A stretch of 44,072 nt of DNA, the filler included, from Jimgerdemannia flammicorona (Eukaryota), in NCBI GenBank assembly GCA_003990765.1. It is 2 parts of 2 records of this genome, joined end to end, with 100 filler letters (N's around TTAATTAATTAA, not from the genome) between each part and the next. Parts side by side here need not be neighbours in the genome. Positions count along the whole stretch, not along the records: positions 1 to 21,993 come from RBNJ01001352.1; 1 more part is not named here. One strand, 5' to 3'. This document shows positions 1 through 44,072 of this stretch, in pieces (the first letter of the stretch is position 1; every line of letters starts with the position of its first letter). The position numbers and the translations under genes were made by a program. The notes below the pieces were generated by a model. That model saw only the letters and a list, made by a program, of their open reading frames with translations, was not told where the DNA came from and ran no database searches.

Positions 1-15
1 AAAAAAAAAAAAAAA

Positions 16-338
16 TTCTATAGATGCTAAAAATCCTTATAATTACTAAAGATTCTGCAGATATTGAAAAAATATAATACTTGTAAAAAGTGACTCATAA
101 CTCAGCCACCTTATAGCTAGCAAACTTGTATAAATATTTCAGTATTTAGAGTGAATAAACCTCAGATTGAAATAATTCAAAGCAAAGAGAAAGTAAGAGA
201 ACTAGTAAGCCTGCAGACAGATATACTTTGAACTCACCCACCTCTATATTCTGAGAACTCTGTAGAGTTAAAGAAGATTAAGTTTTCAAGATATAGAAAT
301 CCAATATACTTACATAGTTATGTATCTACTATATTACA
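16..338 (+). repeat. 5' LTR of element A (5' part missing, preceded by a poly(A) at the window edge)
   Basis: Aligns to ~9586-9906 with mainly transition differences. Ends TATTACA; contains TATAAATA and GAATAAA. Confidence 0.9.
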
Positions 339-341
339 ACT

Positions 342-359
342 TAGTATCTATTAGCTGGT
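342..359 (+). other. Primer-binding site of element A (mutated)
   Basis: TAGTATCTATTAGCTGGT starts 3 nt after the LTR-terminal CA. It equals element B's TGGTGCCCATTGGCTGGT after C>T/G>A changes. Confidence 0.75.
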
Positions 360-454
360 GATTTAAGATGAATCTTACTTTTAAGCTAAAAAATAAACAA
401 CTACTACTGTCTGATTTTGAAGATATATAGATCATCATACAGACTATCATATAG

Positions 455-1005
455 TATTCATCTCTATACTATCTGCTGTTAATTGGTTGTTTCAGTTATT
501 AGTTTCATTTTTATGAATTATTGATATTGAATAATAGATACTCTGTAAAGAACTATATCATTGAGTTAATAGCTAAGTTGCTCCTTAGTTTAAGAGATAA
601 TATTATAAGAATTAATTACTAAATATGCTGAATAAACTACTATAAAAATAGACTACTGTATGAATACTTAAAGAAAATAACATATGGACTACTATATGGA
701 CTATTATCTGATTTTTGAAGACATTATTTATCTCTATACCATCTGTTATTAATTAGTTATTCCAGTTGTCAGTATTATTTTTGTGAACCATCAGTATTGA
801 ACAATAAACACTCTGAAAGAATATATTATTAAGTTAATAGTCAGATCACTTCTTAGTTTGAGAGACAATATTATAAGAATTAATTACTGAATATACTAAA
901 TAAACCACTATGTGAATAGACTGCTATATAGACTACTATACAGACTACTATCTAAAGAAAACAATATATAGACTACTGTATGGATCATTGCTACCTAATT
1001 TTGAA
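455..1005. repeat. ~270-bp tandem duplication inside element A
   Basis: ~455-722 and ~723-1005 share TCTCTATAC...ATTATAAGAATTAATTACT...GACTACT...TTTTGAAGA. Confidence 0.8.
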
Positions 1006-1029
1006 GAAGACAAACAAACTACTATATAG

Positions 1030-1298
1030 ATAAATTACCATAGGGAATTAAAAGATATCATATATAAACTATTTAAGATAATATATAAATGAACTACTAT
1101 AGAGAATTAAAAGATATCATATATAAACTACCTGAGATATATAATATATAAATAGACTATTATAGAGAATTAAAAGACATCATATATGAACTATTCAAGA
1201 TAATATATAAATGAACTACTATAGAGAATTAAAAGACATCATATATGAACTGCCCAAGATGACATATAAATAGACTACTATAGAGAATAAAAGATACT
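1030..1298. repeat. ~59-bp tandem repeat, about 4.5 units
   Basis: GAAT(T)AAAAGA recurs at 1045, 1104, 1167, 1226 and 1285. Confidence 0.85.
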
Positions 1299-1790
1299 AT
1301 TATCTGACTTTTGATAATATATAAATTATTATCTAAGTTAATTATTTGAAGAACACTGCCTGTTATATACTAAACTACCCTACTTTTGACTACAGATTTA
1401 TTAAAGAATTCTCTAACATTATAGACTCAATCTATAAACTCAACAAAAAAGATATCAAGTTCTGATAGATTGGTAGGCAATAAAAAGTATATGATGAACT
1501 CAAGATCAAACTGACCCAAGCACCCATTCTCAGAAGACCTGATTAGACTCAAGAATTCATCTTTTAGATAGATGTAAGTATATAAGAACTAGGAGCAGTT
1601 CTGGCTCAGAAGAAAGATAAAGTAGAATATATTATTACATATCTCAGCTAAGGAACTCAAAGAGCTGAAAAGAAGTATAAATCCTATAAGTTGGAATGTC
1701 TTGCAGTTATCTAAGCTATAGAGAAGTTCTACTACTATCTCACTGGAAGATACTTCACTATCCAGACAGACCACTCAGCCCTCACTTAGC

Positions 1791-1851
<61 letters not shown>

Positions 1852-1978
1852 GTTACTTGGACTTCCCTTTATTACCTCAATCTACATTAATAATACAATA
1901 TTACCCCCATCCTCTCACCCAATACCCCTTGGATCCCCCTCAACTCCCTCTACCCCTCTCTGTTAGAATACAACCTAG

Positions 1979-4900
1979 TTACCCACCACCTGGACCCTCC
2001 CTCCACTTTTCTGACACATATACTTCACTAATCTCTGGTATCTACCCCCATCAGGTCCCCACCCCTGCCACTAGCTATTCAAAATGTCCAATAGCAGTCA
2101 TTTCCACTATGCTACTCTATCTCTAATCCCTATCTGCTGACCCTTCCTGAATACATATAACCAATACCTAGCTAGCCCAACCCAAATTACCAGAGCCCAA
2201 CCCAGGGTCAGCCATTTGTCCCCAACCCCCCCCCACTAACCTGCAATGGAGCTCACCCCATCTCCCCCCTTCCCCTCCCACCAGGGCTCGCAGTCCTAGT
2301 CTATCAGCAATGTGGTACCAAAAAACCCCCAGAATGTCATACTCACCAAGCCATGTTCAGATATTTGAATCACTCCCCCTTCCTGTCCAACATCCAAACA
2401 TTCCTCACACTCATACTGGCCATCTGCCACCAAGTGTCCAGACCAAAAGTTCAGCATCACATTCTATCTTAGAAACTACTACCACACCACTCAGAACTTG
2501 GGGAGAGCTACTGCATCATCTGCTTACTCCAAGGCCAAAGCTCATTCCAGTTCCACCCCTTGCTGATCCCCACCCTCTACCATCCAGTAGGTCACAGGTC
2601 CCCCTCTAAGCCCCTCAAGTACTCCATATCATCACCAAGCTAAAAGTCCTCTATCAAGATACCACCTAACAGAAGCCTGTCCCATCTCTACATCTGTGGT
2701 CCCCAATCTCCCTTACCTTCATTGCCCTACCATTGAAGACCAATTCTCTGGGCACCATCTACCACCCCCCACCCAAAGCCCTTATACCACATCCTCTCAC
2801 TCCCATCCAGGGCCACCATTGCAAGCAGGTCACCAGATACACCATGGGGGGAATACTGGGCCTCCCACATCCTTTGCATAAGCAGTACCCACTCTTGTCC
2901 CCTTAACTCACTTGCCCTCTTCAGCCACCACACTTATAGGTAATGAAGACATTTGGGGAAGTCCACCAAGCCCAGTCTGCCACCCTCCACAGGTAGAGTC
3001 AGTACCTCTCATCCAATCTGACTTCACTGCTCTGTCCAGATCTATGTCCTTACCATCTTCAGAAGGTATCTGATCACTCATGCTGGAAAATCCAGATAGT
3101 ACCCCACATACCACAGCTTTGGCAGCCAATATACATTCAGCACCATCACCCTTCCTACCAAGGAAATATGTTGACTGCCCCACCATAAAAGTACATCCCC
3201 CCATACTAGGAGTCACTATTCCCATCAAGCGCAAAGAAGGAGAGACCCATATATAGAGAAGTAAATCCCCAGATAGTGAACAGGATCTCCTGCTGGCACC
3301 ACTATCCCAATCATATTACTACCAACTATACCTCCACCTAACACCATAGTCTCACATTTGTGCCAATTAAGTCTAGCACCAGAGCCTCTCTCATACTATT
3401 CCACAGTCTGCTGTAATTCCTCCACATCTGCCAATGAACCCAATCTAACTACCATATCATCTGCAAAGGTCCCCACCTTCCAATTAATCTCCAGAATATC
3501 TAAACCCCCAATTCGATGTCTGATCCTGTCCAATAGGGGCTCTAAGGAAAGGGCATACAAGATGGGTGACAAGGGATCCCCCTGCAGCACTCCATGACCC
3601 AGAGGGAAAGTGACCCCCCTGTGTCTATTGACCACCAAGACTGTCTGACTGTCCTCCAAAAGTCTGATTAACAACCTCCGGAACCCTGGTAAAATACTCA
3701 CCTACTTCAGCACCCCTTCTAGCCAGATCCTCTACACTCTATCATATGTCTTCTCCTGATCTAGAAATATCAGTCATCCATCAACCCTGGTAACCCGAGC
3801 CCCTTCAATCACTCTATGGACCCAGGCCATCCCATCACGAATCAACTAACCACCAACAAAACCTCTTTGCTCAACTCCCAGCACTTGCTGAGCGATCTCC
3901 CACAGCCTAGCCACCAAGACCTTTGTAACCAGCTTGCAGTCCATATCAAGGAGCATGATCAGATGCCAGTTCTTCTAATCTTCTCTTTACCCCTTATCTT
4001 TAAAGAGCAAAGAGACCAGCCCTAGATGCTGGCCCCCAATCTAAGTTCTAGACCAAAGAACCTCATCACATATCCCTGTCAACTCCTCCAACACTACCTC
4101 CACCCTGGCCATCTTTTTCCAAAAATCCCAGGGAAGGCCATCCTCTCCCAGTGCTGTCCCCTTGCTTGTCGAAGCCAGGACCTTGCAAATCTCCTCTCCT
4201 CTCACTCGGTCCCCCAGAGCCCCTAGACCCATCACTGGGTTCAGATGCTAATCCTCCAACTGCCATTCAATGTTCAAGGTATCTTCACCCCCTTCTTCCT
4301 TACTTCATAGGTCCTCCTAGCAGGATCTTAGCAATCCCAAAATTGCTGGAGTCCCCACTACTATCTCCCCATCCTCATCCAAAACACTATCCCACTGCTG
4401 CTTAGTTCTCTGCACTTGTAACATCCATAATAAAAACCGAGTGGGTTGCCCCCCCTCCTCCAACCCTTGCTACCTTAACCTTGTTACCATCCCCTTCAAT
4501 GTAGCCTCTTCCTCCAACCATAGCACCTCCTTAAGTTTCCTGACCTCTGTTTGAATCCTTACAATATGCCAGTCTATTACATACCTCTCTATCTTCTAGT
4601 ACCCCTGCCCATCTCTCCAGGAGTGTTGCCAGCCTCTGCAAGGCCCAGTGTACTCTCTGCCACCACTAAGCACTCCTCCCTTTCTCTGCCTCCCTCTAAT
4701 ATCCCTGAGCACTTGATTTCAGCCTTCTCCAATGATCCCCAATCACCAGGCCCCACTCCCACCATTGACTGATTTTTCCAATGACCCCCATCTCCCAATC
4801 AGCCCATAAATCGCTATCCTTCAACAAAGAGAAATTGAGCTGCCAATATCTAGGCCCATCCCCACTTCCCCCAAACCTCCCCCCCCCAAGCAAACCTCAG

Positions 4901-5580
4901 TGATCAGATCATGGATACCAAACCACCTCCAGCATAGCCCAGACACCCACTTCCCAGCATTCCACTGTCAGTATCCAGTCAATTCTAGAGCCCAGCCCAG
5001 CCACCCAGTGAGTATAAATTCAACAATCCTCTCAGAACTGTCTCTCTGAGTCCACCAAAGAGCTCAACCTTTCCATCTCCATCCAACCATCCAACCTGCC
5101 ACTTTGACCCTTCATCTCTCTCCCACCATTGGTCTGGTCCATTACATTATCTCTTACTATGTTGAAATCCCCCCCCAGGCATTCAATTTCAGCCTCAACC
5201 ATAACACCAGCCTCTTGCAAATTCCTGATCCAGTCCACCTACTCCCCCCTGTCTGCTAGGTAATAATATGACCCAACCATCAAAGGGCTCCAACCAGGCC
5301 TCTTCTACACTTCCTATACCAACCGACTCCCTCAATGTCCTATATCACCAATGCCCTCCATCCCCTTTCGAACTAGGATACCCACTCACTCAAACTACAC
5401 TGCCACTCTCCCCCACTCTCTAGTCCAATCCAGAAAGTCCACATCTGCCTTATAATGTATATCCTGTAGTAAGAAGAGATCCACATCCAGCCCCTTGAGC
5501 TAACCAAATATAAACCTTTGCCGAGCCACCCCCCTCAACCCATTTATGTTCAAAGAGAATATTTTAGTTATACTATTCAT
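1979..5580 (-). pseudogene. LINE ORF2: APE endonuclease + reverse transcriptase (stops and frameshifts)
   Basis: Motifs MNSITKIFSLNINGL..LQDIH, GGDFN, RIDWIL, SDH, DQEKTYDRV, GVLQGDPLSPILY and FADD. The 3' end is approximate. Confidence 0.92.
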
Positions 5581-7417
5581 ATTGAATAATGTTTGAATGT
5601 GATAACTCAGCCTAGTACTCCATGCTCATCTCATCCCCAGTCAGATCCAATTGCTACTCTGCTTCCAAGTCCCCCTTCACTACAGCCTGAGCATCCAATA
5701 CCTCCAAGATTTCCTGACATTCCACCCCATCCACCACTTCTATCTCTGCCTGATAGTCTGCACAGACCACTCTCCACTTCTCCAATCCCTTCCTTGATCC
5801 CTACAAGTAAGCCACCCTATTATTCACAATCTCCTGGAGTTCCTCCTCTCTCTGATCATCGACCTGATATTCAACTGATTCTAATAGTACTATCAGGATC
5901 TCATTCCTAACCTTTCTTGATACCTCCTCTCCATGAAGAATTTCCTTCCAATGCCTTTCTTCCATAACCTAGAAGTCCTCTCTCCCCAGCTTCTCTGCTG
6001 CCACCTCTTCCAAAGTCTTCTATAGCCACTTCTCCTCATCTACTACCTCCACCATACCCTGGGCAATCTGACCATCTCCCACCCCTAGGTCCACCAAAGT
6101 GCTCCTCCTCACCAACTCATCCCACTCCTTATCTGGGATATCCAGTAACTCCTCCTCACCCTCTGCTCCCTCAGAGACACTATACTGAGGTCAGACTCCT
6201 TTGCTCATCTCTACATCTGCCTCCATACTGCCCTGCATCTCCTCTCTTGGTCTGACCTGGGCCCTATCTCAAGCCATCCCACTTCCTCCCACCCAGTCAC
6301 TCACATGCAATCCTGCTATCCCATTCCCTGTGCTACTGCCAGCCCCACTACCACCCAACTTCGCCAGCAGCTTCTTCTGGATTCTCCTCCCTTGCATCTT
6401 CTCCCAGGTCACCTTGTCCACTCTGGTCCTCTTCCCTTCAATGACTTCCACCACTATCTTCACTTCATACTTCTGCCAAGCCAATCTCCTCCTCTTGACC
6501 ACCCCCTCCAGGTCCTCAAGAGCCTCAAGCAAATCTTTCTCCTCCTCTAGAGACCCCTTCACTCACATGACCTTACACTCTACTAGTCCCTACTTTAGAG
6601 TCACTGGCCAATCCCTTGTCTTTCCCATGTTCTCCTTTCTGGCCAGCCTCACCCAGACATCAATGTCACCAGTCCTGAGCTCCATTCCTTCCCAGACCTT
6701 GAACCTAATATCCACAATCTCCCCATACTCCTTGACCGCCCCCACAATCAGCTCTCTGGCCCTCTCCCTTGACACTATAGGAAGATCCAACACTGTCAAC
6801 TACACCACTTGGGGGTCCCAGCACATACACCTAGCCATAGGGACCACAACTTCACCCACCATCACCCCCTTCTCCATAGCAGCCAACAATGCTTCCTCTT
6901 CCTCAAACTCCACCTCAACTCCTTCTTTCCCCTTCAAAAACTTCACTGATGCTGTCCCCTTCGCCTCCTGTACCACTAGTCTCAAGATCATCCTCACAGT
7001 CATTACCAAGCCCCTGAAGCACATCATGATGGCAAATTCCAACCTAGATTTCTTGAGTAACAGTGCCGACACCATGCCCGTCACCCCATCTGCCAGGTCC
7101 CTGGGCCTCATGCCCACCCTCTGTCCTGATTCATCAACTGCCATCACATCTGGATTTTTTGCCAGATCCCCAGTCACAGCTCCATCAACAGTCACATCAC
7201 CAGCTCCTACTCCCCCCCCTCCCCTACCACTGGACACTCTCCTGGGTACTCCTCTCTGACTTCCAGTAGTAGCTATTGATGCCTTCCCCAGTCCCAGCCA
7301 ACCATCCAGATCTGAGATCATCCTCCTCATCTTGACCTTGTCAGCCAAGGTCAACCTCTCCCCTCCTCACTGTCTCAAGCCACCCCTCCCTCTACCACTA
7401 GTGTCTTGGCCAGCCAT
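5573..7417 (-). pseudogene. LINE ORF1 (gag-like, degenerate)
   Basis: In-frame fragments 6800-7354, 6590-6799 and 6269-6562 are separated by single stops. The final stop overlaps the ORF2 ATG. The start is approximate. Confidence 0.75.
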
Positions 7418-7782
7418 CGAGGCCCCTGGCATCCCCAAACCATCTTCTCTCCTTTCCACCTATTGCCAGCCAAAGGCACCACTGCCCCCCTGGCCAGTAT
7501 GCTCACCAGTTCAATCATTGCCATCTATGTCAATAGTTGTCTGTTATCAAAAATGTTGAAAAAGTATTGTCTGAGTCTTGTGTCACCTGAATGGTACTAG
7601 TGAAAGATGTGTGGCCCTCACTTAGCTACCAACTACTGGGTAACCCAAAGGAATCTATACTAGATAGATTATGAAGTTATAAGCCTATAATATAACTATT
7701 GTACACTACTTTGGAAGAACTAATACCAATATAGATGCTCTCTTATAGATACTTCAAAGGACTTCTAACCAGTAAATCAATC

Positions 7783-8966
7783 ATGAATAAGGAGCTCTAC
7801 TATTGAATTATCATCTATCTGAGATAGTGAAAGATATCCTAACATCTGAAAGAATGAATATAAAAAATTATCAATAGAACATATAAATAATTTAAAACTG
7901 ATAAAGAAATACTGAAAAAAGAAAAACTACTAGTCATACTTAAATATAAAAAGAAGCAAGCAATGAAATCAGTATATGAACTTAGCTATCTAAGAGAAAT
8001 AAATATATATGATAAAGTAAGAAAAACAATACAGTGATCAGAAATAGAGAAAGATATCAGATAATTTATCAAGACCTATAATAAATACCAGAAACAGAAA
8101 CAAGACCAACAAAATCAAGCTCCTGGATTAGTATACATAGAACTAGTACCCTTTGTATATATTGCAATAAATATAATTAGCCCCCTACCCTTGACTTTAA
8201 ATAGCAACTGATATATTATTATTATTATAGACCTTTTCACAAAATAAATAGAGGCAGAACCCCTCAAAGAAGCCAATATATAGTCAATTACCAATTTCTT
8301 TTATAAAAAAATCATCTGCTAATTTACGACTCCAACATAAGTAACAACAGACAGAGGAATAGAATTTATGAATTAGTTCTTTGAGGTTCTCTATAAGAAG
8401 TACAAGATCTAGTATATTTGGACTATAGCCTATTACCCTCAGAAAAATAAATAAGCAGAAAGAACTAATAAAACTCTCAAGAATGTCATCATCAAGATCT
8501 GCAATAATTATGAAAACTGGAACCACTAGCTATCAATAGCATTATCTGCTCTCTAAGATATCTAATTACAAAGTACCTATTTTACCTCTTGGGAGATACT
8601 ATTCAGAGAAGAAAGTTCTCAAGAAATCTTATTGTCCAATAGAGATACTATATAGATATAGAGATATGGAGACTATATCAAATTAGAAAGAAGGCTGAAG
8701 ATTATATAACTAAGATACAGGTACTATAACAGAATAATGTGAAAAAGTTTTATAAGTCTTTAGAGATTATCAAGATAGAAGATAAAGTCTTAATATATCA
8801 GAATATAGTAGAAGCTTTATAGTCATAAAAGCTGGAGCCTAAGTGAGAAAAATCTTACCTTATACAAGATATAAAAGGAACTACCTTTTAGTTATAAAAA
8901 CTTTCAAGTATAATTATCTCCACTACTACTCATCAAAATCAACTCAAGAAATATCATGACCAGTAA
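7783..8966 (+). pseudogene. Integrase of element A (separate ORF)
   Basis: Starts MNKELYY. Shows a degraded HHCC zinc finger, IDLFTKIIEA, TDRGIEF, AERTNKTLK and KLEPK*..NQLKKY. Confidence 0.88.
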
Positions 8967-8974
8967 GCAAAGTA

Positions 8975-9392
8975 ATGACATTGCTCTCAAGATTACCAGT
9001 TACCCAACAAGCCATAGAAAGACAGTAGTATTCTACTGAGTTACTAACTATAGAGAAATCCTTCAATAGTATCCAGAGTATAGTATAGATACATCTATCA
9101 CAAATCTCATATTTTAAGATCTATCAGAACTAAACTGAGTTTTAAAAATACTTCAAGTTAAGATAGCTACCCAGAAATGAAAAAAGAAGATTATATTAGA
9201 GAATGTCAGCTCTCTTATACTCAGATTACTATTGCCAAAAGAGTATATAAGTTATTCAAAGAAGGTGAAACAGCTCTAGCTTATTTCTGAGAAGTAGCTC
9301 TAAGAGACTTTGGGTACATCAAAAGATAATATTGAGAGAACATAATAGCACAAATTATATAGTATAAGGAGATTCAATTGATTGAGGCTTAG
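8975..9392 (+). pseudogene. Accessory ORF between integrase and 3' LTR of element A (unknown function)
   Basis: YPEMKKEDYIRECQLSYTQITIAKRVYKLFKEG..RDF aligns without gaps to the accessory ORF of element B. There is a probable frameshift near 9160. Confidence 0.65.
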
Positions 9393-9441
9393 GAGTTTGA
9401 ATAGAATATTTCAGAGATAAATTACCTATTTAGGAGAAAGT

Positions 9442-9906
9442 TGTGATAGTTGATCCAAATTAGAAACATAAATCAGGAGAATAGATATTTAATTATAGTA
9501 TCTGAATCCAATTTCCAAATATAGTATAGTCTTATAAAAGTAGTCATATTTTGCAAATATAGAAAACTTTAGCAAATACTAAAGATTCTACAGATACTGA
9601 AATTCTTACAATTACTAAAGATTCTGCAGATATTGAAAAAATACAATACTTGTAAAAAGTGACTTATAACTCAACTACCTTATGCTAGCAAACTTGTATA
9701 AATATCTCAGTATCTAGAGTAAATAAACCTCAGATTAAAATAGTTTAAAGTAAAGAGAAAGCAAGAGAACTAGTAAGCCTATAGGCAGATATACTTTAAA
9801 CTCACCCACTCCTATATCTCAAAGACTCTATAGAGTCAAAGAAGATCAAGTTTTCAAAATATAAAAATTCAATATACTTATATAGTTATGTATCTGCTAT
9901 ATTATA
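9442..9906 (+). repeat. 3' LTR of element A (~465 bp)
   Basis: Begins TGTGATAG right after the polypurine tract and ends TATTATA (mutated TATTACA). Confidence 0.88.
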
Positions 9907-10738
9907 ATAGTAACTTTCTCAACTTATAAGGCTATAGTAGTATAAAGATCTTCAATTTTATAGTATTCTTTATTAGTAAGAGTACTGTCTGAGTTATGAT
10001 GATCATTTTATCTATTAGTATAGTAATTGATATCTATTTACTTAATAAATACTATTACTTAATTTGATTTTTCTTTAAATAATATAAGTTAAAGATCTTT
10101 CATTAGTTTATTTACTTTGATATTGAGATGAAGAGCTTAGATAAGAATTATTACTTAATTAATAAGAACTACTATTTTATTATTAATAGAAGTTATTTTA
10201 TTATTCTTATTATAATATAGTAGTAATAGTCTTATTTTAGATATAGTTATTTTAGAGATATTACTAGTATTAGAATATATAGTTACTTTTTCTATAATAT
10301 TACTAAGATAGATAGATAAATTTGATAATTAGGCCATAAGTTAGTAGTCTTAATAGAATTATTGCTAAATTTTCTATAGTAATTTATAATAACTTAATAT
10401 TCTTAATAGTAATTATATAATAGTACTAGAGTTACTAATATTAGATTTTGATATTTCTGTAATTATTTACCTAGATTAGAATAATATAACTAAGGTTTTA
10501 CTAAGTTTAGTAATCTATAATTCTTAGTATTAAATTATTTTTATCTATATAGAAAACTCAGTAATAAAGATAGAATTTTCATTAGTTGGTATAATATTTC
10601 TTATAGTTTAAGAAAATCTTAACTTAGTAATATATAGTTATCTTTAGAGAAGTAATTTGAAAAATATTTACTTATAGCTTTGATAGATTCTTAAATATAT
10701 TTTTCATAAAAGTAACTACTCTAATATCTTTGATATAA

Positions 10739-12325
10739 TATCACATAGTGGTTGCTGAGTTCTTCAAATATATCAGATTCTCTCCAAGGTATATCTTTTA
10801 GACTAATCTCAAGTTTGTTATAAACAAGTTCTTATTGGAGTACTTTTCCAAGATCTTATAGTTCTCAAACTTCTTATCTTTAAACTGTCTTATTATCTCT
10901 TAGATTGCTTATATAGAATTGAGAGTAAGTGAACTAGAACTGAGTTTATTTTAAAAAAAATAAGAGGGGTATTTATATAAAATATAATTTAATAGTTACT
11001 AAGTTATAAAGCTAAATATAAATTCCAATAACTAAATAAAATACTGGAATACAGAAAACTATAGTTGTAAGTACAAGTTTAAGTATCTGTATAAATAGTT
11101 ATACAAGTTTAGAATATGAGTAGAATTTCAGTAGTACAGGAAAAGGATACCAGAAGAATTCTGAGTTATACAAGATCAGAATATCTAGTAGAATCTAGTG
11201 TTACCAAGAACTTAAAGCAGAAAGTTCAGAACTATGAGAGCTTCATCTTTGTCATTATTATCAAGACCAGAGGTCAGAGACAGAATATCTTTGAAGGAGA
11301 TGAGATCTACAAATATTTCATCTATTTCACATATGTTATATATTTTGCATGCTTTGTACATGTCACACAGGATGATGTCATCACCAATGACATCATTATA
11401 AGTGATGTCATCTTATTTGGCAGTAGTAGAGGCTCTCTAATCTATGACATTCTCTTCTACAAAATAAAGAACAAATGTAGGGTCTTGGAGAGGTCTAACC
11501 TGGATACTAGGGCCTTGGAATGCTGAGATCAATCTTTGTATAAATTGATCTGGGTTGTCCTGAAGGATGAGATACTAGAAGTCTTCTACTTCATTACTAT
11601 TGAGGATAATAGTAGACTGAGCCTCTGTAGCCACTATGACCTCCAGTACATTGGTATGGTAGGTGGACAGTTCCTTGAAGTCTGAGATCCTAGTATACTC
11701 TAAGTTGGGGATTGACCATAGTATATGCCAGAAGATCTGATGAATCTTCTTTGCTATCCTTATTTTATGTATATCTATGGAGATAGTATCTTGAATCTCC
11801 TGGAGACTGGCCTGAGGAAACTTCTAACAGAAAAGGTTTCTTATTTCATACTTATGCTATATCCAGAGGTATTCAGTAGCAATGGTAATCCTTATTTCCA
11901 TTTCATAATAGTAGAAGATATAATAATAAGGGTTGTTAGTACCCAAATTGATGCTAGGAGTCCTTATTATGTATGTAAGTCTTCATGGCTCTTCTGATGT
12001 CTTGGAATATTCTTTTCTGGACTGAGGGGCCTTAGTGATTTCTAGACCTTGAGGTTTGACAAGTGGCAGGTATTTGTTTGTAGTAAGTCTTTAAAACTAT
12101 TTCTGTAAGCTTTATTTGAGCTGCTACTACTACAGTTTCTTGATCCTTCTTTTATATTTCTCAAGGTATCTGTCTTGTAGTCATAATGACTCACAGTTAA
12201 TTATTATCACTCATCTTATAGTCTAGATGAGTCATATCATATGATCTTCTTATGCTTCAATCTGATAGCTTATAAGGAAAAGCTGTCTCCTATACTGATG
12301 TTATCATTCTGAAGTCACTATTATA
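10739..12325 (-). repeat. 3' LTR of element B
   Basis: Colinear with 18009-19593. Minus-strand TATA box near 10970 and AATAAA at 10945-10950. Confidence 0.95.
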
Positions 12326-12634
12326 TCTTCCTTCTGAATAAGGATCTTCTTGAATATCCTTATTCATTGGTCCAGTTCTGAAAAATTTACTAATCCCATA
12401 ACCTCTGGCAGGGGGTTGAAAAATGATATTTATGGGCTAGTATCTTCTCTATATATTTTGGCATAATAGTGAAGAGTTGCTCTCTTTATATAGAGCAAGG
12501 ACCTGATTCTGATCTTGATCAATCAGTTGATAGTTTGAACTTCTCTAGCTTTGAAAGTCTCATAGATAAGTAGTTGCTAGTACCATATTCCTTAGAGAAT
12601 GGTCCAGACAGATTGTCTGCTAGTTATGAGACAT
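11413..12634 (-). pseudogene. Accessory ORF of element B spanning the PPT into U3 (up to ~400 codons)
   Basis: The frame is broken only by stops explicable as C>T/G>A, several of which are sense codons in the other LTR copy. One 4-bp indel (11969-11976) makes the N-terminal frame ambiguous. Confidence 0.7.
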
Positions 12635-13884
12635 GCTGTTATAATTCACAGACTAGAACCTTGTGGGTGGTTATCATATTTTGCTTCTCTTATATAGGTT
12701 CATAGTACTTCTTGAGTCTGTTCCTATATATTGTGGTAGGCAGTATAGTCCTTGAGAGTTTTCTAAGCCAGAAGGTAGTTTTCTTAATATTTTATACATA
12801 GAAGAGTCCTTCCTATTTGAGCTTCAGTTTTTGTGACCATGAGGCTTCTACCATGTTTTGATACAGTAGGATCTTTTCTCTGATTTGGATGAGTTCTAGG
12901 GTCTTGTAATTCTTCTCTGCATTCTTCCTTATTAGTACTTATAACTTGATGATATAATCTTCAGCCTTCTTTCTGATTTGGTGTAGTCCCTGGATTTCTG
13001 AGTCAACTTGTCTCCAAGTTAGGTCTAGACTTGTGACTGAGGTTCCATCAGAATCTTCTTCTCTAAAGAGCAGTTCTCTTGGGGTAAAGTGTGTACTCTG
13101 TGACCATATATCTTATGGAATAGAGAGGATAGTTGGGAGATAGTTATCCCAATTGTCATATATATCTGAGATCTTTGCCAGGATGTTCTTGAGGGTCTTG
13201 TTAGTTCTCTCTATCTGTCCATTTCCTTGAGGGTGATATGTGGTGGTCTTGATATACTGGATCTTGTATTTTTAATATATTATCTCATAGAATCTATTGA
13301 CAAATTCTGTACTGTAGTCTGTGGTGATTTGCCTTAGTGTCTTATAGTGGCAGATGATTTCTTGATGCAGGAAGTCAGCTATAGAGAGGATATTGACTTC
13401 TTGTAATACTCCTACTTCTATCTATTTGATAAAGAGATCTACAATAACTATAATATAGCAGTTTCCTGATAATATCACTAGTAGCAGTCCAATAATATCT
13501 ATTACAATGGTGGAAGGGGATAGGCTCAATTCTTGATAACCTGGGTATCTGGTCCTGCTGATCTTATTTCTGTTTTTGGCACTTGTCATACCCTTTGACA
13601 AATTGGTGCAAGTCTTCCTCCATCTTAGACCACTATATGATTCTTCTTGATTTATCATATGTGTTGGTTCCTTCTAGGTATTCTTGTTCATGTACTTTCT
13701 TCATTACTTGATACTTCTTGTATTCAGATATTATGAGTTTTCCTCCTTTTTTGAGTGTAGTGTTGTCTAGTTCAAATTATTTCCAAGTCTAGTTGATAAT
13801 AGTAATAGTCTAGGGTTTGAGGTGGTTAGATATCCTCTGCTACCCAAGATAGCTAATTAATCCATAGTATAGCTCCTTATTCAT
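12623..13884 (-). pseudogene. Integrase of element B (separate ORF)
   Basis: Starts MNKELYY. Shows an HHCC remnant, IDIIGLL..IVIVDLF, YHPQGNGQIERTNKTLK and a GPF-like K*EGLFYV..NRLKKY. Confidence 0.9.
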
Positions 13885-15350
13885 ATTGAATAGTCTTGAT
13901 GGGGGTATTTCAGGATGTTCTTGAGAGTGTATCAGTATTGGCATTAGTTCTTCCTAAGTGATACTTAATAGTACAGTTATACTCTTATAGTCTATAGATC
14001 TATCTGGCATATATTCCTTTAGGATTCAGAGTATAGAATAGCCAGGTGAGAGCAGAATGGTCTGTTTGAATAGTGAAGTATTTCCCAGCTAGGTAGTAGT
14101 AGAACTTATCTACTACTCAAACTACTACTAAGTATTCGAGTTTGAATGACTCATAGTTCTGTTCTGCTCTGTAAGTATCTCAGCTTACATAGGAGATAAC
14201 ATATTTATATCTATCTTTCTTCTGAGCTAGGACTGCTCTAAGTCCTATAGCACTTACATCTGTCTGCAGGATGAACTCTAGGTTCTAATCTAGTCTTCTA
14301 AGAATGGTACTTGAGTCAACCTAGTCTTGAGTTTATTGAAGGTTTCTTGGCATTTCTTAGTCTATTTGAATTTGGTCTCCTTCTTCAGTAGCTCATAGAT
14401 GGGTGCTGTAATATTGAAGTATCCTTTGATAAATCTTCTGTAATAGGAGACCAGTCCAAAGAAGGCATAAACTTCTATAGTTGTTCTGGGTCTTGGGTAG
14501 GCTGCAATAGCCGCAATCTTCATGGGGTCTGTGTGAATTTCAGTCTGGTTGATGAGATATCCTAGGTAGGCAATTTCCTGAGCTACAAACTTGTACTTCT
14601 TAGGCTTAATATAGAGGTTATACTCCTTGAGCTTCTTGAGGGCTAGCTGTATATGGTTAATATGTTTTTGTACAGTATTACTGAAGATGATCACATTATC
14701 AATATAGACAAGAGCCATTTTCCAATCTTATTGCTGAAGACTCTGTTCATTATTCATTAAAAACTTACTAGAGCATTACATATTCCAAATAGTATTCATA
14801 GATAGACATAGGTGATATTAGGTATAATGAAGGCTAATTTCTCACTAACATCTTGAGTGAGACCAATCTGATAGAAGCCTGAGAACAGATCCAAGGTAAT
14901 GTAGTATTTGGCTTTACTTTCAAGAGTGGTAAGAATTTTTTGAATATTTGGCAAGAGCTGCCTATTCTTCTTAGTAATTATATTGAGCTTTCTGTAATCA
15001 ATACAGAGTCTTGGGGCAAACTCTCCAGGCTTGCTTCCTTTCTTTGAGGTAAGGACAATAGGTAAAGCCCAGGGGCTGATAGCTTGCTTAATGATTCTAG
15101 CTTCTTCTATTTTCTTGAGTTCTGCTCACAACCATTCTCTGTAGGCAGATGGTATAGGTCTGGCTTTCTGATAGATAGGCTTGGTATTGCCAGTATAAAC
15201 TTCATGATAGTACTTGAGCTCTTAATTGTAGATGTCCTTGAAGTCTGTGGCAAGTACTCCTTTGTTCTGGTATAAGATCTTGAGAAATTGTTCCTCTAGG
15301 GGAAAGTTTTCTCCATTGATATATGTATACTTATTCTGATCCTTGTCTTT
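13877..15350 (-). pseudogene. Reverse transcriptase + RNase H of element B
   Basis: LCIDYRKLN, TLDLFSGFYQI, VYIDNVIIFS (YIDD mutated), FFGLVSYYRRFI, FILQTDVS and QTDHSALTWL. Confidence 0.93.
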
Positions 15351-15389
15351 CTTGTACTAAAGTTCAGTAATCTTGATAGCAGTATAGGC

Positions 15390-15810
15390 TTCTCTTCCAG
15401 TAAATCCAAAGTCTTGTTCTCCTCTTTTGGTCTTAATAAGTTTAATGGCTTCAGTGATCTTGGGCTTCTTAACTTCATAGATCAGCATCTGGTCAATCCT
15501 ATTATACTTCTTAACTTCAAATAGAGTAGTGGGGTTGTAATTCCTAACTATGGGGAAGATCTCACCAGTGTAATCAGAGTCTATTACTCCTCTTTCAACT
15601 GAGATTTTACTTTTAGCTAGACTGCTCTTGGTCTTGATAATTCTAGTATAGTTCTCTAGCAACTTGACTCCAATTCCAGTATCAAGTAGAGTAGTGGTCT
15701 GTGGTTTGAGGGTAGCATCTTGAATACTGGTAAGGTCTATTCTTATGGCTCCTTCAGTCTTATATTCTGGGATCTTAGCTTTGGGGTGAAACTTCTTAAT
15801 CTTGAGAGTG
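15390..15810 (-). pseudogene. dut: Trimeric dUTPase domain between protease and RT
   Basis: All five motifs are recognisable: GAIRIDL, KSSLAK, GVIDSDYTGEI, RIDQM and RGEQDFGFTG. Confidence 0.93.
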
Positions 15811-16149
15811 ATGTCTGGTTCATCATTGCTGTCAGCTTGAAGCTCTGAGAGCTGGTCATCTTCTTCAGCTTCTCTTTTTGCTTCAGCAATTTCTTGTTTA
15901 TACTTTTGTTGGTAGATTTTCCTGACTTTACTGATATAGGACCAGTAGTTATTTAGGTATTTAGAGCAGTACATCCTGGTACCATGGGGGTATCTTCCTT
16001 AAGGAGCATAATTATCAATGATCTTATTATACTACTGCTCATCTGTGAGCTTAGGTGTCTTGCTTTTGTTCTTATATACCAAGTGTATGAAGACTTCTGT
16101 ATCTTCTTCATCTTCTTCCTCTATGTCTGGTAGTACTTCTTTGTGGATA

Positions 16150-17888
16150 TTAATAAAGACTCATACTTTTCTTCCTCTATAGTTGATCTACATCTTCTGA
16201 ATATTGAGGTCAATGATAGTCTTGGCCTTGTGAAGCTATTGATTGCCAATGAGAATATCATAGTTAGTGGTACTTGTAACAATTATATTTATTGAGATGG
16301 TAGCTCCTCCTATCTTGATGGGTATTTCTCAGATTTTGCCTAGGGGGGTAGCTCATATACTATCTGCTATAATATAGACCATCTTGGTAGACTCTTCAAT
16401 ATTCCAGCCTAGGCAGTCAATTGCCTTCTTGCTTATGAGATATCCTCCAGCACCAGTATCAATGATGACATTAAAGATACAATCTTCAATCTGATATAGA
16501 GTATAGGCTGATATCTTGTACTGGTCTTCAGATTCTTCACCTAAGTCTTCAGATTCTTCTTATATATTGTGAGCTTCTACAATCTTGTACTCTTAATTCT
16601 TAGTAGTAGTTGCAAGTCCTACTCTCAACTTCTATCTGAAAGCAGGGACTTCAGCTAGTTGTCCAAAAGTAGCATTGACCTTCTATTTCTTGAGGTCCTT
16701 ATAAATATCATACTAGTGGATCTTAGTCTTGCATACCTTCTGTTTTTTCTTACTTTTACTTTTTCCTGAAACTGGAGTAGTGTCTTTAATAATTTGGTGA
16801 GCAGCTTCATCTAACTCCATGTCTTGATCAATCTCTTCAGATTAGGTCTTGCTTTGGATAATGATAGCTGGAGTCTTCTTTGGTCTTCCAACTGGCTTAC
16901 TGTTGCTCTTCTTATTATAGAGCTTGGACCAGGTTCTGGTACCTTCAGTAATAGGGTAGAATTCAGACTCTTTGTAGTATTCTTCATCATTAATATTACC
17001 AATCTTCTTAATGACTACTATATTGATTTATTCTCTAGTTCTGGTAGTATTACTTGGTTGGGCTTTGTATCTTATTTCAGTTATGCAACTCTTTGCATAG
17101 TGGCCTTCTTCTCTATATCTAAAGTATGTGATATTATATTCTTCTGTAGTAATTACAAATCTCTATACTAGTCTCCTGTTGGTACTTCAGACTTCTCTAA
17201 TAACATCACTAAGGTATATAGTCATCTCAGTAAACTGCTTGGTGAGTTTCTCTACTAGATCAGCTTTGGCTATCTTGGGGGTAGGTGGGGATAGTTGTCT
17301 GTTTACAACTGTGGCAGATATGATACTGGTTGGCTTTGATGGCTCTATCTTAATGCTAGTTATTTTCTTTATTGAGTATTCAGTAGAGTATCTAGCAGTC
17401 CAATATCTCTATATAAAGACCACTTTCTGGTCAAGGGTCAGAGCAGCTAGGGTAGACTGGATTTCTAGGGCAATTTCAGAGTGAACTTCTTTGAGGAAGG
17501 TTGAATTCACTATTTGGTTCTTGAGGCAGTCATAATAGCCAGCTAAGACAATCTGGTAGCAGATTTAGGTATAGAATGAGTTGGAATCTTCACTGAGTCT
17601 CTGGCAGATAGTATTGAGTTGATCCTTGAGAGCTTACTTGATCTCTTTAATATAGTATATAGTTCTGAAGAAGTTCTTCATGTTGGCAAGTTTGGCTGCA
17701 CCAGCATCAGCAATAGTGGCTGCATTGAACTTATCTCTGGCAGATCCTCTGAGGCTAACAGATAGAAGAGCCAATTATGCATCTATATCAAGAACTTATA
17801 TAACAGTAAATTGTTCAAAGTCTTTAATAAAGGTCAGAATTAACTCTTCAGTAGTATATCCATAGAATGTAGAGGGATAAATTTTCAT
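16150..17888 (-). pseudogene. Gag + aspartic protease of element B
   Basis: Zinc knuckle YFRYREEGHYAKSC (CCHC with TGY>TAY) near 17094-17135. Protease VIIDTGAG and ILIGN. The gag ATG is in frame with the dUTPase ORF. Confidence 0.85.
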
Positions 17889-17987
17889 CTTGTTTTGAAT
17901 TCTTGCAGGAGTGACTCTTGTAGTAAGGATGGTTGTTATAGTAGTTGTTCATTTTTCAGCTTGAAAGTAAGGAATTCATCTTGAATT

Positions 17988-18005
17988 ACCAGCCAATGGG
18001 CACCA
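17988..18005 (-). other. Primer-binding site of element B
   Basis: TGGTGCCCATTGGCTGGT starts 3 nt after the LTR-terminal CA. The cognate tRNA was not identified. Confidence 0.8.
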
Positions 18006-18008
18006 AGT

Positions 18009-19593
18009 TGTTACATAGTAGTCACTGAGTCCTTCAAATACATCAGATTCTCTCTAAGGTATATCTCTTAGACTAACCTCAAGTTTGTTATAAGCAAGTT
18101 ATTATTGGAGTATCTTCTTAAGGTCTTATAGTCCTCAAACTTCTTATCTTTAAACTGTCTTATTATCTCTTAGATTGCTTGCATAGAATTGAGGGTAAGT
18201 GAACTAGAACTGAGTTTATTTCAAAGGAAATAAGAGGGGTATTTATACAAAATATAATTCAATAATTACTAAGTTATAAAGCTAAATATAAATTCTAATA
18301 ACTAAATAAAATACTGAAACACAGAAAACTACAGTTGTAAGTACAAGTTCAAGTATCTGTACAAATAGTTACACAAGTTTAGGATGCCAGTAGAATTTCA
18401 GTAGTACAGGAAAAGGATACCAGAAGAATTCTGAGTTATATAAGATCAGAATGTCAGAAGAATTACAGTTATATAGAAAAAAAATGCTGGTAGAATCTGG
18501 TGTTACCAAGAACTTAGAGCAGAAAGTTCAGAACTATGGGGGCTTCATCTTTATTACTATCATTAAGGCCAGAGGTCAGAGATAGGATATCTTTAAAGGA
18601 GATGAGATCTATGAATGTTTCATCTATTTCACATATATTATACAGGATGACATCATCACTGATGATGTCATTATAGGTGATGTCATCTCATTTAGCAGCA
18701 GTGAGAGCTCTCTAATCTATAACATTCTCTTTCACAAAATAAAGAACAAATGTAGGGTCTTAGAGAGGTCTAATCTGGATACTAGAACCTTGGAATACTG
18801 AGATCAATCTCTGTATAAATTGATCTGGGTTGTTCTGGAGGATGGGATACCAGAAGTCTTCTACTTTATAACTATTAAGAGTGATAGTGGACTGAACCTC
18901 TGTAGCCACCATGGCCTCTAGTATATTGGTACAGTGAGCAGACAGTTTCCTGAAGTCTGAGATCCTAGTATACTTCAAGTTGGAGATTGATAGCGCATAC
19001 CAGAAGACCTGATGAATCTTCTTTGTTGTCTTTATTTCACATATATCTATAGAGATAGTATCTTGAATCTCTTGGAGACTGGCCTGAGGGAACTCCTGGC
19101 AGAGAAGGGTTTCTATTTCATACTCCTACTATATTCAGAGATATTCAGTAGCAATAGTGATCTCTGTTTCCATTTTACAGTAGTAGAGGATATAATAATA
19201 AGAGTCACCAGTACCCAGATTGATGCTAGAAGTCCTTATTGTGTAAGTCCTCATGGCTCTTCTGATGTCTTAGAATATTCTTTTCTAGACTGAGGGACCT
19301 TAGTGGTTCCTGAATCTTGAGGTTTAGTGAGCAGCAGGTATTTGTTTGTAGTAAGTCTTTAGAACTATTTCTATAAGCTTTATTTGGGCTGTTGCTACTG
19401 CAGTTTCTTGATCCTTCTTTTATATTCCTCAAGGTTTCTATCTTGTGATCATAATGACTTACAGTTGATCATTATCACTCATCTTGTAGCCTGGGTAAGT
19501 TATACCATATAATCTTCTTGTGCTTCAATCTGGTAGCTTATAAAGAAAGGCTGTCTCCTATGCTGATATCATCATTCTGAGGTCACTATTATA
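18009..19593 (-). repeat. 5' LTR of element B (carries a second copy of the U3 ORF segment, 18688-~19590)
   Basis: Colinear with 10739-12325 and ends TGTAACA on the minus strand. Confidence 0.95.
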
Positions 19594-20804
19594 ATAGATA
19601 ACTTCTTTATTAAATACTATAAATATATTAAATACTTCTTATATATATATTCTCATTATTAAGTTTGTCAAATTTCTCTTAGCTAGTATAGATTTTAGTC
19701 TATATAGTAATAATCTTATTAGTCTTTTTAGCTTAATTCTAAAGAGTATTCAGATTGAAGGTATTCTTGACTAATACTATTAATATATAAGTGATAGAGA
19801 TAATAATTATTCTGACTATAAAGTCTACTCACTTACTATAGATCTAAAAGAGTTTATTATTTAATAATTCTATAGCTTTACTAAAGCTAAAATTAAGCTT
19901 AAGAATCTCTAATTTTATAATAATAGAAAAAAAGATCTAAAAGTATTTACAATAAGACTAAAAACTCTCTTAAATACTATAGAAGTTAAGTATTATTGAT
20001 ATGATCAAATAGTAAATAGAACAAAAGTATTATACTTCTTTAATAATATATTAAATTGATTGTTTGAAAAGATTTATAAGTAAAAAAGACTCTATAATGA
20101 CCTATATAAATAATGATATCTTGAATAAACTGTTACTAGAACTTATATTATCTTAGTAGTTCAAAGATCAAGAGATAACAGAGATAATAACATAGAGGAG
20201 ACAAATGATACTAATTTGAAAAGAAATATAAACTATGAAATAACTCTTAAAAATATAAGAAAAAAAGAGTATATATATTTCTACTATAAGAAGATTAGAT
20301 ATATATCCCACAACTACTTTGATGAAAAAAAAAACAAGACTACTATAAGTAAAGAATTATCCTTTTTATATAATCACTATGATAGAAGATAATTCTAAAA
20401 GAATAATAGAAAAGATTAAGATCAAAAGATTTTATATTAATATTAAGATTTCAGATAAACTATATAAATCTGATACTAGCTAAAATCTATACTTAAGTAT
20501 AAAAATAACTATTAAATCAAACAAATAAATAACTATCAGTATTGATATTAGTATAGAAGTCTCTAAAGAAACCTATATTTATCTTATTGAAAGAAGTAGT
20601 CTAGTTAAAAAAAAAAAGACTCTATATAGCTAGAGGAGTTGTAAACTAAGGTTTTAAAAAAGAAATTAAAATCTTACTATATAATATATAATATAAGCTG
20701 ATTAAAATTATATAGGAAATATATTACCTTATCTATTATTAAAGTCATTTATAATAATTTCAAAGTAAAAGAAATAAATGAGTTATTATTCTCTAATAGA
20801 AGCA

Positions 20805-21244
20805 ATATAATCAAAACTTATAGACTTGAGTAGTAGAGTATTGAAAATCTCCTCCCACCTCATATATAGAGAGAACTAGATCCTACTCACTATTCTGTAC
20901 TTTGAAAGGAGGTTTTCTTTATTTGTTACTCTATTTAGAGTAACAGAGACTATTTTATTTAGCTTAGATATAGTCTTATATATATATTGAGATTTCAGAT
21001 ATATGTCTTCAGTTATTGATATATATAGTTGCTTTCTTTCTAGTAGTAGGGAGAGTATAATATATAGAATGAGATATGAGCTACCATAAGCCCTATTGTA
21101 TCTAATATAGTTAAGCTACTAGATAATAGCTAGCTTGGGTTTAATAGAGGTATAATACTCTTAGAAGGTAGTGGGAGAGAATTTTGACCTATATAGTCTA
21201 GATTTCTTCTATTAAAAATCTGTAGGACTTCAAGTCTATTTAAA

Positions 21245-21254
<10 letters not shown>
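20805..21254 (+). mobile_element. Poly(A)-tailed SINE-like or 5'-truncated non-LTR element, copy 1, followed by (TA)n
   Basis: Homologous to the reverse complement of 22094-22553. Ends CCTATATAGTCTAG..A-tail. Confidence 0.75.
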
Positions 21255-21288
<34 letters not shown>

Positions 21289-21554
21289 ATTATTAAATTT
21301 AAAAATCAAAATAAAGATATTGATATATTAAAATCTCTTCAAATTATACTATTTATAATTACTTCAAATTGATTTAAATTGACTTATTTGAAATACTATA
21401 TATATATTATTAATGAAAAAAGATAAAGATAATAATTTCTCTAAGCTATTAAAGAATAAAGATGATGAGAAAGATAGTCTACCAGAACTATTAAAGAAAT
21501 ATGAAGATACTTTTCAAGAATCTCAAGACTTATTACTTATCTAAGTAGTAAAAT

Positions 21555-21832
21555 ATATAATATCAAACCAAATGAATTAAATTAATTTGAATCAAATTCA
21601 AATTAAATTAAGAGTCCAATTCAATCTCTATTTTTTGAAATATAATAACTCTATAAAAATATATCTAAATTTAATGATATTTAGCTTATTAGATTTCTCT
21701 TATATAGAGGAATCTAACAAGCTAATGATTATTAATTTTTGGATATAGTTTTATAGAGTTATTGTATTTTAAAAAATAGAGTTTAAATCAAATCTTGAAT
21801 CAAATTAGACTTTTGATTCATTGGGAGTACTA
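21555..21832. mobile_element. Foldback/MITE with a ~156-bp near-perfect palindrome (21626-21781)
   Basis: ~75-bp inverted arms around a TATAT loop at 21701-21705. It interrupts the host RT reading frame. Confidence 0.8.
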
Positions 21833-21993
21833 ATTAAAACTATCTCTAGTATAAATTCTCTTTACTATAGAATCTATTGTTCAACTTAGTCTAAGCTTAA
21901 GATCTTTAAGAAATAACTGACAGATCAATTGAATAAATATCTTATATACTCTTTAAAGTTACTATATAGTATACTAATTCTCTTTATTTATAA

Positions 21994-22093
21994 NNNNNNN
22001 NNNNNNNNNNNNNNNNNNNNNNNNNNNNNNNNNNNNNTTAATTAATTAANNNNNNNNNNNNNNNNNNNNNNNNNNNNNNNNNNNNNNNNNNNN
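21994..22093. other. Artificial contig spacer
   Basis: Exactly 44 N + TTAATTAATTAA (stops in all six frames) + 44 N = 100 bp. Confidence 0.95.
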
Positions 22094-23258
22094 TTTAAAT
22101 AGACTTAATATTCTATAGATTTTTATTGGAAGAGAACCTAGACTATATAGGCCAAAACCCTCCCCCACCACTCACTAAGCACTACCCCCTCATTAATCTA
22201 GGCTAGCTATTGTCTAGCAGCTCAACTATATCAGATGTAGCAGGGCTTATATTGGTCTACACCTCATTCTGCATACCATACTCTCCCTACTACCAGGGGG
22301 AACCCAGTCATATGCCAATGACCAAGAGTGCATGCCCAAGACCCTAACATATATACAAGGCTATACCCAAGTTAAATAGAATAGTCTCTATCACCACAAA
22401 GAAAATGACAGGCAAAGAAAAAACCCTCATCAAAGTACAACATAGTGGGTATGGCCTGGTTCTCCCAGTCAAGGTGAGTAAAGAACTTATATGTGAGGTG
22501 GGAGAAGACCCCCAATACCCCACTGCTCAAGTCTGCAGGCCTCGATCACATTATCATATCAGCTCTCAGTTCTAGTTAAGTGTAGCCAAGATACCTAAAA
22601 TGAGTAGCCTTGGGCCCCCCAATAACTGGGGCCCAACTCACCAAATTGCCAAAAGAAGCTGAGAGTGATATCTACCATCTAACCATACTATATCAATCAA
22701 AAGGCCCCACTGAAGCAGCACCTGCCCCAGCCCTAATGATTATCCCCAGTCTAACACTCTACTGGTTCACCATAATTACTCTTCTACCTATCTATAATGG
22801 TCATCTCCTCTTCCATCCTGATAATATCCAAAAAGCTGTCACCTATGCCAGAACTGTGCTCACCAGAAAGCTTGCCAAAGCCAGAGGGCCCCACCACAGA
22901 TACTGAGAACCTACAGGTAATCTATACTGAGCACTTTATGCCCAAGGTCAGCTGACTCCCTATATAGCCTATGACATACTGAGACAGTATCTTGTTGGTG
23001 ACAGCAAAAGGAAGAAGGTGCCACACTAAAACAAATATACTTCAGACTCAGCCAAAGGCATTAGAAACTGCAAAAAAGTGAAGAAGACACTGATCTGACA
23101 CTGATAAAGGGGCAACTCATCACTATTGTCTCCCTCTCACTATCCTGCAATAGGTATAGTAAACCAACCTGAGGTAGAGGGGATAATAATTGTAGAAAGT
23201 AGACTTGGAAGGTCACCTATCAAACTATTGTAACTGGTAAGGTAGTAGAGAAAAAAAA
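22094..23258 (-). mobile_element. SINE-like/non-LTR family, longest copy (~1.16 kb), inserted in a Copia protease
   Basis: 3' end shared with the other three copies. Copia homology stops abruptly at ~23259. The 5' boundary is inferred. Confidence 0.6.
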
Positions 23259-24775
23259 GTATATAGATGATATTATTATCTTCTAACTTAATAGGTATAA
23301 GGTGTTCAAAAGGCTCATATATAGAGAACTATTCTCTGTATAGTATCATATATTATGTGGCTCCAGAATCCATTAATTAGACATCATTGTTATTAGCTAT
23401 ATTGGCAGACTTATTACTGAGTATATGGTTTACATCATTACTACTTTTTATTGAGTAAAAAGTATTTTACTATTGACTGAAATTTGTAGATGATGGGTTA
23501 GTGGATTTGGTAGTAGATCTTATAGTGGCAGAACTGGTATTAAGAGTAGAACTAGTGACTTGTACAAAAAATAGATTATTACTTTCATCAGTTTTAGTAG
23601 TATTTATATTACCACACTTCTCTTGATAGTTCTTTCTACTACTCCTATATTACCAATGCTGGCTTCTATATTGTTGCTTATTTTTACTGCTCTCCTTATT
23701 ATTATCTCAATGATAACAATGATGTTTCCTATATCCATACTTACTACAGTATTCACAGTAGCTATCATACTTGATTGATTGATTAGACTGGTTATTATAT
23801 TGATTTTGGATTTGCATACATTGGTCTTATTGATTGTACTTTTGATCTCATTTGCCACCATGTCCACAATACTCATAGATAGTATTCTTATCAATATTGA
23901 TACTATTTCCTTAGTACATTTTCTCATTTATGAGACTTATTATTACATGAGTATAGTCCAAAAGACTGCCACTCTCATATATAACTGTAATGATAATATT
24001 ATATGTGTCTGGAAGTCCTCTTATAAGTGCTATAACCTTATCTTCATTACTAATATAATCTACAGATATACTGAGAGAATTCACTTGATTCATCAGATCA
24101 TTGATATAATTGGTATATTTGCAGATGCTCTTCTTTGGCTTCATTTAAAAATTGAATAGCTGAGATTTCAGATGGAATTGATTTAATATGGATACTTGTA
24201 TGTAATACTTATATAGGATCTTTCACATATCATGAGCTATTGTAGTGTGCATTATAAGCTTCATTTGTAAGTTTGATAATATAAATATGATCTTACATAA
24301 TACTTGATAATTATTTGTAGGGTCATAATCTTAAATTAGTACTTATAGCTTCATATACTCTATCAGGCTGTATTTATCAAAGAGATTCATTATATGAAAT
24401 ATCCAAATAGTATAGTCTTTCCCATCAAAGAGTGAGATGGACCTCTTGGCTATGATTATACTAATAACTGGGACTATATTTCCTGTATCTGTTGAGATTA
24501 TACCTATGGATAGAATGCTCATAATTAGTATATCTATTTCTATGCTTATATTGCTAGACTGATCTTCTGATATTTTTAGTATATATGTAGCATATTTAAA
24601 GAGTTGTTTTGCTATAGCTGCTTAGTACTAATGGGGCTCATAACCTTTGTTATAAAGAGAGGTATTTTATTGAAGTTATATTGATCATATATTTCTCTAC
24701 ATTACTGATGAATGATATAAATCTGATAGAATAGCATAAGGTCATATACTGGTATATTGAGTTGCCATCTCAATA
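23259..24775 (-). mobile_element. Ty1/Copia relic 1 (5' LTR 24648-24775, PBS, gag, protease)
   Basis: 128-bp TATTGA..TAACA LTR, PBS GGTTATGAGCCC (24634-45), gag IALIRGLPDTY, knuckle CEYCSKYGYRKHHC, protease *LMDSGAT*YM. Confidence 0.85.
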
Positions 24776-27700
24776 GATTATAAGAAGTATTCTAAATAAA
24801 GTAAGCTTGAATACTGGGGAAAAGGTCTCATTATAGTCTATATCATATTCTTGTAAATATATATCTCTTTGCCACAAATTGAGCTTTATACTGCTCTATC
24901 ATTCTATTGACTTTATACTTAATCTTATAGACTTATTTTGATCCTATAGCTTACCTATCTGCCAGGAGAGAGACTAGATCCCAGGTATTATTCTCAATAG
25001 ATAAATTGTATTTCTCATCTATAGTCTTTTTTCACTTCTTTTTATTATCCAAGTATATAGCTTTATTATAGTATGCTAACTTATCAGTTATTACTATATA
25101 GGCACACTCACAAATATAGTTGATATGATGTTATTTGTGATAGAATATCTTAGATAGATCCTAATGATCTCCTAAATCTGCTTTGACTTTATTTTATAGC
25201 CTAGATCTGTACTTTTTCTTACCTTTTGGAGAGGTATCCTCATTATTATTCTTATCTATAATTTCTATAATTCTTAACTCTGATAGCCTTATTGATATAT
25301 GTATATATAGGTTATACTAGTGCTAATATAGAGAATATTCTGCTCATTATTAGTATAAATAATACTAGACTAGTTATAGAAATCTTTATATAAATTTTCT
25401 GCTTTTTGGTCTTTTCTTTAAATTAAATATTATAAGAGATAACTATACAGTATTTCTGTAGAATCTATTTACTTCTCTGTCATACCTAAGAAATATATAC
25501 TTATCTATATAAGAATTAAATTTATCTCTATTACTACTACCCTTATCAAGAACATAAGCTTTACTTCTAAATATATATAGATATAAAATATCAGACTTAG
25601 ATCTACTCTATAATTCTTCAGGTATAAGATCACTATTATTCCTAGATTTGCTGTTTCTGAATTGCTGATTATTGACAAAATACATACAATAATTTTGAGT
25701 ATATACTATTGTATTCACTACTTTGGCTCAAAAGAAATATAGTAAGCTAGCTATATTTATCATCATTTGAGCTATCTCTACTATTGTTTAATTAAAACAT
25801 TCTACTACACCATTCTGTTGAGATGTATAGAGAACTGTTATAGAGTATTAGATACTATTCTTCTTCAAGAAGTGTCTGAAGGCTTTGTTGATATATTTCT
25901 TACTATTATCTAAATATAGGATCTATATTTTACATCTTATTTCATTCTCTACAATTACTTTAAATACTCAGAATATTTCAAATATCTTATTCTTCACTAT
26001 AAGGAAGTATATATAGACTTTGTAAGTATAATTATCAATGAAGATAATAAAGTATCTCTTTCTAGAGTATATTGAAGTTTGTATAGAACTATAGATATCT
26101 TTGTATATCAGGTCAAAAATGCCAGCTGCTCACTTTATTTATTTCTGAAAAGGTCAACAGGAAGTCTTGTTTATTATATATCTATTATAAAAGAAGTTTA
26201 GAGATATATAGTATGGTAATTAATTCTCTTACTAAACTATTCCTTATCATCTGTTCTAAGCTTGTCTTACTAATATATCCTAAGTATTTATACTATATAT
26301 ATATGTCAGATATCAGTTGCTATTATGAAATATATAGATAATATATCACTCAGTATGCTTTTAATTACATATAGATTTCCCTTTTTTGATAAATATATTA
26401 ACTTCTTATTATTCTTTAGATTGATCACTATTATACTATTTAGATATATATTTACTCCTCTATCTCCTCAAGCTATCATCAGGTCTATCAAGAAGAGATT
26501 CTTACCTATTTCTAGTATATATAGTATGTCTATAAAGGTATCTGAAGATTCATCAATATTCCTATGTAAGTATTGTGACAAACCAAAATGTACTACCCAA
26601 ATTATATCTTAACTGGATGATGCGAACAATTAGGCAAGATGATGTAAATACATAGCATAGTAACCAGTAACCATTGCTGTGGAAAACTATATAAATAACC
26701 AGACATACCAGAAAGGGTCTGTTTACCTGTACAGACTCTGTACACCATACAGACTCTGTACACTATACAGGTCCTATACACCATACAGACTCTGTACACC
26801 TGTCATAAGTAGCAGATCTATAGTTAGCCACATAGCAACTAGATAGCAACCAACTTATATAAATTACCCCAGAGACAAGAGTGAATAAACCTCAGTCCAA
26901 AAAGTCCAAAATTGAAGCAAAAGACAAGTCTGCCTACCACACTTCAAGAGGAACTCTATAGCCACTGCTAGGAGATTGTGAGCTTATTTCCCCTTTCTAC
27001 TCTGGTCTACTTTCTGATACAAAGAACGAGTTCATTTTTGGTATGCTTGCCAGATAAGCCTGAAGAATCCCAGTTTTCCACTAAGTTTAAGGAAGAACTT
27101 CGCTGCATTCCCAGAGAGCCTGCCTTTCTTGCCCCAAGCCAGTTTCTGATGCAACTTCGCAGTGATCCATTCACGCAAATGAAGCCAGTCTTTGATGCAA
27201 CTTTGCCAAGAGACCCTTTCCAAGCTGCCATCCCATTTCCCAGTTAGAGCCTGCCGATTCAGGAAGAATCCACATCATCTGCCGTTTTTGAGTTATTCAC
27301 CATATTCCCAGTTGAAGCCAAATCTGCACCATCTGAGTTAATTCCCAGTTAAGCCACCATTTTCAAGAAGTCTGCTGATTCAGGAAGAATCCGTGTCATC
27401 TGCCATTCCCAAGTTATCTGCATTCCCAGAAGAGCCTGATTCGTACTGTCCGAGTTATTCGTTGTTCCCAGTTAGCCCAAGTTATCAAGTTATCCACTGC
27501 CAGCATTATTCCCAGTTATTCGAATTATCCGCGTCATCCGAGCTATTATTCCCAGTAAGGAGAACCCATGCCATACATTCCCAGTGAGCCAAATCGAGTT
27601 ATCTGCCAAATTATCAGAATGTCCCATATAAGGAATCTGCCGCGCTACACAGAGATCACCCATCACCTAAGAAGGAAAGCCATTAAATTGACAGATCGTC

Positions 27701-29385
27701 ATGTAGAAATCAGAGATCGTCACTCAAGAAGGAAACTGCTCACGCTACACACAAATTCTGCCATTCCCAGTTGACCCAAGAAGTAAAGACACAAATTGCT
27801 GCTACACCCAGAGAACCATCCCAATAAGGAAATCACTCACAGATATCTAGCTTTGACTATTATACCACTAAACACCATGGACCTCAGGAATCTTAGAATA
27901 TTTTGTTGCTTTTTGACAAAGTAACTGGGGGCTCAAGCCAAACTACATCAACCCCCAACCTTGTAATTTGCCTCCATTGAGCCGGGCACATTACAGTATA
28001 TACTAATATTATCCTTGTCTTAAGTATAGATGATATTATTATCACTCAGTTTGATAGGTACAGAGTGCTCAAACTTCTTATATATAGAGAATTACTCATA
28101 GTATACTATTATATACTATTTTGTATCAGAATTTATAAGCTAGACTTTTTTGCTATATATATTGATACTGCTAGACATATAGCTTATATTGGTGCTAAAA
28201 CTATTAATATTATTATTACTATTTTTTGCTATCTGAAAAATATTTTCCAAATTTGCTCCTATATCTCTCTCTGTATATAGATAGATTGCTACTTCTGTAA
28301 AAAATAGATCTCCATTACTACTACTTTCATTGCTGACATCTACTATATTTACTTGCTATTATTCTTAATTGCTCTTTTCCTTCTTCTTATAGTTAAGGGC
28401 TTGCATATAGTATCTATACTTATTATAGTAGAAGCATTTACTATTGAATTTAGCTTATTAACTGTCATACTGACCATCATACTGCTGACTTTGCCCTCTT
28501 TCTTTATTCAGCTTACCTTTACCTCATCTATATACTCTATCAAAGGCTTTCTCATCACTATCCTCATTGGTATCATTGCTGCCCAGTCTCAATTTCTTGT
28601 TTAAAGGACTTATAATGATGTACTTATAGTCTGATAGTTTGCTAGATTTCTTTATAATAATAATAATCATATTGTATACCTCCCCAAATCCTTGTCTTTA
28701 TCTTTGATAGTATCTACTAGTATAGATGTAAGAGAATTCATTTGATTCACCAGATCATCAACATAGTTGGCATAGTCTCAGATATTCTTTTTAGACTTTA
28801 TTTAGAGATTGAACAGTTGCACTTTTAGGTGAAATCTATGTTTATTAGTAGTGATTGTATAATATCTCTCAGACTTTATTCACTATTGTAGTATTGATGA
28901 TAAGTTTCATTTATATATTTGAAAGAGTGAATATAATTTCCCTTAGTACTCTGCAATCCTTTATAGTATTATATATTATTATTTATACCTGTGACTTCTA
29001 GTAGTTCTCCAAATCATATTTCTCTAAGAGATTCTTTATATAGTATACCTATATAATATAATTCTTATTATTAAAGATAGGAATCATCCTCTTTACTATT
29101 ATTGTTAGTATACTCACTCTCTCAGCACCTGTTCTGAGTTCTATTCTACTTGTATTATTTGATAGACTTATGTTTGATATATCTAAGTTAGATATCTTCT
29201 TTATATAGTATAGTATATATGTTAGAGAGACAACTTTATTATCATCTGCTTTTACTAGCAGGGCTCATAAACCTTTTGATATAGAATACTTAGGAAAGAA
29301 TAGGTAGAGAGAAAGAAGAAGTATTATTTATATACTAGTTTATATATCTTTATATATTAATATTAATGATATTTACATAATAATA
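24776..29385 (-). mobile_element. Ty1/Copia relic 2 (gag-PR-INT-RT), interrupted by a solo LTR and by Copia 1
   Basis: PBS GGTTTATGAGCCC (29261-73), RYFIIFIDNY, QQNGVVE, NNTWDLV and IDYNETFSPV in Copia order. The LTR outer boundary is approximate. Confidence 0.85.
26574..27995 (+). mobile_element. Solo LTR (1422 bp) with 4-bp TSD GTAT
   Basis: TGTGA...TTACA termini flanked by GTAT. The Copia frame is restored on removal. The TATA/GAGTGAATAAACCTCAG block resembles LTR A. 18-bp repeats at 26729-26799. Confidence 0.85.
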
Positions 29386-30180
29386 TAGTTAGGCTATACC
29401 ACTATATATCAAGTTGTTATAACTAAGATATTTCAATACTCTATATAAAGTATCTTAGATCTGATAGTAAAGTCTGAACAGATCTACAACTAATTACTTG
29501 TTTTATATTTTAATTTGAGAAACTACTAGTTTATATTATAATCTAAGAAATACTTTTCTACTAATAAGAAATAGTAAATATATTATTTATTTTAGATTAT
29601 TCTAAATATATATTTGTAACTTATATATAGCTTATAATATACTGCTTATCTATACTGCTCATCTATACTTCTTATTTTCTATTCTTATACTACTTGTTTA
29701 CTCTTCTACTCTCATATTACTTATTAATTCTATATTTGGTCTTTTACTCTATTTTCTATACTTAGTTTTTTATTTTATATTTAGTTTTACTCTAAATTTC
29801 TATCTTACTCTTTTAAAAGCCTATATTCTTTATTATTTACTATTTCTATTTATAAGTTTTTCAAAATTATAATTAAAGTTAAAATAGATATAAAAATATT
29901 TCTTAGTTAGTTCAAAGAACTCAATATATAAGATATATTTATATAATAAGTAAAAAGAGAAAATTCTATTTTTAAGTAGAAATTTTTTTAAAATTATAAA
30001 TTATAGAGACTAATAATATAGATTTAATAAAGATATCTATCATTTTAGAGACTTTAGAAGATCTAAGCTAAATATAGAACTATTATAATAAGTATATAAA
30101 TAATATAGTATAACTAGATAATATAAATACTCAATATAGTATAGTTACTCATATCTAGTTACTCATATATGTATATATAT

Positions 30181-31421
30181 CCGAAAAACTATATACCTCT
30201 ATCAGACTCAGACCTATAGTTTGGACAACTATGCCAATGATTCCCTTTTATAGCATCTTTATAGTAGAAAAAGAAAAAGAGAATCTTCAATAGATAAGCT
30301 TACAATGTATCTGTCTACTGATTGGATAGTTTTATTAGAGAATACTAATATATTAGATTGGTAGAAGGTGAGAATTTCCATAATTATCTTCACTAAATAT
30401 CATTGAATCTTTTCAAGTTTTCAACTTTAAAATTCTCTGTATTTTAAATTTACAGACATACTAGATAGACTTCTCCAATTTGAGTAATATGGCTTGAGAT
30501 TATTTAGCTATTCCTGCAACAAGTGCATCAGTTGAAAGAGTATTTTCTAGCAGTAAAGAGCTTGTTACACTAAGGAGATATTCTCTCAAAGCTGAGACTA
30601 TTCAAGTATATATATGTCTGAAATCTTAGTAGGGCTCAGTATCTTGATTTTAGCTTATTATTACTATATAGTATCTAATAGAGGATCATTTGAAGAAGTT
30701 GGCAAGTTAGTGCTAAAATAAATATATCTTAAGCTTAGTTCATCAGGAAGATTAGAGAATTTGTTAGCCACTAAGATTGTTTTTTCTTTGTAGTATAGGA
30801 GTATAAGATAATGATGATATATCAAAGAAAAACTTTAAAATTCAGTAAGAAAATGAAGAATAGAAGTTGTGATTTTATAATAATTAGAAAAGACTTCAAT
30901 TGATAGCATAAATAATTTGGAATTATTAGAAAGGAGAATAGCTGAGGTTGGTATAGATCATATGATATCTGTGATGAGATAGAGGTGGCAACAGTGGTGA
31001 CAGTGGCAATATTTCTAAATTTTGCTTAGTCAGGATAATCCAGTATCACTCAAGCTATCCTATAGAATGTAGCTTACAAAACTAGTCTTAGTATTTGCTA
31101 ATTCTCTATCTTGAGATTTAGTAAAAAAATATTTTTAATCATGTGTAGAGTTATAAGCATCTGATAGAGTTTAGAGCAATGTTGATGTAAGGAAGCTGAA
31201 TTCAATAACCTTTATCAGATAGCTAAGTAGCAATTTGAATAAAAAGTTTCACTGGAGAATTAATAGGAAATAAATAATTATTTTTATATAACTAGTTAAA
31301 AGCCAGAGATTTCTGCTATGGTCTGGCAGTAATTGCAAAGGCAATTGCTGGGGAATATCTATCAGGCAATTGTGGGGGCATATATTTGGCAATCTTGACC
31401 TATCTGGTAATTATACATCTG
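30181..31421 (+). mobile_element. 3' part of a hAT DNA transposon (dimerisation domain with intron, subterminal repeats, TIR)
   Basis: ILDW*K, then a GT-AG intron (30368-30455), then ..MA*DYLAIPATSASVERVFS..ETIQVYICLKS*. GGCAATTG repeats at 31340-31375; probable terminus ..ATACATCTG. Confidence 0.85.
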
Positions 31422-31449
31422 GACTAGCTATTGTAGTATAGTATTGCTT

Positions 31450-31745
31450 TTTTTTCCCACTACTCTTCCTCTTGTTTATGTTTCTCTATTTGTACTCCCT
31501 TGTTTGTACTTTCTTGTCCATACTCTTTTATTTATACTCTCTTGTTTGTGCTCTCTTATTTGTACTCTCTTATTTCTGCTCCCCTGTTCATGTTCTCCTA
31601 TTTGTTGTGCTCTCCTGTTTGTGCTCTCTCATTTGCACTCTCTTATTCATACTTCCTCATTCATACTTCCTTATTTGCACTTTCTTGTTTATGTTCTCTC
31701 CCTTATTTATATTTTCTTATTTACACTCATCTATTCTTACTTCTG
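31450..31745. repeat. Degenerate pyrimidine-rich ~14-16-bp tandem repeat
   Basis: Recurrent TTTGT(A/G)CTCTC units. Confidence 0.7.
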
Positions 31746-31959
31746 TGAAATCTTACCAGATACTTGAAGGAATTATTTCTAGATAGCTTATCTCATTTCT
31801 TACTACTCCAAAAAAGACTCCAACAAATCTGTTATCTATTTCTCCCTGCTGAAAGTAGCTCAAAAAAGCTCCAATTTAGGTCAGTTTATATTAGTTCATA
31901 TCAGCTAGTTTACACCAGTTTATAGTATGGATACCTATCTTTTTTAGAGCTCATTTTTG

Positions 31960-32330
31960 TCACACCTTGCTCTGCCTCATTTCTCTTACTCTACCTTATT
32001 TCTCTTACTCTGTCTTATTCCCTCACTCTGTCTCATTCCCTCACTCTGCCTCATCCCCTCACTCTGCCTTGTCTCCTCACTCTGCCTCATCTCCTCACTT
32101 TGTCTCATTCTCTCACTCTGCCTTATCCCCTTACTCTGCCTTATCCTCTCACTCTCCCCTCACTCTGCCTCATCCCCTCACTCTACCTCATCCCCCAACT
32201 CTGTCTCATCCCCCACTCTGCCTCATCTCTCCACTCTGCCTCATCCCCTCACTCTGCTTCATCCTCTCACTCTATCTTATCCCCTCACTCTGTCTCACCT
32301 TGCCTCATCACTCTGCCTTATCCTGCCTTG
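31960..32330. repeat. 18-bp minisatellite CACTCTGCCTCATCCCCT
   Basis: Roughly 20 diverged tandem units. Confidence 0.9.
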
Positions 32331-32636
32331 CTATCTATTCTGGTATTCTAGCTCACCATCTTGCCAACCTGTCTTACCATCCCATTCTTGCTACCTCATT
32401 CTTGTCACTCTGTTCTCATCACTCCATTCTCATTACCAATTATGTCTTATTATCTACATCAGTACATCATCTGAGCATACTGTCTCACTATTCTTTTCTC
32501 TATTCTTAGGTATGCCTTGATACTTATTTCAGATATATTATATTTATTCTATATTATATACTTGCTTCTTACTATAGCAGTAACTCAGCTATAGCAGTGG
32601 CTTGCTCATAGAGGTGGGGGTGAGGGTGACTTAGTA

Positions 32637-33080
32637 GCTGGTCATAGGAGTGTCTCATAATCTATACTGATAACATACTCTCTTACTCAAGGAGGATCTC
32701 TCACAGCTGGTCTCTGGCATCTTGTTCCAGATAGCATCTGCTTTGATGGAGGCTGGTCAGAGGGGTGTCTTCTGATCTGTACTGACAAAGTACTCTCTCT
32801 CTCAAGGAGGATCTCTTACAGCTAGTCTCTGGTATCTTATTCTAGATAGCATCAGCTTCAGTAGAGGCTGGTCAGAGGGGTGTCCCCTGATCTGAACTAA
32901 TGAAGTACTCTCTCTCTCAAGGAGGACCTCTCATGGCCAGTCTCTTATCATTCTGTCCCAGGCAGCATCAGGCTCAGAGGAGGCTAGTTGGGAGAGTATC
33001 TCCTGATCTGCACTAACAAAGTACTCTCTCTCCCAAGAAGGATCTCTTATAGCTAGTCTTCAGTATCCTATTCTAGATAG
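32637..33080. repeat. ~115-bp tandem repeat, about 3.8 units
   Basis: Units start at 32637, 32752, 32867 and 32983; the core is TACTCTCTCTCTCAAGGAGGATCTC. Confidence 0.9.
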
Positions 33081-33114
33081 TTTCTTTATTTTTTTTCATA
33101 ATTGACTATACTTC

Positions 33115-33400
33115 TGTCTTGCCAGTTTCTCATCTGCTAGTTTCTTATCTGCCAGTTTCTCACTTGCCAGTTTCTTGCCTGCCAGTTTCTCATCTACCAG
33201 TTTCTTATCTGCCTGTTTCTTGCCTACCAGTTTCTTACCTATTAGTTTCTTGTCTATTAGTTTCTTGTCTGCCAGTTTCTCATCTGCCAGTTTCTCATCT
33301 GCCAGTTTCTTGTCTATCAGTTTCTTGTTACTGGTTTCTTATCTGCTCATTTCTTGTCTGCTGGTTTCTTATCTATCAGTTTCCCATCTGTCAGTTTTCT
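33115..33400. repeat. 15-bp minisatellite CTGCCAGTTTCTCAT
   Basis: About 19 units, probably a 5-aa repeat of a decayed minus-strand ORF. Confidence 0.9.
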
Positions 33401-34589
33401 GGAATGGGAGACAATTTTGTCTCTATTGACTTTGACTTGAGTAAATTTCTGACTGCTTCAAGGCTGGAGTTGGAGGCTGTCCTGTCAATACTTACTACTC
33501 TTTTGTCTGGCAGGGCTACTCTCAGGCTAGATTTTGAAAAACTACTAGAACACAATATCTTGGAAAATATTTTAGACTCTCTGGCTTATGTTGTCAATAT
33601 GAAGCATAGGATTGATATACTTCAGGAAGTATTCCAGAGCTCTTATCATGAGGGGTTGTCTGAGCTGTAGTATTTCTGCTTTCCTGGGAGCCCCCTCTTA
33701 GCAGGTCTGAAGATATATAACTAAATTTTTCAGTATCTTCCAACTGTTAAGATGAGATTGGGTAATTTCTAGACATGATTTCAGAGAGAGCTGGGTATGT
33801 TCATTAATTGCAGGTTATTGATAAGATTATTCTATTTTTATTTAATTTTTCAGAAAGCTAAAAAGGACTGGTATAAAGTGTAATTAGTGGGTTTTTTGAA
33901 TTAACAGTAGCAATACTGGCAAAATCAATAAGATCTTAAAGCTAAATTTGTTCAAACCTAGTTCCAGATTCCAAGTTTAATAGATTTCAAAATATTGAGA
34001 ATTCCAAGGCTCAATCTCACAGTAGAACAAACTACTATGCTCTATATACAAGATCCTGAGAAAGTTGGACATCAATATCCCATCATGTTCTCAGAAAAAA
34101 GAGATCAAAATTGATTTTGAACTGTAATATTTTTGGAGTCCTCTGATTTGCCAACTGGTATTCTGAATTCAAATTGCAATTATATTGTCCTAGATACTAA
34201 TACTAAGGAAGTTATTTTGATAGTTTAGAGGGAGATGTTAAGAGATCAGATAAGTCAGATCTTGATAGATGTTTGTAAGAAGACATTCAAAGTTTGATAA
34301 GCTGGATTATATGGTAAGGCTCAAGCTAGAACCAGGTCTTATGTATCAGCTAGTTATATATGTTAACTTATACTGATAGAATATATTACTATATCATACC
34401 TCTCAATAATTTCATACTAAAAATTGAACAAGATAAATGAGAGGAATATGAAATAATAGTTATAGAGCTTGTTTCACCTCTCTTCACTACCTCTTACTGA
34501 ATGTAGTATCCAATTCATCAACTTTATACAATTTTTGATCAGTTTAACACCCCTTAATATCTACCTCCAGACACTATTTCTGAGAGCAT

Positions 34590-34790
34590 TGTGATATCCT
34601 CATTCTCAACTTTGGTATTCTTAACTTTGGTATCCTCAACTTTAGCATTCTCAACTTTAGTGTCCTTAACTTTAGTATCCTCAACCTTAGGGTTCTTGAC
34701 CTTGATATTCTCTATCAATGTGATATCCTCCACCAACATGATATCCTCTGCCAATGTGATGTCTTCTGCCAATATAATATCTCTAGCTAA
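34590..34790 (-). repeat. Coding-type 15- and 18-bp repeats (VEDTK, AEDITL)
   Basis: Seen in ORF 34554-34772. Confidence 0.7.
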
Positions 34791-35379
34791 TACTCTGGAG
34801 TTGCCTGAAATAGATGGAGATCAAATGAATCAAGGTCAATCTAGGGTGTGTTTTCAACTTGAAGAATTCTAGTTTGAGCAGAATATGACAAAAGTTAGTA
34901 ACATGTTCTTTGGATAGTGTACCAGTTCTCCTATTTATACTAATCAAGATATAATACTTATTTTACTTTATGTGATCAAGTATAAGAAACTATATACTCC
35001 AAAATCTGGGGGTCTATTCTACAATTTGGCTTATAGTGTTAGAGTTCCTCTAGAGTCTAACATGATGATGGTGTTTCATTCAGATCAACTATATAATTCT
35101 ATAGTTATAGGAGATGAAGTTTTAAATAGTCTGTCATTGAGTATCTATTATAGAACATTAGAGGCTATATATTATTATAATAAATTTTTTGGAAAATTCC
35201 AGCCAATTCACACTAGTAAATTCAGACCACCCTTCAATCTGAGGGGGTCAAGTTTGACTCAATTTATTGTTTATATTAATTTTAACAACTAACAGTTCTG
35301 CTCAAGCTGATATAAACCAGCACTAGGTCAATATGACTACTTTTTTCTCAAGTCTGATATCTGAATTCCTTATATGAAA

Positions 35380-35547
35380 AATTCAGATTGATTTGAATTT
35401 TACATAGAATGAATTCAGATTGATTCAAATTTATTACAGGATGAATTCAAATTTATCATAGGATAAATTTGAATCAACTTGAATCAATCATATGACTCGC
35501 AAATTTGAATCAAGTTTGAATTTCTCTGACTTATTCAAAGTACTATA
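35380..35547. mobile_element. DNA-transposon-like terminus with decayed (TTCGAATC)-type subterminal repeats
   Basis: Repeated TTCAAA/TTTGAA motifs. The end GACTTATTCAAAGTACTATA also occurs as GACTTATTTGAAATACTATA at 21381-21400. Confidence 0.5.
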
Positions 35548-35560
35548 CAATACTACTCTT

Positions 35561-35716
35561 ACATAGCTGAAATTGTGAGACTATTGGTTCTCTCTATAGT
35601 CTAAGGATAATGAGGGTAGTATGAGAGAGAAGGGTAAGAGAGGGTTTTTGTCTATATAGTTTAGATTTTCTTCTAATAAAAATCTATTGAGACTTAATCT
35701 CATTAAAAAAAAAAAA
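35561..35716 (+). mobile_element. SINE-like family, short 3' copy
   Basis: GAGGGTTTTTGTCTATATAGTTTAG..AATAAAAATC followed by A12. Confidence 0.7.
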
Positions 35717-35719
35717 TGA

Positions 35720-36737
35720 TATAACCACCTCAATGCCAATCTTTACAAGATATCCAGAAGAAGACCCAAGAGAATTTCTTAATAGAATCAAGGAAATAGC
35801 AGCTCTAAAAAATCTTTATCTAAAGAAAAGTCACCATCTTTAAGATTCAACTCAGAGAACCAGTTAAGGGAATTTTTTCCAAGTAGTAATACAGAAAATG
35901 AAACCTACTATAAGACCCAAAAATCTATTATAGAAATGAAGATGAACCTTAGAGAATCACCCAGAGCATTCTTTACTAGAATCTAGAAAAGAATATATAT
36001 AGTTAGATTCATTACCACCAATCAGAACATTATAGGCCCAATGATCTTTATAAATAGAATTCCCCCAAATATTACTCAGTATATCTACACTCTAGATATC
36101 AGAAGGCTCGAAGAACAAGTAGATGCAGCTTAAGAATTTTTCAATATTAGATAAGGAATTACCTAGAGTAATCATAATTAAAAGAATGATAAGAAAGACC
36201 TCTTGGTTAAACTCTTTTAAGAACTCCTTCAAGAATATAAAAAACCAGAAGGGAAGCCACCCAAGGAGTAGAAGAAAGAGAGAAATAAAATCTAAGACCT
36301 CAACATCAAGTTAGATCAATTGATTGAGCAAATTGAAAAACTTACTATATGTGAAAATTAGAGCTACCCACTAGATAATAGAGGATATACACTATGAAGG
36401 AATCAAGACTACCTATCCAGAGATAATAGGAGCTATATACCAGCTATAAGAAGAAAGAAGATACTCAGTCTGAGATAGAGTTTAAGTCTAATACTTCTAC
36501 TATAGATAGTTTGGACACTATACTACAGAATATAATAACAGAAGAAGTAATCAAAGAGATTTAGAACTATTTAATCAAAAGAATACAATCTAGTACAAGA
36601 AGACTGAAGTTCAACCTGTTGAAGATTTTGAAGAAGAAAGTTACAACAAAGACTATAGTAATCTAGATATATATCTAACTAAGATTATCACTAGAAAAAC
36701 AGTCTACCTAGTTGAAAAAAGGAAGAGACCAGTAAGA
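35720..36737 (+). pseudogene. Gypsy gag relic
   Basis: MPIFTRYPEEDPREFLNRI and knuckle YFYYR*FGHYTTEY near 36493. Confidence 0.65.
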
Positions 36738-38760
36738 AGGCCATCTTCAATCCACTCTTCAGATATAAGAACAAAGTTGTAGAGTACTATCATCTCTTCT
36801 AGTATTTCTGGAACTCTCACTATCTTCTTTTAAAAGTCCCAAGACAGGCAATCCTTGTCAAGAGCTGTGCTCTGTTTTGTAGCTAACAAGATACTCAAAA
36901 TTTCATTCTCTTAAACTAGTAGAACTAAGTCCCTAAGATCATTAATCTATAGAGAGTACCAATCCTCTAGAGAGTAGTCAATAATCTTCTCATCAGTACT
37001 CTCTTCTTTCTCACTCTATAGGTCTCTCCATCTATCTTTCAAAGAATCCAAAATTCTCTATATTCTATTTACTAGAGTACTTTCCTCATGAAGTACTCTA
37101 TCTTACTACTGCTTTATCCTCTTTATTTGAAGAAGTCTAGTCAGATACTTAGTAGACCTCCTATCTTTCTCAAGTCTCTACCACTATAGCTGAGCTGCTA
37201 TACCCTATACATGAGCCTCCTTCTTCTCTCTCAACACTCTCTCCAACTCCTCTACCTCTATCCAGATCTATCCTAGTCTCCAATCTTCCATATTCTTCCC
37301 ACCTACTCTAACTGTAATCTCACTATTCTACTAGAGGCCTATCTCTTCTATCATCTCTGCTGAGTCTCTTTAAACCTACTAAACTCACTTAGTATACCTG
37401 GACTGCCTTCTTTAACTTCACTCAATAGACTCTCACCAGAGACCCCTTATATATCTAGTGAGTAATCTTTATCTCAATATCCTCTATCTAAGTATTTCAT
37501 AACTTCTTTTTCTCTAACAAGAAGGAGTTGAGATGTCAATGTTCAGATCCATCCCCACTCTCCTCAAATCTGCTATACTCTAATAGTCTCCAGTAATCAG
37601 ATCATGAGTACTACTCTACTTTCAAAGCTACTCAAATATCTATCTTCCAGCAGTCAGTAATCAGTATTTAGTAAATCCTTATTCTAAGACTATTTACTCA
37701 ATGAGTATATATCCTTTAGTCACTACATACTATCTTATCAGTATCAATCAGTGAACTTAGATATTTTACTTTCTTCCAAATCTCCAGATCTATACTATGG
37801 CCTACCAGATATCTCTCTCTATTATTTCTATTCAATAGCACATTTTGCATTATATTAAAGTCTCTATCCAATATATCTACACCAGTTTCAGCAAGTGTAC
37901 TATATTTATAAAGTCTATCTATTTACTCTATTTAGTCACTTCTAACTACTAGATAATAATAGGAGCTAACTACTATCAGCCTCCACTCTGGTCTTTACTA
38001 CTCTCTCTATACTAAGTAATCTCTCTATCTCTCAACCTCATATAGTTTTCTCTTACCTCTCTATATCAGAATCTCTACCTTATCTCTCTAAACTACTGTA
38101 GTACCCCACTCTCATCTATGTCTATCTATTAAATTCCTTCTTATAGTAGACATTCTGCAGTAGAAAAAGATCTGTATCCAAATTCTGCAGCTAAGCAAAA
38201 ATATATTAATGTCTTACGGAACTCTACAGATCATTTATATTCAGAGTAAAATATTAGTTATACTGTTTATAAATAAAATATTGTTATATTATAGCCTTAT
38301 TCTCTTTATAGTTTTATACTTATTTATTTCCTCCTAAGTCAAGTCTAGACTATACTTTACAATTATCTCCTTCTTCTCAATCTTCTTAGTATCTAATTCA
38401 GTCAATATACAATTGTCTCATCATTCTTGACCTTTATCTTCTCCTTATACTTCTTACATACTGTCTACTAGAGCTATAATCTATATTACTACTTTTACTA
38501 AAAAGCAGTATACTCTTCAGCAATCACTATCAATTTAGTCTCTTTTATCAAATATACCTTATAACCTTTCTCTTCTAAGAATATAACTAATACCTCAGCC
38601 TTTAGTTTCTCTACCATTCTATTACCCTATAACATCCTCTTTCAAAGCTTCTTACTGATAATATATAAGTCTATCTTTCTCAGCTTCTCTGCAGATATTG
38701 ACTAGTCTAATTATCTATAGTAGATTCTTGAAAAAAGGTTGCTTATGGATAGAGAATAGC
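36738..38760 (-). mobile_element. Second, more decayed L1-like relic (ORF1 end + ORF2 N-terminal half)
   Basis: INSITNI..NINDL..DLFLLQNV starts at 38270. TALDKDCLSWDF*KK matches TALGEDGLPWDFWKK of the first LINE. Confidence 0.8.
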
Positions 38761-40480
38761 TTCTACTGCTATCAAATTATAATAAAACTATATACTGATA
38801 GAATTAATAAATTACAGATAGTCAATAGTGACTATTAGCTTTAAGTTTTGAGTTCTTAAGGAAGCACTGAGTTCTAAAGTATCTATAGTATAGATCTTAT
38901 CTAAGTATCACTTTTGATAAAATATAAAGAAAATACCATACTTGTATCTTAAGTTAATTAGGCTCAGAATTATTAACAAGTTGGATCTGGGAGTTCTTGG
39001 ATAAGAATAATAGTTTATTCTTAAGAGAGGAAAGTAGAGCTGGAATTATAATATACTCAATATAGAGAGTATTTATATATATTTAAAACTATAACTAAAT
39101 ATAATATATTGAGTATATCTATATATATTTATATTATTTTAAGTAACTATAACTGCTGGTTAGAATTTCTATTGAAATTTCTAGTAGCTTATAGATATGT
39201 AATAATTCATTATACTTACTTATAGATAATATATATATATAGTATAGAAGACTTTTGAGAGCTTGGAAAATATCCTGAAAATATTATTCATTCTTTTGTA
39301 ATATATATCTATATTATAGTAATTATAATAATTATCAAACTAGTTTATTGTTATTATTATTTATTCTTTAATCTTATTATTTATAAGAGTTATAAAAGAC
39401 ATTTTCATTTTATTATTATCATTATAAATATTTATATATACTGATCTTATTAGTTTTGTTGACTATTTCTATAGTTTTATCAACTATATCTCTATTATCT
39501 AGAAGAGCTTATAATTGCCTTTACTATTAGAGGGAACTTTATTATTATAATTATCTCTATTATTAGAGAATACTATATTTATCACTCTTTTGAAATTTTC
39601 TTCACTATTGAAATAAGTAATAACTATATTTATCTAAAGTTATATATTTGTATATTTATATATATATTTCTATAGTATATATTTAAAGAATTATTAAATC
39701 TTATTCTAGTGACAAGATACTAACAATATAGTATATACTCTAAAGATGTTTTTTTTTCTTTAGCTACTTAATTACTAGTAGAGCTTATATATAATAATAC
39801 TTATTTCAATCTCTTCTGTATCCTTAGATAACTTGGATAATAAGGTATTACTCAGAGACTTGATATATATATATATTAAAAAGTCTTTCAATTGTTCTTT
39901 TACTTAGTAGTATTTACTAAGATTGAGAAAGTACTATTTCTTTATAGTAGAATAAAGGTATTACTCTTCTTCAGTAACCATAGTTACAAGGGACTTGTTC
40001 TTGCTATACACAGACTGAATCTCTTATGATTCAGATTCAAAGGAATTTTCTTTTTAGATTTATATATCAGTTCTTAGTTCTGGTAGAAGTTAGCTAGGCT
40101 TTTGAAGTTTAATAAAAAATACTAGAGTAACTTATTTTTTAATCTTTATTCAAATTTCCATATTTTTATATCTTAGATAACTTTGTCCTGCTCTACTTGA
40201 TCTACTATACTTCTTTAATATTATTTTGTAAATTTATCAAGTCTCTAGATATAACTTCCAAATATTATAAAACTGAGTTATCTTTCTCAAATAGATCACA
40301 AATATTCTTTACAATTATGATCTATTAGTAGATAATCTGATAAATGGCAATTTTGGCATTCTTTTTTATATTTAGTTGTATGTTCTATTTCAAAGTACTG
40401 TATTTCAATATTCTTACACTGAGCTGATTTATCTTTTTACTTCTTTCTATATTTCCTCTTGTTTAATTAAATTCAGAGAT
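38760..40480 (-). other. Extremely AT-rich decayed repeats (possible LTR, then possible LINE 3' part)
   Basis: Minus-strand TATA/AATAAA layout near 39015-39080 and a YLEVI (YLGV-like) motif near 40255. Weak evidence. Confidence 0.3.
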
Positions 40481-40670
40481 GGTCGTAATATAATTTAAAT
40501 TGTGTTCACATAATGTAGAAGAGTAATTCGGGTTGTGGATTAATTCGAGCATCAGTTGTGGATTTGAATAATTGGTGTCCGATGTCCTATTATCCCCAGA
40601 AATTCAATGAGTCGATGTCATATGATCTATAAGATTCGAATATTTTTCGTCGTGTCGCCACCGCAATTTT

Positions 40671-41264
40671 TCAAATTTGCGTAATTCCAATGGATCCAAC
40701 ACGACTCCGCAAGGCGGCTCTGATCATCATGGCGGATGATTTTAGCAGTTTGTCAGTAGTGACTAGAAGGTTTATGTCAGGTGCATTCTCAGTAGGGGGA
40801 AACTTGGTAAAATGACAGAGCTCGGTAGGGGAATTTGCGACCTGGGAATGTGCGGGCTTGGAAAGAAACAGAGCTCCGTGGCGATCTCGGTCGGGAATTT
40901 GATGCCGTTGATCCTTAAATTTTCTAATTACGATGAGGATAATCGGACGTCGCCATGAAATTACGTAACCGAGGACCCGAGGAGAACAACATATACCCAA
41001 TTCTTCGGCTCGAGATGTTGCGAAATTGGTAACTCCGTAGCTTGTCACGTACCCCTCCATTTGGCCATGCCTATATGAAAGTTGACAGTTTCTTAGAATC
41101 GCTGATGCTACACGAAGTTTTTGCTTCTTTGTATCCTTTTCTCGTAGACCTCTTGAACGATCTTCGAAAATCGATTTTGCGCTTTCCAATTTCGTAATTC
41201 CGATGCATGTGGCTTGTATTGGTGGCGGACCCGGAGATTGGTAATATCTATAGCTGTACAACAT
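40671..41264 (-). CDS. Orphan 197-aa ORF divergent from the caspase-like gene
   Basis: Open frame with ATG inside the CpG-rich island. No recognisable motif. Confidence 0.25.
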   Translation of the reverse strand: MLYSYRYYQSPGPPPIQATCIGITKLESAKSIFEDRSRGLREKDTKKQKLRVASAILRNCQLSYRHGQMEGYVTSYGVTNFATSRAEELGICCSPRVLGYVISWRRPIILIVIRKFKDQRHQIPDRDRHGALFLSKPAHSQVANSPTELCHFTKFPPTENAPDINLLVTTDKLLKSSAMMIRAALRSRVGSIGITQI

Positions 41265-41583
41265 CTATAGCTTGTACAACATCTTGGCGTTTTGGAAGGT
41301 CCAATGAGACGTAAACTTTCAAGTTGACGCTTAAAGGCGCAGTTTTCTGTAGGCTTGATTGATTGTAACTCAGGTGGGCACATCCTACGAAGCGCGGTCA
41401 CCAAACAATCATTTGGCGAAATCAGTCGGTTACCACGAATAAAATAAAATTAAAATAGATGCTATATAGAAATCTATCATATATATATTTTTTTTTGGCA
41501 AACTGAAATTGTAATGGAATGATCCGTGGATTCAGGCAATACAAAAAAGCACGAATATGGACAAACTGCGGTTGATTGAACAA

Positions 41584-41590
41584 TATAAAA
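41584..41590 (+). promoter_or_regulatory. Candidate TATA box of the caspase-like gene
   Basis: TATAAAA about 45 nt upstream of ATG 41632. Confidence 0.35.
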
Positions 41591-41631
41591 TAACTTTGAG
41601 ATTCCAAAATATCAAGCATCGATTTCATGAT

Positions 41632-42713
41632 ATGTCTCAATCCCCCTTCGACAATAAGCACGCCCACGCTGTCCTCATTGGTACGAACATGGCGTCCTCG
41701 ACAACAAGCTCATCGGCATGATCAACGACGCTGAATTGCTTTATGAAATCCTCGTCGACTCGTCACTGCTGACAGGGGAGCAGGCGACACGAGAAAACAT
41801 CATGAATGTGCTGGATGAACTGGCTTCAGCAACTGAAGACGACAAAGAAGCAACGGTGTTGATTTTCTATTCGGGACGTGGACACCGCGAGAAGGATAAT
41901 AACAGCAACTGGAATGTATACCTTACGCCTTACGGAGCACGGGCCGGCGCCGAACTGATTGACAATTCGGAGCTTCATAGGAAACTTAAAGCATTGGATT
42001 CGAAACAGACCATCTTGCTGTTGAATTGCTGTTTTGCCGCGGGAATCGGAGCTCTCAGCGAATTGGGTACGGGCCACCAAAATGAGAAAGAACTGATGGC
42101 ATTGGGCAACGTGCCTCTCACAAAGAAGAGCATCGACTATTTAAAGGAACATCGCGGATTATGCGTGCTTTCGTTGTCGATGGCCAACGAGAGATCATGG
42201 ACAGGTGTGGCTCTTACCTTTCAATAGAAAAAATACAGCATCTTTACGCTGGGCATTTGCAAGGCGCTCATGGGCGCGTGCTTGAAAACGGCGGGATTCG
42301 TCTACCTGTCCCAAGTCGCGAACTTTTACTAAGAGTACACTCGTTCCAAAACCGATAAGAAGCAAAATCCCTTTCTCGATTTTGCCGGAATCGACAATGC
42401 TCCGATGGCATACTACTCCGACACACTGTTAGCTCAACTTCGGGCACTTGGTGACGAGGACGACGATGTCGAACTTGAAAAATCTGACACCGAGTCGAAT
42501 GACAATGTTGCAGAAAAGAGAACGCACCATGTCGTTTTTAATGGAAACGTGAAAGCGAGCCAGGATGCGAGGGTGATTGCGGGAAGTACTTTTAAGATTA
42601 GTAATGTCAGCGGAGTCGGTAGTTTTTCTGTCTTTGGTGATATAAGGGGGGGGGTCCGGAAATCCAAGATAGCGCAGATGGCAATAGCCAACATTTGTGA
42701 TACCTTTTCATAA
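41632..42713 (+). pseudogene. Intronless caspase-like (peptidase C14) gene with acidic linker and C-terminal amyloid-like repeats; disrupted
   Basis: Motifs HAVLIG, LIGMINDA, QATRENI, IFYSGRG, LLLNCCFAAG, YSIFT..ALMG, GFVYLSQV and QNP. Lesions: frameshift near 41688, stops at 42225 and 42330, catalytic His>Arg at 41877. Confidence 0.85.
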
Positions 42714-42949
42714 GCCCTTTCTACGAAGTAAACATCACATAATTATTATAACCAGCGTGCATAGTTTGCAACACTATCTATTTTGAAAATTTGCAGTAAA
42801 TCGACCTATATTCAAACAGTTTGTTTTGTAAAATGGCAGTAAAAGAATTGCCCAAGCAAGTTAGCTAAATGCGATACGTCGAAAGGTCCCTTCGAGCTAC
42901 GTGAGCCTTGCTCGTTTTACGTCTACCCACCTTTCCGGTATGACTCGAA

Positions 42950-43252
42950 ATGGCTGACACCATTATCCTCGTCCCCCTGGTCCACGGCGGAAATCCAAAT
43001 GAACTTGCTCCCCAGAATCTGACCGCTTCCCGCATATTCTGAGAGATGAGTATCACCCTCGATGTTCTAAAAGCCGTGCTTGCCGCTGACCCGGCGAGCT
43101 GACCGCGCTGGGCAACATCAAAGAGAATTTTTCCTGGCGAATTCAAAGACGAACACACTCACATTGTCATGGCGCTACCCACCAACACAGAAGCTTCATT
43201 GCACCACTGGCCTGACAATCATGTCATGAATTCGGTGGCAAATAATGTTTAG
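42950..43252 (+). pseudogene. Crinkler (CRN)-type N-terminal ubiquitin-like header fragment
   Basis: MADTIILVPLVHGGNP..IF*EMSI..ELTALGNIKENF/PGEFKDEHTHIVMALP matches the CRN pattern LVHG..LWKV..HIHIIVxxP. It has a stop, frameshifts and an internal deletion. Confidence 0.65.
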
Positions 43253-43343
43253 GACAGATTTGAAAGTTGTAGTCCTCCCTTCAGAAAGGAGTATGCACGC
43301 ACCAAAATCGCGCGTGACATCTGCCTTATCTGAATATATCTGT

Positions 43344-43953
43344 TGTCATGTAGTGGTCGCTGAGTCCTTCAAATATGCCAGATTCGCTTCAAGGTGTATC
43401 TCTTAGACTAACTCAAGTTTGTTATAAGCAAGTTCTTATTGGAGTGCCTTCCCAAGGTCTTATAGTCCTCAAACTTCTTATCTTTAACTGTCTTGTTATC
43501 TCTTAGATTGCTTGCAAGGAAGTGTGTGTATTGCACTGAGAAGACTGACTTTATTTCAGAGGAAATAAGATGGGTATTTATACAAAATATAATTCAATGG
43601 TTGCTAAGATATAAAGCTAAATATAAATTCCAATAACTAAAACTACTAAGTTCCAGGGTTGGCACTGATGGTTGTACAGGTTCAGGATGCTGGTATAATT
43701 CAGTGTCACATCAAAATACCAGTGCTGAAACAATTTTGCATCACCTCAGAATGCCGGTGCTGGCATTATCCAGTGTTACATGAGAATACCAGTGCTGGCA
43801 TTATCCAGTGTAACAAAGAACTTAGAGCAGAAAGTTCAGGATCATGGGGGCTTCATCATCATCATCACTGAAGGAGATGAGGTCCGCGAATTCGTCATGC
43901 AGGCCGCGCGTCTCGCGTACTTCGTTGTCGCGCGTCTCGCGTACTTCGTTGTC
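43344..43953 (-). repeat. Partial, less-mutated LTR of the element B family
   Basis: TGTCATGTAGTGGTCGCTGAGTCC.. is colinear with 10739 and 18009. It has a 24-bp tandem duplication at 43906-43953 and is cut by a poly(A) insertion. Confidence 0.9.
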
Positions 43954-44072
43954 TTTTTTTTTTTTTTTTTTTTAATGGACTCATGTCCCGCGGAATTTTA
44001 TTGGAAGGGAACCTAGACTATATAGGCCAAAACCCTCCCCCACCACCCACCAAGCACTGCCCCCCCATTAAC
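43954..44072 (-). mobile_element. SINE-like family, young copy (3' end with A20 tail), runs off the window
   Basis: T-run 43954-43973 followed by sequence matching 22097-22196. Confidence 0.8.

Follow-up and report, generated by a model that had tools for sequence, protein, structure and literature searches.

A conserved sense gene within U3 of a decayed Gypsy-type LTR retrotransposon from Jimgerdemannia flammicorona

Here, we describe a sense-oriented gene within U3 of a Gypsy-type LTR, present as two decayed copies in one retrotransposon (element B) of Jimgerdemannia flammicorona, and the evidence supports it as a real, conserved, non-env accessory gene. The window, by which we mean the whole stretch of DNA analysed, spans 44,072 nucleotides of assembly GCA_003990765.1 in two parts joined by 100 filler letters. 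The overall explanation that we favor, at a probability of roughly 70%, is a U3-resident gene that probably forms its own transcription unit, encodes a putative nuclear regulator and was inactivated here by RIP-like decay. A preliminary description of this DNA had proposed a conserved non-env accessory gene in U3 whose stops arose through C-to-T and G-to-A decay, and this core proposal stands, as intact relatives exist and an independent profile finds both LTRs; its account of where the gene begins and ends, and of a homologue in a sister element, fared less well.

Element B and its LTR pair

Element B is a decayed, fungal-type Ty3/Gypsy (Metaviridae) LTR retrotransposon on the minus strand, displaying the Ty3/Gypsy domain order of protease, RT, (RNase H) and integrase. 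Pfam matches on that strand comprise gag-asp_proteas at 16356-16559 (weak), dUTPase at 15360-15998 (1e-19), RVT_1 at 14365-15125 and rve_3 at 13116-13271 (weak, below cut-off), with the dUTPase domain located between protease and RT. The element is delimited by the following features, accompanied by a further LTR elsewhere in the window:

10743..12325, minus strand: 3' LTR of element B, ~1.58 kb, 84% identical to 18013-19593; its true ends may be 10739 and 12321-12325
18013..19593, minus strand: 5' LTR of element B, from pairwise comparison with the 3' LTR
12326..12335, minus strand: polypurine tract AGAAGGAAGA, abutting the 3' LTR and outside the ORF, whose start lies ~250 nt further downstream
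17989..18006, minus strand: putative PBS-like TTGGTGCCCATTGGCTGG, initiated by TGG, a few bases beyond the 5' LTR, from a reading of the sequence
43342..43925, minus strand: third B-type LTR, truncated, reduced to the LTR tail and the final ~40 codons of the gene, with no PBS after it

Both flanks of element B carry TTATA, provided that the LTR begins at 12321. The two LTRs differ by 195 substitutions, comprising 189 transitions and 6 transversions, and the decay consists of RIP-like C:G-to-T:A transitions. At 53 of the 105 C/T sites in the LTR pair the next base is A, and at 42 of the 84 G/A sites the preceding base is T; the TpA/ApT ratio is 1.06-1.13 within elements versus 0.73-0.75 elsewhere in the window. 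The CpA bias is only moderate, and another deamination process may be the source of the decay. Moreover, 3635 short contigs from a soil-metagenome DNA run (X1, 0.05 share), too short for spanning LTR junctions, align to element B, LTR included. These contigs differ from the window at 677 places, at 416 of which the window has A/T where the contigs have G/C, with 203 in the opposite direction.

Two decayed copies of the LTR gene

A sense ORF of ~275 codons lies wholly within each LTR of element B (12073-11212 and 19341-18514). Neither copy is still functional, RIP-like C:G-to-T:A transitions having inactivated both:

11212..12073, minus strand: LTR gene, 3' LTR copy, a pseudogene with an ATA start, 6 stops and a frameshift from a 4-bp insertion at 11974-11977
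18514..19341, minus strand: LTR gene, 5' LTR copy, a pseudogene of 275 codons plus stop, with an ATA start and 10 stops
10967..10977, minus strand: TATA-2 TATAAATACCC, the canonical LTR TATA box, ~235 nt past the ORF stop
18237-18247 (5' LTR) and 43572-43582 (third LTR), minus strand: copies of TATA-2

The preliminary description had correctly seen a sense frame upstream of the TATA box (10967-10977, 18237-18247), and the 4-bp indel that it noted is indeed present, placed at 11974-11977. With the ORF at 12073-11212 and the LTR starting at 12325, the gene sits wholly within U3 and upstream of TATA-2, the predicted LTR promoter. Two insertions that keep the frame, of 3 nt and 27 nt, further distinguish the 3' copy from the 5' copy, in which the longest open stretch runs for 121 codons (18763-19125). 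The gene starts 252 nt inside the LTR, at a position aligning to MPA in five relatives (P0005, P0006, P0007, L001 and L002; see “Intact relatives”). Its true stop in the 3' copy is at 11214-11212; the codon at 11413, previously taken as the end, is a mutated R.

Several stops in one LTR had been said to read CAA, CAG or TGG in the other, and this is confirmed, as nine of the ten stops private to one LTR in the frame and range then considered do so. Restoring C/G from the LTR pair alone leaves the shared stops in place and opens only 138-139 codons; because of these retained stops, two LTR copies are insufficient to settle the gene question. All four ORF-internal stops common to both LTRs read Q, W, W and R in P0007, the closest intact relative. 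The dN/dS of the LTR pair was rejected as a measure of selection, since divergence between the two LTRs began only with insertion and so carries no information on it.

Intact relatives

Uninterrupted relatives of 138-342 aa occur in environmental protein sets. A profile from the two read-through window copies, searched against 1.84 billion protein representatives at E <= 0.001, recovered four proteins (E 2e-67, 2e-39, 3e-22 and 2e-18). A wider search yielded nine proteins (87-342 aa), which lack Pfam domains and all come from jgi or ena records on short contigs. Additionally, the metagenome contigs L001 and L002 contain uninterrupted ORFs of 323 and 291 codons. These searches required a profile, as the 121-aa open stretch, used by itself in a word-seeded search, found no relative. 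Viral contigs gave 62 pattern matches and no true relative, and no longer or fused forms of the protein were found in 7860 candidates. A further candidate contig (L003) was discarded as spurious, having only a 16-residue pattern match of 10.9 bits. By sequence, the gene appears to define an orphan protein family with at least ten environmental members.

An independent profile of 10 rows, from which the window's own copies were left out, matches the 5' LTR copy at 19338-18517 (E 7e-100, profile positions 2-277) and the 3' LTR copy at 11967-11215 (E 1e-90), with 12064-11957 in the neighbouring frame. In the rest of the window, its only match is the third LTR (43923-43825, E 0.002). Furthermore, L001 and L002 differ at 126, 101 and 168 sites by codon position, and their pN/pS is 0.53 in frame versus 1.06 and 0.96 in shifted frames. 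The dS of this pair is saturated (pS 0.75), which makes the corrected value of 0.14 for dN/dS unreliable.

The same LTR also holds an antisense 137-codon frame (11113-11526, plus strand), and other AT-rich parts of the window contain frames of 120-137 codons, which would suit a reading without any gene, the A-rich LTR having left the sense frame open by chance. Against this stand intact ORFs of 271-342 codons in three diverged lineages, frame-specific constraint and profile E-values down to ~1e-100, leaving chance next to no probability. The antisense frame itself was set aside as fortuitous, since it is interrupted in the 5' LTR and L001 has no antisense frame longer than 84 codons.

Another reading holds that a host gene or gene fragment was transduced into the LTR, the environmental relatives being that host gene, and that it would do nothing for the element. 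In keeping with such an origin, no kinship of the family to gag or pol was detected, and L002, P0005 and P0006 lack a demonstrated LTR context. However, although its protein is only 55% identical to P0007, L001 has in common with element B an upstream TATA box and leader, a downstream TATA-2 and AATAAA, and a U5-like tail; no family member bears an annotated-genome name, all being on short jgi or ena contigs; and thousands of short contigs in X1 cover the whole element with its LTR. We therefore consider a transduced host gene improbable. Outside the window, it is the homologous LTR tail of L001 that suggests LTR membership of the gene, L002 and the other relatives being short contigs without pol or LTR ends.

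Extent of the gene and the sister element A

The window contains a sister element with a short LTR, element A:

9581-9915, plus strand: 3' LTR of element A, ~335 nt
126-136 and 9694-9704, plus strand: TATA-2 equivalents of element A
~343-360: decayed PBS-like equivalent of element A
9168..9311, plus strand: block of element A between its integrase end and its 3' LTR, proposed as a homologue of the LTR gene; homology not demonstrated

The whole LTR of element A aligns solely to the last ~330 nt of the element B LTR, and the integrase of element A ends at ~8959. Element B probably belongs to a lineage of dUTPase-bearing Ty3/Gypsy elements with a U3 enlarged by ~1.25 kb, the extra sequence housing a complete sense gene. 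The preliminary description had envisaged an ORF of ~407 codons running from an ATG at 12634, overlapping the integrase end, through the polypurine tract into U3, with a positional variant in element A. The two 48-codon strings compared for this had been read correctly, lying on the sense strand of each element (minus in B, plus in A). Eight of the 48 residues in the block are identical, the ungapped score is 31, and no 48-mer of the two regions does better in any frame; only 2 of 100 shuffles equal it, and the family profile selects the same place in element A. Yet that profile scores -0.8 bits at 9207-9311, a value reached by 20 of 200 shuffles and not significant, gapped A/B alignments are inconsistent between the two LTR versions, and blastn of the element A tail against the element B LTR finds nothing exceeding the reversed control beyond integrase. 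The element A homologue is thus not significant, and because of this the supposed shift of the gene relative to the LTR is unsupported as well.

Nor can the frame be traced to 12634. Five stops interrupt the 103 codons between 12634 and 12326, five more, common to both LTRs, precede the true start, and the relatives begin at MPA with no longer or fused forms found. Passage through the polypurine tract is likewise contradicted, as the ORF begins ~250 nt within the LTR and in-frame stops lie upstream in L001 and L002. The IAK of the search motif proposed earlier reads TTK in the 5' LTR copy. This longer version of the gene is accordingly very improbable.

Promoter-like signals and expression

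The gene, as delimited by its relatives, is surrounded by conserved signals in addition to TATA-2:

12149..12156, minus strand: TATA-1 TATAAAAG, upstream TATA box 76 nt before the ORF start, its TAA being an in-frame stop
19417..19424, minus strand: TATA-1 in the 5' LTR copy, by sequence comparison
12074..12091, minus strand: conserved leader AAGACTTACTACAAACAA, immediately before the start codon
10945..10950, minus strand: AATAAA, 16 nt after TATA-2, conserved in L001 and element A; 5' LTR copy at 18215-18220

TATAAAAG is invariant in all four sequences compared (both LTRs, L001 and L002, representing three lineages), its flanks are not conserved, and it sits 50-70 nt ahead of the conserved leader. 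The TAA within it is one of the five shared stops ahead of the true start and also terminates the frame in the unmutated L001 and L002, so that the ORF cannot extend further upstream. Downstream of the gene, TATA-2 and AATAAA are kept in L001 and in the third LTR; both are also kept in the short-LTR element A.

The invariant TATAAAAG followed by a conserved leader suggests that the gene has a promoter of its own. The gene would then most likely form a separate transcription unit, with an mRNA of ~1.15 kb initiated via TATAAAAG and terminating at the LTR's own AATAAA, while genomic RNA would initiate at TATA-2. Located upstream of TATA-2 and AATAAA and entirely inside the LTR, the gene is present in two copies per element and one per solo LTR. 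The conserved AAG ahead of the leader could equally be a splice acceptor. Splicing is a known expression route for retroviral U3 genes, and the same gene might be expressed in the manner of sag or nef from a subgenomic mRNA spliced from the TATA-2 transcript, with this AAG as acceptor and another role for TATAAAAG. An AG stands directly ahead of the conserved leader ACTYACYACAAACAA in all three lineages, and U3 is at the 3' end of every genomic RNA, hence splicing would be sufficient for expression. On the other hand, splicing leaves an invariant TATAAAAG at a promoter-like 50-70 nt unexplained, the sequence before the AG is A-rich rather than a polypyrimidine tract, and no donor site was identified. 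We regard expression by splicing as unlikely, though deserving some weight, and prefer the separate transcription unit.

The protein product and its putative function

The product has a basic N-terminus followed by a conserved, helical core, and ends in a strongly acidic tail studded with hydrophobic residues. The tails of the family proteins have a net charge of -15 to -26, with 21-32% D+E and 26-32% bulky hydrophobic residues; the first 45 residues carry +1 to +8 in the five proteins keeping the N-terminal region, and -2 in the truncated P0010. Two AlphaFold models are both poor (pLDDT 41.8 and 38.2). Searches found no Pfam family at E <= 1 save one noise match at 0.13, no PDB chain at E <= 10, and in the ESM Atlas best scores of 0.83 and 0.89 with few features in common and no usable lead. 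By composition, the product might tentatively be a nuclear regulator of the element's own expression or of host silencing.

A wider model can be sketched, in which the LTR is a two-promoter unit. The upstream TATA box would drive a gene for a nuclear, acidic-tailed regulator, acting as a transactivator of the genomic promoter or as an anti-silencing factor; the gene would be present twice per element and still expressible on every solo LTR, having entered U3 when plus-strand priming shifted to a site upstream of an accessory gene that formerly followed pol. Such a retrovirus-like circuit in a fungal retrotransposon is speculative, and we give the whole of it low odds.

Significance

Retrotransposon LTRs are usually taken as non-coding promoter and terminator modules and are masked by annotation pipelines. 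Here, U3 contains a gene that is conserved and under selection, with an apparent promoter of its own. If this reading is true, a single element can deliver two doses of a regulatory or host-directed factor, the genome may be dotted with solo LTRs that encode protein, and U3 can expand via gene uptake. The gene is also a fungal parallel to what complex retroviruses carry as accessory genes. Moreover, RIP-decayed frames prove resolvable through profile searches of environmental proteins.

Comparison with known systems

To our knowledge, coding genes inside an LTR have otherwise been described mainly in a small number of retroviruses. The superantigen gene sag of mouse mammary tumour virus (MMTV) lies in the LTR, wholly inside U3. 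An ORF in the MMTV LTR is mentioned in PMC9412291. Of the two retroviral genes to which the LTR gene had been likened, sag is the better match, both being accessory (not gag, pol or env) sense ORFs wholly within U3 and hence in both LTRs. The two nonetheless differ in several respects: Pfam and PDB searches give no sequence relation; element B belongs to the Metaviridae and a fungal-type host, whereas MMTV is a betaretrovirus; the LTR gene has a conserved TATA box, its putative promoter, and a leader of its own; and its product is acidic and helical, with no membrane-protein sign in the analyses run. The second gene, nef of HIV/SIV, starts upstream of the LTR and overlaps the polypurine tract. 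The LTR gene resembles it as a 3'-end accessory gene involving U3, but starts ~250 nt inside the LTR with an in-frame stop barring extension, making nef the less fitting comparison.

Among Ty3/Gypsy elements, the brtn gene of Boty is reportedly antisense. It is given as an additional ORF of BcGypsy1 (10.1101/2021.04.13.439636), and ORF0 of Retrosat2/RIRE lies upstream of gag-pol in the internal region (PMC3485330). As far as the available text of these sources goes, both are lineage-specific orphan ORFs with no assigned function, like the LTR gene, but neither is sense-oriented inside an LTR. PosPlaTy3-5 has its dUTPase domain between protease and RT (PMC2864245), and in this placement element B resembles the dUTPase-bearing fungal Gypsy elements of Postia, Phanerochaete and Tuber (Tmt1), as they are presented in the accessible text. 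That text leaves an LTR-internal ORF unmentioned, and a legend lists an ‘add. ORF’ without a stated position. Our literature search found no sense ORF inside a fungal LTR; the figures and supplements of PMC2864245, outside this search, could bear on the point.

For the proposed mechanism, the closest analogue would be Tas/Bet of foamy viruses. In these viruses, a regulatory gene for ~300 aa, close to U3 or overlapping it, is under a second, internal promoter, and its product has an acidic C-terminal activation region. The internal promoter is part of env, with the genes largely outside the LTR. Tas/Bet and the LTR gene differ in that no homology has been shown between them, and transactivation by the LTR gene product is tentatively suggested by composition; the tail of the LTR gene product, modelled at low confidence, has a composition that would fit an acidic activation region.

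Elements, LTRs and their decay

The window contains two related Ty3/Gypsy elements, B on the minus strand with long LTRs and its sister A on the plus strand with short ones, together with a truncated third LTR of the B type. The LTR-borne gene of element B, a sense ORF of which both LTRs carry a pseudogene copy, is real and unusual.

Element features in the window (coordinates, strand, description)
10743-12325 and 18013-19593, minus, LTRs of element B, 84% identity across ~1.6 kb
16356-16559, minus, aspartic-protease trace of element B (Pfam)
15360-15998, minus, dUTPase domain of element B pol, between protease and RT (Pfam, E 1e-19)
14365-15125, minus, RVT_1 of element B (Pfam)
13116-13271, minus, integrase trace of element B (Pfam)
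12335-12326, minus, purine run AGAAGGAAGA, adjoining the 3' LTR of element B
11-349 and 9581-9915, plus, LTRs of element A, only ~335 nt
126-136 and 9694-9704, plus, element A equivalents of TATA-2, the canonical LTR TATA box
43342-43925, minus, truncated third B-type LTR

A PBS-like run beginning TGG lies just after the 5' LTR of B, and the dUTPase frame is still open over 213 codons despite the surrounding decay. The two elements share 65-70% DNA identity in RT, RNase H and integrase, and positions 1394-1794 and 7644-8908 of A align to 14436-12751 of B. Element A is split at ~1800-7640 by a GC-rich insert, and the greater part of its 5' internal region is apparently gone. Tandem and direct repeats occupy 455-1326, at the expected gag, protease and dUTPase site (455-721 matches 725-1007; 1020-1212 matches 1142-1326). 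Between 2000 and 7600, the insert shows a strongly strand-asymmetric composition (plus strand: A 0.249, C 0.369, G 0.126, T 0.256; GC skew ~-0.5), with long, S/P/T/L-rich plus-strand frames, a minus-strand RVT_1 trace (3399-3701) and, in contrast to its surroundings, no RIP signature. The third LTR is less decayed and is cut inside the LTR gene at ~43925, where another repeat starts (21167-21254 matches 44047-43960); the lack of a PBS after it marks it as either a solo or a 3' LTR.

Decay of the elements is RIP-like. Transitions make up 189 of the 195 substitutions between the B LTRs, with 53 of 105 C/T differences before A and 42 of 84 G/A differences after T, and TpA/ApT reaches 1.06-1.13 in the elements vs 0.73-0.75 in non-repeat parts. 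In one soil-metagenome run, 3635 short contigs belong to the element family; of the 677 places where they differ from the window, 416 show G or C in the contigs and A or T in the window. The decay, together with the type of element, suggests a fungal host. The preliminary description had read stops in one LTR as CAA, CAG or TGG in the other, which is borne out for 9 of the 10 stops private to one LTR in its range.

Elsewhere, 32603-33366 holds two tandem-repeat arrays (periods ~115 nt and 15 nt), the latter encoding a PVSHL-type repeat within a plus-strand frame of 197 codons, for which Pfam gave no match. A Peptidase_C14 (caspase) domain at 41658-42224 (+; E 4e-10), in the non-repeat, GC-richer window end, probably marks a host gene.

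Evidence for the LTR gene

In the raw sense frame, the longest open stretch is 82 codons in the 3' LTR and 121 in the 5' LTR (18763-19125). C/G restoration from the LTR pair opened only 138-139 codons, as long as an antisense frame of 137 codons, and shared stops remained, so that the pair alone could not settle whether a gene exists. The antisense frame (11113-11526, +, in the 3' LTR over the gene's 3' end) is interrupted in the 5' LTR, and L001, a metagenome contig with an intact sense ORF, has no antisense frame longer than 84 codons; the 137-codon frame is thus probably due to chance.

A profile of the two copies, translated through stops as X and searched against 1.84 billion representative proteins, matched four proteins (E 2e-67, 2e-39, 3e-22 and 2e-18), all without stops. 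A second search gave nine members of 87-342 aa, none with a Pfam domain and all encoded on 600-4848-nt contigs in jgi or ena records, and complete ORFs occur on two metagenome contigs, L001 (323 codons) and L002 (291 codons). A profile built from the 10 non-window rows only, run on the six frames of the window, matched the 5' LTR at 19338-18517 (E 7e-100, profile positions 2-277), the 3' LTR at 11967-11215 (E 1e-90) and, in the neighbouring frame, at 12064-11957, and the last ~40 codons of the gene in the third LTR, with no further match in those frames. P0007, an environmental relative, has Q, W, W and R at the four in-ORF stops common to both LTRs. Between L001 and L002, pN/pS is 0.53 in frame vs 1.06 and 0.96 in shifted frames, with 126, 101 and 168 differences at first, second and third codon positions; as dS is saturated, these values are trustworthy solely for the direction of the effect.

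The environmental proteins P0005, P0006 and P0007 share with L001 and L002 an N-terminal MPA; in the window the aligned start codon is ATA (12073-12071 and 19341-19339), and the ORF closes with TAA (11214-11212 and 18516-18514). The gene thus starts 252 nt into the LTR and stops ~235 nt short of TATA-2, upstream of the TATA box as first described; protein searches found no longer or fused forms. Ten stops interrupt the 5' LTR copy and six the 3' copy, which also carries a frame-shifting 4-bp insertion at 11974-11977, an indel rightly noticed before. The other two in-ORF indels (3 and 27 nt) keep the frame.

These boundaries displace those of the preliminary description, which ran the ORF from an ATG at 12634 through the PPT to 11413. 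From that ATG, five stops fall within 103 codons ahead of the LTR and five more, common to both LTRs, precede the true start; among the shared stops, one TAA also stands in frame in unmutated L001 and L002. A proposed homologue in element A fares little better. No 48-mer from the two regions outscores the 48-codon block (8 identities, 22 positives, score 31), whose score is reached by 2 of 100 shuffles; gapped alignments disagree between the two LTR versions, TTK replaces its IAK motif in the other LTR, blastn of A's tail vs B's LTR gave nothing above the reversed control beyond integrase, and the family profile picks 9207-9311 at -0.8 bits, equalled by 20 of 200 shuffles. The resemblance is a weak hint at most. 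As element A is heavily decayed, a relic of the gene there is possible, and a shifted position between A and B can be entertained as a hypothesis.

Conserved signals and expression

Upstream of the start, TATAAAAG (TATA-1) is identical across the two LTRs, L001 and L002, with unconserved flanks, and 50-70 nt after it stands a conserved leader, AAGACTYACYACAAACAA, with the ATG. Downstream of the gene, TGTATAAATACCCCTC (TATA-2) and, ~20 nt beyond, AATAAAC(C)TCAG are kept in B, the third LTR and L001. The entire short LTR of A aligns solely to the last ~330 nt of B's LTR and also holds AATAAA; TATA-2, common to both elements with this signal, would therefore be the ancestral genomic promoter. The gene lies within U3, which is ~1.25 kb longer in B than in A. 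In L002, a 33-nt direct repeat (170-202 and 1481-1513; 82% identity, spacing 1311 nt) surrounds the ORF and could reflect repeated enhancer-like motifs or assembly through LTR copies.

Each LTR may be a self-contained gene comprising TATA-1, leader, ORF and the LTR's own AATAAA, and would overlap the genomic promoter; as this AATAAA lies between TATA-2 and the likely genomic start, its action would be confined to the 3' end of genomic RNA. Alternatively, a spliced subgenomic mRNA could use the AG ahead of the leader as its acceptor. The self-contained gene appears to be the simplest reading of the signals.

The protein

The product has no relatives in Pfam, PDB or Atlas, and its structure models are of low confidence. 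Net charge over the first 45 residues is +1 to +8 in the five proteins keeping the N-terminal region and -2 in truncated P0010. A core predicted to be helical, with invariant residues, is accompanied by a tail of net charge -15 to -26 (21-32% D+E, ~30% bulky hydrophobic residues) with recurring F-x-[DN]-L-[IL]-x-F motifs and LNF near the C-terminus. Presumably this composition is like that of acidic activation regions, which tentatively favors a nuclear regulator, with low confidence.

Comparison with known systems

Literature searches in the main text of openly available papers turned up no fungal LTR with a sense-strand gene of its own. Two additional ORFs known from Gypsy elements of plants and fungi, Retrosat2 ORF0 and the antisense gene brtn of Boty, are located elsewhere than the LTR gene of B. 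ORF0 sits upstream of gag-pol (PMC3485330), and an additional ORF is described for BcGypsy1 (brtn; 10.1101/2021.04.13.439636). The mechanism proposed here is closest to that of foamy-virus regulatory genes with a second promoter, without homology. In its arrangement, the LTR gene most closely resembles MMTV sag, whose ORF lies entirely inside U3 and to which it is likewise not homologous.

What the first reader, a model, noticed from the sequence alone, without database searches (positions are those of the whole stretch)
13860..13900. Integrase is a separate ORF with its own ATG in both Gypsy elements
Seen: in B the RNase H frame ends TAT GAA TAA while integrase starts ATG AAT AAG in the +1 frame (13884). 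In A the same layout occurs (CAT GAA TAA, ATG 7783), and both proteins start MNKELYY although the preceding linkers differ. Known: Ty3/Gypsy integrase is normally cleaved from one Pol polyprotein. Inference: the split is ancestral and expressed by stop-start reinitiation, frameshifting or a subgenomic RNA.
Basis: partly seen in the sequence, partly recalled or inferred. Interest (0 to 1): 0.7.

Follow-up and report, generated by a model that had tools for sequence, protein, structure and literature searches.

The report
Gypsy retrotransposons with stand-alone integrase gene
In both jumping-gene copies here, and across an old group of their relatives, integrase is not part of the usual single polyprotein but has its own start codon overlapping the previous gene's stop, so it is likely made by ribosomes that stop and restart, a route not found described for this class of element in the papers searched.

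Summary
Both window elements end RNase H with ATG-AA-TAA, integrase starting in the +1 frame. The stop is in 30 of 30 least-mutated B copies (ATG in 28) and 21 of 21 least-mutated A copies. A third family in the genome uses ATGA (-1 frame; 28 of 30, 2 truncated). Nine metagenome loci with a readable junction are all split, including one with an intact 1,493-codon Gag-PR-dUTPase-RT-RH frame. All 31 RT-RH hits above 45% identity lack integrase. The Met is invariant, the frame offset differs between lineages (+1 or -1), and the RH tail varies from 13 to 40 codons while the stop stays on the ATG. This favours termination-reinitiation (about 0.6) over a subgenomic RNA (0.22) or frameshifting (0.07). 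No TURBS motif, shared RNA fold or RNA data were found, so the mechanism is inferred. In family A and most relatives a third ORF of unknown function also overlaps the integrase stop. The scan noted the same split at least eight times elsewhere in this genome. Six literature searches found no description. Verdict: new variant of Ty3/Gypsy, interest 0.66.

The parts
13877..13884 (-). Element B start/stop overlap ATG-AA-TAA: integrase ATG 13884-13882, RNase H stop 13879-13877
   Evidence: conserved in family
13877..17888 (-). Element B ORF1: Gag (zinc knuckle)-protease-dUTPase-RT-RNase H, decayed here (stops, two private frameshifts near 14720 and 14300); one frame in intact relatives
12639..13884 (-). 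Element B ORF2: stand-alone integrase, 415 codons (N-terminal helix, H2C2, DDE core, GPF), decayed here with a private frameshift near 13550
18009..18550 (-). Element B 5' LTR (start approximate; ends CA, followed by TGGTGCCC primer-binding-like site at about 18005-17998)
10743..11280 (-). Element B 3' LTR (boundary approximate)
7783..7790 (+). Element A start/stop overlap ATG-AA-TAA: integrase ATG 7783, RNase H stop 7788-7790
1394..1795 (+). Element A: end of RT and most of RNase H, 5' of the LINE insertion
7614..7790 (+). Element A: C-terminal end of RNase H and 13-codon tail, 3' of the LINE insertion
7783..8966 (+). Element A ORF2: stand-alone integrase (397 codons in less-mutated copies), decayed
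8956..9404 (+). Element A ORF3 (153 codons, unknown function); its ATG 8956 overlaps the integrase stop 8964-8966 (ATG-n5-TAA); decayed here, open in L137 and L147
9581..9915 (+). Element A 3' LTR-like repeat (partner at 11-349, cut by the contig start)

Best explanation
These elements encode integrase as its own cistron, whose AUG overlaps the stop codon of a single Gag-protease-dUTPase-RT-RNase H frame, and integrase is likely made by ribosomes that terminate there and reinitiate on the full-length RNA. Shown: the layout, its conservation across a clade, the invariant Met, and the stop pinned within 8 nt of the AUG despite different frames and tail lengths. Inferred: the AUG replaces the protease cut that normally frees integrase; low-frequency restart would give the reduced integrase-to-Gag ratio that a frameshift gives elsewhere; integrase made in cis would enter the particle by binding the genomic RNA or Gag. 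Where present, ORF3 is likely made by a second restart at the integrase stop. The window copies themselves are dead.
For: (1) Met is invariant at the same position in 19 of 19 aligned clade proteins at 27-53% identity to the first, and conservation starts at it. (2) The offset is -1 (ATGA) in family C, L091/L092, L096, L100, L102 and +1 (ATG-n2 or n5-stop) in A, B, L093, L095, L097, L099; the integrase tree places the +1 lineages inside one branch (support 96) nested among ATGA lineages, so the frame switched while AUG and stop stayed together. (3) The unconserved RH tail is 13, 15, 22, 22 or 40 codons and stays open up to the AUG; a rough neutral-linker chance is about 0.001-0.002. (4) AUG-n2-stop and AUGA are layouts listed for coupled termination-reinitiation (PMC5972666, passages). 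(5) No YAG splice acceptor lies between the last upstream AUG and the integrase AUG in A, B, C, L093, L099, L100. (6) A second overlap at the integrase stop occurs in family A and 8 metagenome loci.
Against: No shared helper element was found: no UGGGA-like motif, no common fold (z from -3.5 to +2.1), no common 18S rRNA complement; A and B are unstructured and A/C-rich before the AUG. A at -3 is not significantly enriched for integrase starts alone (6 of 10 vs 47 of 132, p=0.17); the pooled p=0.0007 is confounded by integrase coding over the ORF3 starts. Met-Asn yields ATGA automatically in the -1 frame, and a compact genome could keep ORFs adjacent under any mechanism. ORF3 overlaps are looser (1-44 nt), and families B and C lack a clear ORF3 start on the integrase stop. 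Three of 60 decayed copies (L014, L040, L051) carry a private 1-nt deletion that joins the frames; they lose the RH end motif and hold stops. Stand-alone relatives L101, L104, L105 have no RH upstream at all.
Confidence: 0.6

Rival explanations
1. Integrase is translated from its own subgenomic mRNA, made from an internal promoter in RT-RH or by splicing, as foamy virus Pol is; the overlap would then be mere compaction.
For: Explains own AUG and free frame offset equally well; precedents for subgenomic RNAs in foamy virus Pol (PMC3705302, abstract and section 3) and plant Copia Gag (PMC5580714, abstract). A at -3 in 6 of 10 starts.
Against: No YAG acceptor after the last upstream AUG in 6 of 10 lineages, a U-poor upstream region, and an out-of-frame AUG only 34-35 nt upstream in L093, L096, L099. 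Does not explain why tails of 13-40 codons stay open exactly to the AUG.
Confidence: 0.22
2. Integrase is made from the full-length RNA by internal ribosome entry or shunting that does not depend on upstream termination.
For: Unstructured A/C-rich stretch before the AUG in the +1 lineages; an own AUG is required in this model too.
Against: No conserved structure; gives no reason for the stop to stay on the AUG.
Confidence: 0.08
3. A programmed ribosomal frameshift near the RH end makes an RH-integrase fusion at low frequency.
For: In family B the integrase frame is open for 47 codons upstream of the AUG in 28 of 30 least-mutated copies.
Against: Opposite shifts (+1 and -1) would be needed in sister lineages; the upstream open stretch is not conserved and is about 20 codons in L091 and L096; no slippery heptamer is evident by eye; Met would not need to be invariant.
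Confidence: 0.07
4. The split is a defect in non-autonomous families amplified in trans by a fused helper, or an assembly or mutation artefact.
For: All window copies are dead and hypermutated; 3 of 60 decayed copies have joined frames through private deletions.
Against: Full-length catalytically complete integrase frames are kept; 31 of 31 close RT-RH relatives lack integrase and no fused member of the clade was found; independent assemblies agree.
Confidence: 0.03

Closest known systems
Ty3/Gypsy (Metaviridae) LTR retrotransposons, e.g. yeast Ty3; dUTPase-bearing PosPlaTy3-5 (PMC2864245)
   Same: LTRs, PBS-like site, order Gag-PR-(dUTPase)-RT-RH-INT, H2C2-DDE-GPF integrase; best PDB sequence match is Ty3-G Gag-Pol; dUTPase between PR and RT as in PosPlaTy3-5 (passage).
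   Different: Integrase is outside Pol with its own AUG; Gag through RH is one frame; no chromodomain hit; an extra ORF3 in most lineages. In the control set 30 of 47 outgroup loci have RH and integrase in one open frame; the other 17 look decayed or gapped and were not shown to have such a junction.
Coupled termination-reinitiation in RNA viruses (caliciviruses, influenza B, fungal victorivirus HvV190S, hypovirus CHV1)
   Same: AUGA or AUG-n2/n5-stop overlap after a long ORF (PMC5972666, PMC10275272).
   Different: No TURBS UGGGA motif; a pseudoknot like that predicted for victoriviruses is plausible only in L091, not in A or B; untested experimentally.
SART1 and LINE-1 ORF2 reinitiation (non-LTR retrotransposons)
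   Same: A retrotransposon enzyme made from a second cistron by stop-start coupling.
   Different: Those are non-LTR elements and couple ORF1 to the RT ORF; here only integrase is split off, and no downstream structure was found.
Foamy virus Pol
   Same: An enzyme made apart from Gag must be packaged through RNA or Gag binding (PMC3705302 section 3).
   Different: There all of Pol comes from a spliced RNA and integrase enters as part of the precursor; here RT stays with Gag and integrase is alone.
Ginger1 DNA transposons
   Same: A stand-alone Gypsy-type integrase of about 400 aa with an about 40-aa motif before the zinc finger (PMC2836005); our N-terminal helix resembles that YPYY region by eye.
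   Different: Here the integrase sits inside an LTR element behind RT-RH, without terminal inverted repeats or OTU/Ulp1 domain; no Ginger sequence was in my tree, so kinship is untested.

Membership tests
Ty3/Gypsy (Metaviridae) LTR retrotransposon | Direct long terminal repeats with PBS after the 5' LTR | tested here: met
   repeats 10743-12325 / 18013-19593; LTR end CA followed by TGGTGCCC
Ty3/Gypsy (Metaviridae) LTR retrotransposon | Domain order PR-RT-RH-INT with Gypsy-type RT/RH and H2C2-rve-GPY/F integrase | tested here: met
Ty3/Gypsy (Metaviridae) LTR retrotransposon | Integrase encoded in the Pol frame and released by protease (usual trait, not the phylogenetic definition) | tested here: not met
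Ty3/Gypsy (Metaviridae) LTR retrotransposon | Placement within a named Gypsy lineage by RT phylogeny | tested here: inconclusive
   quick tree; 20 integrase-less rows including family B form one branch (SH-aLRT 100), but no named reference elements were included and deep nodes are weak
Chromovirus | C-terminal chromodomain on integrase | tested here: not met
   no chromodomain family hit in P0157; protein ends about 55 aa after GPF
Gmr1-like Gypsy | Integrase upstream of RT | tested here: not met
   integrase lies downstream of RH
Coupled termination-reinitiation | Start and stop within about 20 nt, out of frame, after a long ORF | tested here: met
   stop 1, 5 or 8 nt from the A of ATG in 9 of 10 lineages; the tenth (L102) has ATGA but an earlier decay stop
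TURBS-dependent reinitiation | UGGGA motif 1 with motif 2/2* stem upstream of the overlap | tested here: not met
   not among shared 5-mers; no common 18S complement
Victorivirus-type reinitiation | Pseudoknot just upstream of AUGA | tested here: inconclusive
   plausible in L091 only; none in A, B, L093, L095, L099
Coupled termination-reinitiation | Downstream expression depends on upstream translation and stop position | not testable with these tools
   needs a reporter assay
Ginger1 DNA transposon | Terminal inverted repeats, no RT, OTU/Ulp1 tail | tested here: not met
   LTR element with RT-RH upstream

The most novel reading that the evidence does not exclude
An old, widespread lineage of LTR retrotransposons runs a tricistronic genomic RNA (Gag-PR-dUTPase-RT-RH, then integrase, then a new all-helical accessory protein) by serial stop-restart translation without a TURBS, and packages a free integrase by a route not described for LTR elements; its free integrase gene could be the missing intermediate between Gypsy elements and Ginger-type DNA transposons.
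Probability: 0.3. Interest if true: 0.85.

Novelty: new variant of a known kind. Interest (0 to 1): 0.66.

Why it matters
The Pol polyprotein is how LTR elements and orthoretroviruses both dose and package integrase. A clade that has long done without it needs another way to do both, and the intact relatives found here make that directly testable. If restart is the route, it adds a non-viral, apparently TURBS-independent case of reinitiation after a 1,300-1,500-codon frame. Practically, pipelines that call a stop between RH and integrase a sign of decay will misjudge these families as defective.

Tried and rejected
Copy-level C-to-T mutation as the source of the TAA: rejected, T in 30 of 30 least-mutated copies while the neighbouring CAA codon keeps C in 30 of 30. 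Shared RNA fold, k-mer or 18S complement upstream or downstream: none. Pseudoknot: family C's top hit has zero-length loops and is implausible; only L091 is plausible. Expression: no RNA holder listed; two runs of unknown kind laid as contigs show only mutated copies and no joint at the junction; neither bears on expression. Viral-contig scans found no relative. The prokaryote-genome scan gave only distant outgroup elements. Ginger origin of the integrase: stand-alone L101/L105 sit in an unresolved fork with the split clade and some fused rows, so not supported or excluded. ORF3: no Pfam family at cut-off, Atlas top hits unnamed clusters, model pLDDT 58, best structural Z 5.3, uninformative; 17 homologues, none with a functional name. 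The careful RT tree did not finish; the quick tree is reported. Literature searches without a description of this layout.

Full report
Setting. The window is a field of decayed transposons with almost no CpG and heavy C-to-T change. Bases 1-21993 lie on one contig of a 231-Mb eukaryotic assembly. A fungal host is likely from this mutation pattern and from earlier scan notes; I did not test the taxonomy.

Observation. In element B (minus strand) the RNase H frame ends TAT GAA TAA and the integrase ATG is at 13884 in the +1 frame; in element A it is CAT GAA TAA with ATG 7783. B is otherwise a whole Gypsy element: LTR, PBS-like site, Gag with zinc knuckle, protease, dUTPase, RT, RNase H, integrase, LTR. 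A lacks its 5' coding part and has a LINE inserted in RNase H.

Is it decay? No. Of the 30 loci fetched from the 40 best DNA matches to each junction, B-like copies have ATG in 26 and TAA in 28, A-like copies ATG in 22 (ATA in 8) and TAA in 30. In the 30 best of 97 protein matches to an intact integrase, ATG is in 28 and TAA in 30; five have no stop inside the integrase match, and several have 200-380 open RT-RH codons running to the junction stop. Least-mutated A copies give 21 of 21 (three B-type loci were dropped from that set). Against this, three decayed copies (L014, L040, L051) have a private one-base deletion that joins the frames but destroys the RH end motif.

How far does it extend? 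A third family in the same genome, with an integrase about 38% identical, has ATGA, a -1 offset, in 28 of 30 loci (2 cut by contig ends). Of 41 metagenome loci, 16 belong to the close group; nine have a readable RH-integrase junction (L091, L092, L093, L095, L096, L097, L099, L100, L102) and all nine are split; four begin inside the integrase; three (L101, L104, L105) have a stand-alone integrase with no RH upstream. L093 has an intact 1,493-codon Gag-to-RH frame followed by ATG-AA-TAG. Among the 120 listed RT-RH hits (of 6,753), all 31 at 45.9% identity or more lack a downstream integrase and 29 end within 29 residues of the match; most hits at 44% or less are fused. I could see only proteins for most of these, so truncation is not excluded for each one. 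A quick RT tree puts 20 integrase-less rows, including family B, on one branch with SH-aLRT 100; a second group of 12 and one further row join only weakly (61). As a control, 30 of 47 distant loci have RH and integrase in one open frame; the other 17 look decayed or gapped.

Mechanism. The Met is invariant in 19 of 19 aligned proteins and conservation starts there; gene callers favour Met starts, but the DNA loci show the same ATG directly. The offset is -1 in some lineages and +1 in others, and the integrase tree nests the +1 group (support 96) among ATGA lineages. A frameshift cannot easily change sign, while a start codon does not care. The unconserved RH tail is 13 to 40 codons long, yet the stop falls 1, 5 or 8 nt from the A of ATG in 9 of 10 lineages. 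A rough neutral-linker calculation over five lineages gives 0.001-0.002; it treats lineages as independent and is only a guide. AUGA and AUG-n2/n5-stop are the layouts reviewed for coupled termination-reinitiation (PMC5972666, passages and section 15; PMC10275272, passages). Splicing to the AUG is disfavoured by the lack of a YAG after the last upstream AUG in 6 of 10 lineages. What is missing is a helper signal: no UGGGA, no common fold, no common 18S complement. The ATGA lineages fold a hairpin just upstream and L091 can form an H-type pseudoknot (1 of 200 shuffles as good), while A, B and the other +1 lineages are unstructured and A/C-rich. The start-context test was not significant for integrase alone. 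I put reinitiation at 0.6, a subgenomic RNA at 0.22, internal entry at 0.08, frameshifting at 0.07 and defect at 0.03.

A third ORF. In family A a 153-codon ORF starts at 8956, overlapping the integrase stop, and is open in L137 and L147. Eight metagenome loci have an ORF starting 1-44 nt before the integrase stop, three by ATGA; four of these are detectably homologous to each other (E 1e-74 to 3e-4), while L093 and L106 are not clearly so. Families B and C lack a clear start there. The protein has no known family or fold.

Comparison with what is known. By LTRs, domain order and sequence this is a Ty3/Gypsy element (best PDB match Ty3-G), dUTPase-bearing like PosPlaTy3-5 (PMC2864245, passages), not a chromovirus or Gmr1 type. 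It works, if my reading is right, like victorivirus, hypovirus or SART1 stop-restart, but fails the TURBS test. Packaging of a free enzyme has a precedent in foamy virus Pol (PMC3705302, abstract and section 3). Ginger1 transposases are stand-alone Gypsy-like integrases (PMC2836005, parts 1-3 of 5 read); a link is an untested lead. PMC2774666 was seen as passages and PMC5580714 as abstract. Six searches found no paper describing a separate integrase ORF in an LTR retrotransposon; the library lacks most subscription papers and Repbase, and the supplementary structure table of PMC2864245 was not read and may bear on novelty. That integrase is normally cut from Pol is general knowledge, recalled.

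Earlier scan notes. Eight notes from other pieces of this genome report the same split. I tested the core claim independently; the frame-switch tree, the RT-RH cut-off at 45% identity and the ORF3 overlap are from my calls.

Verdict. Real, ancestral and apparently undescribed; mechanism inferred. New variant of a known kind, interest 0.66.

Noticed in passing
window 1796-7614 (-): A decayed LINE (ORF1, endonuclease, RT, poly-A tail) inserted in element A's RNase H with a 15-nt target duplication.
   Followed up: partly
window 18550-19593 (-): About 1 kb upstream of B's 5' LTR repeats B's own 3' region, so B sat in a tandem array sharing an LTR; L094 shows the same order (integrase, ORF3, then Gag), and contig C2228 has two integrase copies 6.4 kb apart.
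   Followed up: partly
window 43342-43857: A less-mutated solo-like copy of B's LTR.
   Followed up: no
window 41658-42227 (+): Caspase-domain ORF (PF00656, E 4e-10) in a CpG-normal region, probably part of a host gene.
   Followed up: partly
L101:281-1543, L104:301-1377, L105:68-1291: AT-rich loci with a stand-alone integrase of the same N-terminal type but no RT-RH upstream; Ginger-like elements or members with a long spacer.
   Followed up: partly
P0269-P0286: A second group of 12 Gag-PR-RT-RH proteins without dUTPase that also lack integrase; two (P0274, P0279) carry an unexamined tail of about 215 aa. Their DNA was not seen.
   Followed up: no
L091:1490-1517: Possible H-type pseudoknot ending about 10 nt before the AUGA overlap.
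   Followed up: partly
family B, about 550-1100 nt after the integrase stop (L068, L078): A later open frame that resembles the ORF3 motif by eye, behind a frameshifted spacer with an ATG 4 nt after the integrase stop.
   Followed up: no
window 20804-22552: Inverted repeats of about 430 nt flanking an assembly gap, possibly a non-autonomous DNA transposon.
   Followed up: no
window 31469-34720: Several degenerate tandem repeats (14, 15, 18 and 115 nt units).
   Followed up: no

Follow-up and report, generated by a model that had tools for sequence, protein, structure and literature searches.

A decayed Peptidase_C14 gene of Jimgerdemannia flammicorona and the C-terminal tail of its intact fungal relatives

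The gene that runs from the ATG at 41632 to a TAA ending at 42713 has decayed: it is a pseudogene, a copy of a Peptidase_C14 (caspase-fold) gene that no longer functions. Its intact paralogues in Endogonales and Calcarisporiella combine the protease domain with a short C-terminal tail, and in bacterial relatives of the same domain the tail position is used for pairing with neighbouring genes, many of which encode STAND-type NTPases. By analogy with these bacterial loci we lean, though only slightly, towards reading the tail of the intact fungal paralogues as a homotypic recruitment tag that would link the C14 protease to a sensor.

The window locus and its decay

By the window we mean the whole stretch of DNA that was analysed (44,072 nucleotides, filler included), which has a G+C content of 34% and is eukaryotic and repeat-rich. 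A Pfam scan of its 78 ORFs of at least 70 aa sets the C14 gene in retroelement debris: the matches comprise retroelement pieces (RVT_1, dUTPase, copia gag) and the caspase domain, the others being low-complexity or sub-cut-off hits to HC2, Pentapeptide_4, LED_rpt, T-box and DCD. The proteins closest to the C14 gene all come from Jimgerdemannia flammicorona (Endogonales, Mucoromycota). An initial annotation of this DNA, made from the sequence, had placed a caspase-like protease at 41632..42713, and Pfam agrees, Peptidase_C14 (PF00656) matching the open piece with E 1.6e-08 (35 bits) and the read-through translation with E 3e-12 (47.2 bits) at a cut-off of 21.4 bits. The acidic linker and the two strings that were quoted as amyloid repeats are likewise present, the strings exactly at 42546-42587 and 42603-42653 and in the frame of the C14 domain. 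The same annotation had stated that no partner NLR lies in the window, which is confirmed: neither NACHT and NB-ARC domains nor gasdermin remnants were detected in the 78 ORFs and in 81 shorter ORFs beyond 34.5 kb (159 window ORFs in total). The features of the locus are as follows.

41632..41685, + strand: N-terminal piece of the C14 gene, MSQSPFDNKHAHAVLIGT, in a frame that differs from that of the remainder; aligns with the start of intact P0003 (..YALVIGT..)
41686..41720, + strand: zone that holds the frameshift from the N-terminal piece to the main C14 frame, by comparison with P0003
41721..42443, + strand: Peptidase_C14 domain with two in-frame stops; Pfam E 3e-12 in read-through, 39% identity and E 2e-57 to P0003
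41877..41879, + strand: Arg codon at the catalytic His column, with a His two codons downstream; the His is invariant in 74 relatives, and SGRGH also occurs in P0002
42030..42032, + strand: catalytic Cys codon, kept (LNCCFA), at the invariant C148 column of the alignment
42225..42227, + strand: in-frame TAG; CAG in the ~95% identical X1 copy, Gln in the gene model of P0002
42330..42332, + strand: in-frame TAA
42453..42518, + strand: acidic linker; D/E/K/R make up 54% of the 26 residues that were measured (RALGDEDDD...NVAEK), the first of them 12 nt before 42453
42519..42653, + strand: C-terminal tail, RTHHVVFNGNVKASQDARVIAGSTFKISNVSGVGSFSVFGDIRGG, which contains the two 'repeats' of the initial annotation; by its position the homologue of the P0003, P0005 and P0006 tails
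42646..42654, + strand: nine-G run, whose length difference from the X1 copy alters the frame
42654..42713, + strand: last 19 codons and stop, VRKSKIAQMAIANICDTFS, probably an out-of-frame extension; another frame reads SGNPR and a stop, like the X1 copy, and the ends of P0003 and P0006 are short

The gene is broken at several points. Its first 18 codons are out of frame with the remainder, the switch lying between 41683 and 41720, and the C14 frame is then interrupted by the TAG and the TAA. While His97 and Cys148 (P0003 numbering) are kept in 74 of 74 aligned relatives, the catalytic dyad is incomplete in the window copy, where the Cys is present, an Arg occupies the His column (SGRGH versus SGH) and a His follows two residues later, an alternative alignment of this site being possible. 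The initial annotation had treated the reading frame as one in need of repair; it was right that the frame is broken, but the frame change, the TAG, the TAA and the Arg at an invariant His column make it more than merely repairable, and the working protease gene that it assumed at this locus is not borne out. A variant genetic code as explanation of the stops was rejected: CAG replaces the TAG in a paralogous copy, and there is a shift of the frame besides.

Sister copies bear on the same question. P0002, an annotated paralogue whose 214-aa gene model hops between frames, shares the SGRGH change and differs from the window by 1 nt in length just before the tail. In addition, five short contigs about 95% identical to the window, with a depth of 2.7-5.4 at which individual differences could be errors, were found in two public runs that contain small shares of the stretch. 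The copy in run X1 has CAG where the window has the TAG. It is colinear with the window over 42313-42645 and thus carries the tail in frame too. Past 42645 it is 5 nt shorter than the nine-G run of the window and reaches a stop after seven further codons (..GDIKGSGNPT, then the stop). Due to this length difference, to another frame of the window reading SGNPR and a stop after the G run, and to the intact relatives ending few residues past the tail, we read the last 19 codons as an out-of-frame extension; a second frameshift probably lies in the poly-G run inside 'repeat 2'. The window differs from the X1 copy at 18 non-synonymous and 5 synonymous sites, as neutral decay would lead one to expect. 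As a dead copy in a repeat-rich region, the window locus itself adds little.

The fungal family, its fold and its tail

A phmmer search of 1.84 billion representatives with the C-terminal 126 residues returned two proteins only, P0002 and the intact P0003, with the alignment to P0003 extending through the first 'repeat'. P0003 (RUS23969.1, 354 aa, J. flammicorona) has a near-identical counterpart, P0004, in a second strain, and the alignment of the window read-through to P0003 runs through the linker into the tail. A search with a tail profile added P0005, also from J. flammicorona and 84% identical to P0003. Intact paralogues with the tail aligned, for which the initial annotation had asked, are therefore at hand in P0003/P0004 and P0005. 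With a profile of the whole family, 18 proteins were found, namely further J. flammicorona sequences, proteins of Endogone sp. and Calcarisporiella thermophila, three records without a name that fall into the same cluster, and bacterial proteins, among them one from a Blastocatellia MAG (38% identity). The word-index search is insensitive, and the first homologue search with the read-through gave 1 of at least 5 existing relatives; at this sensitivity, searching longer proteins with the tail profile gave P0003 and P0005 only and no sensor partner. Scanning prokaryote genomes with the fungal family yielded one distant Paludibacteraceae C14 protein without the tail, a metagenome scan with the fungal alignment gave 592 pattern matches and 0 relatives, and the ESM Atlas returned nothing usable for the P0003 tail.

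P0003 scores 46.1 bits against PF00656. Its AlphaFold2 model built from 74 sequences has a pLDDT of about 90 over the domain and a pTM of 0.77 (an earlier model from 4 sequences, with a pLDDT of 50, was uninformative), and residues 307-354, tail included, are predicted to be unstructured with a pLDDT of 30-38. Foldseek with this model retrieved metacaspases (metacaspase 9), MALT1, Yca1, caspase-9 and legumain with E 2e-10 to 4e-07. By the Pfam matches and this model, the window gene and its relatives are Peptidase_C14 proteins with a predicted caspase-like alpha/beta fold. The sequence of P0003 had no match at E<=0.01 among solved-chain sequences. CHAT (PF12770) was matched below the cut-off of 24 bits only (P0010 with 17.1 bits, P0012 with 15.6 bits); in the fungal proteins the domain region matched Peptidase_C14 with sub-cut-off CHAT or Peptidase_C13 and nothing else, and no Pfam family matched the tail at E<=0.05.

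The tail is genuine and is conserved within subgroups of the family. Eight of the nine fungal-clade sequences examined share one layout, in which the C14 domain is followed by an acidic or Pro-rich linker and a C-terminal tail of 35-45 residues; the exception is the fungal member P0007 with a quite different, hydrophobic C-terminus. The fungal tails consist of 40-56% G/N/S/T/Q and 26-38% hydrophobic residues and have few charges. Compared with shuffled sequences, the tails of P0003, P0005 and P0006 are strongly alike (z 11.6-30.6), as are those of P0008 and P0009 (z 8.7) and of P0010 and P0012 (z 29.7), while the window tail shows a marginal similarity to those of P0003 and P0005 (z 3.6-4.3; 0 of 300 shuffles reach the score against P0005). 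Tails of different fungal subgroups show no significant mutual likeness in the same shuffle test. Among close paralogues the tails are 45-85% identical; between P0003 and P0006 the identity is 45% in the tail, 40% in the linker and 54% in the domain. None of the fungal tails matched the Pfam EAD or amyloid-motif families.

The descent of the family was examined with a quick, midpoint-rooted maximum-likelihood tree built from 74 rows of C14 domain sequence. Of these rows, the 10 that make up the fungal clade, 3 of them called fungal by similarity, form one group with an SH-aLRT of 100. This group is placed inside the bacterial rows, as sister to 45 of them with a support of 90, so that on these domain sequences the fungal clade appears nested among bacterial C14 proteases. 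Identity of the fungal C14 domain to the bacterial proteins P0013-P0015 is 33-38%.

Tail pairing in the bacterial relatives

A metagenome scan with the bacterial members gave 79 loci with flanks. Complete stand-alone C14 proteins of at most 520 aa whose tail spans 20 aa or more are encoded in 56 of the 79, and 46 of these 56 have at least one neighbouring ORF of at least 250 aa with an intact 5' end and are hence testable. At 22 of the 46 testable loci the protease tail aligns with a neighbouring ORF, within the first 90 residues of the latter, better than any of 200 shuffled tails (z 5.6-21.9), the partner gene being usually immediately adjacent; the other 24 loci are without such pairing. 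Pfam was run on 21 of the 22 best partners. NACHT, NB-ARC, nSTAND1, iSTAND or AAA_16 domains, often together with TPR or HEAT repeats, were present in 13 partners, and the remaining 8 carried PNP_UDP_1, EAD7, propeller repeats or a zinc ribbon, or had no match. The N-terminus of one partner is an EAD10 module (E 4.7e-11), and five bacterial protease tails match EAD10 below the cut-off (E 6e-05 to 3e-03). The shared modules are heterogeneous and include Gly/Asn/Val-rich beta-type strings, helical modules and zinc ribbons. Since the pairing is thus partly helical or based on zinc ribbons, pairing in the C14 family need not mean amyloid.

Beside the paired loci, the protease also occurs in direct fusions. 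C14 is fused to NACHT at two loci (L044 and L045), to TPR at L054, to SIR2 and TPR at L073 and to TIR at L076; at L069 an ORF cut at the 5' end of its contig, assigned to the C14 family by tblastn, carries NB-ARC and TPR. The organisation of these loci is that described for bacterial conflict systems, in which effectors, including caspase-like peptidases, are fused to an NTPase core or coupled to it via a duplicated small module, the EADs (Kaur et al. 2020, PMC7159879; 2021, PMC8195603). BASS motifs have been reported beside CHAT metacaspase domains in bacteria (Dyrka et al. 2020, bioRxiv 10.1101/2020.01.06.895854).

The fungal tails were aligned with 410 bacterial tails and N-termini, and their similarity is no higher than that of shuffled tails. 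A resemblance of the fungal tail to a diverged bacterial motif of the 'ASGxxAVAIGG...TGDxN' or EAD10 type was considered and rejected: it is visible by eye only, the alignments with the 410 sequences do not exceed those of shuffles, and there is no EAD10 match. Because the fungal tails neither rise above shuffles nor belong to a motif family, the link between a fungal and a bacterial tag rests on position and composition.

Readings of the fungal tail and their significance

We propose that the fungal C14 family arose from bacterial C14 effectors of NLR-like STAND NTPase systems, or has a common ancestor with them. In those bacteria, the protease is either fused to the NTPase or marked at its C-terminus by a tag that is found again at the N-terminus of the sensor next to it, and the sensor, once activated and oligomerised, could recruit and cluster the protease. 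The intact fungal tail may correspondingly serve as a homotypic recruitment tag, working by beta-stacking (amyloid-like) or as a small adaptor; we infer that it would still pair with a sensor and that clustering would activate the protease. Within the recruitment-tag reading, amyloid-type signalling takes up a minor share and kinship to HET-s a very small one. The initial annotation had described a caspase-like protease with an NLR-coupled tail. Of this, the layout and the conserved tail stand, as does, in the bacterial relatives, the coupling to STAND NTPases by tails or fusions; the assignment to HET-s/HRAM and the two repeats do not.

Several observations count against a recruitment tag. 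A fungal partner was found neither in the window nor by the word-based search, the similarity of the tails to the bacterial tails and N-termini is not above shuffles, and they fall into no described motif family. The tail is conserved no better than the linker and less than the domain (P0003 versus P0006), different fungal subgroups have tails without significant likeness, and the C-terminus of P0007 differs. Pairing is lacking at 24 of the 46 bacterial loci.

The tail could instead be a plain C-terminal extension, disordered and of low complexity, that serves no particular partner and resembles signalling motifs only in composition; we regard this as somewhat unlikely, yet as a serious alternative. 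It would account for a similarity to bacterial motifs that does not exceed shuffles, for a tail that has no Pfam family and no partner found, that is conserved no better than the linker and whose pLDDT is 30-38. On the other hand, the length, the position and the uncharged make-up of Gly/Asn/Ser and hydrophobic residues are kept across Endogonales and Calcarisporiella, unlike the acidic linker; close paralogues retain 45-85% identity in this region, and bacterial sister groups demonstrably use the same position for pairing.

A second possibility, which we consider unlikely, is a new amyloid signalling motif family that is unrelated to HET-s, comparable to BASS or to PP, sigma and PUASM, and subject to prion-like templating by a sensor. 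Length, position and composition of the tail (40-56% G/N/S/T/Q with 26-38% hydrophobic residues) are typical of such motifs, each subfamily has a distinct tail, Gly/Asn/Val-rich pairs of tail and N-terminus occur in the bacterial relatives, and an association of BASS with CHAT is published (bioRxiv 10.1101/2020.01.06.895854). The tails have, however, no significant internal repeats (best z 2.2 among nine fungal tails), no partner was found, and part of the bacterial pairing proceeds via helical or zinc-ribbon modules. That the intact Endogonales and Calcarisporiella paralogues act as caspase-like executioners, turned on when an NLR-type sensor templates them in a prion-like or amyloid manner, seems to us quite improbable.

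Homology of the tail to HET-s is not supported by these sequence comparisons. The initial annotation saw in it a HET-s-like motif of two repeats. The tail has no Pfam HET-s_218-289 match at E<=10; a match to LptD_N below the cut-off (E 0.003-0.015) was treated as compositional. The tail and its profile were also compared with 177,635 solved-chain sequences, and neither HET-s nor another amyloid entry appeared at E<=10. The two strings, which on the HRAM reading should be mutually similar pseudo-repeats of about 21 residues, are unlike each other, as their best local alignment score of 10 is reached by 1806 of 2000 shuffles. The HET-s-related amyloid motif (HRAM) is defined by an invariant Gly at position 19, hydrophobic residues at 5, 8, 10, 16 and 18 and a basic residue at 15, as given in Daskalov et al. 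2015 (PMC4518210). Mapped by hand onto this definition, the first string fits at 8, 10, 15, 16, 18, 19 and 20, including the hydrophobic positions 8, 16 and 18, Arg at 15 and Gly at 19, and does not fit at 3 and 5. The second string can be accommodated only with a gap, Gly is missing at 19 in the second half of intact P0003 as aligned, and the GG with which the quoted second string closes lies in the frame-unstable nine-G run 42646-42654. An HRAM two-repeat prion-forming tail, through which an NLR-templated beta-solenoid amyloid would activate the caspase, is thus very improbable: the place of the tail at the C-terminus behind a flexible linker and its lack of structure in the AlphaFold2 model, as in soluble prion-forming domains, speak for it, but the profile match and the repeats are lacking, the effector domain is C14, not HeLo, HELL or SesA, and no NLR with a single matching repeat lies in the window.

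Among the closest known systems are the bacterial NLR/STAND systems with caspase-like effectors. The C14 domains are homologous (33-38% identity), the layout of protease, linker and C-terminal module is the same, and the fungal clade is placed within theirs; in contrast to them, the fungal tails have no match to the EAD- or BASS-type profiles searched and no significant similarity, the host is a eukaryote and the window copy is dead. The initial annotation took the effector architecture to be unknown, yet caspase-like effectors with short motifs are already in print for bacteria (bioRxiv 10.1101/2020.01.06.895854; PMC7159879). In the fungal amyloid pairs, i.e. HET-S/NWD2 and those based on HRAM, PP, sigma and PUASM, an effector domain is likewise followed by a short C-terminal motif of Gly/Asn and hydrophobic residues (PMC4518210, PMC9815663), and an NLR would be expected to act by templating or recruitment, whereas here the effector is C14, with no HET-s profile match, no repeats and no NLR in the window. 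According to the available text of these two papers, fungal amyloid motifs are reported on HeLo, HELL, SesA, SesB and PNP_UDP effectors, the effectors in use being pore-forming, lipase or PNP_UDP proteins, and the described fungal instances come from Pezizomycotina and Agaricomycetes, as against Mucoromycota here. The survey in PMC9815663 had CHAT among its 19 effector profiles and, in the same available text, names only HRAM, PP, sigma and PUASM as non-singular effector-side motifs.

A caspase-fold effector arm is also shared with fungal and bacterial all-in-one NLRs that carry an N-terminal CHAT or caspase-like protease, some of which control gasdermins (PMC12881547, PMC10197012, in the portions available). 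The fungal proteins differ from these in being stand-alone proteases with a tail, in having Peptidase_C14 and not CHAT, and in the window locus having no gasdermin-like gene nearby. Such protease-NLR fusions also occur in the bacterial relatives of the fungal family. The yeast type I metacaspase Mca1/Yca1 likewise combines a caspase fold with an aggregation-prone, prion-like low-complexity region (PMC2847904, from the available part), and Foldseek matched the P0003 model to 4f6o with E 1.6e-08; that region is, however, N-terminal and Q/N-rich, while the one considered here is a C-terminal Gly/Asn/Ser tail, and the two proteins belong to different C14 branches. In open-access main text, no paper was found on a fungal effector that joins C14 to such a motif or on such Endogonales genes.

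As far as the available text of the cited papers goes, it is only in bacteria that short shared motifs have been described as wiring protease effectors. If the tail of the intact paralogues is a recruitment tag, as we slightly favour, this wiring principle of bacteria would reach into early-diverging fungi, and the family would be a concrete case of bacterial cell-death modules taken up by eukaryotes. Should the much less probable templating reading hold, the intact paralogues would stand for an inflammasome-like pathway that early-diverging fungi have from bacteria; their amyloid motifs would form a new family, and fungal amyloid signalling would gain its first protease effector.

Sequence composition and retroelement remnants of the window

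Across 6 kb at window 2001-8000 the G+C content is 48%, compared with 34% for the entire window, and the GC skew is strongly negative (-0.44 to -0.52). The + strand of this stretch contains long open frames rich in Pro, Ser, Thr and Leu. Retroelement remnants and repeats of the window are located as follows.

Retroelement remnants and repeats in the window
3399-3701, - strand: reverse-transcriptase fragment, inside the GC-rich stretch 2001-8000
14365-15998 and 23914-24144, both - strand: decayed retroelement pieces, identified by domain matches
43342-43641, 18007-18306 and 10746-11036: three copies of a ~300-bp repeat, 86-87% identity
31895-33670: short-period tandem repeats, several reading frames of which encode units resembling SPHSA and LPVSH

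Among the decayed pieces, RVT_1 was matched at E 2.4e-10 and at 4e-07, a dUTPase domain at E 1.1e-19 and a fragment of copia-type gag at E 2.4e-09. For the short-period tandem repeats Pfam gave no family above the cut-off. The ~300-bp repeat copy at 43342-43641 sits directly downstream of the caspase pseudogene, the broken Peptidase_C14 gene of the window, and the two further copies lie elsewhere in the window. Positions 21994-22093, the filler between the two joined records, contain two stretches of 44 N, read as assembly gaps, with 12 bases between them.

Substitution bias of the caspase pseudogene

Between window 41764-42645 and the related copy on the run X1 contigs, which are short, low-depth contigs from a public sequencing run, 12 of the 25 listed differences are C or G in the window and T or A in the X1 copy, and only three are the reverse transition. 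Due to this transition bias, we suggest that the repeated copies are undergoing deamination-type decay.

C-terminal modules in fungal and bacterial relatives

The fungal family member P0007 (J. flammicorona, 388 aa) carries a hydrophobic, transmembrane-like C-terminal segment in place of the Gly/Asn/Ser tail. The difference reflects either another mode of targeting or an artefact of the gene model.

At the bacterial metagenome loci L032, L018, L025 and L034, the caspase tail module recurs at the N-terminus of a neighbouring NB-ARC or large protein. The common module consists, wholly or in part, of a Cys4 zinc ribbon (CPACG...RFCxxCG; Pfam Zn_Ribbon_1/DZR), and a pairing module of this type was not found among the EADs or BASS motifs as far as these are described in open-access text. 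At a further bacterial locus, L023 (9950-13611), the caspase tail GPQTNIGGDVHGSVLSGEFHGPVSIG reappears at the N-terminus of an 885-aa ORF that lies downstream of the caspase ORF and overlaps it. The first recognisable domain of this ORF is PNP_UDP_1 and not an NTPase; the match between tail and N-terminus is an effector-to-effector pairing.
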